DNA of 64,000 nucleotides, taken from Minisyncoccota bacterium (GTDB lineage Bacteria; Patescibacteriota; Microgenomatia; UBA1400; PJMF01). Of the stretch, positions 1 through 64,000 are shown piece after piece (within the stretch, counting starts at the first letter, position 1; the number at the start of each line of letters is the position of its first letter). The stretch covers positions 65,138-129,137 of the forward strand of contig JABHWM010000005.1 of NCBI GenBank assembly GCA_018657765.1, written 5' to 3'. Below the pieces are notes generated by a model that worked only from the letters and a program-made list of their open reading frames with translations, was not told the origin of the DNA and ran no database searches. Both the position numbers and the translations under genes were made by a program.

Positions 1-363
1 ATGGAAACGTTTTATTTTGTGAGTTAAAGCAGCTTCCAAAAGTACTTGGGTACCGATAATATTTGTTTCTAGAAATATCTCTGGATTTTTTATTGATCTA
101 TCCACATGCGATTCTGCTGCAAAATGAACAACAGTATCTACATCATCCATAATCTTATTAACTAGTTGTTTATTTCCAATATCACCATGAATAAAGGTAT
201 AGTTAGCATTATTTTCTACAGAGGTTAAATTCTCGAGATTTCCAGCATAGGTTAGGTAATCTAGATTTATTATAGAGTCTTCTGGATGGTTTTTTAGCCA
301 GTACAAAATAAAATTAGAGCCAATGAATCCTGCTCCGCCAGTAACGAGAAGAGTTTGTGCCAT
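1..363 (-). CDS. rfbB: dTDP-glucose 4,6-dehydratase, N-terminal 121 codons (gene runs off the left edge)
   Basis: Not in the ORF track (no stop in window). My reverse-complement translation from the ATG at 363..361 reads MAQTLLVTGGAGFIGSNFILYWLKNHPEDSIINLDYLTYAGNLENL...VVHFAAESHVDRSIKNPEIFLETNIIGTQVLLEAA. This gives a Rossmann GxxGxxG plus the YAGN and AAESHVDRS blocks typical of RmlB/RfbB. A GGGAGA Shine-Dalgarno-like element lies 8 nt upstream. Confidence 0.85.
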   Translation of the reverse strand, partial: MAQTLLVTGGAGFIGSNFILYWLKNHPEDSIINLDYLTYAGNLENLTSVENNANYTFIHGDIGNKQLVNKIMDDVDTVVHFAAESHVDRSIKNPEIFLETNIIGTQVLLEAALTHKIKRFH

Positions 364-413
364 AATTTATTTCTCCCTTTTTATTTCCTTATTATATTTT
401 CAGTTTATAAATT

Positions 414-608
414 TTATTCTAATGGTAACACTTTAGATTGTAACTGCTGATTTTTTTGTACTTCAATCTGCCATGAAGAATGATAAAAGCCAGCGATATA
501 TGACAAAATTATAATTAATACTAATAATATTTTTATTACTATTTTAGAAGAAACTGGTTTTGGGAAAGATTGTTCAAATATTTTTTTCATAATTTGTTGA
601 TAATGCAT
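414..608 (-). CDS. small hypothetical membrane protein (64 aa, one hydrophobic helix)
   Basis: The ORF fills the gap between the LCP gene and rfbB on the same strand. It has one TM-like stretch (IVIKILLVLIIILSYIAGFY). No recognisable family; start uncertain. Confidence 0.35.
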   Translation of the reverse strand: MHYQQIMKKIFEQSFPKPVSSKIVIKILLVLIIILSYIAGFYHSSWQIEVQKNQQLQSKVLPLE

Positions 609-634
609 CAGTATAACTTACTATTTTTTTAAAC

Positions 635-1759
635 TTAAAAAAGAGCTTCTTTGATTTCTTGTCTAAATAAATCTTCGTTATTAATAGTGTAAACCCATTG
701 ATTCTGATAGATATAAGAAGGTCTAGGGTTATCTAGAGCTCCAGTCTGAGGATTATCTTTAGTGGTAGAGAGTTGATGACTAGAAAACATAATATTTTCA
801 CGAACAGGGATAATTGTTTTGACTGTACTAACTATTTCTTCTAGTGGAAAGACTTCAGAGAATGATGTCTCATAAAATTTATAAAGAGCCCCTGCTAGTT
901 CTGGTTCTTTTACATATTGTTTCAAATCAAGAAGTTGTGTAAATAAAGCTTTAATAACTATTTGTTGTCTTTCTCCTCTAGAAATATCTGTACCTTCATC
1001 GCCTTCACTATGTCTGCTACGAATGTATTTTAAGGCTCTTTCTCCAGATAAAGTTTGTGTTCCAGCTTTGAATTCAACTGTTTCATATAGTATGGCAGGA
1101 TCTCGTTCTACAGTAACGTCAACTCCAGATCTCGGAAACTCTGGATCTATAAATCCTTTTGGTATATCAATAGTAACCCCATTTACAGAGTCGATTAGTT
1201 CTTCAAGTTTATCCAGTGAAAGAACTATTGTGTGATGAATAGGAGTATCTGTTAATTCTTCGATAGTTTCTTGAGTGAATTTTTCTGGCTCATTAGGGTA
1301 TCTATCTAATCCATAAAAGTATAAAGCATTGATTTTTGTTTGATATTTTTCTGACCATAGATCACGAGGTAAAGGTAATGTGTTAATTTCACCTGTTTTT
1401 AAATTCAGTGAGATAAGCATAATAGTGTCTGTTAAAGGAGGGACATCTCCTCTACCAACTACAGAGTCAACTCCTAGCAGGAGAATATTTTTATGATTAT
1501 TTGTTTCTGTAGGGTTTTGTTCTAATCCTATTTGAACAGTGTTTTTAAGTTCTTTGAGAGTAATGCCAGCAGACTTCTCGAATCTTAATAATTTGCTATA
1601 TCCCCAGATTCCGATACCAATAGCTGTGATTAGTAACATAACAAAAGCTATGGACATAGCCATTAGATTTGTTTTTAAAAAAAGAAACCATAAGTTGTTT
1701 GAATACTTATCTTGAGATAATTCAGTTTTTTTTGTTTCTATTTCAATGTTTTTTTTCAT
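635..1759 (-). CDS. LytR-CpsA-Psr (LCP) family glycopolymer-to-peptidoglycan ligase
   Basis: N-terminal TM anchor (MAMSIAFVMLLITAIGIGIWGY) followed by LCP blocks ILLLGVDS...TDTIMLISLN, LPLPRDLW and GERALKYIRSRHSEGDEGTDISRGERQQ. Confidence 0.85.
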   Translation of the reverse strand: MKKNIEIETKKTELSQDKYSNNLWFLFLKTNLMAMSIAFVMLLITAIGIGIWGYSKLLRFEKSAGITLKELKNTVQIGLEQNPTETNNHKNILLLGVDSVVGRGDVPPLTDTIMLISLNLKTGEINTLPLPRDLWSEKYQTKINALYFYGLDRYPNEPEKFTQETIEELTDTPIHHTIVLSLDKLEELIDSVNGVTIDIPKGFIDPEFPRSGVDVTVERDPAILYETVEFKAGTQTLSGERALKYIRSRHSEGDEGTDISRGERQQIVIKALFTQLLDLKQYVKEPELAGALYKFYETSFSEVFPLEEIVSTVKTIIPVRENIMFSSHQLSTTKDNPQTGALDNPRPSYIYQNQWVYTINNEDLFRQEIKEALF

Positions 1760-1878
1760 ATAATTAATTTTAACTTAAATAGTTCACTAACATTTATTGT
1801 AGCCTAAATTTCGTTAAAGAGAAAAAGTATTGTAGTTAAGTTTAGTTATAGATACAGATTGTAGGAATTTATCTTAAG

Positions 1879-3678
1879 ATGGGCTACAATGAGCAGGTGC
1901 AAAAACTCAAACAGTGGTCAGTTTTATCTTTTTTATTGTTGATATTTTTTGCTGCTTCTTGGTCTTTATTGATAACTTCCAAGTTTTTTAGAGTTCATGA
2001 TTTTACTCACGCAGGTAGAATCTCTGAAATGGCTCAAGCACTTCAAGATGGTCATTTCCCAGTTAGATGGACAGAGAACTTTGGATATGGGTATGGTATG
2101 CCATTATTTGAGTTTTATGGTCCTTTACCTTTCTATATAGGTGCAGTTGTTTTTATACTTTTTGGTAATGTAATTTGGAGTATAAAATTTCTATATCTGT
2201 TATCTAACTTAGGAACGCTTCTCGGCGGATATTTTCTTGGTAAAAAGTTGTTTGGCAGAGTGGGTGGTTTATTGTTGTCAGCTTTCTTGACTTTGGCTCC
2301 TTATAGAGCAATGAATCTTTTTGCTAGAGGGGCTCTTAATGAAGTCTGGGGTATTATGTTTTTACCTTGGATATTGCTTGGTTTATTACAGATTTTTCAT
2401 CAACAGAAAAGTGGTTGGAAAACTTTCTTTTTTTCTTTGGTAGGTTTGTTTTTATCTCACAACATTACTACCATGATTTTTTTACCAATACTAATCATTT
2501 TTGCTTTGGGTTATGGAGGCTTAATGTTTTGGCAGCAAGCACCTGAATTTTTTAGGAAAGGAAGATTTAGAGCTCGCAATGTTCTGAGAATTATTTGGCA
2601 AATGTTTACGACTGGTGTTTTAGCTATTACTGCATCTAGTTTTTATTTAGTCCCTGCTTTTTTAGAAAAGAGCTTCACCCAAGTTGAAAAAATAATTTTA
2701 ACTCCATATTTTGATTATCATTTACACTTTTTATATATTAGACAGTTTTTTACTCCCAATTGGGGATATGGGGGAAGTGGCTGGGGTACAGAAGACGGTA
2801 TTTCTTTTTTCTTAGGTTGGGGACAGTTGTTAGCAGTTTTTTCTTTATTAGCTCTTTGGTTGTATCATTTTTTCCGTAAAATAATGAAAAAAGATGTAGA
2901 GAAAGTTCTTTCTAATAAAGTATTTTACTTAACATTTTTATTTGGAAGTATTTTTCTTTTAAGTAGTTTGATGAGTTTATTAAAAACACAGTTTATTTGG
3001 GATCAGATTTCTCTTTTTAAATTTATTCAATTTCCATGGAGATGGATGAGTATCTCGATTTTGTTTTTATCGATCTTACTGGCTAGCAGAGTATGGTTAT
3101 TTACAAATATAGTTACTAGATCTTGGACTGCTGGTATTTGTATAGTCATAACTGTTTTTAGTTCTGCTATATATTTTCAACCAGAAAAATATCTGGATGA
3201 TGCTAATGATTTTTATTACACAGATAAAATGAATATTCGTAAAAACTTAAGTCAAATTCTTCCTGATTATATTTCTACTGATATGAAAGAAAATCCTACA
3301 ATAATTCCTGACTCATTAATTCTTAATCAAGATTTATTAGCAGACGAATCAGTAGAGATTATTGCAGATAGAGTTCATGAAAAACTTATTAGAACTTCTT
3401 TTACAGAAACAACCAATCTAGAGTTTTCAGTAGCAACTTATCCAGGCTGGAGAGCAGAGATCGATAATCAGTGGTGGAATAAAAACAAAGGAGAAAATGG
3501 AAATATCATGATTGAAATCCCTTCAGGAGATCATCTGGTAAGTCTTCGTTTTGAAAGCACGCCTGTTAGATATTGGTCAGATTTAACTAGCTTTTTTTCT
3601 TGGATTATTTTTATATCTTTTAGTTTTCCAACAGTATCTAAAAAAATATTAAAAAAGAAAAAATTTAAAAATCTATGA
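1879..3678 (+). CDS. YfhO/PTPS-related-type integral membrane protein, probable GT-C glycosyltransferase (family B, copy 1)
   Basis: 599 aa, many hydrophobic helices. It shares three blocks with ORFs 9632..11353 and 29685..31385: an N-terminal loop HAGRISEMAQALQDGHFPVRWTENFGYGYGMPLFEFYGP, a mid FIQFPWRW block, and a C-terminal YPGWRAEIDN block. Confidence 0.6.
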   Translation: MGYNEQVQKLKQWSVLSFLLLIFFAASWSLLITSKFFRVHDFTHAGRISEMAQALQDGHFPVRWTENFGYGYGMPLFEFYGPLPFYIGAVVFILFGNVIWSIKFLYLLSNLGTLLGGYFLGKKLFGRVGGLLLSAFLTLAPYRAMNLFARGALNEVWGIMFLPWILLGLLQIFHQQKSGWKTFFFSLVGLFLSHNITTMIFLPILIIFALGYGGLMFWQQAPEFFRKGRFRARNVLRIIWQMFTTGVLAITASSFYLVPAFLEKSFTQVEKIILTPYFDYHLHFLYIRQFFTPNWGYGGSGWGTEDGISFFLGWGQLLAVFSLLALWLYHFFRKIMKKDVEKVLSNKVFYLTFLFGSIFLLSSLMSLLKTQFIWDQISLFKFIQFPWRWMSISILFLSILLASRVWLFTNIVTRSWTAGICIVITVFSSAIYFQPEKYLDDANDFYYTDKMNIRKNLSQILPDYISTDMKENPTIIPDSLILNQDLLADESVEIIADRVHEKLIRTSFTETTNLEFSVATYPGWRAEIDNQWWNKNKGENGNIMIEIPSGDHLVSLRFESTPVRYWSDLTSFFSWIIFISFSFPTVSKKILKKKKFKNL

Positions 3679-5180
3679 TTAATTCAACTGCTGTTGATAC
3701 AACTGACGAACTAGAAGAGTTAATGGATGATGATATCTCTGAGATAAAAGAGAAATCAGTTTCAGGTGTTGTTTCTTATTTTTTAAGAACAGCCTTTATG
3801 CAAGGCATTGGGTTAGTAGCAATTATTATATTGAGTGCTTTCCTTTCTCCTAGCGATTTTGGTATTTATGGATTTGTAACCCAGATCATTGGTTTACTGA
3901 TTTTCTTTTCTGATGTAGGTCTTGCTGCGGCCTTAGTTCAACAAAAGAAAAATCCAGATAATGAAGAATATAAAGTAATATTTACTTTACAGTGGATTTT
4001 ATCTTTATTAATCGTTGGTGTGATTTTATTATTAATTTGGACTGGTTTTATTCAACAAAAAGTAGGAATAGCTGGTGTCTGGGTATTATTGAGTTTAGCT
4101 GTTTCTTTTCCTTTGGCTACTTTAAAAACTGTTTCATCTATTAAATTAGAGAGGAAACTTCTTTTTCAAAAACTTGTTGTACCTCAGATTTTTGAACAAA
4201 TTATTTTTTATAGTTTATTAATAGCTCTAGCTTGGAAAGGAATGGGAGTATTGTCTTATGCTTATGCCATTATTGCTAGATCTATAGTTGGAGTGATAGT
4301 AATGTGGATTATTGAGCCATGGAAAAAGATTGGTTTTTTATGGAATACCAAAATTCTTAAATCATTATTAAATTTTGGGTTAAAGTTTCAATTTAATGAT
4401 TTTTTAGCAAGAATTAAGGATCAGCTTTTTTATCTAATCTTGGGAATATTTTTGCCTTTAGATCAATTTGGCTATATTCAATGGGCAAAAAATTGGTCTA
4501 TGTATCCATATAACCTAACAGTTCAGAATGTAATGGCTATTACTTTTCCAACTTACTCTAGATTACAGCACAGGCTGGATATCTTAAAAAGAGCTATAGA
4601 AAAATCTTTATTTTTCATTTCATTAGCCATTTTTCCTATTTTAGTAGGAATGAGCATCTTCATCTGGCCACTTACTCAAGTTTTTGAAAAATATAATAAA
4701 TGGGAACCAGCCATTTTTAGTTTTATTTTCTTTGCGCTTAGTATTGGTTGGGCAGCTATCTCTACTCCTTTGGTAAATACTCTGAATGCTATTGGTCATA
4801 TTAATCAAACTCTGAAATTAATGGGGATGTGGACAGTTCTGACTTGGGTTTTGACTCCTGTTTTTATCTGGAAGTTTGGTTTTAATGGTGTTGCACTATC
4901 TGCTTTTATTATTTCTTTCACCTCATTGTTATCTATCAGGATGGTAAAGAAGCATATTCCCGTTGTAATTATTCCTCAGATTAAGAGTGCTTTATTGGCT
5001 GCTATTTTAATGGCTATTGTTGGTTATCTAGGTATAAATTACTGGGCTAGAGACATCTATAGATTATTACTAGGAGTTGTTATTACTAGTGGAGTATATG
5101 GATTATCAATTACTTTACTTGATGGTAAAAAGATATTTGTTGAGATAAAAAGTTTGATTAATAGACCTAAAAAAAAGTAA
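3675..5180 (+). CDS. Wzx-like polysaccharide/oligosaccharide flippase (MOP superfamily)
   Basis: 501 aa, roughly 12-14 hydrophobic helices. N-terminal block VSYFLRTAFMQGIGLVAIIILSAFLSPSDFGIYGFV is typical of the polysaccharide biosynthesis protein family. The ATGA overlap with the upstream gene suggests translational coupling. Confidence 0.7.
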   Translation: MINSTAVDTTDELEELMDDDISEIKEKSVSGVVSYFLRTAFMQGIGLVAIIILSAFLSPSDFGIYGFVTQIIGLLIFFSDVGLAAALVQQKKNPDNEEYKVIFTLQWILSLLIVGVILLLIWTGFIQQKVGIAGVWVLLSLAVSFPLATLKTVSSIKLERKLLFQKLVVPQIFEQIIFYSLLIALAWKGMGVLSYAYAIIARSIVGVIVMWIIEPWKKIGFLWNTKILKSLLNFGLKFQFNDFLARIKDQLFYLILGIFLPLDQFGYIQWAKNWSMYPYNLTVQNVMAITFPTYSRLQHRLDILKRAIEKSLFFISLAIFPILVGMSIFIWPLTQVFEKYNKWEPAIFSFIFFALSIGWAAISTPLVNTLNAIGHINQTLKLMGMWTVLTWVLTPVFIWKFGFNGVALSAFIISFTSLLSIRMVKKHIPVVIIPQIKSALLAAILMAIVGYLGINYWARDIYRLLLGVVITSGVYGLSITLLDGKKIFVEIKSLINRPKKK

Positions 5181-5184
5181 GGGC

Positions 5185-6540
5185 ATGAGTAGACAAATGA
5201 ATAAAAAAATTTTAATTTTTCTGTTATTTGTTATTGGTGGCTTTTTCTTTAGAGTATCTAATTATTATCTTTTTCCTGTTTTTGGAGAAACTTCAGATGA
5301 AAGTGCTTGGACTCTTCTGGGTTCTAGTATTTTACAAGAAAAAGTTCCTGCTTCCTGGTCTTATTTTCAGGCATACGATAATTACGTATATAAAACAGGA
5401 GTTTATGATGCTCCTATAGTTAGGCCTGTTTTTGATCATCCACCGTTATTTTCCTTCTTCCCTGGGTTAGCACACACCTTGAGAGCTAACTGGATTGAGT
5501 CTCCTTCTGCTAAGGTAATTCGTTTGCCAATGGTAATTATTGGAGCAATTAATGTTGGTATTTTTTGGTTAGTAGCTAAAAAGTTTTTTAAAGAAAGAAA
5601 GTGGGCTGCTATTACAACAATTCTTTTTATGACTATTCCAGAGATTGTATTTGGGAGTAGGTTGGTAGTAGCAGAGAATTTAATTGTAACTTGGATTTTA
5701 TTGGCTTTATTGGCAATTCTTTATGAAAAAAAGAAGTGGAGTTTATCTTTATTGTTTTGGGTTAGTGTATTTTCTATTTTGACTAAAATTTCTGGAATAG
5801 TAGTTCCTGTCTCTATTTGTGCTTTAGCGGTTTTGCAAAAAGAAAAAAAATGGTTTAAAGTTGGTTTTTTTGGAGCTGTTACTGGAGTTGCAGTGTTTGC
5901 ACTGTATGGAGCATTTTATAACTGGGAGTTATTTTTGTCTGTCTTACAAGCTCAATCTACCAGAGAATTAGGTCTTGCAACCTTTCAAAACAGGTTTTTT
6001 ATACATCCAACACTAGTTCATCATCTGTTTTTTGATGGTTGGAAAATACTTGGTCTTTTTGCAACATTTTTTATTTTACAAAAGACTCAAAAGAAGTATA
6101 GACTTTTGCAGTTTTTTTCTTTGATAAATATTTTATTTATTATTTCTACAGCAGGAGAAACAACTTTCCATGGTTGGTATGATTTTGTGTTATGGCCTAG
6201 TTTTGTATTAGCTATAGGGTCTTTGTTTAAAGAGATATATGAAAAGAAGCTTTATTTACTTTCAGGATTAGTTTGGATTCTTCTCTTGCCATTATTAAGA
6301 ATGGTTAGTGTTTTTGGTGATTACAATTTATCTTTGTGGGGAGTAAGAGGAGCTGTTAGTCTTGGATTTACTCCTTTGTTTTTTGAGTCTATATCTTTCA
6401 AAAAAACTAGTCAAAGGTTTTTAGTTTTATTTTTTGGATTGTTAATAATCTTAAATATTTTTGTTGTTTTTTCTATTACTCATACTGGATACTGGAATCA
6501 AGCTGAGTTCTTTTCATCTAATATGCCGAAGGTAAGGTAG
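5185..6540 (+). CDS. PMT/ArnT-like (GT39-type) integral membrane glycosyltransferase, singleton
   Basis: 451 aa multi-pass protein. It has an acidic first-loop motif (GETSDESAW) and a VFDHPPLF block resembling the DVHPPL block of protein O-mannosyltransferases. Confidence 0.5.
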   Translation: MSRQMNKKILIFLLFVIGGFFFRVSNYYLFPVFGETSDESAWTLLGSSILQEKVPASWSYFQAYDNYVYKTGVYDAPIVRPVFDHPPLFSFFPGLAHTLRANWIESPSAKVIRLPMVIIGAINVGIFWLVAKKFFKERKWAAITTILFMTIPEIVFGSRLVVAENLIVTWILLALLAILYEKKKWSLSLLFWVSVFSILTKISGIVVPVSICALAVLQKEKKWFKVGFFGAVTGVAVFALYGAFYNWELFLSVLQAQSTRELGLATFQNRFFIHPTLVHHLFFDGWKILGLFATFFILQKTQKKYRLLQFFSLINILFIISTAGETTFHGWYDFVLWPSFVLAIGSLFKEIYEKKLYLLSGLVWILLLPLLRMVSVFGDYNLSLWGVRGAVSLGFTPLFFESISFKKTSQRFLVLFFGLLIILNIFVVFSITHTGYWNQAEFFSSNMPKVR

Positions 6541-6661
6541 TTAGATATTATTTTTTAGTTCTGGATTTATTTCTTTTAAGACCTTTATTGCAAACCATTT
6601 ATCAGATTTTTTCATATATTTTTTAATTATATCAAACATTAAATACTGATTTAATTATAAA

Positions 6662-6688
6662 AACAGGCTGATTTTTAAGCAGCCTGTT
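6662..6688. terminator. bidirectional intrinsic terminator hairpin between convergent genes
   Basis: Perfect 9-bp stem aacaggctg (6662..6670) / cagcctgtt (6680..6688) with a 9-nt loop, flanked by A/T-rich runs. It lies between the stop at 6540 (+) and the stop at 6719 (-). Confidence 0.7.
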
Positions 6689-6718
6689 CTACATTTTATT
6701 TATATTTTAGTATTCTTC

Positions 6719-7714
6719 TTATAAGAATAAGAGGAGGATTGCTCCAGCACCTAGTGCTCCAAGTCCTGCAGAAAGATATTTCAACCAATCTTCTGGACCT
6801 GTTGCTGGGAGTGTTGAAGGAAGAGGCGGTTGAGTAGGGTCTACATTTACTGTAACACTAGTTGTAGAAGTACTACTAGAACTTGAGCTAGAAGAGGTTG
6901 GTTCTGCAGTAGGTTCACTGGTTGGCTCTGTAACAGTAGTAGGCTGAGGTGTTGGCTCAGTAGTAGGCTCTGTTGTAGGTTCTGTGGTTGGAAGAGGTTC
7001 ATCAGCACAACTACAGATATCTTTTGTATCATCTCCTGCTGCTCCTGTAGAAGTACATTCACCAGTCTCAGTTCCTGTAGAACAAGTATCTCCAAAATCT
7101 TTTCCTTGGCAGCTAGCCACAGAAGTTGTGGAACAGTCTCCTAGAGAACATGCCTCAAATGGAACTGCACATAGTTCATCTTTTTCACAACCATCTGCAT
7201 AAGTAATACATTCTTCATTAGCACCAATGCATGAGCCTGTTATTTCAGTACAAACTTCTGGGGTTGGAGTAGGAGTAGCACAGGCAGTCATGTTTGTGGT
7301 CCATGCACCACCAGGTGCTGGGCAACAGTAATCTACGCCACCACATCCTTGAACTCTTCCGGCTGAGTTACAGATACTATCATCAGATGATCCATCTGAC
7401 TCTGGAGGAGTACAACTTCTTAAAACACCATCACTACCAGGACATTGTTCCACACATTGAGTAGCTTGTTGTCTAACATCTTGAGGTTTTTCAACTAAAA
7501 ATAAGCTAGCCAAGCCTCCAATAGCTAAAATAGCAAGAATTATTCCTCCAATAAGATAAGTTTTCATTGGAGATTTTTTTTCTGGAACGGGTTGTTGGGG
7601 TGCTTGTGGAGCAAGCTCTGGAGATGGCGCTGGTGCAGAACTCACAGCTGGCTGTTGGGGAATATTGCTAGCTTGTGGTTGAGGTTCAGTATTTGATCCT
7701 GTGACGTTAATCAT
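6719..7714 (-). CDS. Cys-rich secreted/surface protein with Pro/Thr/Ser repeat stalk and C-terminal LPATG sortase-type sorting signal
   Basis: 331 aa, in four parts. (1) A P/Q-rich N-terminus. (2) A TM/signal-anchor (TYLIGGIILAILAIGGLASLFLV). (3) A roughly 165-aa domain with 20 Cys by my count. (4) A TEPT-type repeat and S8 run, then LPATG (6797..6811) followed by hydrophobic LSAGLGALGAGAILLLFL. No basic tail follows the hydrophobic segment. Confidence 0.7.
   Translation of the reverse strand: MINVTGSNTEPQPQASNIPQQPAVSSAPAPSPELAPQAPQQPVPEKKSPMKTYLIGGIILAILAIGGLASLFLVEKPQDVRQQATQCVEQCPGSDGVLRSCTPPESDGSSDDSICNSAGRVQGCGGVDYCCPAPGGAWTTNMTACATPTPTPEVCTEITGSCIGANEECITYADGCEKDELCAVPFEACSLGDCSTTSVASCQGKDFGDTCSTGTETGECTSTGAAGDDTKDICSCADEPLPTTEPTTEPTTEPTPQPTTVTEPTSEPTAEPTSSSSSSSSTSTTSVTVNVDPTQPPLPSTLPATGPEDWLKYLSAGLGALGAGAILLLFL
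6857..7000 (-). repeat. imperfect tandem 12-nt (TEPT/EPTx) repeats plus poly-Ser tract inside the LPATG protein gene
   Basis: This stretch translates to EPLPTTEPTTEPTTEPTPQPTTVTEPTSEPTAEPTSSSSSSSSTSTTS. The repeat is visible on the plus strand as recurring ggttggctc/gtaggttc units. Confidence 0.8.
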
Positions 7715-7859
7715 TGTATTAGTTTTCCTAATTTCATATTCAAATTACTATATAAGGATACGTCAACATAAGGAGTCTTGTAAACAGGGGGTTTTATAAT
7801 TTTATGGCAATTTGAAGATAATAGTTTATAAATACAATTTTATGTACTACATTAGTAAT

Positions 7860-9623
7860 ATGTCTATTTTAAAAAAGTTTTTATTTTTAGCAAATAATTT
7901 CATTAACTCAGATTTTTTTAAATTAATTATTATCTTATTAATTGCTTTATTTTTAAGAACTTTCCGTTTGTCTTTTTCTCCACCCAGATTAACTCACGAT
8001 GAGATGAGTATTGGATATAATGCTTATTCTATTTTAAAAACTGGAAAAGATGAGTGGGGGCGCAGCTTTCCCCTAGATTTTGAAGCTTTTGGAGATCACA
8101 AGCTTCCTGGTTATATATATTCTTTAGTGCCGTTCCTGAGTTTTCTGCCGATGAGCATGGTTTCAATTAAAATCCCATCAATAATCGCTGGCCTCTCTAC
8201 TATTTTAGCGATGTTTTATTTGACAAAAACTATCACAAAAAATAGACATTTAAGTTTTTTAACCGCTTTTCTACTGGCCATTAGTCCTTGGCCAATTCAT
8301 ATTTCTAGAATGGCTTTGGAGTCTAATCTAGCTTTAGCTTTATTTTCTTGGGGTATTTATTTTTTGATAAAAACATTTGATTTGAATTCTGTAAAAGATG
8401 CTTCAAAAAACTTGGTTAAAGACAATAGAGCGGCTATTTTAGCTGGATTGTTTTTAGCTTTTAGCACATATTTTTATATAGCTTATAGATTGATTGTTAT
8501 TTTGGTTTTATTTTTAACACTAGTTTTAACATTCAAATATAAGCTCAGTAAAAAAAGATTACTAGCTTTATTTAGTGTTTTTATTTTAGTTTTATTACCT
8601 CTCATCGGACAGCTATTCGGTAAATCAGGAACAGCTAGATTTACCCAAGTATCTATTTTTTCTAATGATGGGGTAGAGGCAACTATTTTAGAGCAACATA
8701 ATTTTTGTTTTCTTTCACAACCAAAATTTCTACCTAGAATTTGTAGAGTTATTTACAACAAACCATTTTTCTATATAAAAACTTTTAGTAAAAATTATTT
8801 ATCATTCTTATTACCTACTTTCCTTTTTATAGAAGGAGATCAATTGGAGTATCTCAATGACCCTAGTTTTGCTGAGTTTTATATGTTTTTAATTCCTTTT
8901 TACCTAATGGGAATTAATTATTGGGTTAAGAAAAAAGGCTATAAAGCAGATATTATTAAATATAGTTTTTTGATAGCTCCCATACCATCTGCTTTAGTGG
9001 GAGATCCGCAAATAGTTAGAGGCAGTGCTTTACTGCTTTTTGTGACTTTGTTTTCTGCTACCGGTATTTATGAAGTTTTCAGATTAATTAAAAAGAAGTT
9101 TTATAAGTATTCCTTTGTAGTATTTACATTATTGTTGACATTAATATCTTTAGTTAGATTTTTTATAAGCTATAGTTATATATATCCTGGAAAATACGAA
9201 AACTCTTTTTATCAGTTATCAGACAAAATTGCTTTATTTATGTTGGAAAAAGAATCTGATTATGATTTAATTTATATAGATAAAAATTTTCCAGATGCTC
9301 ATATTTTAATTTCTTTTTATAATCAAATAGATCCTAGTTGGTATCAAGATAATATCGTTAGACCTGTGAGTCAAGATGGTTTTGGTTTTTCACATCCTAC
9401 TAAACTTGGTAAATATGAGTTTGGTGATGAGCTATTGGATGGCTTTATTTGTAATGAAGAAGATGATAAAAAAGTTCTTTATGTAAGTAATCATTTGGAG
9501 ATACCTGCTGATTGGGTATTTAAAGATTTCTCTAATGTTCATACACAAGTACAGGTTTATGATATTGATCAAACAAGAGATAAATTAAAAAAAGCCAAGT
9601 TGTTTAGAAATATTTGTCATTAA
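7860..9623 (+). CDS. ArnT/PMT-like (GT39/GT83-type) GT-C membrane glycosyltransferase, family A copy 1
   Basis: The track ORF starts at TTG 7812; I prefer ATG 7860 (MSILKKFLF...). Family A blocks present: THDEMSIGYNAYSILKTGKDEWGRSFPLDFEAFGDHKLPGYIY and SPWPIHISRMALESNLA. Many TM helices plus a soluble C-terminal domain. Confidence 0.65.
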   Translation: MSILKKFLFLANNFINSDFFKLIIILLIALFLRTFRLSFSPPRLTHDEMSIGYNAYSILKTGKDEWGRSFPLDFEAFGDHKLPGYIYSLVPFLSFLPMSMVSIKIPSIIAGLSTILAMFYLTKTITKNRHLSFLTAFLLAISPWPIHISRMALESNLALALFSWGIYFLIKTFDLNSVKDASKNLVKDNRAAILAGLFLAFSTYFYIAYRLIVILVLFLTLVLTFKYKLSKKRLLALFSVFILVLLPLIGQLFGKSGTARFTQVSIFSNDGVEATILEQHNFCFLSQPKFLPRICRVIYNKPFFYIKTFSKNYLSFLLPTFLFIEGDQLEYLNDPSFAEFYMFLIPFYLMGINYWVKKKGYKADIIKYSFLIAPIPSALVGDPQIVRGSALLLFVTLFSATGIYEVFRLIKKKFYKYSFVVFTLLLTLISLVRFFISYSYIYPGKYENSFYQLSDKIALFMLEKESDYDLIYIDKNFPDAHILISFYNQIDPSWYQDNIVRPVSQDGFGFSHPTKLGKYEFGDELLDGFICNEEDDKKVLYVSNHLEIPADWVFKDFSNVHTQVQVYDIDQTRDKLKKAKLFRNICH

Positions 9624-9631
9624 TCAAGATT

Positions 9632-11353
9632 ATGAAAACATTTTTAAAATTATTAAAAAATGAGCAAAAGAAAAAACTCTTTTTTGCAAGTTTATTTATT
9701 ATTATTTTTTCTTTATTTATATCTAGGAATCTTTTTACTGATTCTTTGCCTCGTACAGATGATTTAGAGTTACATGGCGCTCGTTTGGCTAATTACTATT
9801 TAGCAATTAAACAAAATCAATTTCCTCCGTATTGGGGGCCTAATTTGAACTATGGTTTTGGTTACCCTATTTTTCTTTTTTCTTATCAATTTCCATATAT
9901 AACGGCTGTTATTTTTTATTTTTTAGGATTGAGTATTGAGATTAGTCTTAATTTAACAATGACTATTTTTATTATTAGTGGTGGTTTAGGAATGTTCTAT
10001 CTTTCTTATATAAAAAATAAAAATATTTTATTAGCTATTACTTCAGCACTAATTTATCAAACAACTCCATATATGTTGTTAAATATTTTTGTAAGAGGTG
10101 CTCTTGGAGAAATTTCTTTTTTAGGAATTTTACCCTGGATTTTTATTTTTATAGAGCTTAGAAAAAAATCTAATCAGTGGTGGTATAAAATTTTTAGTAT
10201 TTTTATATTTTCTAGTTTAATTTTATCTCATCCAGTATCTTTAGTAGTGGCTGGGCCGCTTATTTTAATTTGGTTGTTTTTTGATGGTTTCTATTTTGAA
10301 TTAAAAAATTGGAAAAAAAATAATTATGCAATTAAATTTTTATTTAATGGTTTTTTGAGTTTAGGAATAACAGCTTTTTATTGGCTGCCTTTTATTTTTG
10401 AGAAAAAATATATTGTTATTGATGGTCACAACATAATTAATAACTTTTCTAATAGATTTTTACCAGTCAAACAATTACTATTTTCTAGATGGGGTCATGG
10501 TGGAGCTGATATAAGTATTCCTAATGATGTTTTTCCAGCTACTCTTGGTTTATCTATTTTAGTCATTTTATTTTATTCATTAATAAAATTAATTAAATTC
10601 TTGAAAAAAGAGAATTCAATAAAAAAATACAAGGATGTTATTTTTTGGTTAGTAGTTTTCTTTTTATCAGTATTTTTAATGTTACCAATCTCTAAAAAAG
10701 TTTGGAATTTTTCAAAAGTTCTTCCATATCTTCAATATCCATGGCGTTTATTATGGGTAAGCACTTTTTCTGGAATAATGATTTTAAATTCATGGAAAAA
10801 AATAAATAAATTTATTTTGTATATTATATTGGTAATAGTTTTACATCATTCTATTTTTTACACCAATCCAGTTGGTTATATTAGTAATTCAAATCATGAT
10901 TGGTTGGAGTATTTTGGAACATCTACATCAGATAATGAGCTGAAAGCAAAATGGTTTGATGAGCATAAAAACATAGGTATTACCGAGAAAATTGTATTAA
11001 ACCCTCCAAGTTCAAATCAAAAAATAGATATTAGTTCATGGAACGGCTCAGAAATGGTTTATGAAATAGAAACTGATAGTTCTACTAATGTTTTACAAAA
11101 AACTATGTATTTCCCTGGATGGGAGGCTGTTGTTGATGGTGAGAAAGTTGATATTAACTATATGAATGAAGAATTCCCAGGAAGAATTAATTTCTCTTTA
11201 GAAAAAGGAAAACATAATATAAAAGTTAACTTTACTAATAATACTCCAGCTAGAAAAACAGGTCTTTATTTAACATTGGTTAGTATAATTACTTATATTG
11301 TAGTAATTTTATTCTCTTTATTTAAAACTATAAAAAACAATAAAAATCAATGA
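9632..11353 (+). CDS. YfhO/PTPS-related-type GT-C membrane protein (family B, copy 2)
   Basis: The track ORF starts at TTG 9614; ATG 9632 lies just after the upstream stop. Blocks present: HGARLANYYLAIKQNQFPPYWGPNLNYGFGYPIFLF, LQYPWRLLW, and C-terminal YFPGWEAVVDGEKV...KGKHNIKVNF. Confidence 0.6.
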   Translation: MKTFLKLLKNEQKKKLFFASLFIIIFSLFISRNLFTDSLPRTDDLELHGARLANYYLAIKQNQFPPYWGPNLNYGFGYPIFLFSYQFPYITAVIFYFLGLSIEISLNLTMTIFIISGGLGMFYLSYIKNKNILLAITSALIYQTTPYMLLNIFVRGALGEISFLGILPWIFIFIELRKKSNQWWYKIFSIFIFSSLILSHPVSLVVAGPLILIWLFFDGFYFELKNWKKNNYAIKFLFNGFLSLGITAFYWLPFIFEKKYIVIDGHNIINNFSNRFLPVKQLLFSRWGHGGADISIPNDVFPATLGLSILVILFYSLIKLIKFLKKENSIKKYKDVIFWLVVFFLSVFLMLPISKKVWNFSKVLPYLQYPWRLLWVSTFSGIMILNSWKKINKFILYIILVIVLHHSIFYTNPVGYISNSNHDWLEYFGTSTSDNELKAKWFDEHKNIGITEKIVLNPPSSNQKIDISSWNGSEMVYEIETDSSTNVLQKTMYFPGWEAVVDGEKVDINYMNEEFPGRINFSLEKGKHNIKVNFTNNTPARKTGLYLTLVSIITYIVVILFSLFKTIKNNKNQ

Positions 11354-11377
11354 TTTAGGATCATCTAGCTTGGCTTA

Positions 11378-11406
11378 TTGTAAGCACCTTTTCTAGAGGG
11401 TACAAT
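11378..11406 (+). promoter_or_regulatory. sigma70-like promoter candidate (TTGTAA-N17-TACAAT)
   Basis: -35 TTGTAA at 11378..11383, a 17-nt spacer, and -10 TACAAT at 11401..11406. It sits 11 nt upstream of the ATG at 11418, in one of the few real intergenic gaps of the array. Confidence 0.35.
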
Positions 11407-11417
11407 GGAAAATACAT

Positions 11418-12326
11418 ATGACAAATAAGCTATCTGTTGTTATTAATACTAAAAATGTTTCCAAGACTTTAGAAACAACATTGAAATCTATTGACTTTGC
11501 TGATGACATTGTTGTTGTTGATATGGAGAGTACTGATGAAACTCTTTTGATTGCTAAAAAATACACCAAGAGAATTTTTCAACATGAAGATGTTGGCTAT
11601 GCAGATCCTGCTCGTAATTTTGCTATTTCTAAGGCAAAACATAATTGGATACTGGTGGTAGATGCAGATGAAGTTATTTCAAAAGATTTACAAACAATAA
11701 TTTTGAGCACTATTTCAGATAAAAATACTGCTGATATTTATCATTTCCCTAGAAAGAACTTTGTTTTCGGGAAATGGATTATGAAGACAGGTTGGTGGCC
11801 TGATTATCAACCCCGTCTTTTCAAAAAAGGAGCTGTTTCCTGGCAGGTAGGGGTTCATCGTTTACCAGATATGGTTGGTAAACAAGAAAAATTTCCTGCT
11901 GAAGAAAAATATGCTATAGAACATGCTAACTATAAAGACATTTCTCATTTTATAGAAAAACTGAATCACTATACTTCTATTCAAGCAAAAGAACGCTTAT
12001 TAAAGTCATCTAAAGATGATTTCTCTTCTAGTGAAATGTTCGAGATTTTTGCAAATGAATTGGCAAAGCGTTCTCTAATGATGAATGGTACAGAAGAAGG
12101 TTTGCATGGTACTTCGCTCTCATTTTTACAAGCAACTTATGAAGCAGTCATTTATTTGAAACAATGGGGAGAAATGGGATCAAAAGAAACTCAACCAGAG
12201 GACTTCGGATTAATACTGCAAAAAATGCAAAAAATATGGAGATATTGGTGGGCTGATTATAGAGTAAGAAACACTTCTGGTTTATCTAATATTTATTGGA
12301 AGATAAGAAGAAAATTCAAAATATAG
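11418..12326 (+). CDS. family 2 glycosyltransferase (WaaE-like subfamily, copy 1)
   Basis: GT-A blocks LSVVINTKNVSKTLETTLKSI...VVVDMESTDET and VVDADEV. Shares WWPDYQPRLFKKG with the paralogs at 15091 and 27859. Confidence 0.75.
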   Translation: MTNKLSVVINTKNVSKTLETTLKSIDFADDIVVVDMESTDETLLIAKKYTKRIFQHEDVGYADPARNFAISKAKHNWILVVDADEVISKDLQTIILSTISDKNTADIYHFPRKNFVFGKWIMKTGWWPDYQPRLFKKGAVSWQVGVHRLPDMVGKQEKFPAEEKYAIEHANYKDISHFIEKLNHYTSIQAKERLLKSSKDDFSSSEMFEIFANELAKRSLMMNGTEEGLHGTSLSFLQATYEAVIYLKQWGEMGSKETQPEDFGLILQKMQKIWRYWWADYRVRNTSGLSNIYWKIRRKFKI

Positions 12327-12368
12327 TATTTATTCTTTTTTATTGGAAGTTAGAAAGAAAAGTTTTTT

Positions 12369-14102
12369 ATGAAAAATCTATTTAAAAATAAATTATTTTT
12401 ATTAGGTTTAATTGTCATATTAGCTTGTTTTCTTAGGTTTTTTAAATTAGGCAGTGTTCCCCTAGAGCTAAATAGAGATGAAGCCTCTCTTGGATATACA
12501 GCTTACTCTATTTTAAAAACAGGTCGTGAAGAGCATGGTCAGTTTTGGCCTATTCAAATAGAGTCTTTTGGTGACTGGAAACTTCCTTTATATGTTTATA
12601 GCTTGATTCCATTTATAGCTGTTTTTGGTCTAGAAGCTTGGGTTGTTAGATTACCTTCTGCACTAGTCGGGATAGGAATTATTATTGTTAGTCACTTTTT
12701 AGTTTTGAGGTTATTTGACAAAACACAGAAAAAAAATTTATTAGCTATTTTAATTCCTTTATTATTAGCTGTTAGCCCATGGCAAATTCATTTTTCTCAT
12801 GTTGCTTATGAAGCGCACCTTAGTATGTTTTTATTTATTCTGGGTTTATTGGGATTTTTGATTGTTAAGGAGAAATTTTTAAAGTTAAAAATAAGAGATA
12901 TTCGGTTGTTTAGTTTATCAATGTTATCTTGGGCAGTTACTTTATTGGGTTACCATGCTTATCAGGCTTTTATTCCTTTGTTTTTTATTAGTATGATGTT
13001 TTTCTATAGAGATTTTTTGAAAAGATTTTTTACTGACAAAAATGGTAAATATTTTTTCAAAGATTTATTTATTGCTTTGTTACCTTTTATGATAATAGGG
13101 TCAGTATTGATAGCTAGTGGAGTTAGTGGAGCTAATAAAACTAAGTTTTCTGGTCTTTCTATATTTAGTCCTCAATCTTATTCTTTGGAAGTTGGTAAAG
13201 AACGACAAATGTTGCCAAGTCCTAATCACCCATTTTTTGTATTTGTAATAAATAAATATACTTCTATCGTAAATCAGATAGAAACAAATTTCTTTAATTT
13301 AATTTCTCCAGATTTTCTTTTTATTAGAGGTGGTAACAATGGGGCACACAATATTACAGGATATGGTAATTTGTACTCATTTTTATTTTTTGGTCTAGTT
13401 GTGGGAATAGTCTCTATTTTTATAAGCTCATCTGAAAGTTTATCTATCTTGGGTATTTGGTTAATAACAGCATCAGTTGCTCCAATGATTACTTTTGCGG
13501 CTAATCATACAGTTCGTTTTTCACCAGGATTTATACCTGCAGAGATATTATCTGTTTATGGCTGGTTAGTTATTTTTAATATTTTACGTAAAAAAATATC
13601 AGCTAAGTTTTTTAAGATTATATTATCTATTTTCTTTATAGTAGTTTTTTACTTAGTCTATAAATTTTTGGTTACTTATTATTTTATCTTTCCAAGGAGA
13701 GACTTAGAGCGTTGGTCATGGCAGATGAAATCAGTAGTTTTTCAGGTTGATGTTTTGAAAGATAACTATGACAAAGTTATTGTTCAAGATGAGCAGAGTT
13801 CTCCATACATTTACTTTTTATTTCATCTCAAAGTAGATCCCGAAACTCTATCAGAAAGAATAGAATACTATCCAGTAGATAATGAAGGCTTTAAACACGT
13901 AAAGCGTTTTGATAATATTTACTTTGAGAAAATAGATTGGGAAATCAGAAACTATTCTGATGAAAATAGATTATTTGTTGTTTCTAACCAAGAAATACCT
14001 GATTATAATAGATTTAATGAAAATTTTTCTTTGATAGAAGTTTTAGAAAATGATAATGTTAAGAAAGAAGTAGAGTTTTGGAGTTATCAGTCTCTTCAGT
14101 AA
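12369..14102 (+). CDS. ArnT/PMT-like GT-C membrane glycosyltransferase, family A copy 2
   Basis: Blocks LNRDEASLGYTAYSILKTGREEHGQFWPIQIESFGDWKLPLYVY, SPWQIHFSHVAYEAHL and PDFLFIRGGNNGAHN. Multi-pass with a soluble C-terminus. Confidence 0.65.
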   Translation: MKNLFKNKLFLLGLIVILACFLRFFKLGSVPLELNRDEASLGYTAYSILKTGREEHGQFWPIQIESFGDWKLPLYVYSLIPFIAVFGLEAWVVRLPSALVGIGIIIVSHFLVLRLFDKTQKKNLLAILIPLLLAVSPWQIHFSHVAYEAHLSMFLFILGLLGFLIVKEKFLKLKIRDIRLFSLSMLSWAVTLLGYHAYQAFIPLFFISMMFFYRDFLKRFFTDKNGKYFFKDLFIALLPFMIIGSVLIASGVSGANKTKFSGLSIFSPQSYSLEVGKERQMLPSPNHPFFVFVINKYTSIVNQIETNFFNLISPDFLFIRGGNNGAHNITGYGNLYSFLFFGLVVGIVSIFISSSESLSILGIWLITASVAPMITFAANHTVRFSPGFIPAEILSVYGWLVIFNILRKKISAKFFKIILSIFFIVVFYLVYKFLVTYYFIFPRRDLERWSWQMKSVVFQVDVLKDNYDKVIVQDEQSSPYIYFLFHLKVDPETLSERIEYYPVDNEGFKHVKRFDNIYFEKIDWEIRNYSDENRLFVVSNQEIPDYNRFNENFSLIEVLENDNVKKEVEFWSYQSLQ

Positions 14103-14136
14103 AATAACTCAGTAACCAGTATAATGTAAGGATACT

Positions 14137-15054
14137 ATGGAACACGTCACAACTCTTATTGTTAACTATAATACTCCTAAAGATACAGAGCTCGCTATTC
14201 GTTCTGCCGTAAACGCTAGAGCAGATGGCTTCGTACATCAAGTTATAGTGGTCGATAATGGCTCTAAGGAGCCACTTAAATTATCTAAAGATATGGAAAA
14301 AGCAGGTGTAGTTCTAATTAGAAGTGCTGCTAATCTTGGTTTTACTGGTGGTAATAATCTAGCTATGAGCCATGCAGTTAAAGAATTTCAGACTGATTAT
14401 TTTTTCTTATTAAACCCTGATGCAGAAGTAGAAAAAGATGGGGTTCAAAAATTATATGAGGCTATTAAAGATGATCCAAAAGCTGGTATAGCTGTCTCAA
14501 AGATATATTTCACTCCTGGACTTGAATATCATAGAAAAAGCTACTCTAGAGCAGAAAAAGGGAAAGTTATTTGGTATGCAGGTGGAAGTATTGATTGGCC
14601 CAATTTAGTTGCTGACCATAGAGGAGTTGATGAAGTAGATAGAAAGCAATTTGATCACCAGACAACTTGTGATTTTGCTACAGGTTGTGCTCTTTTTGTA
14701 AAAAGAGTAGTCACAGAACATATTGGTATTTTGGATAAAAAATTCTTTTTATATTCTGAAGATGTTGATTTTAGTCTACGAGCCAAAAAAGCTGGTTATA
14801 AAATTGTTTTTGTCCCAGAGTCTATTGTTTGGCACATGAATGGAGGCTCTATGCCTGGAGGAGTAGGATCAGGATTTCAACAATATTATCAAACAAGAAA
14901 TAGACTTTTAATTTCTGCTTTACACGGCAGTTGGAGAAACAAGTTAACTGCTTTGAGATTTGCTTTTAATACTTTTTTTAATGGTTCTGATGCAGAAAGA
15001 AAAGGAGTTATGGACTTCTTTTTATTGAGATTTGGAAAACAATCAGTCGTATAA
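14137..15054 (+). CDS. family 2 glycosyltransferase (rhamnosyltransferase-like)
   Basis: Blocks LIVNYNTPKDT, VVDNGSKE, NLGFTGGNN, LLNPDAEV and FLYSEDVDFSLRAKKAGYKIVFVPESIVWH. Confidence 0.75.
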   Translation: MEHVTTLIVNYNTPKDTELAIRSAVNARADGFVHQVIVVDNGSKEPLKLSKDMEKAGVVLIRSAANLGFTGGNNLAMSHAVKEFQTDYFFLLNPDAEVEKDGVQKLYEAIKDDPKAGIAVSKIYFTPGLEYHRKSYSRAEKGKVIWYAGGSIDWPNLVADHRGVDEVDRKQFDHQTTCDFATGCALFVKRVVTEHIGILDKKFFLYSEDVDFSLRAKKAGYKIVFVPESIVWHMNGGSMPGGVGSGFQQYYQTRNRLLISALHGSWRNKLTALRFAFNTFFNGSDAERKGVMDFFLLRFGKQSVV

Positions 15055-15090
15055 CTTATTAAGTTGTAACTTTAGGTTTTAGAGATAATC

Positions 15091-15921
15091 ATGGATAAGA
15101 AAAAGATGAAAATATCAGCAATTATTTTGGCAAAAGATGAATCATCAATGATAGAGGGTTGTATTAATTCTCTTGATTGGTGTGATGAGATTTTATTGGT
15201 TGATAATGGATCATCAGATGATACTGTCATTAAAGCTGAAAACCTCGGTGCCAGAGTGATTAGTTTTTCTCATCCTTCTTTTGCTAGAAAAAGAAACGAA
15301 GGTTTAAAACACGCTACTGGTGACTGGATTTTTTATATTGATGCAGATGAAAGGGTTACTCCTACTTTTGCCAAAGAAATTTTGGTTCATATAGAGACTG
15401 GTGAGGCTACTGTTTTAGAATCTCAAAGAAAAAACTATTGTTATGGCTTTCCTTTCTCTTATGGAGGCTGGCAAGATGATTTTGTAACTAGAATTTTCAA
15501 AAAAGAATCTCTCAAAGAATGGACAGGTAAAATTCATGAGAGCCCTGTTTATGAAGGAACAGTTGTAAAACTTCATTCTTCACTAATACATTTAACTCAC
15601 AGAAGTACGGAAGATAACCTTAGAAAATCTGCAGACTGGACAAAACTGGAGGCAGACCTTTTATATAAAGCTGGAGAAAAACCAGTTAATCTTTTTACAT
15701 TGGTTCGTAAAGGAGTAATGGAGTTTTTTAGAAGAGTTGTTTTGAAAAAAGGATACAAAGATGGAATGCCTGGAGTTATAGAAGGAGTTGTTCAAGGAAT
15801 AAATAGAATGATTATTTATATCCAGGTTTGGGAGTTACAACAAAAACCTTCTTTATCAGATAGATACTCTAAAAAAGAAACAGAGATTAAAAATCTTTGG
15901 AAAAAAGAGAAAAACATTTAA
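15091..15921 (+). CDS. family 2 glycosyltransferase (WaaE-like subfamily, copy 2)
   Basis: Blocks ISAIILAKDESSMIEGCINSL...LLVDNGSSDDT and YIDADERV. The C-terminal block YKDGMPGVIEGVVQGINRMIIYIQVWELQQK is shared with ORF 27859. Confidence 0.75.
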   Translation: MDKKKMKISAIILAKDESSMIEGCINSLDWCDEILLVDNGSSDDTVIKAENLGARVISFSHPSFARKRNEGLKHATGDWIFYIDADERVTPTFAKEILVHIETGEATVLESQRKNYCYGFPFSYGGWQDDFVTRIFKKESLKEWTGKIHESPVYEGTVVKLHSSLIHLTHRSTEDNLRKSADWTKLEADLLYKAGEKPVNLFTLVRKGVMEFFRRVVLKKGYKDGMPGVIEGVVQGINRMIIYIQVWELQQKPSLSDRYSKKETEIKNLWKKEKNI

Positions 15922-15925
15922 AGTT

Positions 15926-17041
15926 ATGAAAACCTGCCTTTATTCTCCATATTTTCCCAAACATGTTGGTGGTGGAGAAAAGTATTTCTTGGATGTAGCT
16001 AGAGCTCTTTCTAGATATGGAGATGTTTCATTGGCTATTCCTAATGATCAGCCAGATTCCTCTGAAAAAATTTATGATAGATATGAAAAATTTCTAGGAA
16101 AAAGCATAGAAGACTTCTCTTTAATAAAATCTCCACTTGGGTCATCTGCTTCTTTTATAAAAAAATTACTATGGACTCGTCAATTTGATTTATTATATTC
16201 ATTTACTGATGGGAGTCTTTTCCCAAGTTTTGCCAAAAAAAATATTTTACATATTCAAACTCCATTGAAAAGAGAACCAGCTTCTTTTATAGAAAAATGT
16301 AAGATTGCTTCTTGGAGTTTTATTAATACAAATTCTGAGTTTACAAAAAATGTTGTAGAAAAATTCTGGAAAATAAAAGTAAATGCGGTACACCATCCAA
16401 TGGTTGATGTTCTGGAAATAGAGAATCTACAAAAAACCATAAAAAAAGAAAAAGTTATTCTTCATGTTGGTAGATTTTTTAGGCAACTTCATAGTAAAAG
16501 ACAAGATGTTTTGGTAGATTTTTTTGCAGAACTAATTAAGAAAGATCCAGATAACTCAAAGGATTGGAAACTAGTTTTGATTGGATCTGTTGAGGATCAA
16601 GATTATGCTGCAGAAGTTCTGAAAAAAGCTCAAGGATTACCTATAGAGATTATCCATTCTGTTAGTAGGCCTGAACTCAATGAGTGGTATGCAAAAGCAA
16701 GTATTTACTGGCATGCGACTGGTTTTGGAGTTGATGAACTAGATTACCCAGAAAAAATGGAGCATTTTGGAATTTCTACAGGAGAAGCAATGGCTGGAGG
16801 AGCAGTTCCTGTAGTTATTAATGCAGGAGGACAACCAGAAGTACTAGGAAAGAATCTTGAAAAATGGCTTTGGAAGGATATGGATTCTTGTCTTGAAAAG
16901 ACTTTAGAACTTATGAATAATGAAAGTAAGAGAAATGAATGGAGCTTAAAATCAGCACAACAAGTTCATAATTTTGATCAAGAACATTTTGAAAAAAATA
17001 TAGATAAAATGATGAATCAGCTAGGTTTAAAAAAAATATAA
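15926..17041 (+). CDS. GT-B fold glycosyltransferase (GT4-like)
   Basis: E-x7-E type block EHFGISTGEAMAGGAVPVVINAGGQPEV and HVGRFFRQLHSKRQD. Confidence 0.7.
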   Translation: MKTCLYSPYFPKHVGGGEKYFLDVARALSRYGDVSLAIPNDQPDSSEKIYDRYEKFLGKSIEDFSLIKSPLGSSASFIKKLLWTRQFDLLYSFTDGSLFPSFAKKNILHIQTPLKREPASFIEKCKIASWSFINTNSEFTKNVVEKFWKIKVNAVHHPMVDVLEIENLQKTIKKEKVILHVGRFFRQLHSKRQDVLVDFFAELIKKDPDNSKDWKLVLIGSVEDQDYAAEVLKKAQGLPIEIIHSVSRPELNEWYAKASIYWHATGFGVDELDYPEKMEHFGISTGEAMAGGAVPVVINAGGQPEVLGKNLEKWLWKDMDSCLEKTLELMNNESKRNEWSLKSAQQVHNFDQEHFEKNIDKMMNQLGLKKI

Positions 17042-17069
17042 TTTGAAAAAATTTAAACAAGGAAACAAA

Positions 17070-17924
17070 ATGAAAAAAAATAGACCAGGTATTTCAGCGA
17101 TAATCCCTTCTTATAAAGGTAGACAGTTAATGGAAAAATATCTGCCTGCTTTATTTGATAATTTGGAAAATGGCGATGAACTAATTGTGGTAGAAGATAC
17201 TGGCCCAGATGATACAGTTCCTTGGATGAAAAAAGAGTTTTCTATGAAGAGTATTCAAGCACCTTTTGCAGGAGTAGATACTTACAAAGGAATATTTTCT
17301 AAAAATAATAAAAAAATAGATGTGGTTTTACTATATAACCAAAAAAATCAGCGTTTTGGTGTTACTTCCAATAGAGGAGTAGAGGCAGCAAAACATGATT
17401 TAATTTTTCTAGTTAATAATGATGTTGCTCCTCACAAAGATTGTGTGAAGTATTTAGTTCCTTATTTTGAAGATACCTCTGTTTTTGCTGTTGGGCCTTT
17501 GGAGATAGAACATGGAGAGAGGAAAGGTAAGAATAAGCTGTGGTTTGAGCGAGGAATGTTTATTCATTCTGCAGCAGACCTCAAAAGTGGACCTACTGCC
17601 TGGGTAAGTGGTGGAAGTGGTTTATTTGATAAAAAGAAATGGTTAGAAATTGGTGGTTTTGATAAATTATATTATCCAGCTTATTGGGAGGATATTGATC
17701 TTTCTTATCAAGCCAGAAAAAGAGGTTGGAAAGTATTGTTTGAAGAAAAAGCGGTAGTAGATCACAATCATGAAACAACTAATGTGAGTGTTTTTGGTAA
17801 ACGAAAAATGGATCAAATGAGTTGGAAAAATGGTTGTAAGTTTGCTTGGAAAAATAGTAATTTTTGGCAAAAGGTGTCATTCATTTTATGGAAGCCTTAT
17901 TGGTTATTAGTGCGTAACTCATGA
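17070..17924 (+). CDS. family 2 glycosyltransferase
   Basis: The track ORF starts at TTG 17043; ATG 17070 has AAGGA 9 nt upstream. Blocks ISAIIPSYKG, VVEDTGPDDT, LVNNDVAP and YWEDIDLSYQARKRGWKV. Confidence 0.75.
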   Translation: MKKNRPGISAIIPSYKGRQLMEKYLPALFDNLENGDELIVVEDTGPDDTVPWMKKEFSMKSIQAPFAGVDTYKGIFSKNNKKIDVVLLYNQKNQRFGVTSNRGVEAAKHDLIFLVNNDVAPHKDCVKYLVPYFEDTSVFAVGPLEIEHGERKGKNKLWFERGMFIHSAADLKSGPTAWVSGGSGLFDKKKWLEIGGFDKLYYPAYWEDIDLSYQARKRGWKVLFEEKAVVDHNHETTNVSVFGKRKMDQMSWKNGCKFAWKNSNFWQKVSFILWKPYWLLVRNS

Positions 17925-19588
17925 AAAAATTAAAAACCTTTAGCTGTTCATTTTCTCCACGTCAGTTTTTTTGGACGAGCTTAGGTATTTTATTATTGGC
18001 AACTTTATTAAGATTCTATCAATTGGGAAATATTCCACATGGAATGACTTGGGATGAAGCAGCTATTGGTTACAACGGATATGCTGTTTTTACTACTCGT
18101 CGGGATGAATGGTTAAAAAGACTACCTATTTCTTTTTGGTCTTTTGGTGATTACAAAGCTCCGCTAGCTATTTATATTAATGGATTTTCTACTTTTATTT
18201 TTGGGATGAATCTCTTTGCAGTAAGATTTCCTTTTGCAGTAGCTGGAGTTTTGGCAATATTAGGAATGATTCTGTTTTTAAGAAGTTTTTTGGAGGATAT
18301 AGAACAGCTGTCGCCATCAAAAGCACGGTTTTGGGCAGTTGTAGGAGGTGGTTTTTTGATGCTTTCTCCTTGGCATTTACATTACTCTAGAGCTGGATTT
18401 GAATCTGGTATGGCTTTATCTTTTGTGGTTTGGGGGTTATATTTCTGGCAAAAATTTTGGGGGAAATTCACTAATATTAGAAATTATAATGAAAATGAAA
18501 AATATGTTGGTTGGTGGTTAGTTTTTTCTGTGATTAGTTTTATAGCTTCTATTTATACTTACCACAGTGCAAAAATAATGGTGCCTATTTTGGGATTAGT
18601 TTTATTATGGCAACGAAGATTACAGTTAAAAAAAGTTATTAAAGAAATAAGTATTTCTAGTGTACTAGGTGGATTACTTTTATTGCCATTTTTATATGAT
18701 TCTTTTTTTGGTAAAGGATTAGAAAGAGCTGGAACTTTAATTTTTTCTCAGGGATTAAGTTTTGTAGAATTAATAAAAACAATAGGTTTACAAACATTAG
18801 CTCACCTAGACCCAAGATTTATATTTTTGGGAAAGACAACAACCTTGCGTCATGGAGATGGCCAGTGGGGAGTTCTATTGTTCACTACAGGTATAGTTTG
18901 TTTATATGCAATAGTTTTTTTCTTAAAAAAGAGATTAAGTAAAAGAAAAAATGATTTAGAAATCAATGGTTTTAATAAATTATTTTCTTTATCTTTACTA
19001 TTAATAGCGACTGGTTTATTACCGGCCATCATTGGAACTGAAGTACCCCATAGCAATAGAAGCTTATTAGCTCTTCCTGGATTTATTTTATTGGCAATTA
19101 CTGGATTACAATTAATTAGTAAAATATCCAGTGAAGTCATAAAGAGATCTCTACTAGGAACTTTATTGCTAATTCATCTGGTAATTTTTTCTAATTATCT
19201 TCATGACTATTATTATAATTTCTCAAGAGAAAGTGCTGCTTCTTTTCAAGATGGATATTTAGAAGCTTTTGAGTATGTTATTCCTTATGAAAAAGGTCTT
19301 AATGATAAACCTATAGTAGATAAAATTATTTTTACTAGTGATTATGGCCAGCCATATATTTATGCATTATTTGCAAGAAAAACTAACCCTATTTGGTATC
19401 AAGGTGGGTCATTAATTAAGTATGAATTTAAAGATGAAGTAACGATTGGGGACTTAGAACGAAAGAACACAATAGTCGTGGCAAGTAATGAAGATGAACT
19501 TCTTAGTAAAAATGATCAGGCAGATCATATTGTTTATGGGAGTGATGGTAGTATTAGATTTAGAATTTACTTAAACTTAGAAAGATAA
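17921..19588 (+). CDS. ArnT/PMT-like GT-C membrane glycosyltransferase, family A copy 3
   Basis: Blocks MTWDEAAIGYNGYAVFTTRRDEWLKRLPISFWSFGDYKAPLAIY, SPWHLHYSRAGFESGMA and VPHSNRSL. ATGA overlap with the upstream GT2. Confidence 0.65.
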   Translation: MKKLKTFSCSFSPRQFFWTSLGILLLATLLRFYQLGNIPHGMTWDEAAIGYNGYAVFTTRRDEWLKRLPISFWSFGDYKAPLAIYINGFSTFIFGMNLFAVRFPFAVAGVLAILGMILFLRSFLEDIEQLSPSKARFWAVVGGGFLMLSPWHLHYSRAGFESGMALSFVVWGLYFWQKFWGKFTNIRNYNENEKYVGWWLVFSVISFIASIYTYHSAKIMVPILGLVLLWQRRLQLKKVIKEISISSVLGGLLLLPFLYDSFFGKGLERAGTLIFSQGLSFVELIKTIGLQTLAHLDPRFIFLGKTTTLRHGDGQWGVLLFTTGIVCLYAIVFFLKKRLSKRKNDLEINGFNKLFSLSLLLIATGLLPAIIGTEVPHSNRSLLALPGFILLAITGLQLISKISSEVIKRSLLGTLLLIHLVIFSNYLHDYYYNFSRESAASFQDGYLEAFEYVIPYEKGLNDKPIVDKIIFTSDYGQPYIYALFARKTNPIWYQGGSLIKYEFKDEVTIGDLERKNTIVVASNEDELLSKNDQADHIVYGSDGSIRFRIYLNLER

Positions 19589-19639
19589 TCTTAAGGTGAT
19601 TTTATTTTACTAGTTTTAGTCAAAAGGTAAGTATAAATT

Positions 19640-21283
19640 ATGAAAAAATATTGGTTTAGCTTAGCTATAATTTTAATCTCTATCTTTGCTTTCTCTGTTC
19701 GTCTTTATAAGGTAACAGAATCACCACCCTCCCCATATTGGGAAGAAGTTGCCCTGGGATATGATGCTTATTCAATATTAAAGACTGGTAAAGATCATCA
19801 TGGTAATCCATGGCCTTTAGTTGCTTTTGAATCATTTGGTGATTGGAAACCTACTGGATATTTTTATGCTTTAGTTCCTTTTATTGCTTTATTTGATCTT
19901 TCTGTACTAGCTATCAGATTACCTTCTGTATTTGCTGGGACAGGAATTGTTTTTGGATTGGGTTGGATAATATGGCTTTGGACAGATAATCTAACAAAAA
20001 AACAGAGATTTTGGCTATCATTAATGGGAATGATGTTAGCAAGTATTTCTCCTTGGTTAATTCAGTTTTCTAGAGCTGGCTGGGAGGTAAATCTGGCTAC
20101 TTTCTTGATAGTGATGGGAATTGGCAGTGGATGGGCTAGTGTAAAAAGAAAAGAGAAACAAAGTTCTCTATTCTATATATTTATATCTGTTCTATTTTTT
20201 GTGGCGTCTATGTACAGCTATCACAGTGCCAGGGTTATTGCCCCTGTTTTAGGATTATTTCTGGGATTAAGGTATTTATTATTTACTTCCAAAGAAGGTT
20301 GGGATAAAACAATAAAACAATCTCTAATATTAGGTGGATTTGTGATAATTCTATTATCTCCATTTATTAAAGCTTGGGGATCTCCAGTTCTTAGTCAACG
20401 AATGGCTGAGACCACAATTTTTTCTGACATAGGTATTATTGAAGAAAGTAATACTGCAAAAGAGCTACATAATAATGCCTGGTGGACAAAGTTTGTTTAT
20501 CACCGTTTCTTCTTTTATGGAGAAGTATTAGCTTCTCAGTTTTTTGTTCATTTTAGACCAGATTTTTTGTTTGTTACTGGTGATAGTATTGCTCGTCATT
20601 CTTCTCAATATTTTGGTTTATTTTATCCATTTGAAATATTGTTTATGTTAGTTGGCTTTTTCTATGTGATAAAAAAATTCAGTAAAGAAAAACAGGCATT
20701 TTTATTGTTATGGATAATAATTGGAGTTTTACCTGCAGCTATCTCGAGACCCGCCCCACATGCCCTCAGAATTTTACCAATGGCTCCTAGCTTATTATTA
20801 CTAGTGGTTTTGGGTTTGTGGCAAAGCTATAGATTTATTGCAGAAGATTTTCCATGTCTATTTTATAAATTAAAAAACTTTAGAAAAAATGTTTTATTTA
20901 TTGGTATTATTACTTTATATATTCTAAGTTTCTGTTCTTTTTATAGACATCTATTATTTGTCTATCCACAACATTTTGCTGGAGAATGGCAAGCTGGTTA
21001 TGAAAAAATGATAAAAAAGGTAGTTGCTTTGCAAAAAGAGAATCCGGAGTTACCTGTGTATATCACTAGAGAGCAGGGAAGACCGGCTATGTATTATTGG
21101 TTTTATACAAAGACAGATCCCAAAGATGTTCAGAAGGCAAATGATTTGGTGAAAAAAGATCAGGGTGAGTATCTAGAGTTTGAGAATATTAAGTTTATTA
21201 ATACTGTTGGAGAGATAATAGAAAGTTCTTTTACTTTAGCTGATTTTGAGGAAGTGTGGCAGGTAGAGGTTTTAGAAAAATAA
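19640..21283 (+). CDS. ArnT/PMT-like GT-C membrane glycosyltransferase, family A copy 4 (EE instead of DE in loop 1)
   Basis: Blocks PYWEEVALGYDAYSILKTGKDHHGNPWPLVAFESFGDWKPTGYFY, SPWLIQFSRAGWEVNLA, PDFLFVTGDSIARH and APHALRILP. Confidence 0.65.
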   Translation: MKKYWFSLAIILISIFAFSVRLYKVTESPPSPYWEEVALGYDAYSILKTGKDHHGNPWPLVAFESFGDWKPTGYFYALVPFIALFDLSVLAIRLPSVFAGTGIVFGLGWIIWLWTDNLTKKQRFWLSLMGMMLASISPWLIQFSRAGWEVNLATFLIVMGIGSGWASVKRKEKQSSLFYIFISVLFFVASMYSYHSARVIAPVLGLFLGLRYLLFTSKEGWDKTIKQSLILGGFVIILLSPFIKAWGSPVLSQRMAETTIFSDIGIIEESNTAKELHNNAWWTKFVYHRFFFYGEVLASQFFVHFRPDFLFVTGDSIARHSSQYFGLFYPFEILFMLVGFFYVIKKFSKEKQAFLLLWIIIGVLPAAISRPAPHALRILPMAPSLLLLVVLGLWQSYRFIAEDFPCLFYKLKNFRKNVLFIGIITLYILSFCSFYRHLLFVYPQHFAGEWQAGYEKMIKKVVALQKENPELPVYITREQGRPAMYYWFYTKTDPKDVQKANDLVKKDQGEYLEFENIKFINTVGEIIESSFTLADFEEVWQVEVLEK

Positions 21284-21310
21284 TTTATTAAGTTATTGAT
21301 ATAAGTAAAA

Positions 21311-21334
21311 TGAGCGAGGTTGAAGCCTCGCTCA
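21311..21334. terminator. bidirectional intrinsic terminator hairpin
   Basis: Perfect 9-bp GC-rich stem tgagcgagg (21311..21319) / cctcgctca (21326..21334) with a 6-nt loop, between convergent stops at 21283 (+) and 21352 (-). Confidence 0.75.
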
Positions 21335-21351
21335 TTAGGGTTTATGGTTGC

Positions 21352-21756
21352 TTAGCTGGTAGCAAGACTTGTGATTGTCTGAAAATTTCTTTCTTTTTTG
21401 TTTATATCCAGAAATCCTCTCGGAAGAGCCCAGAAACAATGAATTACCTTTTTATCATCTTCTCCGGTAACACCGGAATAAGACATCTCAAATATTGTTT
21501 CAGGAACAGGTATTTCTTGGAGCTCAATCCAATCATAAAAAATGATTTTTTTGTTTCTCCAGACACCATGTCTTCCTGGCTTACTAAGATGTTTTTTTAT
21601 TTTCTCAGCAATATCTTCATCACAAACCATGAAGATAGTCTTTTTATGGGTATCAGCAAGAGCAGCAATAAATACTAGAACTTCTAGATTAGGGATTGGA
21701 TCTTCATCCATTTCCATACCCATAGCTTCAGCAACCAATTTTTTAGTTATTTCCAT
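21352..21756 (-). CDS. hypothetical cytoplasmic protein (134 aa), no family recognised
   Basis: Chosen over the overlapping plus-strand ORFs for three reasons. AGGAG lies about 8 nt upstream of its ATG. Its composition is balanced and protein-like. The terminator hairpin lies just past its stop. Confidence 0.5.
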   Translation of the reverse strand: MEITKKLVAEAMGMEMDEDPIPNLEVLVFIAALADTHKKTIFMVCDEDIAEKIKKHLSKPGRHGVWRNKKIIFYDWIELQEIPVPETIFEMSYSGVTGEDDKKVIHCFWALPRGFLDINKKERNFQTITSLATS

Positions 21757-21929
21757 TTTTTTCTCCTTTTCAGGATATCCTGCTTTAGGAAACCTGAACT
21801 AGTGGATTAAACTAAAAATCTAACATTAATTATACCACATATTATAGGATAGTTAAAGTTTTATTATTTTTTTTGATATAAAAAGATATATAATAAATAT
21901 ACTTATAATAGACAATTAGGCATAAGCTA

Positions 21930-22181
21930 ATGAAACAAATTGAGCGAAATACCAGAAATTTAGTAGAAGACCTTTTTGATAAACAAATGAAGGAAAATAT
22001 TCTTCAATATCTCTTTTGGGTAACAATGACAGAAAGTCTTCAGGCAGTTATTGATTTTATTGACTTTTTAAAAATCCCTGATGTCGAAAATATTTTAAGA
22101 GAAATGAATAACAGATTATTTACTGAAGTAATTGATATATCTCATGGTATGAAAAGAAAAGCAGAGCTTTTGGAATTATAA
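21930..22181 (+). CDS. small hypothetical helical protein (83 aa)
   Basis: ORF with an ATG start downstream of an AT-rich region containing TATAAT-like elements. No recognisable motif. Confidence 0.35.
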   Translation: MKQIERNTRNLVEDLFDKQMKENILQYLFWVTMTESLQAVIDFIDFLKIPDVENILREMNNRLFTEVIDISHGMKRKAELLEL

Positions 22182-22205
22182 GAACAATAATTAAAGAAAG
22201 AAAAT

Positions 22206-22563
22206 ATGTCTTTTGCATCAAATCTAGAATTAGCAAAAACACTTACAAAAAAAAGTTGAACCTTTTATTGAAAAACTAAAAGAGACTGGGCTAGAGAGTC
22301 AGGCAACAAAAATTTTAGAAAATATTGCAAAATTGGAATCAACTGATGAAGTAGCAGATGCTATAGTTTCACTTTATTTACTTTTACAAATGGAGATATT
22401 TAATGAAATAGATAAAGCTGAAGATGAAGCTTCTGAGGCTCTAACTTATCTATATGGCTTAATGTTCGATACACATTCAATTTTTGTTCAAGAATATTTA
22501 TCTAGTCCTGCTCATATCATTAATCATTTAATAAGAGAAGTTGTCTTAGACAATAATTCTTAA
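22206..22563 (+). pseudogene. small acidic helical protein whose frame is broken at an A8 tract (or a homopolymer sequencing error)
   Basis: ATG 22206 reads MSFASNLELAKTLTKKS then stops at 22257. The +1 frame is open from 22234 and continues VEPFIEKLKETGLESQATKILENIAKLESTDEV... into track ORF 22333..22563. Removing one A from the run at 22247..22254 gives one 118-aa ORF. Confidence 0.45.
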
Positions 22564-22589
22564 CGCTTCCCTCAAACAGATCATATCGG

Positions 22590-22595
22590 TATAAT
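22590..22595 (+). promoter_or_regulatory. TATAAT -10 box candidate immediately upstream of argS
   Basis: TATAAT at 22590..22595, with only 10 nt (caaccaacct, no Shine-Dalgarno) before the ATG at 22606. The -35 region is weak (ttccct). Confidence 0.25.
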
Positions 22596-22605
22596 CAACC
22601 AACCT

Positions 22606-24372
22606 ATGATCGCAGATAAAATTCAAAAACAATTGAAAAAAGTTCTTTTAGAACTTGGTATTGATAATCCCAAGGTTCAGTTAGAGCATCCAGCAGATGA
22701 AACTCATGGTGACTGGAGTACTAATATTGCTTTGCAATATCATAAACAGATCGATGATTTTTCTAATCCTAGAGAGTTAGCTGAAGCAGTTATAGAAAAA
22801 CTAAAACCATTTTCTGAGGAAACTCATGAAATTTATAAGCTTTCTATAGCTGGCCCTGGTTTTATTAACTTTAGATTGGCCAAAGAATACTTCAGAACCA
22901 GAATCATTAAAATGGCTGAGATGAACTCACCTGATTTTTTCGCTGAATATATTAATAAAAATAAAGACAAAAAAGTCATAGTTGAGTATTCTTCACCAAA
23001 TATTGCCAAACCATTTACAGTAGGTCATCTAAGATCCACTATTATTGGTGATGCTGTGGCCAATCTTTATGAAGTTCTTGGTTGGCAGGTTTATAGAGAT
23101 AATCATTTGGGAGACTGGGGAACACAGTTTGGTAAATTGATTTATGCAATTAAAACTTGGGGTGATAGAGAAGAAATTTCTGAATCAAAAAACCCTATTA
23201 AAGATCTTGTAAAACTATATATAAAATTTCATGAAGAAGCAGAAGAAAAACCAGAGATAGAAGATATTGGTAGATCATGGTTCAGGAAACTAGAAGAAGG
23301 TGATGATGAAGCTAGAAGCTTATGGAATTGGTGTATAGAGCTTTCCTGGAAAGAATTCAGAGGTATTTATGGTGAACTAGGAATTTCTTTTACAGAGAAT
23401 AACGGTAGAGGATATGGTGAATCTTTTTTTGAAGATAAGATGAGTGAAGTAGTAAGTCTTTTGGAAGAAAAATTAACCCCAGAAGATGCTGTTAAAAATG
23501 GGGCTCATTATGCAGAAGGAGATAATGGGGCCAAATTAATCTTTTTTGAAGATGAAAAATATCCGCCAATGATGCTTATGAAGAAAGATGGGGCTACTTT
23601 GTACTCCACCAGAGATTTTGCAACAGATTATTTTAGATTGGCTCAATATGATAATCCAGATCTGATAGTTAATGAAGTTGGAGCAGAACAAAGCTTGTAT
23701 TTTGAACAACTTTATAAAGTAGAACAAATAATGGGTTGGTATAAACCAGGGCAAAGAGTTCATGTAAAACATGGTTTATATCGTTTTAAAGATAAAAAAA
23801 TGTCTACTAGAAGAGGTAATGTAATTTGGTTGGAAGATGTTATTGCAGAAGCAAAAAAACGAGCAGAGGCTCTTTCCCCAGATAAAAAACATATTGCTCA
23901 TGTAGTGGCCATAGGTGCCTTGAAATGGAATGATCTAAAAAGTGAAACTACTAGAGATATTATTTTTGATTGGGATGATCTTCTTAGTATGAAGGGAAAT
24001 TCTGGGCCATATATTCAATATGCTACTGTCAGGGCAAAAAGTGTCTTGAGAAAAGCAGCTTTAGAAGAATTTTACCCAGGATTTGGAGATGATTCCTGGA
24101 AACTAGATAAAGATGAAATGAGTTTGGTAAGACATTTGGATCGTTTTACAGAGGTTGTAGAACAAGCTGCTAAAGAGTTTGCCCCTCATCATCTAGCAAC
24201 TTATTTATTTGAGTTAGCTCAACGATTTAATGGTTTTTATAATACTCATCCTATTATTAATGCAGAAAACTCTGATGCCAGAGAAAGACGTTGTACTTTA
24301 ACTCAAGTTGCGGCCAAGGTATTAGAGTATGGTCTTTCTTTACTTGGAATTCAAACACCAGAGGAAATGTAG
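22606..24372 (+). CDS. argS: arginine--tRNA ligase
   Basis: 588 aa. Class I HIGH-region variant SSPNIAKPFTVGHLRSTIIGD, ArgRS-specific HLGDWGTQFGKLI, KMSKS-like KMSTRRG, and a C-terminal anticodon-binding region ending ...TPEEM. Confidence 0.95.
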   Translation: MIADKIQKQLKKVLLELGIDNPKVQLEHPADETHGDWSTNIALQYHKQIDDFSNPRELAEAVIEKLKPFSEETHEIYKLSIAGPGFINFRLAKEYFRTRIIKMAEMNSPDFFAEYINKNKDKKVIVEYSSPNIAKPFTVGHLRSTIIGDAVANLYEVLGWQVYRDNHLGDWGTQFGKLIYAIKTWGDREEISESKNPIKDLVKLYIKFHEEAEEKPEIEDIGRSWFRKLEEGDDEARSLWNWCIELSWKEFRGIYGELGISFTENNGRGYGESFFEDKMSEVVSLLEEKLTPEDAVKNGAHYAEGDNGAKLIFFEDEKYPPMMLMKKDGATLYSTRDFATDYFRLAQYDNPDLIVNEVGAEQSLYFEQLYKVEQIMGWYKPGQRVHVKHGLYRFKDKKMSTRRGNVIWLEDVIAEAKKRAEALSPDKKHIAHVVAIGALKWNDLKSETTRDIIFDWDDLLSMKGNSGPYIQYATVRAKSVLRKAALEEFYPGFGDDSWKLDKDEMSLVRHLDRFTEVVEQAAKEFAPHHLATYLFELAQRFNGFYNTHPIINAENSDARERRCTLTQVAAKVLEYGLSLLGIQTPEEM

Positions 24373-24396
24373 CTCAATTTTTGTTATTATAGAGTC

Positions 24397-26145
24397 ATGA
24401 AGAAATGGCTTGTTTTTCTAAGTATTTTAATTGTTAGTGTAGCTGTATTTCTTCGTTTTTTTCGTCTAGGAGAAGTTCCTGTTTCACTTTATTGGGATGA
24501 GATAGCAATGTTGGTTGATGCTAGATCTGTAGCAGAAACGGCTCTCGATATGCATGGCAACTCTATGTGGCAAGCTATTTTCCCTTCTTATGGTGACTAC
24601 AAGTTGCCTGTTTATATTTGGTTTGCGAGTCTTAGTGTGAAATTATTTGGAGCTAGTGAGTGGTCTTTGAGATTGCCTAGTGCTATTGCTGGAGTAAGTA
24701 CTGTAATCATGGGATTTTTACTGGCAAAAGAGCTATTTAATTCTTCTTTTATTAATTTAAATCTTGGCTTAAAAAAATCTGAAACTAAAAAAACAGCTAA
24801 TCTTCAAAAAATATTTTTTGCTCTTTTAGTTGCTGGAGTGATTGCTATTTCTCCATGGTCTGTAATGTTTTCTAGAACGGCTTTTGAAGGTCATCTAGCT
24901 CAATTCTTTGTTTCTCTCAGTGTTTTATTTATTCTGAAGCAAAAAAAACATTGGAGTTGGGGATTACTGGCTACATTTTTTGGTAGTCTGGCAACTTATA
25001 CCTATTTTTCTGTTCGTTTTCTCTGGCCTGTATTGTTTGTAATGACAACTTTATTATTTGTTTGGCAAAATCGCAAAGAATCTATCTTTAAGAAAATTAT
25101 TTTATTATTAATTTTACCTTTGAGTTTATATTTTATTAGTTTACAACCAATGTTAAAATCTCCTCTTTATGCAGCTAGTAATCAGTTTCGTCTAAGCACT
25201 GTTTCTATCTTGAACATGGAGAATTGGCCGGTAGTAGCTAATAAATACAAACTTCAGGCTGGAAATAACCTTTTGGATAAAGTTACTTATCATCCTTATG
25301 TATTAATGGGACGAGAGTTAGTAAAAAATTACTCTGACAATATGTCTTTTGATTTCTTATTTTTTAGTGGTGATGACAACCTTCGTCATGGAACAGGAAA
25401 TCATGGTTTATTCTTATGGATTTTTATACCAAGTTTTATTTATGGTTGGTACACACTTTTTCAGAAACATTGGAAACAAGGTTTGTTATTATTAGTGTGG
25501 TGGATATTTGCTTTATTACCAGCTTCAGTACCAGAAACAACTCCGCATGCTCTCAGATCACTTAATGCTTTGATGCCTTTATCTTTGTTAATAGGATGGG
25601 GAAGTTACAGGTTGTTTTTTGATTTAAATAAAATAAATATTTTTAAGAAAAAAATAAACGGAAAATTAAATAAATTATATTTAATATTTTTGGCTGGAAT
25701 AATTATTGTAATAGGAGCAGTTGTTTATGACTTTTCTTTTTACTTATTTAATAAGTGTCCAGCTACTTCTGCCTCGAGTTGGCAGGATGGCTATAAAGAA
25801 GTAGCTAGTATTATTTGGCAAGAGAAAGAGGGGAGAGATACCGTTTTTGTACAACCTTTTGATAGTAGATTTCATTTATGGGTGATGGGCTATCAAATGC
25901 CTGTCTCAGAATTTTCAGAAACCAAATTCGAGAACTGGGTACCTAGTAAACTGAGTAAAAACATTGTTTTTGAACCATTTGATTGGGCCAAAGTACTGAC
26001 TATGGAACCAAAAGTAGTTTTAGCAGGAAAAAAAGAAGAAATTGATCTTCAACTAGAACTATCACCAGTTCAACCAACTTGGTATAAAGAGGTGAAAACT
26101 GCGGATGGAGATACTCCTTTTGTAGTTATTTATTTTGAAAAATAG
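24397..26145 (+). CDS. ArnT/PMT-like GT-C membrane glycosyltransferase, family A copy 5
   Basis: Blocks LYWDEIAMLVDARSVAETALDMHGNSMWQAIFPSYGDYKLPVYIW, SPWSVMFSRTAFEGHLA, FDFLFFSGDDNLRHG and TPHALRSL. Confidence 0.65.
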   Translation: MKKWLVFLSILIVSVAVFLRFFRLGEVPVSLYWDEIAMLVDARSVAETALDMHGNSMWQAIFPSYGDYKLPVYIWFASLSVKLFGASEWSLRLPSAIAGVSTVIMGFLLAKELFNSSFINLNLGLKKSETKKTANLQKIFFALLVAGVIAISPWSVMFSRTAFEGHLAQFFVSLSVLFILKQKKHWSWGLLATFFGSLATYTYFSVRFLWPVLFVMTTLLFVWQNRKESIFKKIILLLILPLSLYFISLQPMLKSPLYAASNQFRLSTVSILNMENWPVVANKYKLQAGNNLLDKVTYHPYVLMGRELVKNYSDNMSFDFLFFSGDDNLRHGTGNHGLFLWIFIPSFIYGWYTLFQKHWKQGLLLLVWWIFALLPASVPETTPHALRSLNALMPLSLLIGWGSYRLFFDLNKINIFKKKINGKLNKLYLIFLAGIIIVIGAVVYDFSFYLFNKCPATSASSWQDGYKEVASIIWQEKEGRDTVFVQPFDSRFHLWVMGYQMPVSEFSETKFENWVPSKLSKNIVFEPFDWAKVLTMEPKVVLAGKKEEIDLQLELSPVQPTWYKEVKTADGDTPFVVIYFEK

Positions 26146-26236
26146 AAGATCACTTAGAGATTACTTTAAGATAATCTTTGAAGAAAAATTTTAAAAACTA
26201 ATATATGAAAATAATTAAAGTAAAATAAAAAATAAA

Positions 26237-27832
26237 ATGCGAAAAAATTTAAAAAATCATTGGTTACTAATATTAGCTATTTTACTAGGATTTTTATTGA
26301 GATTCTGGAGAGTGGGATCTTTACCAGTTATCCTTAATCGTGATGAAGCAGCCTTGGCTTACAATGCTTATTTACTTAGTGAAACAGGCAAAGATGAATG
26401 GGGAAGAAGTTGGCCTATCTCACTAGAATCATTTGGAGATTATAAACTCCCAGGATATGTCTGGGTTTTAGTTTCTTTATTTGAGGTTTTTACACCAACA
26501 GATACTATTGTCAGATTACCGTCTGTTATATCCGGAACATTATTAATTTTAGTTACTTTTCTTTGGATAAGGTCACTCAAAATTCCCAAAAAGTTTGCAA
26601 TACTTGGTGCTTGGTTAGTAGCTTTATTACCAGTTTCTATTTTCTATTCTAGAATGGCCTATGAAGCCAATGTTGGTTTGACATTAATGGTGGCTGCTTT
26701 GTGGCTTATTACAGATTTAAAAAGCAAATGGAACTTCAAAAGAATATCTTTATTATTTTTAATATTGTTGTTTGGTATTTTTACTTATAATACTCCTTGG
26801 CTTCTATTACCTTTTTTTGCTGGATATACATTTTTACTTTTTCCTTATAAAAAAAGAAAGAAATCTTTACTTTTAATAGGCATGATGGGAGTTATTTTTC
26901 TTGTAGGAGTTAAAGTATTTTTATCACTGACTGCCCAGAAAAGTGGTATTACTATTTTTAGTGATGAGACTATCTGGAGCGAATGGATTAATTATAGAGA
27001 AAATCTTGATCCTCGTTGGTTATGGTTATTGGGAAGTAAATATGCTTATTGGTTGGGTTTGATTTGGCAACGGTTTTGGCAATCTTTTACACCAGATTTT
27101 TTAGTAACTCATGGAGACAATCATTCTTGGCACAGTTTGCCTACCTGGGGGCATCTCAGTTGGTTAGTTTATGGGGCAGGTTGGATTGGTTTGGTTAACT
27201 CGTTAAAGAGAATTATAGTCTCATTAAAATTACTAAAAAAATCTGCAAAGAAAAAATTAGAATTCAAGCAAGAGATTGCTTTAGTATTTTTACTTTTCAC
27301 AAGTATCTCAGCCTCGGTTATTACAGTAGATTCTCCTCATGCAACTAGAAGTTTATTGTTCTTTATAATTTGGGTAGTTTTTGCAGTCAAAGGACTAGAG
27401 TGGTTATATAAGTTAAAAATTTGGCAAACAAAAAAAGTATTTTGGTTTGTAGTAATTTCAATAATGTTTTTGGAAACTATTTGGCATAGTCATCAACTTT
27501 TTAATACCTATCCTAAAAATCAGGAAATGTTTCAGCCAGGATATGATTCAATGATTCAGTTTATAGATAAAAAAAGCTCTGGAAAGCCAGTGGCTATTGT
27601 TGATCCGTCTGGATATAGCTATATTTTAACTGCTTGGTACTTAAAGATGTCTCCAGAGACTTATTTTTCAACTAATGTTAGACAGTTGCCAGATAAAATT
27701 GGTTTTAGGTATGGAGAACAAGTAGCTAACTTCCATTTTATAGCTTCTCCTGACGATGCCTCCGAAACAGAGGAAATTTTGTTACAATGGAGATCAGATA
27801 ATAATGGTTGGCGAATTTACGGATTAAATTAA
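26237..27832 (+). CDS. ArnT/PMT-like GT-C membrane glycosyltransferase, family A copy 6
   Basis: Blocks LNRDEAALAYNAYLLSETGKDEWGRSWPISLESFGDYKLPGYVW, FYSRMAYEANVG, PDFLVTHGDNHSWH and SPHATRSL. Confidence 0.65.
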   Translation: MRKNLKNHWLLILAILLGFLLRFWRVGSLPVILNRDEAALAYNAYLLSETGKDEWGRSWPISLESFGDYKLPGYVWVLVSLFEVFTPTDTIVRLPSVISGTLLILVTFLWIRSLKIPKKFAILGAWLVALLPVSIFYSRMAYEANVGLTLMVAALWLITDLKSKWNFKRISLLFLILLFGIFTYNTPWLLLPFFAGYTFLLFPYKKRKKSLLLIGMMGVIFLVGVKVFLSLTAQKSGITIFSDETIWSEWINYRENLDPRWLWLLGSKYAYWLGLIWQRFWQSFTPDFLVTHGDNHSWHSLPTWGHLSWLVYGAGWIGLVNSLKRIIVSLKLLKKSAKKKLEFKQEIALVFLLFTSISASVITVDSPHATRSLLFFIIWVVFAVKGLEWLYKLKIWQTKKVFWFVVISIMFLETIWHSHQLFNTYPKNQEMFQPGYDSMIQFIDKKSSGKPVAIVDPSGYSYILTAWYLKMSPETYFSTNVRQLPDKIGFRYGEQVANFHFIASPDDASETEEILLQWRSDNNGWRIYGLN

Positions 27833-27858
27833 AAAATTAGTTTATTTAAATAATAAAT

Positions 27859-28638
27859 ATGAAAAAAATATCGATAGCTTTGGCTACATACAATGAAGAA
27901 AAAAATCTAGCAATGTGTCTAGGTTCTGTAGTTGATTGGAGTGATGAAATCATTATTGCTGATGGTAGTTCTACAGATAAAACTGTAAAAATAGCCAAAG
28001 ACTACAAAGCTAAAATCATAAAAACTACCAATAAGCCTAATTTCCATATTAATAAACAAATGGCTATGGATGCAGCTACTGGTGACATAGTTTTACAACT
28101 AGATGCAGATGAAGTGGTGGATGAAGATCTAAAAAAGTTTATTTTGAAACTAACAAAGTTCTCTGACTTAACACATTTAGAAGAATCAGCTTGGTGGGTT
28201 CCACGTAAAAATTTATTTCTTGGTAAATGGCTCAAAAAAGGAGGACAGTACCCTGATCCAGTAATCAGACTATATCTGGCTGGAAAGGCACATTTACCTC
28301 AAAAAGACGTTCATGAACAGATGGAAGTAGATGGAAAAGTAGGGTGGGCTGGAGGTCATTTACTGCATTACTCTAATCCTTCTTTTGCTGATTACATGCG
28401 TAAATTCAATACTTATACTTCTTTTAAAGCTCAGCAATGGTTTGATCAAAATAAGAAGGTTAGTTTCTTTGGGGCTTTAAATAATCTAATAATTTTACCT
28501 TTCTGGACTTTTATAAAACTTTATCTAAGACATAGAGGATATGTAGATGGTTATCCAGGATTTGTGTTTGCTCTAATGAGTGGTATGCACTTTACCGTTT
28601 CATATCTCAAACTGTGGGAGCTCCAGCAAAAATCATGA
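27859..28638 (+). CDS. family 2 glycosyltransferase (WaaE-like subfamily, copy 3)
   Basis: Blocks ISIALATYNEEKNLAMCLGSV...IIADGSSTDKT, QLDADEVV, GGQYPDPVIRLYLAG, and a C-terminal YVDGYPGFVFALMSGMHFTVSYLKLWELQQK. Confidence 0.75.
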   Translation: MKKISIALATYNEEKNLAMCLGSVVDWSDEIIIADGSSTDKTVKIAKDYKAKIIKTTNKPNFHINKQMAMDAATGDIVLQLDADEVVDEDLKKFILKLTKFSDLTHLEESAWWVPRKNLFLGKWLKKGGQYPDPVIRLYLAGKAHLPQKDVHEQMEVDGKVGWAGGHLLHYSNPSFADYMRKFNTYTSFKAQQWFDQNKKVSFFGALNNLIILPFWTFIKLYLRHRGYVDGYPGFVFALMSGMHFTVSYLKLWELQQKS

Positions 28639-29678
28639 AAGTATTAATAGATGTTAGACCTCTTTCTTCTGGACATGCTGTCCGGGGAGTAGGGATGTAT
28701 ACCAGATTTTTGACTGAAGCTTTAGAAAAGAAAAAGAAAGTAGGGGAGTTTGAGATTTATCGTTCTGGTCTGGAGGATCTTCCTAAAGCAGATATTATTC
28801 ATTATCCATTTTTTGATTTATTTTTTACAACACTCCCCTTCCGTAGAAAGGGGAGAACAGTGGTTACTATTCATGATGTGATTCCACTTCTTTTTCCAAA
28901 ACAATATCCTTCAGGTAAAAAAGGTAAATTATCCTTTATTAGACAAAAACTAGCTCTGAAAACAGTTGATGTAATTTTGACTGATTCTGAAGCTTCCAAG
29001 AAAGATATTATCTTTTACTTGGGTGTACCAGCAGAGAAAGTAAAAGTAGTTTATCTAGCTGCCAATCCTTTTCTGCATCCAGTTAATGATCATAAGGCAG
29101 AAACAATTCGTAAGAAGTTAAATCTACCCAAAACATATGTCTTGTATGTGGGGGACATTAATTATAATAAAAATGTTCCACAATTAATCAAAGCACTCAA
29201 GTATTTACCAAGACATGTTAATCTTGTTTGTGTAGGTAGAAATTTTATGCCGCAGGAAATTCCAGAATGGAAAGCTATTGAAGCACAACTGGCTCTTTCT
29301 AATGTAGAAAATAGAGTTACTTTTATGCCTAATATCTTATCTGATGATTATGAAACTCTAGCTGCTGTTTATTCTGGGTCACTCACTTATTTACAACCAT
29401 CTTTATATGAAGGTTTTGGATTGCCACTACTAGAAGCTATGCGATGTAATACTCCTGTAATTAGTGCCAAGAATTCTTCTCTAAAAGAAGTTGGGGGAGA
29501 TGTTGTTATATATTCTGGTACTACTGCAGAAGAATTTGCAGAAAAAATAGAAATGATTTTGGAAATGCCTGCAAGTAAAAGAAAAGAAATGATAGAAAAA
29601 GCGAATAAATGGGAGAAGAAGTTCTCTTGGGATAAAACAGCTAAAGAAACATTAGAAGTTTATAAATCACTGGTTTAA
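28635..29678 (+). CDS. GT-B fold glycosyltransferase (GT4)
   Basis: The track ORF starts at GTG 28614. The in-frame ATG at 28635 forms an ATGA overlap with the upstream stop (MKVLIDVRPL...). Blocks YVLYVGDINYNKN and LQPSLYEGFGLPLLEAMRCNTPVISAKNSSLKEVGGD. Confidence 0.8.
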   Translation: MKVLIDVRPLSSGHAVRGVGMYTRFLTEALEKKKKVGEFEIYRSGLEDLPKADIIHYPFFDLFFTTLPFRRKGRTVVTIHDVIPLLFPKQYPSGKKGKLSFIRQKLALKTVDVILTDSEASKKDIIFYLGVPAEKVKVVYLAANPFLHPVNDHKAETIRKKLNLPKTYVLYVGDINYNKNVPQLIKALKYLPRHVNLVCVGRNFMPQEIPEWKAIEAQLALSNVENRVTFMPNILSDDYETLAAVYSGSLTYLQPSLYEGFGLPLLEAMRCNTPVISAKNSSLKEVGGDVVIYSGTTAEEFAEKIEMILEMPASKRKEMIEKANKWEKKFSWDKTAKETLEVYKSLV

Positions 29679-29684
29679 AAGAAT

Positions 29685-31385
29685 ATGAATTTAATAAAAA
29701 ATTATCTTTGTAAAAAAATACCTTTTGTTAATAGGTCACTTAAGATCTTGAGGTTATTTATTTTTTTAATTTTGGTAGGACTTCCCTTTTTTGCTTTAAT
29801 AAAACCTTACTTTCATAGTGGAGTGCCATATACTCATGATGGAGAAAACCATTTGGCTAGATTTGCCAACTATAAAGTTGCTCTAAAAGAAGGCCAATTC
29901 CCACCACGCTTTGCACCTAATCTTAATAATCATTATGGCTATCCTGTTTTTAACTATAACTATCCACTAGCTAATATTTTATCTGTGCCGATGAGTGCTG
30001 TGGGAATTTCTTATGAAATAACCTTCAAGCTGTTAATGATTACGGCATTAGTAATAGGAGCCTTTGGCGTGTCAGCTTGGTTAAAAGCCTTGAATTTTAA
30101 AAACAGATCTATTCGTTTCCTGAGTATAGCGAGTTTACTATTAGCTCCATTTACAGTGAATCTTGTTTATGTCAGAGGAAGTATCGGAGAGATCTGGGCT
30201 TTGGCTTTATTCCCATGGCTATTATGGTTATCTCACGAGATTAAAGAAAAGAAGAAAGTAAGTTGGTTAGCAAGTATAACTATTTTAACGTCATTTCTAT
30301 TAGCTCATAATGTCTCTGTTTTATTTGGTGGAATAGTCTGGGGTATTTATACTTTAATTATCTTCCAAAAAGAAAAATCAGCTTGGAAATTATTACTTCA
30401 GAGAGGATCCATTTCTTTGGGAATGAGTTTATGGTTCTGGTTACCAGCAATGATGGAAAAAAACCAAATAATTCTAGATAATTCTGGTCTTTCCAATCAG
30501 TTTTCAAATCATTTTGTGGGACTTCTACAGCTCATTACAGCTCCTCTGAAGTTTGGTTATTCTTATACATCTCCAGTAGATACAATCAGTATGGCTGTTG
30601 GCCTAAGTGGATTTATAGCTTTGATTTTGGGAACAGTTATTCTTCTAAAAAGAAAAGTTGTTGTTTTAAAATCAAAACAAGCTTGGGTTTTATTAATTCT
30701 TTCTTGGATAATGTTTATTTTTCAAACCCAAATTACTGGGAATATTTGGCGAATAATTCCGTTAGTTCAATTTATTCAGTTTCCTTGGAGATTGAGTCTT
30801 TATTTTACTATCTTGATTTTACCGGTACTGGCAATGGTGATGAATTATCATTCTAGTTTCAAAAAAATATTAACAGCAGTCTTAATCATGCAGTTAATAG
30901 CGGTAATGAGATTTTCTCCGGCAGATTATTTCCATCGCAACACAATTGATTACGATTTATTTACTCAAAGCACTAGTACTGCTAATGAGAATCTACCAAA
31001 GACTTTTACATATAAAAACATTGCTGATTGGGCTCCAGAGCCTAGTGTTTTACAAGGTCAGGCTTCAATATCAGTGACTAGCTGGACTGGGAGTAAAAGA
31101 GCTTATTCTGTAGATGCTAGTGAACAAACACTGTTAGTAGAACCAACCATGTATTTCCTGGGTTGGGAGACATTAGCAAACCATAGCGAGGTTATCTATG
31201 CAGATATGAAAGAGACTGACGGTAGAATTGGATATTGGCTAGAACCTGGTGAGTATGAAATTGTTTCCCAATTTACTCAAAAAACTTGGCCTAGATTAGT
31301 GGGTAACAGTATTAGTGTGATCAGTGCAGCTATTGCTTCTTGGTTTATTGTTCATGAAATAGCAAAATTCAAGATAAAAAAATAA
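29685..31385 (+). CDS. YfhO/PTPS-related-type GT-C membrane protein (family B, copy 3)
   Basis: Blocks HLARFANYKVALKEGQFPPRFAPNLNNHYGYPVFNYNYP, FIQFPWRLS, and a C-terminal YFLGWETLANHSEV...PGEYEIVSQF. Confidence 0.6.
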   Translation: MNLIKNYLCKKIPFVNRSLKILRLFIFLILVGLPFFALIKPYFHSGVPYTHDGENHLARFANYKVALKEGQFPPRFAPNLNNHYGYPVFNYNYPLANILSVPMSAVGISYEITFKLLMITALVIGAFGVSAWLKALNFKNRSIRFLSIASLLLAPFTVNLVYVRGSIGEIWALALFPWLLWLSHEIKEKKKVSWLASITILTSFLLAHNVSVLFGGIVWGIYTLIIFQKEKSAWKLLLQRGSISLGMSLWFWLPAMMEKNQIILDNSGLSNQFSNHFVGLLQLITAPLKFGYSYTSPVDTISMAVGLSGFIALILGTVILLKRKVVVLKSKQAWVLLILSWIMFIFQTQITGNIWRIIPLVQFIQFPWRLSLYFTILILPVLAMVMNYHSSFKKILTAVLIMQLIAVMRFSPADYFHRNTIDYDLFTQSTSTANENLPKTFTYKNIADWAPEPSVLQGQASISVTSWTGSKRAYSVDASEQTLLVEPTMYFLGWETLANHSEVIYADMKETDGRIGYWLEPGEYEIVSQFTQKTWPRLVGNSISVISAAIASWFIVHEIAKFKIKK

Positions 31386-31387
31386 AA

Positions 31388-32614
31388 GTGAAAAATACTC
31401 CTTATAAAAAACTATTTTTTGTTACAGTAATTTGGCGATTTATTCTTTTATTAGTGGGGTATCTAGCTGATTCTTTTATTGTTTATGCCCCAAGCTTTCC
31501 TCATTACACAATAATGCTTGCCTCGATGAATTTACCTCGTTGGCTATATTCTTGGGGTAATTTTGATGGAGTTCATTACTTAACGATAGTTTCTGAAGGA
31601 TATTTTGGAACTGGTCTGATCCAAGCTTTCTTTCCTGTTTTTCCTGGATTAATAACTATTTTCAAGAAATTTTTTCAGATCACTGGTTTATCTTCAGTAA
31701 TACCAGGATTGTTTTTAGTAATGTTTTTTATATTCCAGCTAATAGTTGCTTATGGAGTAGTTTTATTATTATTTACTTTTGTCAAAGATTTATTAAGAAA
31801 AACTAATAAACAAGCTTGGTGGACAGTGATTGCATTTTTAAGTTTTCCTACAAGTTTATTTTTTGGAGCTTTATATAATGAAGGCCTTTTTCTATTACTA
31901 GTGCTAGGAAGTTTCTGGGCAGCACATCATAAAAAATGGTGGTTAGCTGGGGTACTAGGGATGATAATTTCTGCTACTAGAGTAGTTGGTCTGGCTATCT
32001 GGCCGGCTTTATTACTGGAGCTATGGCTTTCTGTAAATAAAATAAAAAAACTGACTGATCTACAAAAGAACATAAAAATTAAAAAACTTTTAGAATTTAT
32101 CAAAAAAGAATCGAGAAACATAACTGTAGTAAGTCTGACTTTACTAGGTCTTGGAAGTTATATGTTTTATCTGTGGAGAGTCTTTGGTGATCCATTGTAC
32201 TTCTTTCATCTTCAAAGTGAGTTCGGGGCGGGGAGACAAGAAGGAATTATTTTACTTCCTCAAGTTATTTGGAGATACATAAAAATCTTTATGACAGTCC
32301 CCCATGATTGGAAGTTTTTTAGCTTTATTCAAGAGTTTATATTTTCATTAGTTACTTTGGGATCATTATTAATTTTTTGGAAAAAAATAAGACCATCTCA
32401 CTTATTATTTTCTTTATTGGTTTTTATTCTACCTACTTTGACAGGAACCTTATCTAGTATGCCTAGATACATCTTGGTTTGTTTTCCTATATATTTTTTA
32501 CTAGGTGAGTTTTTGGAAAAAAATAAAATAATAAGGGGTTTTGCTCTCGCTTTGAGCTGGTTGTTGCTTATAATAAATACACTCTTGTTTATACAAGGTT
32601 ATTGGGTGGCTTAG
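31388..32614 (+). CDS. PIG-V-like (GT76-type) GT-C membrane mannosyltransferase-like protein
   Basis: GTG start. 408 aa multi-pass protein. The first-loop block WGNFDGVHYLTIVSEGY matches the W-x-x-W/F-D-x-x-H/W-Y-L-x-I-A-x-x-G-Y signature of the PIG-V mannosyltransferase family. Confidence 0.5.
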   Translation: MKNTPYKKLFFVTVIWRFILLLVGYLADSFIVYAPSFPHYTIMLASMNLPRWLYSWGNFDGVHYLTIVSEGYFGTGLIQAFFPVFPGLITIFKKFFQITGLSSVIPGLFLVMFFIFQLIVAYGVVLLLFTFVKDLLRKTNKQAWWTVIAFLSFPTSLFFGALYNEGLFLLLVLGSFWAAHHKKWWLAGVLGMIISATRVVGLAIWPALLLELWLSVNKIKKLTDLQKNIKIKKLLEFIKKESRNITVVSLTLLGLGSYMFYLWRVFGDPLYFFHLQSEFGAGRQEGIILLPQVIWRYIKIFMTVPHDWKFFSFIQEFIFSLVTLGSLLIFWKKIRPSHLLFSLLVFILPTLTGTLSSMPRYILVCFPIYFLLGEFLEKNKIIRGFALALSWLLLIINTLLFIQGYWVA

Positions 32615-32659
32615 TTTCTTTGATGATAAAAGCTCAATAAAAAAAATGAAAGGTTACTT

Positions 32660-33577
32660 ATGAAGATTTTAATTACTGGAGGTGCAGGATTTATTGCTTC
32701 TCATGTAGCAGACGCTTATGTTGCAAATGGTCATGAGGTAGTTATCGTAGATAATCTTTCTACTGGTAAAACAAAATTTGTTCCAGAAAAAGCTAAGTTT
32801 ATCGAGGCAGATATTACAGACAAAGAAACTATCCAAAGAATCATCCGTGAAGAAAAACCAGAGGTAATTAATCACCATGCTGCTCATATTCAGGTAGGTT
32901 ACTCTGTAGAAAATCCTCAATTTGATGCAGAAAACAATATTATTGGTATCTTGAATATCATGGAAGCTGCCAAAGATATCGGTGTAAAAAAAGTAATCAT
33001 GGCCGCTACTGGTGGGGCTATGTATGGTAATAAACAAACGCCTTTTGATGAGACTATGAAAGAACAACCTTTGTCTCCTTATGGTATCTCCAAGAGAGCT
33101 GGAGAGTTATATCTCAATTATTATCATGAACTATATAATATTCCTTTTGTTTCTCTGAGATACTCTAATGTCTATGGCCCACGTCAAAATGCTCATGGAG
33201 AATCTGGAGTAGTAGCTATTTTTTCTGAAATGATCATGGCTGGTAAAACACCACTAATTAATGGTGATGGTACTCATACTAGAGATTATGTTTATGTCGG
33301 TGATGTGGTAAAAGCTAATTTATTAGCTTTAGAGACAGAATTTGTTGGAGAACTGAATATCGGTACAACTACAGAGATAAGTACTAATGAAGTCTTCGAT
33401 ATAGTAGTGACAGAACTTGGATCAGATATAAAGAAAGAATATGGCCCAGCAAGACCTGGAGAACAAGTTACTAGCTCTTTGAGTTACCAAAAAGCCAAAG
33501 AAGTCTTGGGATGGGAACCAGAGATGAGTTTTCCTGAAGGCGTTAAAAAAGTAGCTGCCTGGTATAAGGAGCAGTAA
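32660..33577 (+). CDS. NAD-dependent sugar-nucleotide epimerase (UDP-glucose 4-epimerase-like extended SDR)
   Basis: Blocks ILITGGAGFIASHV, catalytic YGISK, and RYSNVYGPRQ. Substrate cannot be assigned from sequence alone. Confidence 0.75.
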   Translation: MKILITGGAGFIASHVADAYVANGHEVVIVDNLSTGKTKFVPEKAKFIEADITDKETIQRIIREEKPEVINHHAAHIQVGYSVENPQFDAENNIIGILNIMEAAKDIGVKKVIMAATGGAMYGNKQTPFDETMKEQPLSPYGISKRAGELYLNYYHELYNIPFVSLRYSNVYGPRQNAHGESGVVAIFSEMIMAGKTPLINGDGTHTRDYVYVGDVVKANLLALETEFVGELNIGTTTEISTNEVFDIVVTELGSDIKKEYGPARPGEQVTSSLSYQKAKEVLGWEPEMSFPEGVKKVAAWYKEQ

Positions 33578-33580
33578 AGC

Positions 33581-34276
33581 TTGAAAAAAAAGCACTCTCA
33601 AGTTAAAGATATTTTTTCAGAGACCTGGATTGTTATACCTGGATATAACGAGGCCAAATATATCTCTTCTGTGCTCAAAAAAGTCACCAAGAAAACAAAA
33701 AATATTATTTATGTAGATGATGGATCTGCAGATAACTCTACTGAGATTGCCAAGAAATTCCCGATTCATGTCTTGAGACATGAGATAAATCTCGGTAAAG
33801 GTGCCGCTCTACAAACAGGCTGTGATTATGCTTTTTATAATATGAAGGCCAAGGCCGTGATTATGATGGATGGAGATGATCAACATGATGCAGAAGAGAT
33901 TCCTCTTTTCCGTAAGCGACTCGAAGAAGGAAGCTCCTTAGTTTTGGGGGCCAGATCTCTTTTTAGCTCTATGCCTTTGGTAAGAAAAATAGGTAATGGA
34001 TTTGTCTCTGGGGTAGTAATGCTGCTTTTTGGAAGATATATTCCAGATATTTTATCTGGATATAAGGCTTTTACTGCAGAAGTTTATGAAAAAATAAAAT
34101 GGTCAGCTAATGACTATAGTGTAGAGCTGGAAATTGCAGCTAATATAGCCAAGAAAAGGCTAGGATTTTCTCTTGTTTCTATAGAGACTATTTACCATGA
34201 TATGGATCGCGGAATGAATGTGTTAGACTCTGTTAAAGTAGTAGGGAAGATTTTATCTTTAAGATTGGGAATATGA
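33581..34276 (+). CDS. polyprenyl-phosphate glycosyltransferase (DPM1/GT2-like, soluble type)
   Basis: TTG start with GGAG 10 nt upstream. Blocks WIVIPGYNEAKYI, YVDDGSADNSTEIA, LGKGAALQTG and MMDGDDQHD. Confidence 0.65.
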   Translation: MKKKHSQVKDIFSETWIVIPGYNEAKYISSVLKKVTKKTKNIIYVDDGSADNSTEIAKKFPIHVLRHEINLGKGAALQTGCDYAFYNMKAKAVIMMDGDDQHDAEEIPLFRKRLEEGSSLVLGARSLFSSMPLVRKIGNGFVSGVVMLLFGRYIPDILSGYKAFTAEVYEKIKWSANDYSVELEIAANIAKKRLGFSLVSIETIYHDMDRGMNVLDSVKVVGKILSLRLGI

Positions 34277-34611
34277 GTATTTTTCAGATTATAGCTACGT
34301 TTTTTGCTTTGTTCATGCTTTATGTAACAAGAATTCATAAAAAACAATTAAATTTTTCTCTCAGTGAAACATTTTTCTGGTATTCTTTATGGACTTTATT
34401 TATTGTAATAGCTTTATTTCCAGATCTATTAATAGGTTTTACTCAGTTATTGCATTTTTCTAGAGTATTTGATTTATTAACTGTTGGAGCTCTGATGGTC
34501 ATCACTGTAATCGTGATTCTGAATAACTTCAATCAACGTAGAGATAGTCAAAGAATAGAAAAATTTGTTCGTGAGCATGCTATAAAAAATGCTAGTAAGA
34601 AATCTCGTTAA
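34273..34611 (+). CDS. small 3-TM membrane protein, DUF2304-like, translationally coupled to the upstream GT2
   Basis: 112 aa. ATGA overlap with ORF 33581..34276. Three hydrophobic helices then a basic C-terminal tail. The size, topology and GT2 adjacency recall DUF2304 from memory; this is unverified. Confidence 0.45.
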   Translation: MSIFQIIATFFALFMLYVTRIHKKQLNFSLSETFFWYSLWTLFIVIALFPDLLIGFTQLLHFSRVFDLLTVGALMVITVIVILNNFNQRRDSQRIEKFVREHAIKNASKKSR

Positions 34612-34632
34612 ATTTTATAAGGATTTTATCCA

Positions 34633-35427
34633 ATGGAGTTTGTGATTGTTACCCCATCATACAATCAGAAGAAGTTTCTAAAACAAACTTTACAAAGTAT
34701 TGTTGATCAAAAAAACGTGATAGTTCATCACTGGGTTTTTGATGGTGGTTCTGATGATGGTAGTAAGCAACTTTTACAAAATCATAAAAAAAATATTTAT
34801 TTTGAATCAAAAAAAGACAATGGACAGTCTGATGCTATAAACAAGGGTATTAGAAAACTTAAAAACTGGATCAAAAAAGAAAATAAAAATCCTAACGAAA
34901 TAATTTTTGCTTATCTCAATTCTGATGATTATTATTTACCCAATGCTCTAAGTACTCTTCAAAAGACATTTCAAGAAAACAAAAATACAAAATGGGTGGT
35001 TGGTGACTGCATGATAGTGAATGAAGAAAATAAAGAAATTCAAAAACCAATTAGAATTTATAAGCAATTTTGGCGATTTTTTCTTTCCAAAAGAGTTTTG
35101 GGTGTCTTAAACCCAGTTCCCCAGCCTGGTGTTTTTATCAAAGCTTCTGAAATCCTCAAAATCGGTTTTTTCAATGAGGGTCTGAACTATGTTATGGATT
35201 ATGAGTACTGGTTTAGAATTATTAATAAAATAGGTGCCCCAGAAATTATTTCTGATACTGTAGCTGCTTTTAGAATTCATAAACAATCCAAAGGGACTGG
35301 TGGGTTTGAAGATCAATTTGAAGAACAATTAAAAATAGCAAAGAAGTTTATAAAAAATCCTTTGATTCTCAAACTTCATAAGTTACATAATGCTTTGATT
35401 GTCAATTGTTATAGAATAGTAAAATAG
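34633..35427 (+). CDS. family 2 glycosyltransferase
   Basis: Blocks FVIVTPSYNQKKFLKQTLQSIVDQ, VFDGGSDDGS, QSDAINKG and LNSDDYY. Confidence 0.75.
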   Translation: MEFVIVTPSYNQKKFLKQTLQSIVDQKNVIVHHWVFDGGSDDGSKQLLQNHKKNIYFESKKDNGQSDAINKGIRKLKNWIKKENKNPNEIIFAYLNSDDYYLPNALSTLQKTFQENKNTKWVVGDCMIVNEENKEIQKPIRIYKQFWRFFLSKRVLGVLNPVPQPGVFIKASEILKIGFFNEGLNYVMDYEYWFRIINKIGAPEIISDTVAAFRIHKQSKGTGGFEDQFEEQLKIAKKFIKNPLILKLHKLHNALIVNCYRIVK

Positions 35428-36375
35428 ATGAATAAAACTACCCAACAAAAAGCTGAGCTTTCACTTGTTTTTCCAATTTTCAATGAAGAAAAGATCATTC
35501 CACTATTAAATAAAGAAATAAATAAATTTGTAAAAAAATTACCATCAAAAACAGAACTTATTTTTGTTAATGATGGTAGTACTGATAAAACTCATGATCA
35601 ATTGAAAAAAATAAAAACTAAGTATCCATTCAAAATAATTAATTTTTCAAGAAATTTTGGTCATCAGGCAGCTTTGCTTGCAGGGCTACAAGAAAGTAGT
35701 GGTGAATATGTTGTTACCCTAGATGCAGATTTACAACACCCTTTGAATATAATTCCCGAGATGCTGAAGCTTCATAAGCAAGGATACGATGTTGTTCTTA
35801 CTCAGAGGATAGATGAAAAAACTATTAATAAAAGCAAACAGTTTTTTACTAAATTATTCTACAAATTTATAAATATTCTTTCTGATACAAAAGTATTAGA
35901 GAATGGATCTGATTTTCGTTCTCTGAATAGAAAAGCTCTTACAGCTCTTCTTTCTTTACCAGAACAAAGAAAATTTCTAAGGGGCATGATTCAATGGATT
36001 GGTTACAAAACGATTATTATTCCTTTTCAAGCTAAGAAAAGAGTTGAAGGAGTAAGTAAATATAGTCTGAGCAAGATGACTAATCTAGCTTTACATGGTC
36101 TTACTTCCTCTAGTACTAAGCCACTTTATTTATCTGGAATATTTAGCATAATCTTATTTATACTGGCTTTAATATATGCGATATATGTTCTTTATGTGCG
36201 TTTTTGGGGTACTGGGATAGTGGATGGCTGGGCTAGTGTTTTGTTTGTAGTGTTGATTATAGGTGGGTTTCTTTCTCTTTTCTTGGGATTGATCGGTGCT
36301 TATATTGCAGCTATTTATGATGAGACAAAGAATAGACCTGGGTTTTTTGTTAGCTCAACTTGGAATTCAAAATGA
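35428..36375 (+). CDS. GtrB/ArnC-like polyprenyl-phosphate sugar synthase (GT2 with two C-terminal TM helices)
   Basis: Blocks LSLVFPIFNEEKIIPLL, FVNDGSTDKT, FSRNFGHQAALLAGL and LDADLQHP, plus the C-terminal TM pair LYLSGIFSIILFILALIYAIYVLYV / SVLFVVLIIGGFLSLFLGLIGAYIAAIY. Confidence 0.85.
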   Translation: MNKTTQQKAELSLVFPIFNEEKIIPLLNKEINKFVKKLPSKTELIFVNDGSTDKTHDQLKKIKTKYPFKIINFSRNFGHQAALLAGLQESSGEYVVTLDADLQHPLNIIPEMLKLHKQGYDVVLTQRIDEKTINKSKQFFTKLFYKFINILSDTKVLENGSDFRSLNRKALTALLSLPEQRKFLRGMIQWIGYKTIIIPFQAKKRVEGVSKYSLSKMTNLALHGLTSSSTKPLYLSGIFSIILFILALIYAIYVLYVRFWGTGIVDGWASVLFVVLIIGGFLSLFLGLIGAYIAAIYDETKNRPGFFVSSTWNSK

Positions 36376-37853
36376 GTTGGTTAAAAAAGTTTTTTTCTAA
36401 ACCAATAGTTTGGTTTTTAATAATATCTTTTTTCTATTTATCTCCCAATTTATTAAGCCCTCATTTTTCTTACATAGATGATGGGCAAAGTTTACTAAAT
36501 GCAAAAACCGCTTTGGCTAGCAATAACCTTAATCTTTGGAAAAATATTTTATTTGAATCAAATATCGGAAGAATAAGACCATTTTATCAACTTTATTTTA
36601 TTGTTTTATATCTAATTGGAGGAGTTAATCCTCTTGTCTTTTGGCTTGGGCAAATGACTATTTTGGCTTTTACTCTCTATGGAATATGGATATTTTTAAC
36701 TAGTTTTACAGAATTAAAGAAAAAACTTAGTTTTATATTACTTACTCTATTTTTATTTTTTCCTGCAACCATTGATAATTTTTATAGATTGGGAACAGCA
36801 GAACCAAGGCAAATCCTAGGGATAATTTGGTTTTTAGTTTGGCTAAAAAAATTAAAACTTAATAAATTGAAGATTAAAGATTATTTCTTGGGTCATTTAT
36901 TATTAGCTTTTACTCTAGGAACTAAAGAAACATCACTTCTTTTATTTCCTATGATTGGATTTTTTTTTCTTATTAGTTTTTTAGTTGAAAATAAAAAGAA
37001 AATCAAGAGAAATATATTATTTTTAAGTTCATCTTTATTTTTACAAGGGATTATTTTTTATTTACTGATGCCCAAAAATCAAGGATATGGATCATCTATG
37101 ACTATCTCTATTCCAAGGTTATGGAATAGTTTATTAGTGACACGTTTGGAGCTAGCTGAGTTCTACTTACCATTATTAGCTGTTATTTTACTAACTATCG
37201 TTCGATTAAGTTCTATTTTTAATATTAAAAAATTATTTTCAATTTTAAAGAAGTTCCTCTGGCCAGGTGTATTATTACTTGGCTTTACTGAATCTTTATT
37301 TTTTGTTTGGAGTTGGCAATATCAGCTAGAGAGATATCATTATTTACCATTATTTTTTGGATTGCTCTATAGCTGTTATGAAATTAGTCAGTGGGATAAA
37401 CAGCTATTTAATAAACTAAAAAAACAATTATTTATTTTTGTTTTTATTCCTCTTTTATTACTATTTATTAGTTTTTTTCAAATGAGAGGTCTTAATTGGA
37501 AAGCTGTTTTTGAAAGATCTTATAAATACTATTCTTTTCACTACACTACATACCAAACAGCAGGGAAATTAATTGATTTTCTATATAAAGAGTTACCAGA
37601 AAATACAAGTGTCTATATAGATCATGGTGATTATGAAAAAATAGCTGATTTGGGATATTTTGCCTCTGATTTTGGTGATAGAAAAATCACTATTTTTAGT
37701 AATAACAAAAAAATAAATAATAAGTATCCCAAAATGCATTTTTATAGATCAAATTTACAGGATGCTTATAATCAAGATGAAGACAGAAAAGTTATAATCT
37801 TATTTGATTCATCTCCAGATAGATATTTTGAGAAAACAATCAAGAATTTCTGA
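36372..37853 (+). CDS. multi-pass membrane protein, probable GT-C partner of the upstream GtrB-like enzyme
   Basis: The track ORF starts at TTG 36360. ATG 36372 forms an ATGA overlap with the GtrB-like stop. The first loop has an acidic pair (FSYIDDGQSLL). About 11 hydrophobic helices then a soluble C-terminus. Confidence 0.45.
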   Translation: MSWLKKFFSKPIVWFLIISFFYLSPNLLSPHFSYIDDGQSLLNAKTALASNNLNLWKNILFESNIGRIRPFYQLYFIVLYLIGGVNPLVFWLGQMTILAFTLYGIWIFLTSFTELKKKLSFILLTLFLFFPATIDNFYRLGTAEPRQILGIIWFLVWLKKLKLNKLKIKDYFLGHLLLAFTLGTKETSLLLFPMIGFFFLISFLVENKKKIKRNILFLSSSLFLQGIIFYLLMPKNQGYGSSMTISIPRLWNSLLVTRLELAEFYLPLLAVILLTIVRLSSIFNIKKLFSILKKFLWPGVLLLGFTESLFFVWSWQYQLERYHYLPLFFGLLYSCYEISQWDKQLFNKLKKQLFIFVFIPLLLLFISFFQMRGLNWKAVFERSYKYYSFHYTTYQTAGKLIDFLYKELPENTSVYIDHGDYEKIADLGYFASDFGDRKITIFSNNKKINNKYPKMHFYRSNLQDAYNQDEDRKVIILFDSSPDRYFEKTIKNF

Positions 37854-37877
37854 GTAAAATAAGGTATAAAGGGGTAT

Positions 37878-38813
37878 ATGAAAAAGGCCTTTTGGAAAAA
37901 TAAAACAGTGCTCGTTACTGGAGGGGCTGGGTTTTTGGGTTCTCACTTAGTAGACCTAATTAAAACAATGAATCCTAAAAAAATAATAGTTCCTCGATCT
38001 AAGGATTATGATCTAAGAGAAAAAGCTGTCTGTGCCAAGTTAGTAAAGAATATAGATGTAGTAATTCATCTAGCTGCTAATGTCGGAGGTATTGGTTATA
38101 ACCAAGAATATCCAGGTACGCTTTTCTATGACAACTTGATGATGGGTATTCATCTAATGGAAGAAGCTAGAAAAGCCAAAGTCAAGAAATTTGTGGGTAT
38201 AGGAACAATTTGTGCTTATCCCAAATTCACCCCAATCCCATTCAAAGAAGAGAATTTATGGAATGGTTATCCAGAAGAAACCAATGCTCCTTATGGTCTG
38301 GCCAAGAAAATGCTATTAGTTCAAGCACAAGCGTATAGAGATGAATATAATTTTAATGCTATTTATTTATTACCAGTCAATCTTTATGGCCCAGGTGATA
38401 ATTTTGACCCAAAGTCTTCTCATGTAATCCCAGCTTTGATAAAAAAGTTTGTAGATGCAAAAAATAAAAAGAAGCCTAGCGTAGAGATCTGGGGGACTGG
38501 TAAACCCACTAGAGAGTTTTTATACGTAGAGGATGCTGCTAAGGCCATTATTTTGGCTACAGAGAGCTATAACTCTACAGAACCAGTTAATTTAGGATCT
38601 AGCTTTGAAATATCTATCAGAGACCTTGCTCAGACTATTAAGAAAGTAGTGGGATATAAAGGCAAAGTAGTCTTTAATACAGATAAGCCAGATGGTCAGC
38701 CAAGAAGGAAGCTAAGTGTTTCTAGAGCAAAGAAAGAGTTTGGGTTTGAATCAGAGACTTCTTTTGAAGATGGTTTGAAAAAGACTGCAGAGTGGTATCA
38801 AGCACAAAAATAA
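37878..38813 (+). CDS. fcl: GDP-L-fucose synthase (GDP-4-keto-6-deoxymannose 3,5-epimerase/4-reductase)
   Basis: Blocks VLVTGGAGFLGSHL, catalytic YGLAKK, and LPVNLYGPGDNFDPKSSHVIPALIKKF. The last closely matches the Fcl signature NLYGPxDNFxxxxSHVIPAL. Confidence 0.85.
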   Translation: MKKAFWKNKTVLVTGGAGFLGSHLVDLIKTMNPKKIIVPRSKDYDLREKAVCAKLVKNIDVVIHLAANVGGIGYNQEYPGTLFYDNLMMGIHLMEEARKAKVKKFVGIGTICAYPKFTPIPFKEENLWNGYPEETNAPYGLAKKMLLVQAQAYRDEYNFNAIYLLPVNLYGPGDNFDPKSSHVIPALIKKFVDAKNKKKPSVEIWGTGKPTREFLYVEDAAKAIILATESYNSTEPVNLGSSFEISIRDLAQTIKKVVGYKGKVVFNTDKPDGQPRRKLSVSRAKKEFGFESETSFEDGLKKTAEWYQAQK

Positions 38814-38822
38814 GTTTACTCC

Positions 38823-39611
38823 ATGGTAAAAAAAGCTAAACCGTTTTTCTCTATTATTACTTGTACTAGAAATAGTGAGAAATTTATTTCACAAAACTTA
38901 TCTTCTATGAAGAATCAGACATTTAATGATTTTGAACATGTTTTTGTTGATGGAGAATCAACTGATGACACCGTTAAATTACTCAAAGAATATAAGAAAG
39001 ATAATCCTAAATTAAACATAAGAATATTATCCAAAAAACCTCAGGGTATTTCTAATGCTATGAATGAAGGAATTAAAAAATCCCGAGGGAAGTACATCTT
39101 TATTCTTCATAGTGATGATAGTTTTTATAATAATAGTATTTTAGAGAATAGTGCTAAATATCTTTTGAAAAATTTAGATTTGGATTGGATTTATGGAAAA
39201 ATCAGAGTGATCGATGAAAAAAGTAATGAGGTTGGTCATTTTCCAACTAAACGAATATTTCAAAAATCATGGAAATATTTATTGAAATTTATTAACTACA
39301 TTCCTCATCAGGCTGTTTTTACGAAGAAAGAAGTATTTGATGAGCATGGATTATTTGAAGAAAAATACAAATCGGCCATGGATCAAGAGCTGTGGTTGAG
39401 AATAAACTATAAAACAAAGTGGTCTTTTATTGATGCAACTATAGCTAATTATCGCATACACAAAAATGCACAGTCATCTGGTAAAGCTAATTATAAAAAG
39501 AATTTAGAAGAATATTATGGAATTCAAAGAAAATACTTAGTACTTTGGGAAAAACCGATATCTTTGTTGATAAATTATGTGGTTGAAAAAATGAATAAGA
39601 CAGTTAGATAA
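38823..39611 (+). CDS. family 2 glycosyltransferase
   Basis: Blocks FSIITCTRNSEKFISQNLSSMKNQ, FVDGESTDDT and ILHSDDSF. Confidence 0.75.
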   Translation: MVKKAKPFFSIITCTRNSEKFISQNLSSMKNQTFNDFEHVFVDGESTDDTVKLLKEYKKDNPKLNIRILSKKPQGISNAMNEGIKKSRGKYIFILHSDDSFYNNSILENSAKYLLKNLDLDWIYGKIRVIDEKSNEVGHFPTKRIFQKSWKYLLKFINYIPHQAVFTKKEVFDEHGLFEEKYKSAMDQELWLRINYKTKWSFIDATIANYRIHKNAQSSGKANYKKNLEEYYGIQRKYLVLWEKPISLLINYVVEKMNKTVR

Positions 39612-39652
39612 AAGCAAAATAAAAGATATAATAGAAAAACAATTTTCAACTT

Positions 39653-40480
39653 ATGAATAATAAAATTACAGTAATCAGACCAAGACCTAAATGGCAACTA
39701 ATTAATATTCGTGAGATTTTAGAATTTTCAGAGCTTTTTTATATATTTTCTTGGAGAGATATTAAGGTTAGATATAAGCAAACTATTCTAGGTATATTGT
39801 GGGCTATTTTGCAACCCTTGTTGTCGATGATAATATTTACTATTTTCTTTGGAAATTTTGCAAAAATTCCATCAGACGGGCTTCCTTATCCTGTCTTTGT
39901 ATTATTAGGTCTTATTTTTTGGGGGTATTTTTCCAGCTCTCTTTCAAGAGCATCTACTGTGTTTATAGATAATGAAAACCTTATAAAAAAAGTATATTTC
40001 CCAAGAGAGATATTGCTATTTTCAACAGTTATAACTGCCTTCATTGATTTTTTAATTAGCTTTTTCTTATTTATAATAGTAGCTCTTTTTTATAACATTC
40101 CATTTAATTTTCTATTTTTAAGTATGGTTTTTTTATCAATTTTAATTTCTGCATTGGCTAGTACTGGACTAGGGTTACTGGTTGCTTCAATAAATATTAA
40201 ATATAGAGATGTTAGGTATATTATTCCTTTTTTTCTTCAACTAATGATTTTTATTACACCAGTTATCTACCCTTTAAGCATTGTTAGACCATCTTTTCAA
40301 TTTGTTTTGTCAATGAATCCAATGGCTGGAGTTATAAATTCTCTTAGATCTTCCCTTGCCACAAATTCAATTTCTGATAAAAATAGTTTATTTATATCAA
40401 TATTATCTTCCCTAATTATATTTCTAATTGGAATGATCTATTTTAGAAAAACAGAACGTTATTTTGCGGATTTAATATGA
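39653..40480 (+). CDS. wzm: ABC-2 type polysaccharide/teichoic acid export permease
   Basis: 275 aa, six hydrophobic helices. N-terminal block WRDIKVRYKQTILGILWAILQPLLSMIIFTIFFG is typical of Wzm/TagG/KpsM permeases. Confidence 0.85.
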   Translation: MNNKITVIRPRPKWQLINIREILEFSELFYIFSWRDIKVRYKQTILGILWAILQPLLSMIIFTIFFGNFAKIPSDGLPYPVFVLLGLIFWGYFSSSLSRASTVFIDNENLIKKVYFPREILLFSTVITAFIDFLISFFLFIIVALFYNIPFNFLFLSMVFLSILISALASTGLGLLVASINIKYRDVRYIIPFFLQLMIFITPVIYPLSIVRPSFQFVLSMNPMAGVINSLRSSLATNSISDKNSLFISILSSLIIFLIGMIYFRKTERYFADLI

Positions 40481-41697
40481 AAAAAATTATTGAAGTAAAG
40501 AACATTTCAAAAAAATATAAAATTGGTGAAAATAAGCCATATTTAACATTACGTGATTCAATATCAAGCTTTTTTACAAATTTTTTTAATAAAAACAAAG
40601 AAGATAAATTACAAAAAGATGAATTTTGGGCATTAAAAGATATTAGTTTTACGGTAAATCAGGGTGATGTTGTTGGAATAATTGGAAAAAATGGTGCTGG
40701 AAAAAGCACATTACTAAAAATTTTATCAAGAATTACAACTCCTACTTCTGGAGAAATTAAAATGAGAGGAAGAGTTGGTAGTCTCTTGGAGGTTGGAACC
40801 GGTTTTCAACAAGAATTAACTGGAAGAGAAAACATTTTTTTAAATGGATCTATTTTAGGAATGAAACAAAAAGAAATAAGTAAAAAATTTGCTGAAATAG
40901 TTGATTTTGCTGAAATAAGCAAGTTTATAGATACCCCAGTAAAACATTATAGCTCTGGAATGTATATGAGATTAGCATTTTCAATAGCTGCTCACTTGGA
41001 ACCAGAAATATTAATCATTGATGAAGTTTTAGCAGTTGGAGATCAACAATTTCAAAAAAAATGTCTTGGAAAAATAGAAGACATATCTTCCAAGGAAGGA
41101 AGAACTGTTTTATTTGTAAGTCATAATATGACAGCTATTGAATCACTATGTAAGTCAATTATTCTGCTTGAAAATGGTAAAATAATTAAAAATAAAAATA
41201 AAAATAAACAAATTTATGATTATTCGAGGATTGCAAGAAATAGCTATAAGAAAGATTTGAAAATCAAAAATTCTTTAAAAATAGAAAATGTGAAACTATC
41301 ACCCAAAAAAATAAGCTGTGGAGATAGTACTTCTTTTTTTCTTAAAATATCTTCTCTAAAAAAAACAAAAATAAATGATATTTGTTTGATAATTTCAAAT
41401 AGTCTTGGATCTAGGGTTGGAATTGTAGACCTAAGAAATGTAAATAATTACCCACTGAATGTAGGTGAAAAAATATCTTTTAATGGAGAAATTAATAATG
41501 TAAACTTAATAGAAGGAAATTATGATGTTTCATTATATATAAAATACGACAATATTAATGAAGAACATTTGTTTAATTTAGATAAGTTTTTTGTGGAATA
41601 CAAAAAAAAACGACCAGGGTTATCCCAATATCAAGCAAGTGTCAGAGGCATCATTAATTTCAATGAAAAATTTAATTATAAAATAAATAAAAAATGA
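40477..41697 (+). CDS. wzt: polysaccharide export ABC ATPase with about 150-aa C-terminal extension (Wzt-like)
   Basis: Walker A GKNGAGKST, signature YSSGMYMRLAF, Walker B ILIIDEVLAVGD, H-loop VSHNM. A KNKNKNKQ linker follows, then a non-ATPase C-terminal domain (about 41224..41694) without TM helices. Confidence 0.85.
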   Translation: MKKIIEVKNISKKYKIGENKPYLTLRDSISSFFTNFFNKNKEDKLQKDEFWALKDISFTVNQGDVVGIIGKNGAGKSTLLKILSRITTPTSGEIKMRGRVGSLLEVGTGFQQELTGRENIFLNGSILGMKQKEISKKFAEIVDFAEISKFIDTPVKHYSSGMYMRLAFSIAAHLEPEILIIDEVLAVGDQQFQKKCLGKIEDISSKEGRTVLFVSHNMTAIESLCKSIILLENGKIIKNKNKNKQIYDYSRIARNSYKKDLKIKNSLKIENVKLSPKKISCGDSTSFFLKISSLKKTKINDICLIISNSLGSRVGIVDLRNVNNYPLNVGEKISFNGEINNVNLIEGNYDVSLYIKYDNINEEHLFNLDKFFVEYKKKRPGLSQYQASVRGIINFNEKFNYKINKK

Positions 41698-42566
41698 TAA
41701 AAAAAATTCTCTCACCACTTCATTATTCTTTTGTTTTTGTAAAAAATAATTTTTTACAAAAATATAAAACAATAATATATTTTTTTATTAAAAAAACTAA
41801 TAGAATAATAAATATAAAAATTAATTTTAAAAAAATAAAACTTTATTCAAGTGGTCAAATTGCAGAACTCCTATACACATCTGAGTTTGAAAAAGATATT
41901 TTAAGCATATATTCAAAGTATTTGAAAAAAGGAGATATTATAATAGATGTTGGCGCCAATATAGGTCTTTATTCAATTATTGCAGAAAAGTTTATTGGTA
42001 AAAATGGAAAAATTTATGCCTTTGAACCTTCTGAAGAAGTTTTTTTAAAGTTCAAAAAAAATATTAAATTAAATAATTCAAAAATAATAAACTTAAATAA
42101 AAAAGCTGTTTCAAAAAAAAATGGGAAAGTTGCACTAGTAGTAGATAAATTACTTGGAGATGGATATTCATATATTTCTAAAAATAAATTATTTTTAGAT
42201 ACATACAGTCATGTAGAGTCGATAACATTAGATTATTTCTTTAAAAGAAATAATCTTAAAAAAGTAAATTTCATTAAAATAGATGTAGAGGGTGGAGAAC
42301 TATCTGTTTTAGAGGGAGCCAAAAATATCTTATTAAGCAATAAAAAGCTTGTTATTCTTCTAGAAAACTCAAATGAGGGATTAAAAAGATTCGGTAATAA
42401 TCAAAAAGATCTATACTTATTTTTAAAAAATATGGGTTTTAAAATAGCAGCATGGGATAATAATTCAAAAAAATGGACTAATAAAATTTCTCAAACTAAA
42501 AAAATAGGAAATATTTGGGCTTATAAAGGAAATATGAAAGAAAGTATTTTTGATTTAAAACCCTAG
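41694..42566 (+). CDS. FkbM-family SAM-dependent methyltransferase
   Basis: Blocks IIDVGANIGLYSIIAEK, YAFEPSEEVF and IKIDVEGGELSVLEGA. Confidence 0.75.
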   Translation: MIKKILSPLHYSFVFVKNNFLQKYKTIIYFFIKKTNRIINIKINFKKIKLYSSGQIAELLYTSEFEKDILSIYSKYLKKGDIIIDVGANIGLYSIIAEKFIGKNGKIYAFEPSEEVFLKFKKNIKLNNSKIINLNKKAVSKKNGKVALVVDKLLGDGYSYISKNKLFLDTYSHVESITLDYFFKRNNLKKVNFIKIDVEGGELSVLEGAKNILLSNKKLVILLENSNEGLKRFGNNQKDLYLFLKNMGFKIAAWDNNSKKWTNKISQTKKIGNIWAYKGNMKESIFDLKP

Positions 42567-42569
42567 ACT

Positions 42570-44207
42570 ATGAAAAAAATAAAAGCAATAGTTCTATGTG
42601 CTGGTAAAGCAAATAGAGAAATACAATCCACAATTTCTACCTCTATTAACTCTTTAGCACCAATTAATGGCAAACCAGTCATTGGTTGGATAATTGATGA
42701 TTTGCTATCAAAAAAAATAGAAACAATTACCATTGTTATAAACAAAAATCAAAATAAAATAAAAAGATATATCACTAGTGCTTATAAAATGGAATCTATT
42801 TCAGTTGAAACTACTCATGGTTCTAATATAAATCAATCAATTAAAGATGGCTTAAAAAAAGATCTAAAAAAAGACAGAGTTTTAGTAATATTAGGTGATA
42901 CTTTAATTAATGAAAAAACTCTAAATTTAAAAGAAAGTTGTGCCTTTATATCGTTAGTTGATAACCCAAAAAAATGGTGTGTTATAGAAACAGATAATTT
43001 AGGTTATATAGTTAAATATACAAATAAAATAAACTCACTTTCTATAAAAAAAAGTAAAGCGCTTGCTGGTTATTATTATTTTTCTAGCAGTAAAGATTTA
43101 AATTTAGCTGTTAATAAAACCATTAGCAATAAACTGGAAAATATTAGCGATGTTTTAATGGAATATAGTAAAAAGAATAAAATAAAGGCAATATCAACTA
43201 AGAATTGGTTTGACTTTGGAAATATTGAAAACTTTTTAAAAGCAAAGAGAGAATTATTTTTACCTAGATTTTTTAATTCAATAAGAGTTAATAGTAATTT
43301 AAATATTCTTTATAAAAAAAGCTCCAATATCAAAAAATTAGAAGATGAATACAACTGGTATAAAAAAATACCAAAAAACCTACAACCATTCACTCCAAGA
43401 ATCATTTCTTTTGTGAAGAAGATAAAAAGTGCAGAAATAACTCAAGAGTACTATGGATATCCAACTCTTTCAGAATTATTTATATTTAGTGATTTTGATG
43501 CTGAAATGTGGAAAATTATTATTAAAAAAATATTAATGGTTCATGAAGAATTCAGAAAAAACAAAAATAAAATAAATAAAAATCAAATAAATAAAATGTA
43601 TTATTTGAAAACAATTAATAGATTAGAAAAATCAAAAATAAATAAAGATAACAAAAAAATAATAGAAGAAAAAACACTAATTTTAAATAATAAAAAGTTA
43701 AGGGGATATTTGGAGTTAAAAAAGGATATTTATAAATATTCTAATAAATTGTCAGAAAATTTAGAAAGCAGCATTATTCATGGTGATTTTTGTTTTTCAA
43801 ATATTTTATTTGATTTTTCAAGTCAAATAGTAAAATTAATAGATCCTAGAGGTAGTTTTGGAAATAAATCTATATTTGGCGACCCACGGTATGACATAGC
43901 AAAATTAAGACATAGCTTGTCTGGAGGATATGATTATATAAAATCAAACATGTTTGTTTTAAAAAAGCTAGGTGATAGTTTTTCATTAAAAATTGATAAA
44001 AATAAAAAACTAGATGACTTATCAAGTTACTTTGATATGCAAATATCAAAAAACGGATATAATAAAAGGGAAATAAAATTCATTGAAGGAATATTATTTT
44101 TATCAATGGTTCCACTACATGATGATAAACCAGACCATCAGTTAGCCTTTTATTTAATTGGAGTTGAAATATTAAATGAAGTATTTAGTTATGGAAAGTC
44201 TATATGA
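42570..44207 (+). CDS. fusion protein: N-terminal nucleotidyltransferase plus C-terminal APH/choline-kinase-type kinase (LicC-LicA-like architecture)
   Basis: N-terminus: AIVLCAGKANRE...LAPINGKPVIGWIIDDL and NWFDFGNIENF (sugar/phospho-alcohol nucleotidyltransferase fold). C-terminus: Brenner-type kinase motif IIHGDFCFSNILFD followed by KLIDPRG (43779..43855). Confidence 0.6.
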   Translation: MKKIKAIVLCAGKANREIQSTISTSINSLAPINGKPVIGWIIDDLLSKKIETITIVINKNQNKIKRYITSAYKMESISVETTHGSNINQSIKDGLKKDLKKDRVLVILGDTLINEKTLNLKESCAFISLVDNPKKWCVIETDNLGYIVKYTNKINSLSIKKSKALAGYYYFSSSKDLNLAVNKTISNKLENISDVLMEYSKKNKIKAISTKNWFDFGNIENFLKAKRELFLPRFFNSIRVNSNLNILYKKSSNIKKLEDEYNWYKKIPKNLQPFTPRIISFVKKIKSAEITQEYYGYPTLSELFIFSDFDAEMWKIIIKKILMVHEEFRKNKNKINKNQINKMYYLKTINRLEKSKINKDNKKIIEEKTLILNNKKLRGYLELKKDIYKYSNKLSENLESSIIHGDFCFSNILFDFSSQIVKLIDPRGSFGNKSIFGDPRYDIAKLRHSLSGGYDYIKSNMFVLKKLGDSFSLKIDKNKKLDDLSSYFDMQISKNGYNKREIKFIEGILFLSMVPLHDDKPDHQLAFYLIGVEILNEVFSYGKSI

Positions 44208-44563
44208 GAATAATTATTGATCTAGACGGAGTAATTTGTCCAATAAAGCTCCCTAATCAGACTTATGGAGAACTGAAACCAATCTATGGCTCAATTAAAA
44301 AAATTAAGAAATTAAAAAAAGAAGGTCATCATATAATAATTAATACTGCCAGAAATATGGCAACGCAAAAAAGCAATATTGGATTAGTTAATAAAAATAT
44401 CACTCTAATAACTTTAAAATGGCTGGAAAAATATAAGGTAGAATTTGATGAAATATTTTTTGGAAAACCTAATGGAGATGTTTACATTGACGACAGAGCA
44501 CTAAAATTTGATGGTTGGGAAACCATAACCACTAGAAATTTAGAAAAAGAATTTAAGAAATAA
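44204..44563 (+). CDS. small HAD-superfamily phosphatase
   Basis: 119 aa. Motif I IIIDLDGVI, motif II INTAR, motif III/IV K...GDVYIDDRA. ATGA overlap with the upstream gene. Confidence 0.65.
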   Translation: MRIIIDLDGVICPIKLPNQTYGELKPIYGSIKKIKKLKKEGHHIIINTARNMATQKSNIGLVNKNITLITLKWLEKYKVEFDEIFFGKPNGDVYIDDRALKFDGWETITTRNLEKEFKK

Positions 44564-45277
44564 ATGAAAATAATAATGCCAATGGCTGGGCTGGGATCTA
44601 GGTTTAAAAATAGTGACTATTCATTGCCAAAACCACTAATAATGGTTGAAGATAAGCCGATGTTTTTAAAATCATTAGAAAGCATAGATGGAATTAACTA
44701 TTCAGACATATATTTTATTGTTAAAAGGGAACATGACCTAAAACATGCTATTTCAGATATAATTAAAAAAAATGTTCCTAATTCTCATGTTTTTTTAGTA
44801 GATGATACTCCAAATGGACAGTTGATGTCTATTTTATCAATTGAAGAAAAAATTAATAAAGATGAAGACTTATTAATTATTAGCTCGGATACATTAGTTG
44901 TATCTAATTTAAAAAAGAAAGTTTTAAGTTTACCAGAAAGTTATAAGGGATTAATATCGCTCATAAACAAAAAAGGTGATCAGTGGAGCTTTGCAAAAAT
45001 AAATAGTTCTGGAGATGTAACTGAAGTTGCAGAAAAGAAGAGAATATCTAGTTTAGCCAGTACTGGAATATATTATTTTAAAAATGGGAAAGAATTTGTA
45101 AAATTATCTAAAAAAATAATAAAGAAAAAAATAAAAGTAAATGATGAATATTATGTAATGCCAGTATACCAAGAATATATAAATGCTAAATTTAAAATTA
45201 GCTCATCAATTGCCAAAGAAATGTGGGATATGGGAACTCCAAAATCATTAAAAGAATTTTTAAATAAAAAACAATGA
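44564..45277 (+). CDS. sugar-phosphate nucleotidyltransferase (GT-A-like NTP transferase fold)
   Basis: Blocks IIMPMAGLGSRF, LPKPLIMVEDKPM and a C-terminal MWDMGTPKSL. Confidence 0.65.
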   Translation: MKIIMPMAGLGSRFKNSDYSLPKPLIMVEDKPMFLKSLESIDGINYSDIYFIVKREHDLKHAISDIIKKNVPNSHVFLVDDTPNGQLMSILSIEEKINKDEDLLIISSDTLVVSNLKKKVLSLPESYKGLISLINKKGDQWSFAKINSSGDVTEVAEKKRISSLASTGIYYFKNGKEFVKLSKKIIKKKIKVNDEYYVMPVYQEYINAKFKISSSIAKEMWDMGTPKSLKEFLNKKQ

Positions 45278-46362
45278 TTAAAATAGCTATTCAAAACATC
45301 CACTTGGCTCCAAATATTTTTGACATAGGAATTCATGATTATATTTTAGAATTTATAAAAAATGGATATGCTCCATATATTTATTTTGAAGGTCTTTCTT
45401 TTAGAGAAAAAATATCAATTACTAACTCTCTAATAAGAGGAAATCACTCTAAAATTAGTTTAAAAAAAATAGAACCAATCTTCAATATTAATGAATTAAA
45501 TAGTAAGTGTGATGTTTTATTAAATTTTAATACTTATACAAAAGACCATGATTTTACTAAAAATATAAAAAAATTCAATGGGTTGAAAATTTGGCATGTA
45601 GGAGATTACTTTTGGAATGAGCCAGCAAGTGATATAAATAAAAGATTTGAAAAATTTGGAATAGATTATTTATTTGGATATTCATCTCATGATAAGTATT
45701 GCAAATATTTTCAAAAAACTTTTCCTAAATACATAGATAAAGTTTTACCAATTCCATTTGGATATCAAAAAAGATTTAAAGAAGTAAACTCCTTTAAAAA
45801 TAGAATAAATAAGTGTATTGCTCTTGGGAGTGTGAATCCACTTCGTCCACTAAATTACCCTGTGAATAACTATATAGAGTCAGCAGATTTTTTCCCAGAC
45901 GATCAATGGTTTCATAAGTTCCGAAGAAAAATAGTACTGAATAAAAATTATTTGGGAGGTGAAATTGATTCTATGCTTCCAGAATTTCCAAAAATAAAAA
46001 ACTTTGATTACGACTTAGTTGAAAAACTAAATAATTACAAGATGTTTACTTCATGTGAAAGCATATTTAATTTTCCTCCAGCAAAAACTTTTGAAGGAAT
46101 TGCTTCTGGCTCTGTTTTAATTTGCAGTGATCATGAGTGCAATAAAGAATATGGTTTTGTTGATGGCATTAACTGTGTAATGTATAAAAAACATAATATT
46201 ACTGATTTTAGAAAAAAAATAAGATATTATCAAAGTCATGAAAAAGAACTAATAAATATTAAAATAAATGGAAAAAAGCATGTAACAAAAAACTATAACC
46301 ATGTTTCAATATCAAAAAATATGTATAAGCAAATAAAAAATACTTGGAATAAAAAAAGTTAA
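45274..46362 (+). CDS. CgeB-like GT-B half-domain glycosyltransferase (Glyco_trans_1_2-like C-terminus)
   Basis: The C-terminal block FEGIASGSVLICSDHECNKEYGFVDGINCVMYK...RKKIRYYQSHEKEL resembles the CgeB/DUF3880-type GT family. The N-terminus has no recognisable motif. Confidence 0.4.
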   Translation: MIKIAIQNIHLAPNIFDIGIHDYILEFIKNGYAPYIYFEGLSFREKISITNSLIRGNHSKISLKKIEPIFNINELNSKCDVLLNFNTYTKDHDFTKNIKKFNGLKIWHVGDYFWNEPASDINKRFEKFGIDYLFGYSSHDKYCKYFQKTFPKYIDKVLPIPFGYQKRFKEVNSFKNRINKCIALGSVNPLRPLNYPVNNYIESADFFPDDQWFHKFRRKIVLNKNYLGGEIDSMLPEFPKIKNFDYDLVEKLNNYKMFTSCESIFNFPPAKTFEGIASGSVLICSDHECNKEYGFVDGINCVMYKKHNITDFRKKIRYYQSHEKELINIKINGKKHVTKNYNHVSISKNMYKQIKNTWNKKS

Positions 46363-46365
46363 ACA

Positions 46366-48129
46366 ATGATCAAATTATTTTTTTACAAAATCACAGAATT
46401 TATAAAAATAGAAAATAAAAAATATTTTCTCTATCATTTTTTTATTAGAAATCTATCAATGGAGCCTTGGCAACATTTTTATAAAACATTAAAAAAATCA
46501 AGATTGAATAAAATTGAAATTACAAATTTAAATAACAAAAAAAAACCAATAATTGTATTTTCAGCATGCCAAAATAAAAAGAACAAGGGAGATTCTAAGT
46601 TTAATGGTGGTATTAAATTACAAAATCTATGGGTTAAAATTCTCAGAGATCATGGATATGATGCTTATATAATGACATATGATGGGAAACATGCTAATTG
46701 GTTGATAGATCACCAACCACACATATCTTATAAAAGATTATCTAATTTAAAAAATAATCATGAAAATATTCACTATGTAACAACTTGGTTAAATGCTGAT
46801 TCATTCATTAACTTAGCTGATAAAATTTATTATTTTGATGCAGAGATCTCACACACTTTATCATCACAAAGGGAAGTACTTAGAAAACTTTTTAAAAAAA
46901 ATAAAATTATCAAGGTTGGTACTCATTCAAAAACTCAAGTTGGATGGTATTTACAAAACCAAAATTTATCACCAAACTTTATAAATGAGTGGTCTGATAT
47001 AAAAATTTGGAAACAAAATAGCAATAAGAGGGTTTTGGGTAAAATTGGATACATGAACGAAGAAAAGAACACTAAAACTGAAATTAACGAGATAAAACAA
47101 GTTTGTGAATTACACGGAATTGACGTAGATTTTATTGAAATAAATGGAGATGAAAAAAAAGTTATTTCCCAAATGCAATCATGTGATATTTTCTTGGGAA
47201 TGAATCAAGGAAAAAACATACTGTGGGGAGAAGGTTGCCCAAGATCTCAGCAAGAAGCCATGCATACTGGTTGTGCTGTTATAGCCTATGATGTAATTGG
47301 AAATAGAGAATACATCTTTGATGACATAACTGGATGTATGATTGAAAATAAAAGATCAGACTTAATGGCTTTAAAAATAATTGAGATAATAAATAATAAA
47401 AAATTTAAAGAAAAAATTAGAAAAAATGGCTACGAATTTATAAAGAATGTATTTTCTGAAAATGGTAAAATTAAATTATTGGAGAAATTTTTAGATTTAG
47501 AAAAAGAAGAAGAGGATAAATATGTTGCAAATCTAGATGAGTTGAAATTTGTTTTCAAATCAGCTATTTTTCTAACAGATTCAGAAGTTAGAAGTCTTCA
47601 AAAATATGCAAAAAAAACAAAAGGTAGTATCCTAGAAATAGGAGCAGCCTATGGAGCTTCATCTTCATTGCTTCTTGCGCATTCATCTGAAAATAAGAAA
47701 GTATTTTCAATTGATCCATTCATTAAAGACTCAGAAGGCCTATTCAAAGCAACTGCTAATAAATGTAAAAAAAACGTGAATAGATTCTTAAAAAATGTTA
47801 ATCTTGAAAAAAAATATAAAAATTGGCAATTAATTGAAAAATACAGTGATGATGCTGTTAAAAATTGGAAAAGGAAGATTGGATTATTATTTATAGATGG
47901 TAATCATAAATATGATTTTGTCAAAAATGATTTTGAAAATTGGATAAAATTTATCCCAAAGGATGGATATATACTAATACATGATTCTTGTAATAAAAAC
48001 TTAATAAATAAAAATAAATATAAGTTTGGTTGGTATGGACCATCAAAACTAGCTAAAGAACTTAGAAGTGATAAAAGAGTTAAATTAATTGAGGAATCAT
48101 CATCTCTATCAATTTGGAAAAAGAAATAA
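46366..48129 (+). CDS. fusion protein: GT-B-like glycosyltransferase domain plus C-terminal class I SAM methyltransferase
   Basis: Middle block QQEAMHTGCAVIAYDVIGNREYIFDDITGCMIEN (GT1-type C-terminal half). C-terminus (about 47518..48129) has GSILEIGAAYGASSS, LFIDGNHKYDFVKNDFENW and GYILIHD, a CmcI/Methyltransf_24-like pattern. Start uncertain. Confidence 0.55.
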   Translation: MIKLFFYKITEFIKIENKKYFLYHFFIRNLSMEPWQHFYKTLKKSRLNKIEITNLNNKKKPIIVFSACQNKKNKGDSKFNGGIKLQNLWVKILRDHGYDAYIMTYDGKHANWLIDHQPHISYKRLSNLKNNHENIHYVTTWLNADSFINLADKIYYFDAEISHTLSSQREVLRKLFKKNKIIKVGTHSKTQVGWYLQNQNLSPNFINEWSDIKIWKQNSNKRVLGKIGYMNEEKNTKTEINEIKQVCELHGIDVDFIEINGDEKKVISQMQSCDIFLGMNQGKNILWGEGCPRSQQEAMHTGCAVIAYDVIGNREYIFDDITGCMIENKRSDLMALKIIEIINNKKFKEKIRKNGYEFIKNVFSENGKIKLLEKFLDLEKEEEDKYVANLDELKFVFKSAIFLTDSEVRSLQKYAKKTKGSILEIGAAYGASSSLLLAHSSENKKVFSIDPFIKDSEGLFKATANKCKKNVNRFLKNVNLEKKYKNWQLIEKYSDDAVKNWKRKIGLLFIDGNHKYDFVKNDFENWIKFIPKDGYILIHDSCNKNLINKNKYKFGWYGPSKLAKELRSDKRVKLIEESSSLSIWKKK

Positions 48130-48869
48130 TGAGTAAAAATTTATCGATAATAACACTATCTAAAAATAATCATAAGCAGCTAAAAAAAACAATTGAAAGT
48201 ACTTTTTGTCTAAGAGAAAACGGAACAAAACAAATAGTAATTGATAGTAGCTCTAAAGAAACTTTTAAAAAAAATAAAATATATGTCTCGAATAAAAAAA
48301 ACTGTCTAATATTTTATCAAAAACCAAGTGGAATTTCTTCAGGATTCAACTATGGGATATCAAAAGTTAAAAAAGGATGGATATGGATACTCAATAGTGG
48401 TGATGATTCAATAATTGATTTAAAAACTAAACCCTTTTTAGAGATTCTTTTATCAAAAACAAAAGCAGGAGCAATTTTATTTGAAATTTTAATAGAGAAT
48501 AAAAGATATGTTAGGCCTCCTTTTTTTTCTCTTTGGCCACCAAATTTTAACTGGATTCCCCACCCAGGAAGTATTATTAATAAAAAAACTTATGATAAAG
48601 TTGGCAACTATGATAAAAAATATAAAATAGCCATGGATGGAGAATTCTGGTTTAGATTGCTTGGAAGCGATAAATTAACTATTGATATGATTTCTTTTCC
48701 AATTGCAAATTTTAAATTAGATGGAACTTCTTCAAAAAATCTAAAATTAAAAAATAAAGAAATACTTAGAATAAATTTTAAATATTTGCCTTTAATAATT
48801 AAGAGGTTTTTAAACCAGGTACTTCTTTTTATAAGAGTAAGTATTCAAAATATTAAATTATTTTTATGA
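48129..48869 (+). CDS. family 2 glycosyltransferase (divergent)
   Basis: The track ORF starts at 48114; ATG 48129 overlaps the upstream TAA (TAATG). Blocks LSIITLSKNNHKQLKKTIES, VIDSSSKE and ILNSGDDS. Confidence 0.55.
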   Translation: MSKNLSIITLSKNNHKQLKKTIESTFCLRENGTKQIVIDSSSKETFKKNKIYVSNKKNCLIFYQKPSGISSGFNYGISKVKKGWIWILNSGDDSIIDLKTKPFLEILLSKTKAGAILFEILIENKRYVRPPFFSLWPPNFNWIPHPGSIINKKTYDKVGNYDKKYKIAMDGEFWFRLLGSDKLTIDMISFPIANFKLDGTSSKNLKLKNKEILRINFKYLPLIIKRFLNQVLLFIRVSIQNIKLFL

Positions 48870-49963
48870 CAAAAATATTACTATTTGCAAACATAGGAAC
48901 TTTTGGTGGGACAAAAACACACCTAAAAAACTTATTAAATTATTATACTAATAAAAAGACTGATATTTGGATTGCATCTGACACATATGAAAATGTTTTA
49001 AAAGTACTAGATCAATTAAAGTTAAAAAAAATTAAAGTAATAAGAATTCCAAAAAAACCAAAAATTTTAGTATTTTTTTTTAATTACCTGATTCCCATTA
49101 ATATCTTATTTGATTTAATTATTGTAAAATTATTGATTATAAAAATAAAACCAAATTTTTTTATTGTAACTCCAGCATCATTAACTTGGTATATTTCATC
49201 CTCTATTATTGACTTAAGAAAAATATTTATAATACATTCATATCCAGAAAAAAAAATTTCTTCTATTTTTAAATTCTTATTAAAAATAAATAAACAAAAA
49301 ACAAAGATAATAACTGTATCTAAAGAATCTAAAAATAAAATAGTAAGGAATTGGGGAGTTAATTCTGATTATGTCTATAACCCTCCTGAAAAATATGTCT
49401 TAAAAAAATTAAAAAAAACCATAATCCTAACTTCAGGACATCTTGAATGGTATAAAGATCCAATGAGCTGGTTGGAGGTTGTAAAAAAGATATCTTTAGT
49501 TAAACCTGATATTAAATATAAATTTATTTGGATTGGATCTGGAAGCCTGAAAGATAAAGTAAAAAACTTAATAAAAAACCATAAATTACAAAAATACTGT
49601 GAAATCATTGATCCTAAGAAAGATCTTTCTTCACTTATTTCTAAAACTTACATATATTTTCAACCAAGTATAATTGAAAGTCAGGGAATAGTCGTTACAT
49701 CTGTTCAATATAATAAAATACCTGTTGTTTCAACAACAGCAGGAGGATTAAGTGAAATGGTAATTAATAATAAAACAGGACTTACTGTTAACCCCAAAGA
49801 TACTACAGCTATGGCTGAATCAATCATAAAAATGATAAATAACCCAAAAAAAGTGATTAAAATGGGTTTAGAAGGAAAAAAGCATATTGAAAAAATAGCA
49901 AGTGAACAAAATTGGAAGAATAGAATGGACTCCTTCCATAAATCAATGGATTTGGAAATATGA
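48866..49963 (+). CDS. GT-B fold glycosyltransferase (GT4)
   Basis: Block FQPSIIESQGIVVTSVQYNKIPVVSTTAGGLSEMV (E-x7-E-like) and a typical GT4 length. Confidence 0.65.
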   Translation: MTKILLFANIGTFGGTKTHLKNLLNYYTNKKTDIWIASDTYENVLKVLDQLKLKKIKVIRIPKKPKILVFFFNYLIPINILFDLIIVKLLIIKIKPNFFIVTPASLTWYISSSIIDLRKIFIIHSYPEKKISSIFKFLLKINKQKTKIITVSKESKNKIVRNWGVNSDYVYNPPEKYVLKKLKKTIILTSGHLEWYKDPMSWLEVVKKISLVKPDIKYKFIWIGSGSLKDKVKNLIKNHKLQKYCEIIDPKKDLSSLISKTYIYFQPSIIESQGIVVTSVQYNKIPVVSTTAGGLSEMVINNKTGLTVNPKDTTAMAESIIKMINNPKKVIKMGLEGKKHIEKIASEQNWKNRMDSFHKSMDLEI

Positions 49964-50856
49964 ACACACCAATAGTTTTAATAATTTTCAAACGGAGTCA
50001 ATCTGTTAAAAAAATAATAGATATTCTCAGGATATTTAAACCAACAAACATATATGTTATTGCTGACGGCCCAAGAGAAATCAATGAGAAAAGTGATTGT
50101 AAAAAAGCTAGAGAAGAAATTGATAAAATTGATTGGAATTGTTCTATAAGTAAAAATTACTCTTTAAAAAATCTTGGTTTAAAAAAAAGATTCAAATCTG
50201 GCCTTGATTGGGTTTTTGAAAATGAAAGTAAGGCAGTTATCTTAGAAGATGATTGTATTCCAGATCCATCATTCTTCAAATACTGTGATGAATTGCTCAC
50301 TAAGTATAAAAATAATAAAAAAATACTAACCATATCTGGAAATAACTTTAATTTTACTGAGGAAAGTGAGCTAAAAAATAGTTACTTTTTTTCAAAATAC
50401 CCACTAATCTGGGGATGGGCTACTTGGAAAAGAACTTGGGATTTGTATGATGAAGATATTAGTGACTGGAACATAAATAAAACTAAATGGCTTGACAAAA
50501 TATATAAATCTAAAATAATTAAAAAATATTGGAAATTAATATTTAACAAACTATCCAAAGAAGAAATAAATACATGGGATTACCAATTAACTTATCTTTC
50601 TTTAAAAGAAAATGGGTTAAACATTATTCCTTCAATAAATTTAGTTAAAAATATTGGAGTCGATTCAAAATCAACCAATATTAACAAAAAATCTAGAAAT
50701 ACAAATTTAAGAGCAAATAAAATTAAATTTCCGTTAAATCATCCAAAAAAAATATCTACCCAAGAAAATATTGAATCAAAAATAGAAGAAAGATGTTACC
50801 TTAACTCTAGAATTAAGGTTTCCTTATTTATTAAATCTATTCTTGGAATTATTTAA
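49960..50856 (+). CDS. GT-A fold glycosyltransferase of the HlpA-like/GnT-I-like type (copy 1)
   Basis: Blocks PIVLIIFKRSQSVKKII, IYVIADGPRE, VILEDDCIPDPSFF and YPLIWGWATWKRTWDLYD. Clear paralog of ORF 53582..54475. Confidence 0.55.
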   Translation: MNTPIVLIIFKRSQSVKKIIDILRIFKPTNIYVIADGPREINEKSDCKKAREEIDKIDWNCSISKNYSLKNLGLKKRFKSGLDWVFENESKAVILEDDCIPDPSFFKYCDELLTKYKNNKKILTISGNNFNFTEESELKNSYFFSKYPLIWGWATWKRTWDLYDEDISDWNINKTKWLDKIYKSKIIKKYWKLIFNKLSKEEINTWDYQLTYLSLKENGLNIIPSINLVKNIGVDSKSTNINKKSRNTNLRANKIKFPLNHPKKISTQENIESKIEERCYLNSRIKVSLFIKSILGII

Positions 50857-50860
50857 TTAA

Positions 50861-51709
50861 ATGAAAAATAAATACTTAAAGCAAGAAAAACACCATAATA
50901 AAATTTTAGGGAGAAAATACCCATGGGATAATGCTGATAGCGTTGATTCTTGGAGACACAAGAGAATGCATCAACTAATTAACCCCTTTTTGGAAAAAAA
51001 AGGAAAGAAGTGGCTTACAGTAGGTGATGGTGGATTTGGAAGAGAAGCTCACTATATAGAGAAAATGGGAGGAGATGCGGTTGCCTCAGATATAGCAGCA
51101 AAGCCCCTTATTATTGCAAAAAAAAGAAGATATATAAAGAAGTATAAAAAGGTTAATGCCGAAAAAATGCCCTTTAAAAACGGCTCTTTTAACTATGTCC
51201 TCTGTAAAGAATCCTATCATCACTTTCCTAGGCCCATTATATCTTTATACGAGATGATAAGGGTTTCTAGAGATGCATCTATTTTGATAGAACCAAACGA
51301 TGTGATGAAAAGAAAAATCTCTTTAAAAAACTTCCTTTCAATAGAAAATATAAATAATTATATCGACAGATTTGAAATCTCTGGAAACTATGTTTACCAA
51401 ATTAGTAGAAGAGAAATGATTAAGGTTGCTTATGGACTAGAATTACCATTAATTGCTTTTAAAGGGATAGATGATCACTATATAGAAGGAGTTGAAAGTG
51501 AGATTTTTGATAAAAAAGGTAAAAAATATAAAAAAATAAAATTTGTTTTAAAAATATTAAATATTTTGTATAAGCTAAGACTTAGAGATAGAAGTATCCT
51601 AGCTATTATTTTCTTTAAAAGAACACCTAACAAAGATGTTCTCAATAAATTAATGAAAGATAACTATAATTTACATTTTTTGAAAAATAACCCATACTCC
51701 TATAAATGA
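50861..51709 (+). CDS. class I SAM-dependent methyltransferase
   Basis: Blocks WLTVGDGGFGREAHYI, AVASDI and NAEKMPFKNGSFNYVLCKESYHHFPRP. Confidence 0.65.
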   Translation: MKNKYLKQEKHHNKILGRKYPWDNADSVDSWRHKRMHQLINPFLEKKGKKWLTVGDGGFGREAHYIEKMGGDAVASDIAAKPLIIAKKRRYIKKYKKVNAEKMPFKNGSFNYVLCKESYHHFPRPIISLYEMIRVSRDASILIEPNDVMKRKISLKNFLSIENINNYIDRFEISGNYVYQISRREMIKVAYGLELPLIAFKGIDDHYIEGVESEIFDKKGKKYKKIKFVLKILNILYKLRLRDRSILAIIFFKRTPNKDVLNKLMKDNYNLHFLKNNPYSYK

Positions 51710-52497
51710 TTAATAAAAAAATAAAACAACCATGTAAGCTTTGTAAAAACAATGCTGGCTTTATATTTGATAAAAAAATAATGAATAAGTATCTATCTTC
51801 ATATTATGAATGTAAAAAATGCAAATTTATTCAAACAGAAAAACCTTATTGGCTGAAAGAAGCCTACGAAAATCCAATAAATGACGAAGATACTGGATTA
51901 ATTAGAAGAAATTTTGGAATGTCTAAAATTTCTTCTATAGTAATTTTCTTTTGGTTTAATAAAAGGGGGCTATTTTTAGACTATGCTGGAGGATATGGAC
52001 TCTTGACCAGACTAATGAGAGACATTGGTTTTAATTATTATTGGACTGATCCATTCTGTTTAAACATTTTCTCTCCAGGATTTGAGTTAACTAAAAAAAA
52101 TAAAAAAATTGAACTAGTAACTGCATTTGAATTATTTGAACACATGGAAAATCCAATAAAAGATCTTGAAAAAATATTGAAACACTCCAAAAATATTCTA
52201 TTTTCAACAAAACTAATCCCAAAAAATACGATAAATATCTCAAAATGGGATTACCTTTATCCTGAACATGGTCAACACATTTCATTTTATTCCCAGGAAT
52301 CTTTGGAAAATTTAGCAAAAAAATATAAACTCAATTATTATACTGATGGAGTCATGATTCATCTTTTTACTGAGAAAAAAATATCTAAAATACTATTTTC
52401 TAATATACCTAGGTTTAAAGATATTTTATATTTTTTTTCAAAAATAGGTTTATCATCAAAAACTCATGAAGATAATATTCGTATAGGAAAAAAATGA
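51706..52497 (+). CDS. SAM-dependent methyltransferase with N-terminal Cys4 zinc-ribbon
   Basis: CKLCKNN...CKKCKF, then FLDYAGGYGLLTRLM and IELVTAFELFEHMENP. This architecture is seen in sugar C-/O-methyltransferases. Confidence 0.6.
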   Translation: MINKKIKQPCKLCKNNAGFIFDKKIMNKYLSSYYECKKCKFIQTEKPYWLKEAYENPINDEDTGLIRRNFGMSKISSIVIFFWFNKRGLFLDYAGGYGLLTRLMRDIGFNYYWTDPFCLNIFSPGFELTKKNKKIELVTAFELFEHMENPIKDLEKILKHSKNILFSTKLIPKNTINISKWDYLYPEHGQHISFYSQESLENLAKKYKLNYYTDGVMIHLFTEKKISKILFSNIPRFKDILYFFSKIGLSSKTHEDNIRIGKK

Positions 52498-53579
52498 AAG
52501 TATTATTTGATCATCAGGTTTTTTCTTGGCAAAAGACAGGAGGTGTCTCTAGATATTTTACTGAATTAATGACAAAGATGATTCAGAAAAAAATAAACAT
52601 TTTTTTAAGTGGTATTTTTACTGAAAATATATACATTAAAAAAATAAATAATTCATTAAAAAAAGTAAGTAATTATTATATTCCTGGAAAAACAATTTTA
52701 ATAAAAAAAATAAATAAGATCTCTACAATAAATACTCTTAATAAAAACAACTTTGATATTATTCATCCAACAGGATATGACCCTTATGTGTTTAAGTATT
52801 TAAAAAAATCAAAATTAGTAATAACAATTCATGACATGATTTATGAAAAGTTTCCAGAATACTTTCCGAAAAGTGGGGCTGAAAATAAAAAGAAAATGAT
52901 TTTATCTGCTGATGCAATAATAGCCGTTTCAAATAAAACCAAAGAAGACATTATTAGTTTGTTAAAAGTAAACCCAAAAAATATATACGTTGTACATCAA
53001 GGAGGGTTGATGGGTGTAAAAAACGAAGTAAAAAATAGTGAAAACCCCTTAAAATATTTTTTGTATGTGGGGGATAGAGATAAATATAAAAATTTTTCTC
53101 TATTGATTGAGGAGATTAAATATATTTTAAAAAAGAATAAAAAAATAAAGATTCTTTGTGTTGGAGGTGGAAAATTTAAAACCAAAGAACTTGATCTAAT
53201 GGGAGAATTTAAAAATAGATTTATTCAATTAAACTTAACTGACAAGGAACTTATCTGGGCATATAGGCATGCCTTAGCCTTAATTATTACATCTTTATAC
53301 GAAGGCTTTGGTATACCTGTAATTGAAGCAATGTCACTAGAATGTCCAGTAATACTAAATAAAACATCATCTTTACCAGAAGTTGCCGGAGATGCTGGCC
53401 TTTATTATGATTCAAACAAAAAGAATGATTTAAAAAATAAAATTAATTATCTTTTAAATAACCCTAAACAAAAAAAGGAATTAATTAGAAAAGGGTATCT
53501 TAGAGCAAAGAAGTTCTCATGGGAAAAGTGTGTAAAAGAAACTATCTCTGTTTACAAAAAAGTTTTGAAAGAGAAATAG
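52494..53579 (+). CDS. GT-B fold glycosyltransferase (GT4)
   Basis: Blocks FLYVGDRDKYKNF and IITSLYEGFGIPVIEAMSLECPVILNKTSSLPEVAGD. Confidence 0.8.
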   Translation: MKVLFDHQVFSWQKTGGVSRYFTELMTKMIQKKINIFLSGIFTENIYIKKINNSLKKVSNYYIPGKTILIKKINKISTINTLNKNNFDIIHPTGYDPYVFKYLKKSKLVITIHDMIYEKFPEYFPKSGAENKKKMILSADAIIAVSNKTKEDIISLLKVNPKNIYVVHQGGLMGVKNEVKNSENPLKYFLYVGDRDKYKNFSLLIEEIKYILKKNKKIKILCVGGGKFKTKELDLMGEFKNRFIQLNLTDKELIWAYRHALALIITSLYEGFGIPVIEAMSLECPVILNKTSSLPEVAGDAGLYYDSNKKNDLKNKINYLLNNPKQKKELIRKGYLRAKKFSWEKCVKETISVYKKVLKEK

Positions 53580-53581
53580 TA

Positions 53582-54475
53582 ATGAATAAAACAGAACCTT
53601 TTTCTACACCGATCATTTTTATATTTTTTAACCGTTCAGAACATATTGTAGAGACACTATCTGTCTTGCAAAAACTAAAACCATCCAAACTATACCTAGT
53701 AGCTGATGGCCCACGAAATAATAAAGAGAGAAAACAAATTCAAAAGGTAAGAAAACTAGTAGAAAAAAATATTATCTGGAAAACAAAAGTTACTAAAATA
53801 TATGCTCATAAAAACATGGGCCTCAGAAACAGGATAGTCTCTGGACTAAATAATGTCTTTGAAAAAGAAGAGACAGCAATAATAATGGAAGATGACTGTA
53901 TTGCAGATCAATCTTTTTTCAAATTCTGTGATGTTTTACTAAAAAAATATAAAAATAATAAAAAAATTGGAAGTATTACTGGAGATAACTTTTTATTCAA
54001 TCAAGAAAAACAAAAGAATAGTTACTATTTTTCTCAGTATCCTCACTCATGGGGTTGGGCTACCTGGAAAAGAGCTTGGAATTTATTTGATAACGAAATG
54101 AGTGACTGGAAAACTGTTTGGAGTAAAAAACAATTTACTTCACCTCTAGTAAAATGGTATTGGTATCTTGTTTTTACACTTGTTACTAAATTAAAAATAG
54201 ATTCTTGGGCCTATCGTTGGACATATAGTTGCTTCAAAAATAATTTATTGACTATTATTCCAAGAGAAAATCTGGTACAAAATAAGGGTGTTGGTAAAAC
54301 AGCTACTAATACAAAGCTAAAGAACTCTGTTCTAGATATGAAGGCATATGAGCTTTCTTTTCCTCTAAAACATCCCGCCCGTGTTCTACAAAATAAAAAT
54401 TATGATGCTCTGACTGAAAAAAACTTATATATAAAGTTTAGAACCATTGTTGGAGCCATACTGAAATTTATATAA
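53582..54475 (+). CDS. GT-A fold glycosyltransferase of the HlpA-like/GnT-I-like type (copy 2)
   Basis: The track ORF starts at 53519 inside the upstream gene; ATG 53582 follows the upstream stop. Blocks PIIFIFFNRSEHIVETL, LYLVADGPRN, IIMEDDCIADQSFF and YPHSWGWATWKRAWNLFD. Confidence 0.55.
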   Translation: MNKTEPFSTPIIFIFFNRSEHIVETLSVLQKLKPSKLYLVADGPRNNKERKQIQKVRKLVEKNIIWKTKVTKIYAHKNMGLRNRIVSGLNNVFEKEETAIIMEDDCIADQSFFKFCDVLLKKYKNNKKIGSITGDNFLFNQEKQKNSYYFSQYPHSWGWATWKRAWNLFDNEMSDWKTVWSKKQFTSPLVKWYWYLVFTLVTKLKIDSWAYRWTYSCFKNNLLTIIPRENLVQNKGVGKTATNTKLKNSVLDMKAYELSFPLKHPARVLQNKNYDALTEKNLYIKFRTIVGAILKFI

Positions 54476-55218
54476 TGAATACTGGTCTCACATCAAAATC
54501 ATTTTGGTTAAAATACTGGCAAACTAAAGATCTTGTAATTCCTATCAAAAAAAACTATCCATTCTCAGATCTTTTTCAAAAATATTGTTCACCAAGACAA
54601 CTAAAAACTTTCTTGGAAATTGGTGGTTTTCCTGGATATTTTGCTATTTATCTAAAAAAACATCTTGGATATGAAGTTAGTTTGCTAGACTATGTTGTTC
54701 AACGAAAAACTATTCATAAACTATTAAAAAAGAATGGCTTAAAGAAAAAAGATCTAATAGTTCATGAAAAAGATTTTTTTAATTTTTCTACTAAGAAAAA
54801 ATATGATGTAGTATTTTCTTCTGGATTTATAGAACACTTTGAAAATTATGATGAAATAATAAAAAAGCATTGGCAACTTACTAACAAAGGTGGTGTAATG
54901 CTAATTATCTTACCCAATCTACTAGGCCTCAATGGTCACTTTCAGTTAATGTTTGACCCAGATAATCTCAATATCCATAACTTATCTTCAATGAATATTA
55001 AAAGTTTAAAAAAGATAATTAAAAATTTAAATCCCAGTAAATTTGAAGTAAGATACTACGGAGGATTAAGTATTTGGCTAGAGAATCTCAATCAAAAATC
55101 TCTTTTTCAAAAACTACTTGTTTATGGAGTATATGCTATTGGAAAAATATTTAAATTATTTAGAATAAATAGTAAATTTACTTCACCATTTATTTATCTT
55201 GTTGCTCACAAAAAATGA
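54475..55218 (+). CDS. class I SAM-dependent methyltransferase
   Basis: Blocks FLEIGGFPGYFAIYL, VSLLDYV and YDVVFSSGFIEHFENYDEI...GGVMLIILPN. Confidence 0.6.
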   Translation: MNTGLTSKSFWLKYWQTKDLVIPIKKNYPFSDLFQKYCSPRQLKTFLEIGGFPGYFAIYLKKHLGYEVSLLDYVVQRKTIHKLLKKNGLKKKDLIVHEKDFFNFSTKKKYDVVFSSGFIEHFENYDEIIKKHWQLTNKGGVMLIILPNLLGLNGHFQLMFDPDNLNIHNLSSMNIKSLKKIIKNLNPSKFEVRYYGGLSIWLENLNQKSLFQKLLVYGVYAIGKIFKLFRINSKFTSPFIYLVAHKK

Positions 55219-56363
55219 AAAAACCTTCCATACTTATGATCGGCACAGCAGACACTATGGGTGGGGCAGCCCGTCAAAGTTGGATCCTGGGTCATGAATT
55301 AAAATCTAAAGGATATAAAGTTAGATGGTTAGTTCGCACCAAAAAATCAAATAAGAGCTATGTTCATGGTTTTTTTAATCACTGGCAAACAAACTTTGCT
55401 CATTTGAGAAATTTTTTATTATCTAATGACCTTGATTCTGGATTAGAAAAAGAAATTTTTGATCACTCTTGGTACAAACAAGCAGATATTATTCATTTAC
55501 AAAACCTACATGGAAACTACTTTAGACTAAAATCTATTATCAGGATTTCTAAAGAAAAAAAACTAATTTGGACTCTACATGACATGTGGGCTATTACTGG
55601 AAAATCACCATATATCATCACTAACAAAGAGAATAATTGGCTTTATCCACCAATGTTGATAGATACTCATAAAAAATTAAAAATAAAAAAACAAAAAATC
55701 TATAAACAACTAAAAAACATCCAGCTAATAACACCATCAGTTTGGCTAAATAATTTAGTTAAAAAATCGTCTCTCAAAAAGTTTGCTAACACTACTATTT
55801 ACAACGGAGTAGATACTAATAAATATAAACCAAAAAAAATAAATCAACAAAAAATAATTATAACAACAGTAATTAGCGGTGGTTTTCAAAGTCCATTTAA
55901 AGGTGGGGAATTAATCAAAAATCTAATTCCATTAATAAAAAATCTAGATTTAGAACTTCATTTTGTTGGAGGAAAGAAAAAGCATAGAGATAGCAATATT
56001 ATTTATCATGGAAAATTAGATCAAAAACAACTCATAAATCAGTATCAACAATCAACTGCTATTTTAGTTCCGTCACTAGCAGATAATTGCCCAATGGTAA
56101 TTATTGAATCATTATCTTGTGGAATACCAGTTATTGCCACCAAAGTAGGAGGAATTCCAGAGCTTATTACTCATAAAAAAAATGGTTATTTAGCAGATCC
56201 AAATCTAAATAGTCTTTTAAATGGAATAAATTGGCTTATGAAATTAAATAATAAAGAAATCAACAAAATTAAAAAAAATAATCGTCAGAAAACTCTTAAG
56301 AATTTCTCACTTTCAACAATGGTCAATAAATACGAAAAACTCTATCATTCCCTCTCTTCATAA
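55215..56363 (+). CDS. GT-B fold glycosyltransferase (GT4)
   Basis: Blocks ILMIGTADTMGGAARQ and ILVPSLADNCPMVIIESLSCGIPVIATKVGGIPELI. Confidence 0.7.
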   Translation: MKKPSILMIGTADTMGGAARQSWILGHELKSKGYKVRWLVRTKKSNKSYVHGFFNHWQTNFAHLRNFLLSNDLDSGLEKEIFDHSWYKQADIIHLQNLHGNYFRLKSIIRISKEKKLIWTLHDMWAITGKSPYIITNKENNWLYPPMLIDTHKKLKIKKQKIYKQLKNIQLITPSVWLNNLVKKSSLKKFANTTIYNGVDTNKYKPKKINQQKIIITTVISGGFQSPFKGGELIKNLIPLIKNLDLELHFVGGKKKHRDSNIIYHGKLDQKQLINQYQQSTAILVPSLADNCPMVIIESLSCGIPVIATKVGGIPELITHKKNGYLADPNLNSLLNGINWLMKLNNKEINKIKKNNRQKTLKNFSLSTMVNKYEKLYHSLSS

Positions 56364-56393
56364 TTACCCCAAAAGATGTCATAATTTCCAGAC

Positions 56394-57656
56394 ATGAAAC
56401 TTCTCAAATCTACCGGCATAAGACAATCTGTCTTTACTGTAATTGGAAACCTAATGGGCACTGGTATAGCTGCAATAGCTGTAATTTTACTTATTCGTAT
56501 TCTAGGGCCAGAGAAATATGCAGAGTTTAGTGTTGGATTTGCTATTGTCTTGATGCTCACTAGACTTAATGATCTGGGTCTCAACCCAACAATCGTAAAG
56601 TTTGCTTCAGAGTTAAAAACAAACTCAGAAAAAAACTTTATTTATAACTATGCCTTGAAATACAAGCTCTTAGTTTCCACGATAATAATATTACTAGGAG
56701 TTTTCTTCTATAAACCAATAGCAGAGATATTGAAACTAAATGAGCCACTTATTATTTTACTGAGTTTTTCTTTCGGTCTAGCCACTGTTTATTACGAATA
56801 TTTATTATCAATTTTCCAGTCACTCCATTCTTTTGGAAAAACAGTTCTTATTAACACTATCCAGGCTATAGTAAAACTACTAGCTGTTGGCACATTGTTT
56901 TTTATTGGTTCACAAAATATTCTCCCAGCATATTTTTGGTATATCTTTGCCACTTTTATCCCAGTTTTCTTTGCAAGAAAGCTACTTCCAGATTGGTTCA
57001 AAATAGATTTTAATAGAAGTAATAAGAAACTTCAGAAAAAAATTCTTTCTTTAGCTAGTCATGCCAGCATTGGTCTTATTGCCGCAGGAATAATAGAAAA
57101 CATTGATATTCTTTTTGTCCAAAAATACCTCACAGCCTACGAAACAGGTCTTTATGGAGGAATCTCTAGAATTGCTTTATTCTTTGCCATTGTGGCTTAT
57201 TCACTGGGAAATGTTCTAAATGCTAGAGCCTCAAAATATAAATCTAAAGAACATATTAGTGCTTTTCTAAAAAAATCTTTTATTTTATCTGCGCTGATTA
57301 TCCTCAGCTTTGCTTTGTTTGTACCACTAGCTAACCCTTTGATTTTTTACTCTATAGGAGCAGAATTTCTTTCTGGTAATTTGATCTTGATTATCCTCAC
57401 AGCAGGCTCTTTCTTTGCTCTAGCAGCCATTCCTTTTATTGCTATTTTCTTTGCCTTAGAAGCAAACTGGTATTTTTCTGTTAGTGGGATATTACAACTA
57501 ATTATTGTTCTGACAGGTAACTTTATGTTTGTGCCAGAGCATGGCCTGATAGCTGCTGCTTGGACTCGCTTTGCTACCAGATTATTTTTACTGTTATTTA
57601 CTGTTATTAGTAGCATTGTGGTATACAAGAAACAATATGGCAAAGTGGCTGCGTAA
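56394..57656 (+). CDS. Wzx-like polysaccharide flippase (MOP superfamily), second copy
   Basis: 420 aa, about 12 helices. N-terminal block SVFTVIGNLMGTGIAAIAVILLIRILGPEKYAEFSVGFAI. Confidence 0.65.
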   Translation: MKLLKSTGIRQSVFTVIGNLMGTGIAAIAVILLIRILGPEKYAEFSVGFAIVLMLTRLNDLGLNPTIVKFASELKTNSEKNFIYNYALKYKLLVSTIIILLGVFFYKPIAEILKLNEPLIILLSFSFGLATVYYEYLLSIFQSLHSFGKTVLINTIQAIVKLLAVGTLFFIGSQNILPAYFWYIFATFIPVFFARKLLPDWFKIDFNRSNKKLQKKILSLASHASIGLIAAGIIENIDILFVQKYLTAYETGLYGGISRIALFFAIVAYSLGNVLNARASKYKSKEHISAFLKKSFILSALIILSFALFVPLANPLIFYSIGAEFLSGNLILIILTAGSFFALAAIPFIAIFFALEANWYFSVSGILQLIIVLTGNFMFVPEHGLIAAAWTRFATRLFLLLFTVISSIVVYKKQYGKVAA

Positions 57657-59190
57657 AACATTCCAATTTATAGATAAATATTTTTTATTCCTGATTTTAG
57701 GAATTTATCTTTTATTTACTCTTCCAGCTCTTCTAGATTCCAATCATTTTCTATATAACCTAGAGCCATATCCAGATGGTCTTTTGTATGCCCTTAGTGG
57801 TAAGAACTTTTGGTTGGGGAGGGGACTAAAACTAATCTTTCCTTTTGGAGAACTTACTAATTGGGTACCACCAGTTTATTCATTGGCCTTAGGTCTTGGA
57901 GCTTTTATTTTTTCTATCCCTGCTTCGTTTTATGTAACAAATGTAATTATTAATTTACTCACTATCACTGTTTTTTTCTGGATCTTAAATACAACCACAA
58001 AAAAATCTACTACCAGAGACATTGGCATGATTGCTTTGTTATCTCACTTTATTTTTTTCTGGTTACCCAGTAGCCCTTTGACAGAAAATATATCTTTGTT
58101 ATTTTTTGTCACAATGATCGCTAGTTTTTTTATAAAAGACTGGAAGAAATATTTACTACTTAGTTTTAGTATCTTGGGATTATTATTTACTAGATACTCT
58201 ATCTTTCCTTTAATTATTGGCGGGATAATAGTGCCATTATTTATTTTCTTCAAAAAACTTTCTCCTAAGAAAAAAATCATTATTAGCTTATTAAGCTTAG
58301 GATTATTCATTTTGGCTTTGTGGTTTTTATCTCTAAAAAATATTTATTTACTAGGTTTTTCTAAAGTAATACTCAGTAATACTAGCCCTTGGTTTGGAAC
58401 CAGATTTATTACTTCTCATTTAATGATTTATCTCAAAATGATTTTATTTTCCAAAGGATTGTTTTTATGGATGAATATTGGTCTTACTAATTTTATTTTT
58501 TTTGGACTTTTCCTAACTAGTTTATTTGTCTTGTTCAAAAAAAGAATGTGGCAAAAATTCTGGATCTTATCTATTTTATTTATTGCTCAACTTCCATTAC
58601 AACTAGTTTTTTATGTAGCTGATGCTCGTTACCTTATTTACAGCATTCCTTTAATTATTTTGGGAGTTAGCTGGCTGATAGATGCTTTACCAAAAAAGAA
58701 AAAGCTTCTTATTGCTCTCACTATTCTTGGAATAATTCTCCAACTTTTTTTACAAAGAACTTTTGTTAGACAAGTACTGGCAGATAACCTGTTAGGAAGA
58801 TCAACCGCTTGGCAATACGAAGCAGTAGAACACTTCAATTCCGTGTTGAAAGATGAAGATCTATTAGTTACAGCTCTGCCACCTTTCTTGGTCGATATCT
58901 ACCAAACATCTGAATATAGAGTAGCTCCTCTTTCTTACAATCAGGAGTTTATGAACAAAAAACAATATCTCTGGGGGAATGATCTAAATTATGAACAGCT
59001 TACTGATACTTATACTCAATGGTTGGTAGAAGGGAAAAAAGTTTATATTTCCAATGCCTACATTACTCATCATAAAGATGTCATTAAAGACTATGAAACC
59101 ATAAAAGAAGTATTTTCATTAGAACTAGTCAGTGAAGGTTGTAGTAATGCCTGTGATATATATAAGTTGGAGTTACTGAAAAATGAATAA
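57637..59190 (+). CDS. large multi-pass membrane protein, possible GT-C glycosyltransferase or polymerase (singleton)
   Basis: The track ORF starts at 57571, deep inside the flippase gene; the in-frame ATG 57637 (MAKWLRKTF...) is more plausible. More than 10 hydrophobic helices and a soluble C-terminal domain. No diagnostic motif recognised. Confidence 0.4.
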   Translation: MAKWLRKTFQFIDKYFLFLILGIYLLFTLPALLDSNHFLYNLEPYPDGLLYALSGKNFWLGRGLKLIFPFGELTNWVPPVYSLALGLGAFIFSIPASFYVTNVIINLLTITVFFWILNTTTKKSTTRDIGMIALLSHFIFFWLPSSPLTENISLLFFVTMIASFFIKDWKKYLLLSFSILGLLFTRYSIFPLIIGGIIVPLFIFFKKLSPKKKIIISLLSLGLFILALWFLSLKNIYLLGFSKVILSNTSPWFGTRFITSHLMIYLKMILFSKGLFLWMNIGLTNFIFFGLFLTSLFVLFKKRMWQKFWILSILFIAQLPLQLVFYVADARYLIYSIPLIILGVSWLIDALPKKKKLLIALTILGIILQLFLQRTFVRQVLADNLLGRSTAWQYEAVEHFNSVLKDEDLLVTALPPFLVDIYQTSEYRVAPLSYNQEFMNKKQYLWGNDLNYEQLTDTYTQWLVEGKKVYISNAYITHHKDVIKDYETIKEVFSLELVSEGCSNACDIYKLELLKNE

Positions 59191-60874
59191 ACAGATATTT
59201 GAAAAATTACAAAAAACTATCCAAAGTAAAATCCCACTTTTTATAAAAATAACTGCTTTTATATTTTCTTTGACTTTAATTATCTTAGAAAGTAACTATC
59301 AATTAATAAAAACTACTAGATTAGGTGTTGATTTTGTTTCTTGGGGCTTATCTGCCATGGCTCCAATATTTGGGATTGGATTTCCATATATTAACTACTG
59401 GGGTATAAATCCACCTGGTTTACTTCTTTTCACGGCTTTGTGGGGACTATTAGCTGGCTCATCAATTCAATCATTTCATGTTTTATATGTTGTTCTATTA
59501 GCAAGCATTGTTTTTTTGACCTGGAAAATATTAAGAAGATTTTTTAGTTCATTAGAGAGTTTGGTTCTTTTTATAATATTTAATATTTTCTTTTTATCTA
59601 GTACTACTCAAAGCATGTTTTTTCCATCAGAAATAAATGGCTTAGTTTTTGCTTTGATCGGCCTTTATTTTGCTTTGAAAAAGAAAGTCTCTAAAAAAGA
59701 TATTTTTTGGGCTAGTTTCTTTTTTATTCTAGCGGGACAAATGAAAGAAGTTTTTGCTTTTACAGGTTTAACACTTTTTCCTCATTTATTAAAAGCTATT
59801 CACCTTGGAAAAAAAGACACTAAAAAGATTATTCTTTATGCTTCTTTAGGAATATTAACTAGTTTATTAGTCTTAGTAGGCTATTTAGCCATTAATTATT
59901 CTCTTGGAGAATATAGAGATATCTTGCAATATAAATCTGGACAATTTTCTTTAAGTGATTCTGGTAGATTTGAAAAGAATTTATTTCACAGTATTCATTA
60001 CCCAAAAGAAAGATTCATTTATCCCAAATATGAGATGGCAGTACTTTTATTTACTAGTTTTATTTCTTTTTTGATTTACTTGAGCCTAACTATTAAAAGT
60101 AAAAAAGCCTCCAAAAAAAACAACATTGCTGTGAGTTTTAAATTACCCTCACAAACAATAAATTACTCAATTCTTTTATTTTTTTGGATTGGCTCAACAA
60201 TGGGGTATATGGCTCAAGGTAGGTATGGATATAAATATGAAATTCCAGTAATTTTACCCATGATCTTAATTATTTCTTTGTCTATAAAAATTATTTTTAG
60301 ATCAATATTACAGTTTCTTAATATCAAACTTTCTAGAAATCTATATTTATTTATTAGCGCTATTTTATTTACTATCTTTTTACTTCCCAAGAAATTCTTT
60401 TTTATAGAACATTACCAAGATATTTCTAGTTATAGTTTTCAAACTCATAGAGATAAATGGCTCAACCTAGAAAATACAGGATCTATTGGGATGGAGACAC
60501 ATATAAAAAATAATACTAAAAGTTCAGATTGTATAACCTCTATTTATGGTTGGTCTGTGGGTAGTCAATATTATTATAGTCAACGAAAATCTTGCTCTAA
60601 ATATTTCTTGGTTAATATATTACCTGGAGGTAAATATAAAGACTACCAAAATGAGTTAATTAACAATCCGCCCAAAGCAATTGTTTATATTACTGGTAGT
60701 ACAGATATGAATATAGAAGAATTTGAACAAACAGCTTTTGATTTTTCTACAGTCCTAGAAAACTGCTATAAGCAAGACAATCAATTTTCATCGCTGTATT
60801 GGAGTAATTTCAATAAAGAAGAGTTGTCAGAGTGTTTGCTGTCTGGTATTCCAGAAAATAAAACCACTAATTAG
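59183..60874 (+). CDS. large multi-pass membrane protein, possible GT-C glycosyltransferase (singleton)
   Basis: 563 aa. It overlaps the upstream gene by 8 nt. The first loop has YWGINPPGLLLF, weakly like the HPPL block of PMT_2-type enzymes. The soluble C-terminal domain contains Cys residues. Confidence 0.4.
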   Translation: MNKQIFEKLQKTIQSKIPLFIKITAFIFSLTLIILESNYQLIKTTRLGVDFVSWGLSAMAPIFGIGFPYINYWGINPPGLLLFTALWGLLAGSSIQSFHVLYVVLLASIVFLTWKILRRFFSSLESLVLFIIFNIFFLSSTTQSMFFPSEINGLVFALIGLYFALKKKVSKKDIFWASFFFILAGQMKEVFAFTGLTLFPHLLKAIHLGKKDTKKIILYASLGILTSLLVLVGYLAINYSLGEYRDILQYKSGQFSLSDSGRFEKNLFHSIHYPKERFIYPKYEMAVLLFTSFISFLIYLSLTIKSKKASKKNNIAVSFKLPSQTINYSILLFFWIGSTMGYMAQGRYGYKYEIPVILPMILIISLSIKIIFRSILQFLNIKLSRNLYLFISAILFTIFLLPKKFFFIEHYQDISSYSFQTHRDKWLNLENTGSIGMETHIKNNTKSSDCITSIYGWSVGSQYYYSQRKSCSKYFLVNILPGGKYKDYQNELINNPPKAIVYITGSTDMNIEEFEQTAFDFSTVLENCYKQDNQFSSLYWSNFNKEELSECLLSGIPENKTTN

Positions 60875-60890
60875 TCCTTGCTAGCACTCA

Positions 60891-61376
60891 TTGGATGTGT
60901 TTATATTAAACAATATTGCCCAATCAGAAAGCCCTCCTTTGACAGAAAAAGTACTGATTCCACAAGGAACAAAACTGGATATTCAATATGGTGAAGACCA
61001 AGGATCCAACTTAATACATGCCTTTCTGAAAATAACTGACTATTCTGACAACTTTTTACTTGCAATGTTTAATGGATATGAAAGTACCGATAGAACTTCT
61101 TTTACAGTTCAAGACATCCAAAAAATTATTTTAATGGCAATTGTTCATCCTAGCTTTAGTAAAAACTCTACTCTGATCCTGAGGATTGTGGGTGATACTG
61201 AATTTAGTAATTTAGAGATAGAAGAAAGTAGCCGTGTTAAAGTTCCTAATAGAAAAACAAAAAAGAAAATAGATCAAGCTGAAATATTACCACTTACTAA
61301 AAAAAACTCATCAAAAAGCCAAAGAAAACAAGCTAGGAAAAAAAGAAATAAAAAAATAAAAAAGAAGAAAAAATAG
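60891..61376 (+). CDS. hypothetical protein with polybasic C-terminal tail
   Basis: 161 aa ORF with a TTG start (uncertain, no Shine-Dalgarno). The C-terminus is ...KSQRKQARKKRNKKIKKKKK. No family recognised. Confidence 0.35.
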   Translation: MDVFILNNIAQSESPPLTEKVLIPQGTKLDIQYGEDQGSNLIHAFLKITDYSDNFLLAMFNGYESTDRTSFTVQDIQKIILMAIVHPSFSKNSTLILRIVGDTEFSNLEIEESSRVKVPNRKTKKKIDQAEILPLTKKNSSKSQRKQARKKRNKKIKKKKK

Positions 61377-61384
61377 GAGAAATA

Positions 61385-61786
61385 TTGTCTATAAATAGAA
61401 GTAGTTATGTTTTTTCTAAAGATAGAAGATTCGAAAGAGAGCGCAGAGTTCATTATAAATGTGAAGAATGCGGAACTAAAACTGATTTATTAGGACATCA
61501 TATAATCTCTTGTTACATGGCTCGCAGAAACCCTGTTCTGATCCCCAGACTTATCAAAAAAGCCGAAAACCTCATGATGCTTTGTGAAGACTGTCATGAA
61601 AAAGCAGATGCTGATCAAAAAGAGTGGACTAGAGATGAAATAGGAATAATGGCTTGGGCTTTATTTGGCCTAGATCCAAAAAGAGTAGCAGATGCTCAAT
61701 GGACTACTGCAGATGAAGATAAAAGGAAAAGGCAGGCAGATAGAAAGAGACGGAAACGAAAAAAGAAAAAAGCTAGAAAAAAATAG
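61385..61786 (+). CDS. HNH endonuclease with polybasic C-terminal tail
   Basis: TTG start with AGGAGA 5 nt upstream. HNH/beta-beta-alpha-Me pattern CEECG...LLGHHII...N...LCEDCHEKAD. The tail is DRKRRKRKKKKARKK. Confidence 0.65.
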   Translation: MSINRSSYVFSKDRRFERERRVHYKCEECGTKTDLLGHHIISCYMARRNPVLIPRLIKKAENLMMLCEDCHEKADADQKEWTRDEIGIMAWALFGLDPKRVADAQWTTADEDKRKRQADRKRRKRKKKKARKK

Positions 61787-61876
61787 AACTTAGAGCAAAA
61801 ATTTCATAAGTGTCAGAAATTAGTAATAAAATAAAGTTATATTATTGACAGATGTGATATTTATGACACACTATTT

Positions 61877-62207
61877 ATGGTTAAAAAATCAATTATTTTA
61901 TATAAAAAAATAGAAAAAGAACTGTCCAAATTACCAAAAACAGTTCAATTAAAACTCAAAGGATTATTAGAAATTCTAGAGTCAGAAGGGAAACTAGAAA
62001 TACCTTTTGCAAAAAAGTTATCAAAACAAGAGGGTTTATTTGAAATAAGAATAAAACATAAAGGACAGTGGAGAGTTATTTACGCATAATACTATAAATA
62101 GATCAATAATAATACTTAGTGTATTTCTTAAAAAAACTAAAAAAACACCACTAAAAGAATTAAATAAATCACATAAAAGACTAAAAGCATATTTAAGAAA
62201 GAAATAA
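61877..62207 (+). pseudogene. HigB/RelE-type (Gp49-like) toxin gene disrupted by a frameshift
   Basis: Frame 2 reads ...LFEIRIKHKGQWRVIYA then TAA at 62087. Frame 0 is open from 62055 and reads ...NRSIIILSVFLKKTKKTPLKELNKSHKRLKAYLRKK. It ends in a TAATG overlap with the antitoxin start. Together they rebuild the usual toxin layout (yRiiY...iillhgF-KKTqKTP). Confidence 0.6.
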
Positions 62208-62485
62208 TGAAAAATATTACAATTCCACTCAAAGATTTTTTACCAAATATTACTAAAAAAGAACGAGAGTTTATTAATCAAGAAAAAAAATATTACCAAA
62301 TAGTTGTTTCTTTAAAGAAAAAAAGAAAAGAACTTGGACTAACCCAAAAAAAACTTTCAGATCTATCAAATATTCCTAGAACAACTATTACCAGGGTAGA
62401 ATCTGGATCTAGAAATGCAACTTTACAAACATTGATGTCACTAGCTCATGCTATGGGTAGTACTTTTGAACTAAAACTTACCTAG
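62207..62485 (+). CDS. XRE-family helix-turn-helix antitoxin (HigA-like)
   Basis: HTH block LGLTQKKLSDLSNIPRTTITRVESGSRNATLQTLMSLAHAMG. Positioned directly downstream of, and overlapping, the toxin remnant. Confidence 0.7.
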   Translation: MKNITIPLKDFLPNITKKEREFINQEKKYYQIVVSLKKKRKELGLTQKKLSDLSNIPRTTITRVESGSRNATLQTLMSLAHAMGSTFELKLT

Positions 62486-63449
62486 AAAACCACTCCACAG
62501 TCTTTTTAAGACCTTCTTCAAAACTTACAGTTGGCTCCCAGTCTAATAACTCCTTGGCTTTGCTAATATCTGGCTTACGACGAGTAGGATCATCTCCTGG
62601 AAGATCTTTATGCTCGATCATTGGCTCTGAAGACTCTTCATAAACTTCTCGCCAAATAATGTTAGCAGTCTGACTAACGGTATATTCTTCTGGATTACCA
62701 ATATTAACAGTCTCACCTTTGGCTCTTGGTTCTAAAGAAAGGCGTAAAATTCCCTCTACCAAATCACTTACATAACAATAAGATCTTGTTTGTGAACCAC
62801 TCCCGAAAATAGTCATTGGCCTTTTATGCAAAGCAGAATTAATGAAACTAGGAATAACTCGGCCGTCTTCTGCACCGATTCTAGGGCCATAGGTATTAAA
62901 AATTCTTACAATTCTAGTATCTATCTCAAAATCTCTATTAAAAACCCCACAAATAGTCTCTCCTAGACGCTTGCTTTCGTCATAACAAGAACGAATCCCA
63001 TTAGGATTCACATTGCCCCAATAGGTTTCTTTTTGTGGATGCTCCAAAGGATCTCCATAAGCTTCTGATGTTCCAGCAAAGATAAAGGTTCCTTCTGGAT
63101 TTGTAGCTTGTAGATACTGTAAAAGAGCATCTGTAGCTACTGTATTAACCAGGTAAGTCTCTCTAGGGTATTTTTGGTAAAAGGGTGGAGAAGCGGGAGA
63201 AGCAAAATGAAAGATATAGTCAAAAACTTCACCTTGGAGATAATTACCAGCTGGTTGAGTTACATCTGCTTCAATAAATCTGAGATTTTCTGATTCTACC
63301 TCTGAGAGATTATCTGCATTACCAGTGATAAAATTATCTATACCCATCACCATCGCGCCTTCTTCTAGCATTGTTTCCACCAAGTGAGAACCAAGAAAGC
63401 CAGCTGCTCCGGTTACCAAGACTTTTTTACCTGCAAAACGATTTAACAT
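62478..63449 (-). CDS. uxs: UDP-glucuronate decarboxylase (UDP-xylose synthase)
   Basis: Blocks KVLVTGAAGFLGSHLVE, GIDNFITG, HFASPASPPFY, GTSEAYGDPLEHPQKETYWGNVNPNGIRSCYDESKR, IVRIFNTYGPR and GSGSQTRSYCYVSDLVEG. These are the characteristic UXS/ArnA-decarboxylase-type SDR blocks. Confidence 0.85.
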   Translation of the reverse strand: MLNRFAGKKVLVTGAAGFLGSHLVETMLEEGAMVMGIDNFITGNADNLSEVESENLRFIEADVTQPAGNYLQGEVFDYIFHFASPASPPFYQKYPRETYLVNTVATDALLQYLQATNPEGTFIFAGTSEAYGDPLEHPQKETYWGNVNPNGIRSCYDESKRLGETICGVFNRDFEIDTRIVRIFNTYGPRIGAEDGRVIPSFINSALHKRPMTIFGSGSQTRSYCYVSDLVEGILRLSLEPRAKGETVNIGNPEEYTVSQTANIIWREVYEESSEPMIEHKDLPGDDPTRRKPDISKAKELLDWEPTVSFEEGLKKTVEWFSR

Positions 63450-63458
63450 AAGAGTTTT

Positions 63459-63467
63459 ATTGTAACA
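63459..63467 (-). promoter_or_regulatory. extended -10 promoter candidate (TGTTACAAT) directly upstream of uxs
   Basis: On the minus strand, TGT-TACAAT is followed by 9 nt (aaaactctt, no Shine-Dalgarno) and then the ATG at 63449. Confidence 0.3.
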
Positions 63468-63515
63468 AATCTGGGAAAAGAAACATACTGGGGGTTAAAA
63501 AATAGTCCTATAGTT

Positions 63516-63544
63516 TTGACATAAGTGATATATTTTGATATACT
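63516..63544 (+). promoter_or_regulatory. near-consensus sigma70-like promoter (TTGACA-N17-TATACT with TG extension)
   Basis: -35 TTGACA at 63516..63521, a 17-nt spacer, and -10 TATACT at 63539..63544 preceded by TGa. Direct TGATATA repeats (63527..63533, 63536..63542) overlap the spacer and -10. Confidence 0.45.
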
Positions 63545-63717
63545 ATATCAAGTATTTTAGGTAGACTAAATCAATTTTTCAATGCGAAAGATAGTGATAA
63601 AGTCAGCTCTTTTACAAAAGAACATTGCTAAATCTATTTTTTTAGAATATGAATCTATTCATTCCACCTTATGTGAAGTAAATAGAAAATATTCTAAAAA
63701 AGGAGGTGAATCATCAT

Positions 63718-64000
63718 ATGGTTTTCCATATAATATCTTATGCAGCAATAGCAGGATTAACAATTCAGTCTATGCTGGAAGTGGATAGCTCGGTCTCTGA
63801 AAGAAGCCTACCAACAGGACATAAAGTTGGAATCTGGATAACAGGCATTGCATGGACTGCAACTCTTGTTGCAGGATTTTGGTTAAGCGGGCCAGAAACG
63901 TTCGTACTTTGGATCGTTTCATCAATATTGCTTATAGCTCTAATTATTACTGCAGAGTCATTTACATATAGTAAATGGCAAACAGTATTTTTAGTTCCAA
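63718..64000 (+). CDS. membrane protein, N-terminal 94 codons (runs off the right edge)
   Basis: Not in the ORF track. AGGAGGTG at 63701..63708 lies 9 nt before the ATG at 63718. My translation reads MVFHIISYAAIAGLTIQSMLEVDSSVSERSLPTGHKVGIWITGIAWTATLVAGFWLSGPETFVLWIVSSILLIALIITAESF..., giving at least three hydrophobic helices. Confidence 0.6.
   Translation, partial: MVFHIISYAAIAGLTIQSMLEVDSSVSERSLPTGHKVGIWITGIAWTATLVAGFWLSGPETFVLWIVSSILLIALIITAESFTYSKWQTVFLVP

What the first reader, a model, noticed from the sequence alone, without database searches (positions are those of the whole stretch)
40477..44207. Wzt with a C-terminal extension followed directly by a methyltransferase and a kinase-domain protein: possible chain-capping and cap-recognition logic
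Seen in sequence: the ABC ATPase carries a linker (KNKNKNKQ) and about 150 extra residues with no TM helix (about 41224..41694). The next two genes are an FkbM-type methyltransferase and a protein with an HGD...N...D kinase motif. Established knowledge: in E. coli O8/O9a-type ABC-dependent O-antigen synthesis, WbdD stops chain growth by adding a methyl or phosphomethyl cap. The C-terminal carbohydrate-binding domain of Wzt must recognise that cap before export. Inference: the same length-control and export-licensing logic may operate here in a likely monoderm, with the cap enzymes split into separate genes.
Basis: partly seen in the sequence, partly recalled or inferred. Interest (0 to 1): 0.65.

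Follow-up and report, generated by a model that had tools for sequence, protein, structure and literature searches.

The report
Glycan exporter with cap-reading domain
A sugar-polymer export pump in a likely single-membrane bacterium carries a real end-of-chain-reading domain and is always partnered with a methyltransferase gene, so the known "cap the chain, then export it" logic probably applies, but the supposed capping kinase belongs to a separate sugar-activation cassette.

Summary
Wzt (40477-41697, 406 aa) has an ABC ATPase domain, a hinge helix and about 150 extra residues. No Pfam or PDB sequence search recognises that extension on its own. A profile of its homologues hits the Aquifex aeolicus Wzt carbohydrate-binding domain (E=4e-7). 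A confident AlphaFold model (pLDDT 89.6) is a beta-sandwich whose best PDB matches include all three solved Wzt carbohydrate-binding domains.

The next gene is an FkbM-family methyltransferase. In 17 of 21 assessable loci from other organisms that carry this domain subfamily, an FkbM gene lies directly downstream of wzt, while the other genes vary. This supports a methyl-cap plus cap-recognition pair, as in E. coli O8, A. aeolicus and Geobacillus stearothermophilus.

The "kinase" reading is wrong. That 545-aa protein fuses a nucleotidyltransferase to an aminoglycoside-phosphotransferase-fold small-molecule kinase. It is the first gene of a three-gene cassette (fusion, small HAD phosphatase, second nucleotidyltransferase) kept together in about 65-77 of 80 genomes across many phyla. 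None of those genomes has this Wzt domain nearby. It most likely makes a nucleotide-activated precursor, so it is not a WbdD-like terminator.

Verdict: partly supported; a new member of a known kind.

The parts
39653..40480 (+). wzm, ABC-2 permease of the glycan exporter (275 aa)
   Evidence: PF01061 ABC2_membrane E=7e-20. The best NCBIfam match is the galactan Wzm/RfbD permease, E=2e-24 but below that model's curated cutoff. Its stop overlaps the wzt start (ATGA).
40477..41199 (+). wzt, nucleotide-binding domain (residues 1 to about 241)
   Evidence: PF00005 E=5e-24. The best PDB matches are A. aeolicus Wzt at E=5e-63, then TarH/TagH.
41200..41238 (+). wzt hinge/linker helix (residues about 242-254, IYDYSRIARNSY) after the KNKNKNKQ stretch
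   Evidence: Helix at residues 3-15 of the modelled fragment, with lower pLDDT of 63-68. Tyr249 is nearly invariant in 40 homologues.
41251..41694 (+). wzt C-terminal carbohydrate-binding domain, a divergent Wzt_C subfamily (residues about 259-406)
   Evidence: No direct Pfam or PDB sequence hit. A profile of 40 homologues hits A. aeolicus Wzt CBD 6o14/8dky at E=4e-7. 11 of 40 full-length homologues hit PF14524. The AF2 model has pLDDT 89.6 and is all-beta. Foldseek matches include 8dky, 6o14, 2r5o and 5hno.
41694..42566 (+). FkbM-family SAM-dependent methyltransferase (290 aa), the candidate chain-capping enzyme
   Evidence: PF05050 E=7.5e-22 and TIGR01444 E=4.7e-31. The start overlaps the wzt stop. 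An FkbM gene lies directly downstream of wzt in 17 of 21 assessable loci with this CBD subfamily. The syntenic orthologue in L001 passes the V_cholerae_RfbT cutoff.
42570..44207 (+). Bifunctional nucleotidyltransferase (residues 5-228) fused to an APH-fold small-molecule kinase (residues about 228-545; HGD at 404-406). First gene of a precursor-activation cassette.
   Evidence: PF00483 E=8e-11 and a weak PF01636 hit. The architecture is conserved at about 40% identity across phyla. The kinase-domain model has pLDDT 89.8. The best Foldseek matches are APH(3'), APH(4) and APH(2''); WbdD is not among the 50 shown.
44204..44563 (+). Small HAD-superfamily phosphatase (119 aa), second gene of the cassette
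   Evidence: TIGR01689 'capsule biosynthesis phosphatase' E=1.9e-23, below its curated cutoff. Found next to the fusion gene in about 65-68 of 80 genomes.
44564..45277 (+). Stand-alone sugar-phosphate nucleotidyltransferase (237 aa), third gene of the cassette
   Evidence: PF00483 E=4.7e-13. Found next to the fusion gene in about 75-77 of 80 genomes.
45274..46362 (+). Glycosyltransferase (Glyco_trans_1_2), syntenic with L001
   Evidence: PF13524 E=1e-8. 58% identical orthologue at the same position in L001.
46366..48129 (+). GT4 glycosyltransferase fused to a C-terminal Methyltransf_24 domain (587 aa), an alternative candidate for a polymerising and capping enzyme
   Evidence: PF00534 E=2e-12 (residues 245-357) and PF13578 E=5e-20 (residues 423-540), plus a weak hit to rhamnosyl O-methyltransferase PF04989. 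49% identical orthologue in L001.

Best explanation
This is the export-and-termination core of an ABC-transporter-dependent cell-surface glycan pathway in a low-GC, probably monoderm (CPR-like) bacterium.

Proposed mechanism:
1. Glycosyltransferases of the locus build the polymer on a lipid carrier at the cytoplasmic face (inferred).
2. The FkbM-family methyltransferase encoded directly after wzt O-methylates the non-reducing terminal sugar, which stops elongation (inferred).
3. The C-terminal beta-sandwich of Wzt, a divergent member of the Wzt carbohydrate-binding-domain family, recognises that methylated end and licenses export through Wzm/Wzt. The fold is shown; the ligand is inferred.

This matches the methyl-cap systems of E. 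coli O8, Aquifex aeolicus and Geobacillus stearothermophilus. It does not match the phosphomethyl system of E. coli O9a.

The 545-aa 'kinase' is not part of the cap machinery. It fuses a nucleotidyltransferase to an aminoglycoside-phosphotransferase-fold kinase. Together with the small HAD phosphatase and the second nucleotidyltransferase it forms a portable three-gene cassette. The cassette most likely converts a phosphorylated central metabolite into a nucleotide-activated sugar (or similar alcohol) used as a building block. Two known pathways share this enzyme set: phosphatase, then anomeric kinase, then nucleotidyltransferase (MupP/AmgK/MurU), or kinase, then phosphatase, then nucleotidyltransferase (HddA/GmhB/HddC). 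The substrate is unknown.
For: The Wzt extension is a carbohydrate-binding domain (CBD):
- The profile of the C-terminal 167 aa of 40 homologues hits A. aeolicus Wzt CBD (6o14, 8dky) at E=4e-7.
- The full-length profile aligns through the CBD of 8dku/7k2t, profile positions 34-387 against chain residues 15-379.
- 11 of 40 co-linear homologues hit PF14524, best E=4e-12.
- The AF2 model has pLDDT 89.6 and pTM 0.80, with 11 beta-strands.
- Foldseek top hits are the A. aeolicus Wzt CBD, including 8dky bound to 3-O-methyl-mannose (E=7e-6, TM 0.55/0.63). E. coli O9a Wzt-C 2r5o follows at E=1e-4 and the O12 Wzt CBD 5hno at E=9e-4.

The methyltransferase is linked to the CBD:
- Of 22 loci with this CBD subfamily, 21 are assessable.
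- An FkbM gene lies directly downstream on the same strand in 17, is the second gene in 1, and is replaced by a Methyltransf_24 gene in 1.
- These loci include a diderm-type locus with Wza/Wzc-like genes (L004). The surrounding glycosyltransferases differ from locus to locus.
- The L001 orthologue passes the Pfam cutoff for V. cholerae RfbT. RfbT methylates the terminal O-antigen sugar (PMC5051702, PMC9929944).
- Precedents: the A. aeolicus CBD binds 3-O-Me-Man but not Man (PMC9445017). G. stearothermophilus wzm-wzt-wsaE makes a 2-O-methyl cap (PMC2943079).

The kinase is not a terminator:
- It carries a fused NTP_transferase domain.
- Its fold matches APH enzymes.
- At least 571 genome hits carry the same fusion.
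- The HAD and second nucleotidyltransferase genes are adjacent in about 65-77 of 80 genomes, across Bacteroidota, Chloroflexota, Melainabacteria, Proteobacteria, Planctomycetota and others.
- 0 of 80 have this CBD within 10 kb and 2 of 80 have an FkbM hit.
- Conversely, only 2 of the 22 CBD-subfamily loci carry the cassette.

Monoderm context:
- An LCP ligase lies at 635-1759.
- The closest named Wzt relatives come from Nomurabacteria, Microgenomates and Pacebacteria.
Against: - No chemistry is available, so terminal versus internal methylation is not shown.
- The locus has five methyltransferase domains. The GT4-Methyltransf_24 fusion (46366-48129) is an equally plausible WsaE-like terminator.
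- FkbM-family enzymes also methylate non-terminal positions and small molecules.
- The window's own FkbM protein does not hit the RfbT model.
- The methyl-stacking Trp362 of the A. aeolicus CBD is not visibly conserved in the profile alignment.
- The window's CBD fails the Pfam Wzt_C model by itself.
- Only three control loci with other CBD types were examined, and one of them also has FkbM downstream. Enrichment of the pair is therefore not rigorously quantified or corrected for phylogeny.
- FkbM lacks any coiled-coil ruler, so how chain length would be set is open.
Confidence: 0.55

Rival explanations
1. An E. coli O9a-type phosphomethyl cap is made by a WbdD split into two genes. The 545-aa protein phosphorylates the terminal sugar, FkbM methylates the phosphate, and the Wzt CBD reads the methylphosphate.
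For: The Wzt, methyltransferase and kinase-motif genes are adjacent and translationally coupled. The kinase catalytic motif is intact and invariant. K. pneumoniae O7 shows that methyltransferase-kinase terminators can differ from WbdD, with a kinase domain resembling a small-molecule kinase (AmiN) (PMC11231755).
Against: - The kinase is fused to a nucleotidyltransferase.
- It belongs to a cassette with a HAD phosphatase and a second nucleotidyltransferase that occurs in about 65-77 of 80 genomes without this Wzt or FkbM.
- 20 of 22 loci with this CBD subfamily lack the kinase yet mostly keep FkbM.
- Foldseek finds APH enzymes; WbdD is not among the 50 matches shown.
- PDB sequence searches give no WbdD hit.
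Confidence: 0.07
2. The CBD does read a chain terminus, but the cap is not made by the adjacent FkbM enzyme. Either the GT4-Methyltransf_24 fusion methylates the end (WsaE-like), or a distinct terminal residue is added from the cassette's NDP-sugar. FkbM would then methylate internal residues or a nucleotide-sugar precursor.
For: - The GT-methyltransferase fusion is conserved in L001 and resembles the WsaE concept (PMC2943079).
- The locus holds five methyltransferase domains.
- In L007 a Methyltransf_24 gene replaces FkbM after wzt.
- Non-methyl caps such as Kdo are known (PMC11231755).
- A CPR control locus has nonulosonic-acid genes after wzt.
Against: - The CBD-FkbM pairing holds in 17-18 of 21 loci.
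- By tblastn with the window's proteins, the GT4-MT24 fusion and the cassette have full counterparts only in L001; L002 matches a GT4-only gene.
- A CBD subfamily shared at 25-31% identity is more simply explained by a shared ligand feature made by the one shared enzyme.
Confidence: 0.25
3. The C-terminal domain has the Wzt_C fold but does not act as a cap sensor here. It could bind the polymer backbone, only dimerise or regulate the ATPase, or be a relic. The FkbM adjacency would then reflect inherited operon order.
For: - The window's sequence fails PF14524.
- The ligand-contacting Trp of A. aeolicus is not evidently conserved.
- V. cholerae Inaba strains lack the methyl group yet still display O antigen, so terminal methylation is not always an export checkpoint (PMC5051702).
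Against: - All three solved Wzt CBDs bind terminal caps (PMC9445017, PMC11231755).
- The domain carries strongly conserved surface-type motifs (DLR, EGxY, RG) across 40 members at only about 27% mean identity, which argues for a conserved binding function.
- The pair persists while neighbouring genes are reshuffled.
Confidence: 0.1

Closest known systems
Aquifex aeolicus WzmWzt with a methyl-cap-binding CBD (PDB 6o14, 8dky, 8dku; PMC9445017)
   Same: - Same architecture: ABC NBD, hinge helix and C-terminal beta-sandwich in about 400 aa.
- It is the best sequence-profile match (E=4e-7) and the best fold match.
- Its ligand is a plain 3-O-methyl sugar cap, which fits a methyltransferase-only terminator.
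   Different: - CBD identity is only about 17-18%.
- The window's CBD belongs to a separate subfamily with its own motifs (RVAIxDLR, LPLVEGxY, PYxxxRG).
- The methyl-stacking Trp362 is not evidently conserved.
- The host is a probable monoderm, so the polymer is not an LPS O antigen.
E. coli O8/O9a Wzt-C plus WbdD (PDB 2r5o; PMC3482155)
   Same: Both use cap-dependent export through a Wzt C-terminal domain, and 2r5o is a significant fold match (E=1e-4, TM 0.56-0.58). O8 uses a methyl-only cap.
   Different: - WbdD is a single membrane-associated protein with methyltransferase, with or without kinase, and a coiled-coil ruler.
- Here the candidate terminator is a 290-aa stand-alone FkbM-family enzyme with no coiled coil.
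- The nearby kinase is unrelated to the WbdD kinase and is fused to a nucleotidyltransferase.
Geobacillus stearothermophilus NRS 2004/3a S-layer glycan cluster wzm-wzt-wsaE (PMC2943079)
   Same: - It is a monoderm with an ABC-transporter-dependent glycan.
- The methyltransferase-bearing gene overlaps the end of wzt.
- A 2-O-methyl cap is proposed to terminate growth and be read by Wzt.
- The cluster has lower G+C than its surroundings, as seen here.
   Different: - WsaE has an N-terminal methyltransferase followed by two rhamnosyltransferase modules.
- Here the gene after wzt is a stand-alone FkbM enzyme, and a GT4-Methyltransf_24 fusion lies 4 kb further on.
- No S-layer protein or oligosaccharyltransferase gene was identified. 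An LCP ligase is present instead.
Vibrio cholerae O1 RfbT/WbeT (Pfam PF05575)
   Same: It is a stand-alone methyltransferase of the same superfamily that methylates the terminal sugar of an O antigen (PMC5051702). The syntenic orthologue in L001 passes the PF05575 cutoff, and those of L003-L005 hit it weakly.
   Different: - The window's own protein does not hit PF05575.
- In V. cholerae the methyl group is dispensable for O-antigen display (Inaba strains), so it is not an export checkpoint there.
MupP / AmgK / MurU MurNAc salvage route (PMC5371407), and HddA / GmhB / HddC heptose activation (from my own knowledge)
   Same: The enzyme set matches the window's cassette: a HAD phosphatase, a sugar kinase (APH-fold in AmgK) and an NTP_transferase-family nucleotidyltransferase that together yield an NDP-sugar. 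Both window nucleotidyltransferases give weak MurU-model hits (E about 3e-4), and the stand-alone one a weak HddC hit (E=7e-6).
   Different: - All hits to those equivalog models are far below their cutoffs.
- Here the kinase is fused to an extra nucleotidyltransferase domain and the HAD protein is only 119 aa.
- The cassette sits in polysaccharide loci.
- The substrate is unknown, and I found no characterised member.

Membership tests
Wzt C-terminal carbohydrate-binding domain (Pfam PF14524 Wzt_C) | Located at the C terminus of the Wzt ABC nucleotide-binding protein, encoded next to wzm | tested here: met
   NBD at residues 53-184 followed by the extension in one ORF; wzm lies directly upstream.
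Wzt C-terminal carbohydrate-binding domain (Pfam PF14524 Wzt_C) | Matches the Wzt_C sequence model | tested here: inconclusive
   The window's domain gives no Pfam hit even at E<=10. However, 11 of 40 co-linear homologues hit PF14524 (best E=4e-12), and the family profile hits solved Wzt CBDs 6o14/8dky at E=4e-7.
Wzt C-terminal carbohydrate-binding domain (Pfam PF14524 Wzt_C) | Beta-sandwich fold like 2r5o, 5hno and 6o14 | tested here: met
   The AF2 model has pLDDT 89.6 and is all-beta. Foldseek gives 8dky E=7e-6 (TM 0.55/0.63), 2r5o E=1e-4 (TM 0.56-0.58) and 5hno E=9e-4.
Wzt C-terminal carbohydrate-binding domain (Pfam PF14524 Wzt_C) | Binds the modified non-reducing terminus of the polymer and is required for its export | not testable with these tools
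   This needs binding assays and a reconstituted export system. The only indirect support is the conserved FkbM partner gene.
WbdD-type chain terminator (E. coli O9a / K. pneumoniae O3) | Kinase and methyltransferase domains in one protein, acting in turn on the chain terminus | tested here: not met
   The methyltransferase (290 aa) and the kinase-bearing protein (545 aa) are separate genes. The kinase is fused to NTP_transferase instead.
WbdD-type chain terminator (E. coli O9a / K. pneumoniae O3) | Kinase domain homologous to the WbdD kinase | tested here: not met
   PDB sequence searches give no WbdD hit. The top 50 Foldseek matches are APH enzymes and a few protein kinases, with no WbdD.
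WbdD-type chain terminator (E. coli O9a / K. pneumoniae O3) | C-terminal coiled-coil ruler / membrane-association region | not tested
   No coiled-coil predictor was run. The FkbM domain spans residues 85-251 of 290, which leaves no room for a long coiled coil.
FkbM-family methyltransferase (PF05050 / TIGR01444) | Matches the family models above their curated cutoffs | tested here: met
   PF05050 scores 78.7 bits against a cutoff of 22.7. TIGR01444 scores 108.2 bits against a cutoff of 37.7.
FkbM-family methyltransferase (PF05050 / TIGR01444) | [quoted passage not shown] | not testable with these tools
   There is only a family-level link: the L001 orthologue passes PF05575 (32.8 bits against a cutoff of 27.9), while the window's protein does not hit it.
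Sugar-phosphate nucleotidyltransferase fused to an APH-fold kinase (unnamed family of about 540-556 aa proteins) | Co-linear full-length match with invariant HGDxCFSN and LIDPRG motifs | tested here: met
   38-44% identity over 98-99% of the length to more than 100 proteins. The motifs are invariant in 40 sequences. At least 571 genome hits were found.
Sugar-phosphate nucleotidyltransferase fused to an APH-fold kinase (unnamed family of about 540-556 aa proteins) | Encoded next to a roughly 120-aa HAD phosphatase and a roughly 240-aa nucleotidyltransferase | tested here: met
   The window has both (44204-44563 and 44564-45277). The same holds in about 65-68 and 75-77 of 80 genomes.

The most novel reading that the evidence does not exclude
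A distinct, previously undescribed subfamily of Wzt carbohydrate-binding domains is invisible to the Pfam Wzt_C model in this and most of its aligned homologues. Together with a stand-alone FkbM-type methyltransferase it forms a portable two-gene 'cap-and-check' module. The module is conserved from CPR-like monoderms to diderms with Wza/Wzc, while the rest of each locus is reshuffled. The terminator has no coiled-coil ruler, so chain length would be set by enzyme stoichiometry alone. Separately, the neighbouring cassette (nucleotidyltransferase-kinase fusion, mini-HAD phosphatase, nucleotidyltransferase), present in at least 571 genome hits (GTDB species representatives), would be an uncharacterised route to a nucleotide-activated sugar.
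Probability: 0.4. Interest if true: 0.5.

Novelty: new member of a known kind. Interest (0 to 1): 0.35.

Why it matters
- Cap-dependent export is the quality-control step of ABC-transporter-dependent glycan assembly. It has been worked out in a handful of Gram-negative O-antigen systems and proposed for one Gram-positive S-layer glycan.
- A Wzt carbohydrate-binding domain that standard models miss, consistently paired with a small FkbM methyltransferase, gives a simple genomic marker for methyl-capped polymers in uncultivated lineages, CPR-like bacteria included.
- It also offers a minimal two-protein system for binding and termination studies.
- Correcting the kinase assignment prevents a wrong 'phosphomethyl cap' annotation.
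- The correction also points to a very widespread, uncharacterised three-gene precursor cassette whose product is unknown.

Tried and rejected
- Direct Pfam (E<=10) and PDB phmmer searches with the 161-aa extension gave nothing meaningful.
- A word-indexed homologue search with the extension alone found nothing. The full-length query and the exhaustive representative search were needed instead: 138 relatives at E<=1e-3, and those of full Wzt length (about 400-430 aa) match at their C terminus; many other hits are shorter fragments.
A 10-sequence subset worked.
One fold search failed to connect and was repeated.
- tblastn missed divergent FkbM genes in L105 and L107. Pfam found them.
- Literature searches for a characterised member of the cassette found nothing.

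Ideas rejected:
- A WbdD-like split kinase is contradicted by the fusion, the fold and the synteny.
- A LicC-LicA (CDP-choline) fusion has the same domain order, but there is no Choline_kinase hit. The best N-terminal matches are sugar-1-phosphate nucleotidyltransferases, and the model does not explain the conserved HAD and second nucleotidyltransferase.
- A classical heptose pathway would need GmhA and a GHMP kinase, and neither is present.

Full report
**Observation**

The window is low in G+C (about 23-35%) and consists almost entirely of + strand envelope-glycan genes. The three genes of the finding are at the stated coordinates:
- wzt, 40477-41697 (406 aa)
- an FkbM-family methyltransferase, 41694-42566 (290 aa)
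- a 545-aa ORF, 42570-44207

wzm (39653-40480) lies directly upstream. The stop/start overlaps at wzm/wzt and wzt/fkbM are ATGA. Pfam and NCBIfam confirm ABC2_membrane for Wzm, ABC_tran for Wzt residues 53-184, and FkbM for the next gene (PF05050 E=7.5e-22, TIGR01444 E=4.7e-31). The best solved relatives of the Wzt ATPase domain are A. aeolicus Wzt (E=5e-63) and the teichoic-acid exporters TarH/TagH. The KNKNKNKQ stretch and about 150 further residues are present, and the HGD...N...D motif is present in the third protein.

The third protein starts with an NTP_transferase domain (residues 5-228). It is followed by a small HAD phosphatase (44204-44563) and another nucleotidyltransferase (44564-45277). 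The locus also contains four further methyltransferase domains.

**Is the Wzt extension a carbohydrate-binding domain (CBD)?**

On its own it is invisible. It gives no Pfam hit at E<=10, no meaningful PDB sequence hit and no word-indexed homologue.

The full-length protein has many co-linear homologues of 400-430 aa at 45-57% identity, some of which carry PF14524. In an alignment of 40 such proteins, 11 hit Wzt_C (best E=4e-12). The full-length profile aligns with A. aeolicus Wzt through its CBD. A profile of the C-terminal parts alone hits the isolated A. aeolicus CBD structures 8dky and 6o14 at E=4e-7. An exhaustive phmmer search of 1.84 billion representatives found 138 relatives of the extension. 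In those of full Wzt length it lies at the C terminus.

AlphaFold2 with this alignment gives a confident model (pLDDT 89.6, pTM 0.80): one N-terminal helix followed by 11 beta-strands. Foldseek against the PDB returns the following:
- the A. aeolicus Wzt CBD as the top hits, including the complex with 3-O-methyl-mannose
- E. coli O9a Wzt-C (2r5o, E=1e-4)
- the Kdo-binding O12 Wzt CBD (5hno, E=9e-4)

The rest of the list is beta-sandwich accessory domains of GH3 glycosidases. The domain is a divergent subfamily with its own motifs (RVAIxDLR, LPLVEGxY, PYxxxRG).

**The methyltransferase**

I examined the gene neighbourhoods of Wzt proteins with this CBD subfamily:
- seven from the protein search (L001-L007)
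- fourteen more from a metagenome scan with a CBD pattern (L095-L108), analysed by tblastn and Pfam

With the window this makes 22 loci, of which 21 have enough downstream sequence.

| What follows wzt | Loci |
|---|---|
| FkbM gene directly downstream, same strand | 17 |
| FkbM as the second gene (L006) | 1 |
| Methyltransf_24 gene instead (L007) | 1 |
| Weak FkbM-like match on the opposite strand (L099) | 1 |
| Nothing; wzt ends the operon (L098) | 1 |

The neighbouring glycosyltransferases differ from locus to locus. One locus (L004) is of diderm type, with Wza- and Wzc-like genes. The pair is therefore kept while the rest is reshuffled.

Three control Wzt proteins with other CBD types gave different pictures:
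- nonulosonic-acid synthesis genes (L008)
- a GT4 followed by a class I methyltransferase (L009)
- an FkbM gene (L010)

This control set is small, so the enrichment is suggestive rather than proven.

The syntenic FkbM orthologue of L001 passes the Pfam cutoff for V. cholerae RfbT, and three others hit it weakly; the window's own protein does not. RfbT/WbeT methylates the terminal sugar of the O1 antigen (PMC5051702, PMC9929944). The A. aeolicus CBD binds 3-O-methyl-mannose but not mannose (PMC9445017). In the monoderm G. stearothermophilus, the overlapping wzm-wzt-wsaE genes are proposed to make and read a 2-O-methyl cap (PMC2943079).

**The 'kinase'**

The 545-aa protein belongs to a tightly conserved family of 540-556-aa proteins. 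Members are 38-44% identical over the whole length and carry invariant HGDxCFSN and LIDPRG motifs. A model of the C-terminal 318 residues (pLDDT 89.8) matches aminoglycoside phosphotransferases APH(3'), APH(4), APH(2'') and APH(7''). WbdD is not among the 50 matches shown, and PDB sequence searches find no WbdD.

A scan of one genome per species found at least 571 hits. I analysed 80 loci, spanning Chloroflexota, Acidobacteriota, Bacteroidota, Melainabacteria, Proteobacteria, Planctomycetota, Spirochaetota, a CPR genome and others:
- the HAD phosphatase gene is adjacent in about 65-68
- the second nucleotidyltransferase gene is adjacent in about 75-77
- no other gene is conserved
- none has this Wzt CBD within 10 kb
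- two have an FkbM hit

Conversely, only the window and its close relative L001 among the 22 CBD loci carry the cassette. The kinase is thus part of a self-contained, portable precursor-activation cassette. Its enzyme set parallels MupP/AmgK/MurU (PMC5371407) or the heptose route HddA/GmhB/HddC (my own knowledge). The substrate is unknown, and I found no characterised member.

**Mechanism proposed**

1. The polymer is assembled on a lipid carrier by the many GT2 and GT4 enzymes of the locus (inferred).
2. One building block comes from the cassette (inferred).
3. FkbM methylates the terminal sugar and stops growth (inferred from synteny and family precedent).
4. The Wzt CBD binds the methylated end and licenses export. 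The fold is shown; the ligand is inferred.
5. After export the polymer is probably attached to the wall by the LCP ligase encoded at 635-1759 (inferred).

**Rivals**

- The GT4-Methyltransf_24 fusion (46366-48129), rather than FkbM, may make the cap.
- The cap may be a special residue rather than a methyl group.
- The CBD may have a non-cap role.
- The O9a-type phosphomethyl model is the least likely.

**Comparison and novelty**

The system works like the methyl-cap ABC-transporter pathways of E. coli O8, A. aeolicus and G. stearothermophilus. It is not a WbdD system: the single-polypeptide feature and the kinase-homology feature were tested and not met, and the coiled coil was not formally tested. 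It is best filed as a new member of a known kind. There are two modest additions. One is a CBD subfamily missed by Pfam that is consistently paired with a stand-alone FkbM gene. The other is a widespread uncharacterised cassette. Interest is moderate to low (0.35).

Noticed in passing
window 42570-45277; loci L011-L090: A three-gene cassette (nucleotidyltransferase/APH-fold kinase fusion, HAD phosphatase of about 120 aa, nucleotidyltransferase of about 240 aa) is conserved as a unit in polysaccharide loci across many phyla. At least 571 genome hits carry it, including one contig labelled Nitrosopumilus. I found no characterised member and the product is unknown.
   Followed up: partly
window 42582-42680 (residues 5-37 of the 545-aa protein): The glycine-rich signature loop of the fused nucleotidyltransferase domain is atypical. 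It reads LCAGKANR here and LCGGxIN in the family consensus, against the usual GxGTR(L/M). The GDT and Lys/Asp motifs further on are invariant. This domain may differ in function from the canonical second nucleotidyltransferase.
   Followed up: no
window 46366-48129: A 587-aa fusion of a GT4 glycosyltransferase with a C-terminal Methyltransf_24 domain, with a weak rhamnosyl O-methyltransferase hit. It is conserved in L001. It resembles the WsaE idea of a polymerising enzyme that carries its own capping methyltransferase, with the domain order reversed.
   Followed up: partly
window 41694-55218: Five methyltransferase domains sit in one glycan locus: FkbM, Methyltransf_24, Methyltransf_11 and two Methyltransf_23. 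This suggests a heavily O-methylated polymer, or several polymers.
   Followed up: no
window 40001-54000: G+C drops to 23-27% from about wzt onwards, against 28-35% in most of the rest of the window. Serotype-specific, horizontally exchanged glycan clusters show the same pattern (also noted for S-layer glycan clusters in PMC2943079).
   Followed up: no
window 635-1759 (- strand): A LytR-CpsA-Psr (LCP) family protein (PF03816, E=1e-29) is the likely ligase that attaches glycopolymers to peptidoglycan. This fits a monoderm envelope.
   Followed up: no
window 1879-3678, 7812-9623, 9614-11353, 24397-26145, 26237-27832, 59183-60874: At least six large polytopic proteins (531-603 aa) give weak PMT/PMT_2, PTPS_related or GT87 (GT-C-like) hits. 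Several similar-sized ORFs have no hit at all (12369-14102, 17921-19588, 19640-21283, 29685-31385, 36360-37853, 57571-59190). This is an unusual density of GT-C-type enzymes.
   Followed up: no
window 3675-5180 and 56394-57656: Two Wzx-like flippases (Polysacc_synt_3 and Polysacc_synt) lie in the same window as the Wzm/Wzt exporter. At least two export routes for surface glycans are therefore encoded side by side.
   Followed up: no
window 22606-24372: An arginyl-tRNA synthetase gene sits in the middle of the glycan genes. The region is therefore chromosomal rather than a mobile island.
   Followed up: no
L008 (Nomurabacteria-type contig), 6001-12406: In a CPR control locus, a Wzt with a classical Wzt_C domain is followed by a dehydratase, aminotransferase, acetyltransferase, NeuB and a CMP-transferase. 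These are nonulosonic-acid genes and may indicate a nonulosonic-acid cap analogous to the Kdo cap of K. pneumoniae O12/O4.
   Followed up: no
L091-L094: The identical Wzt protein occurs on at least 22 contigs from several metagenomes, including a sample labelled Saanich Inlet 200 m. In one of them (L092) the gene after the HAD phosphatase starts 12 nt later and is 233 aa rather than 237, which hints at population-level variation downstream of the conserved core.
   Followed up: no
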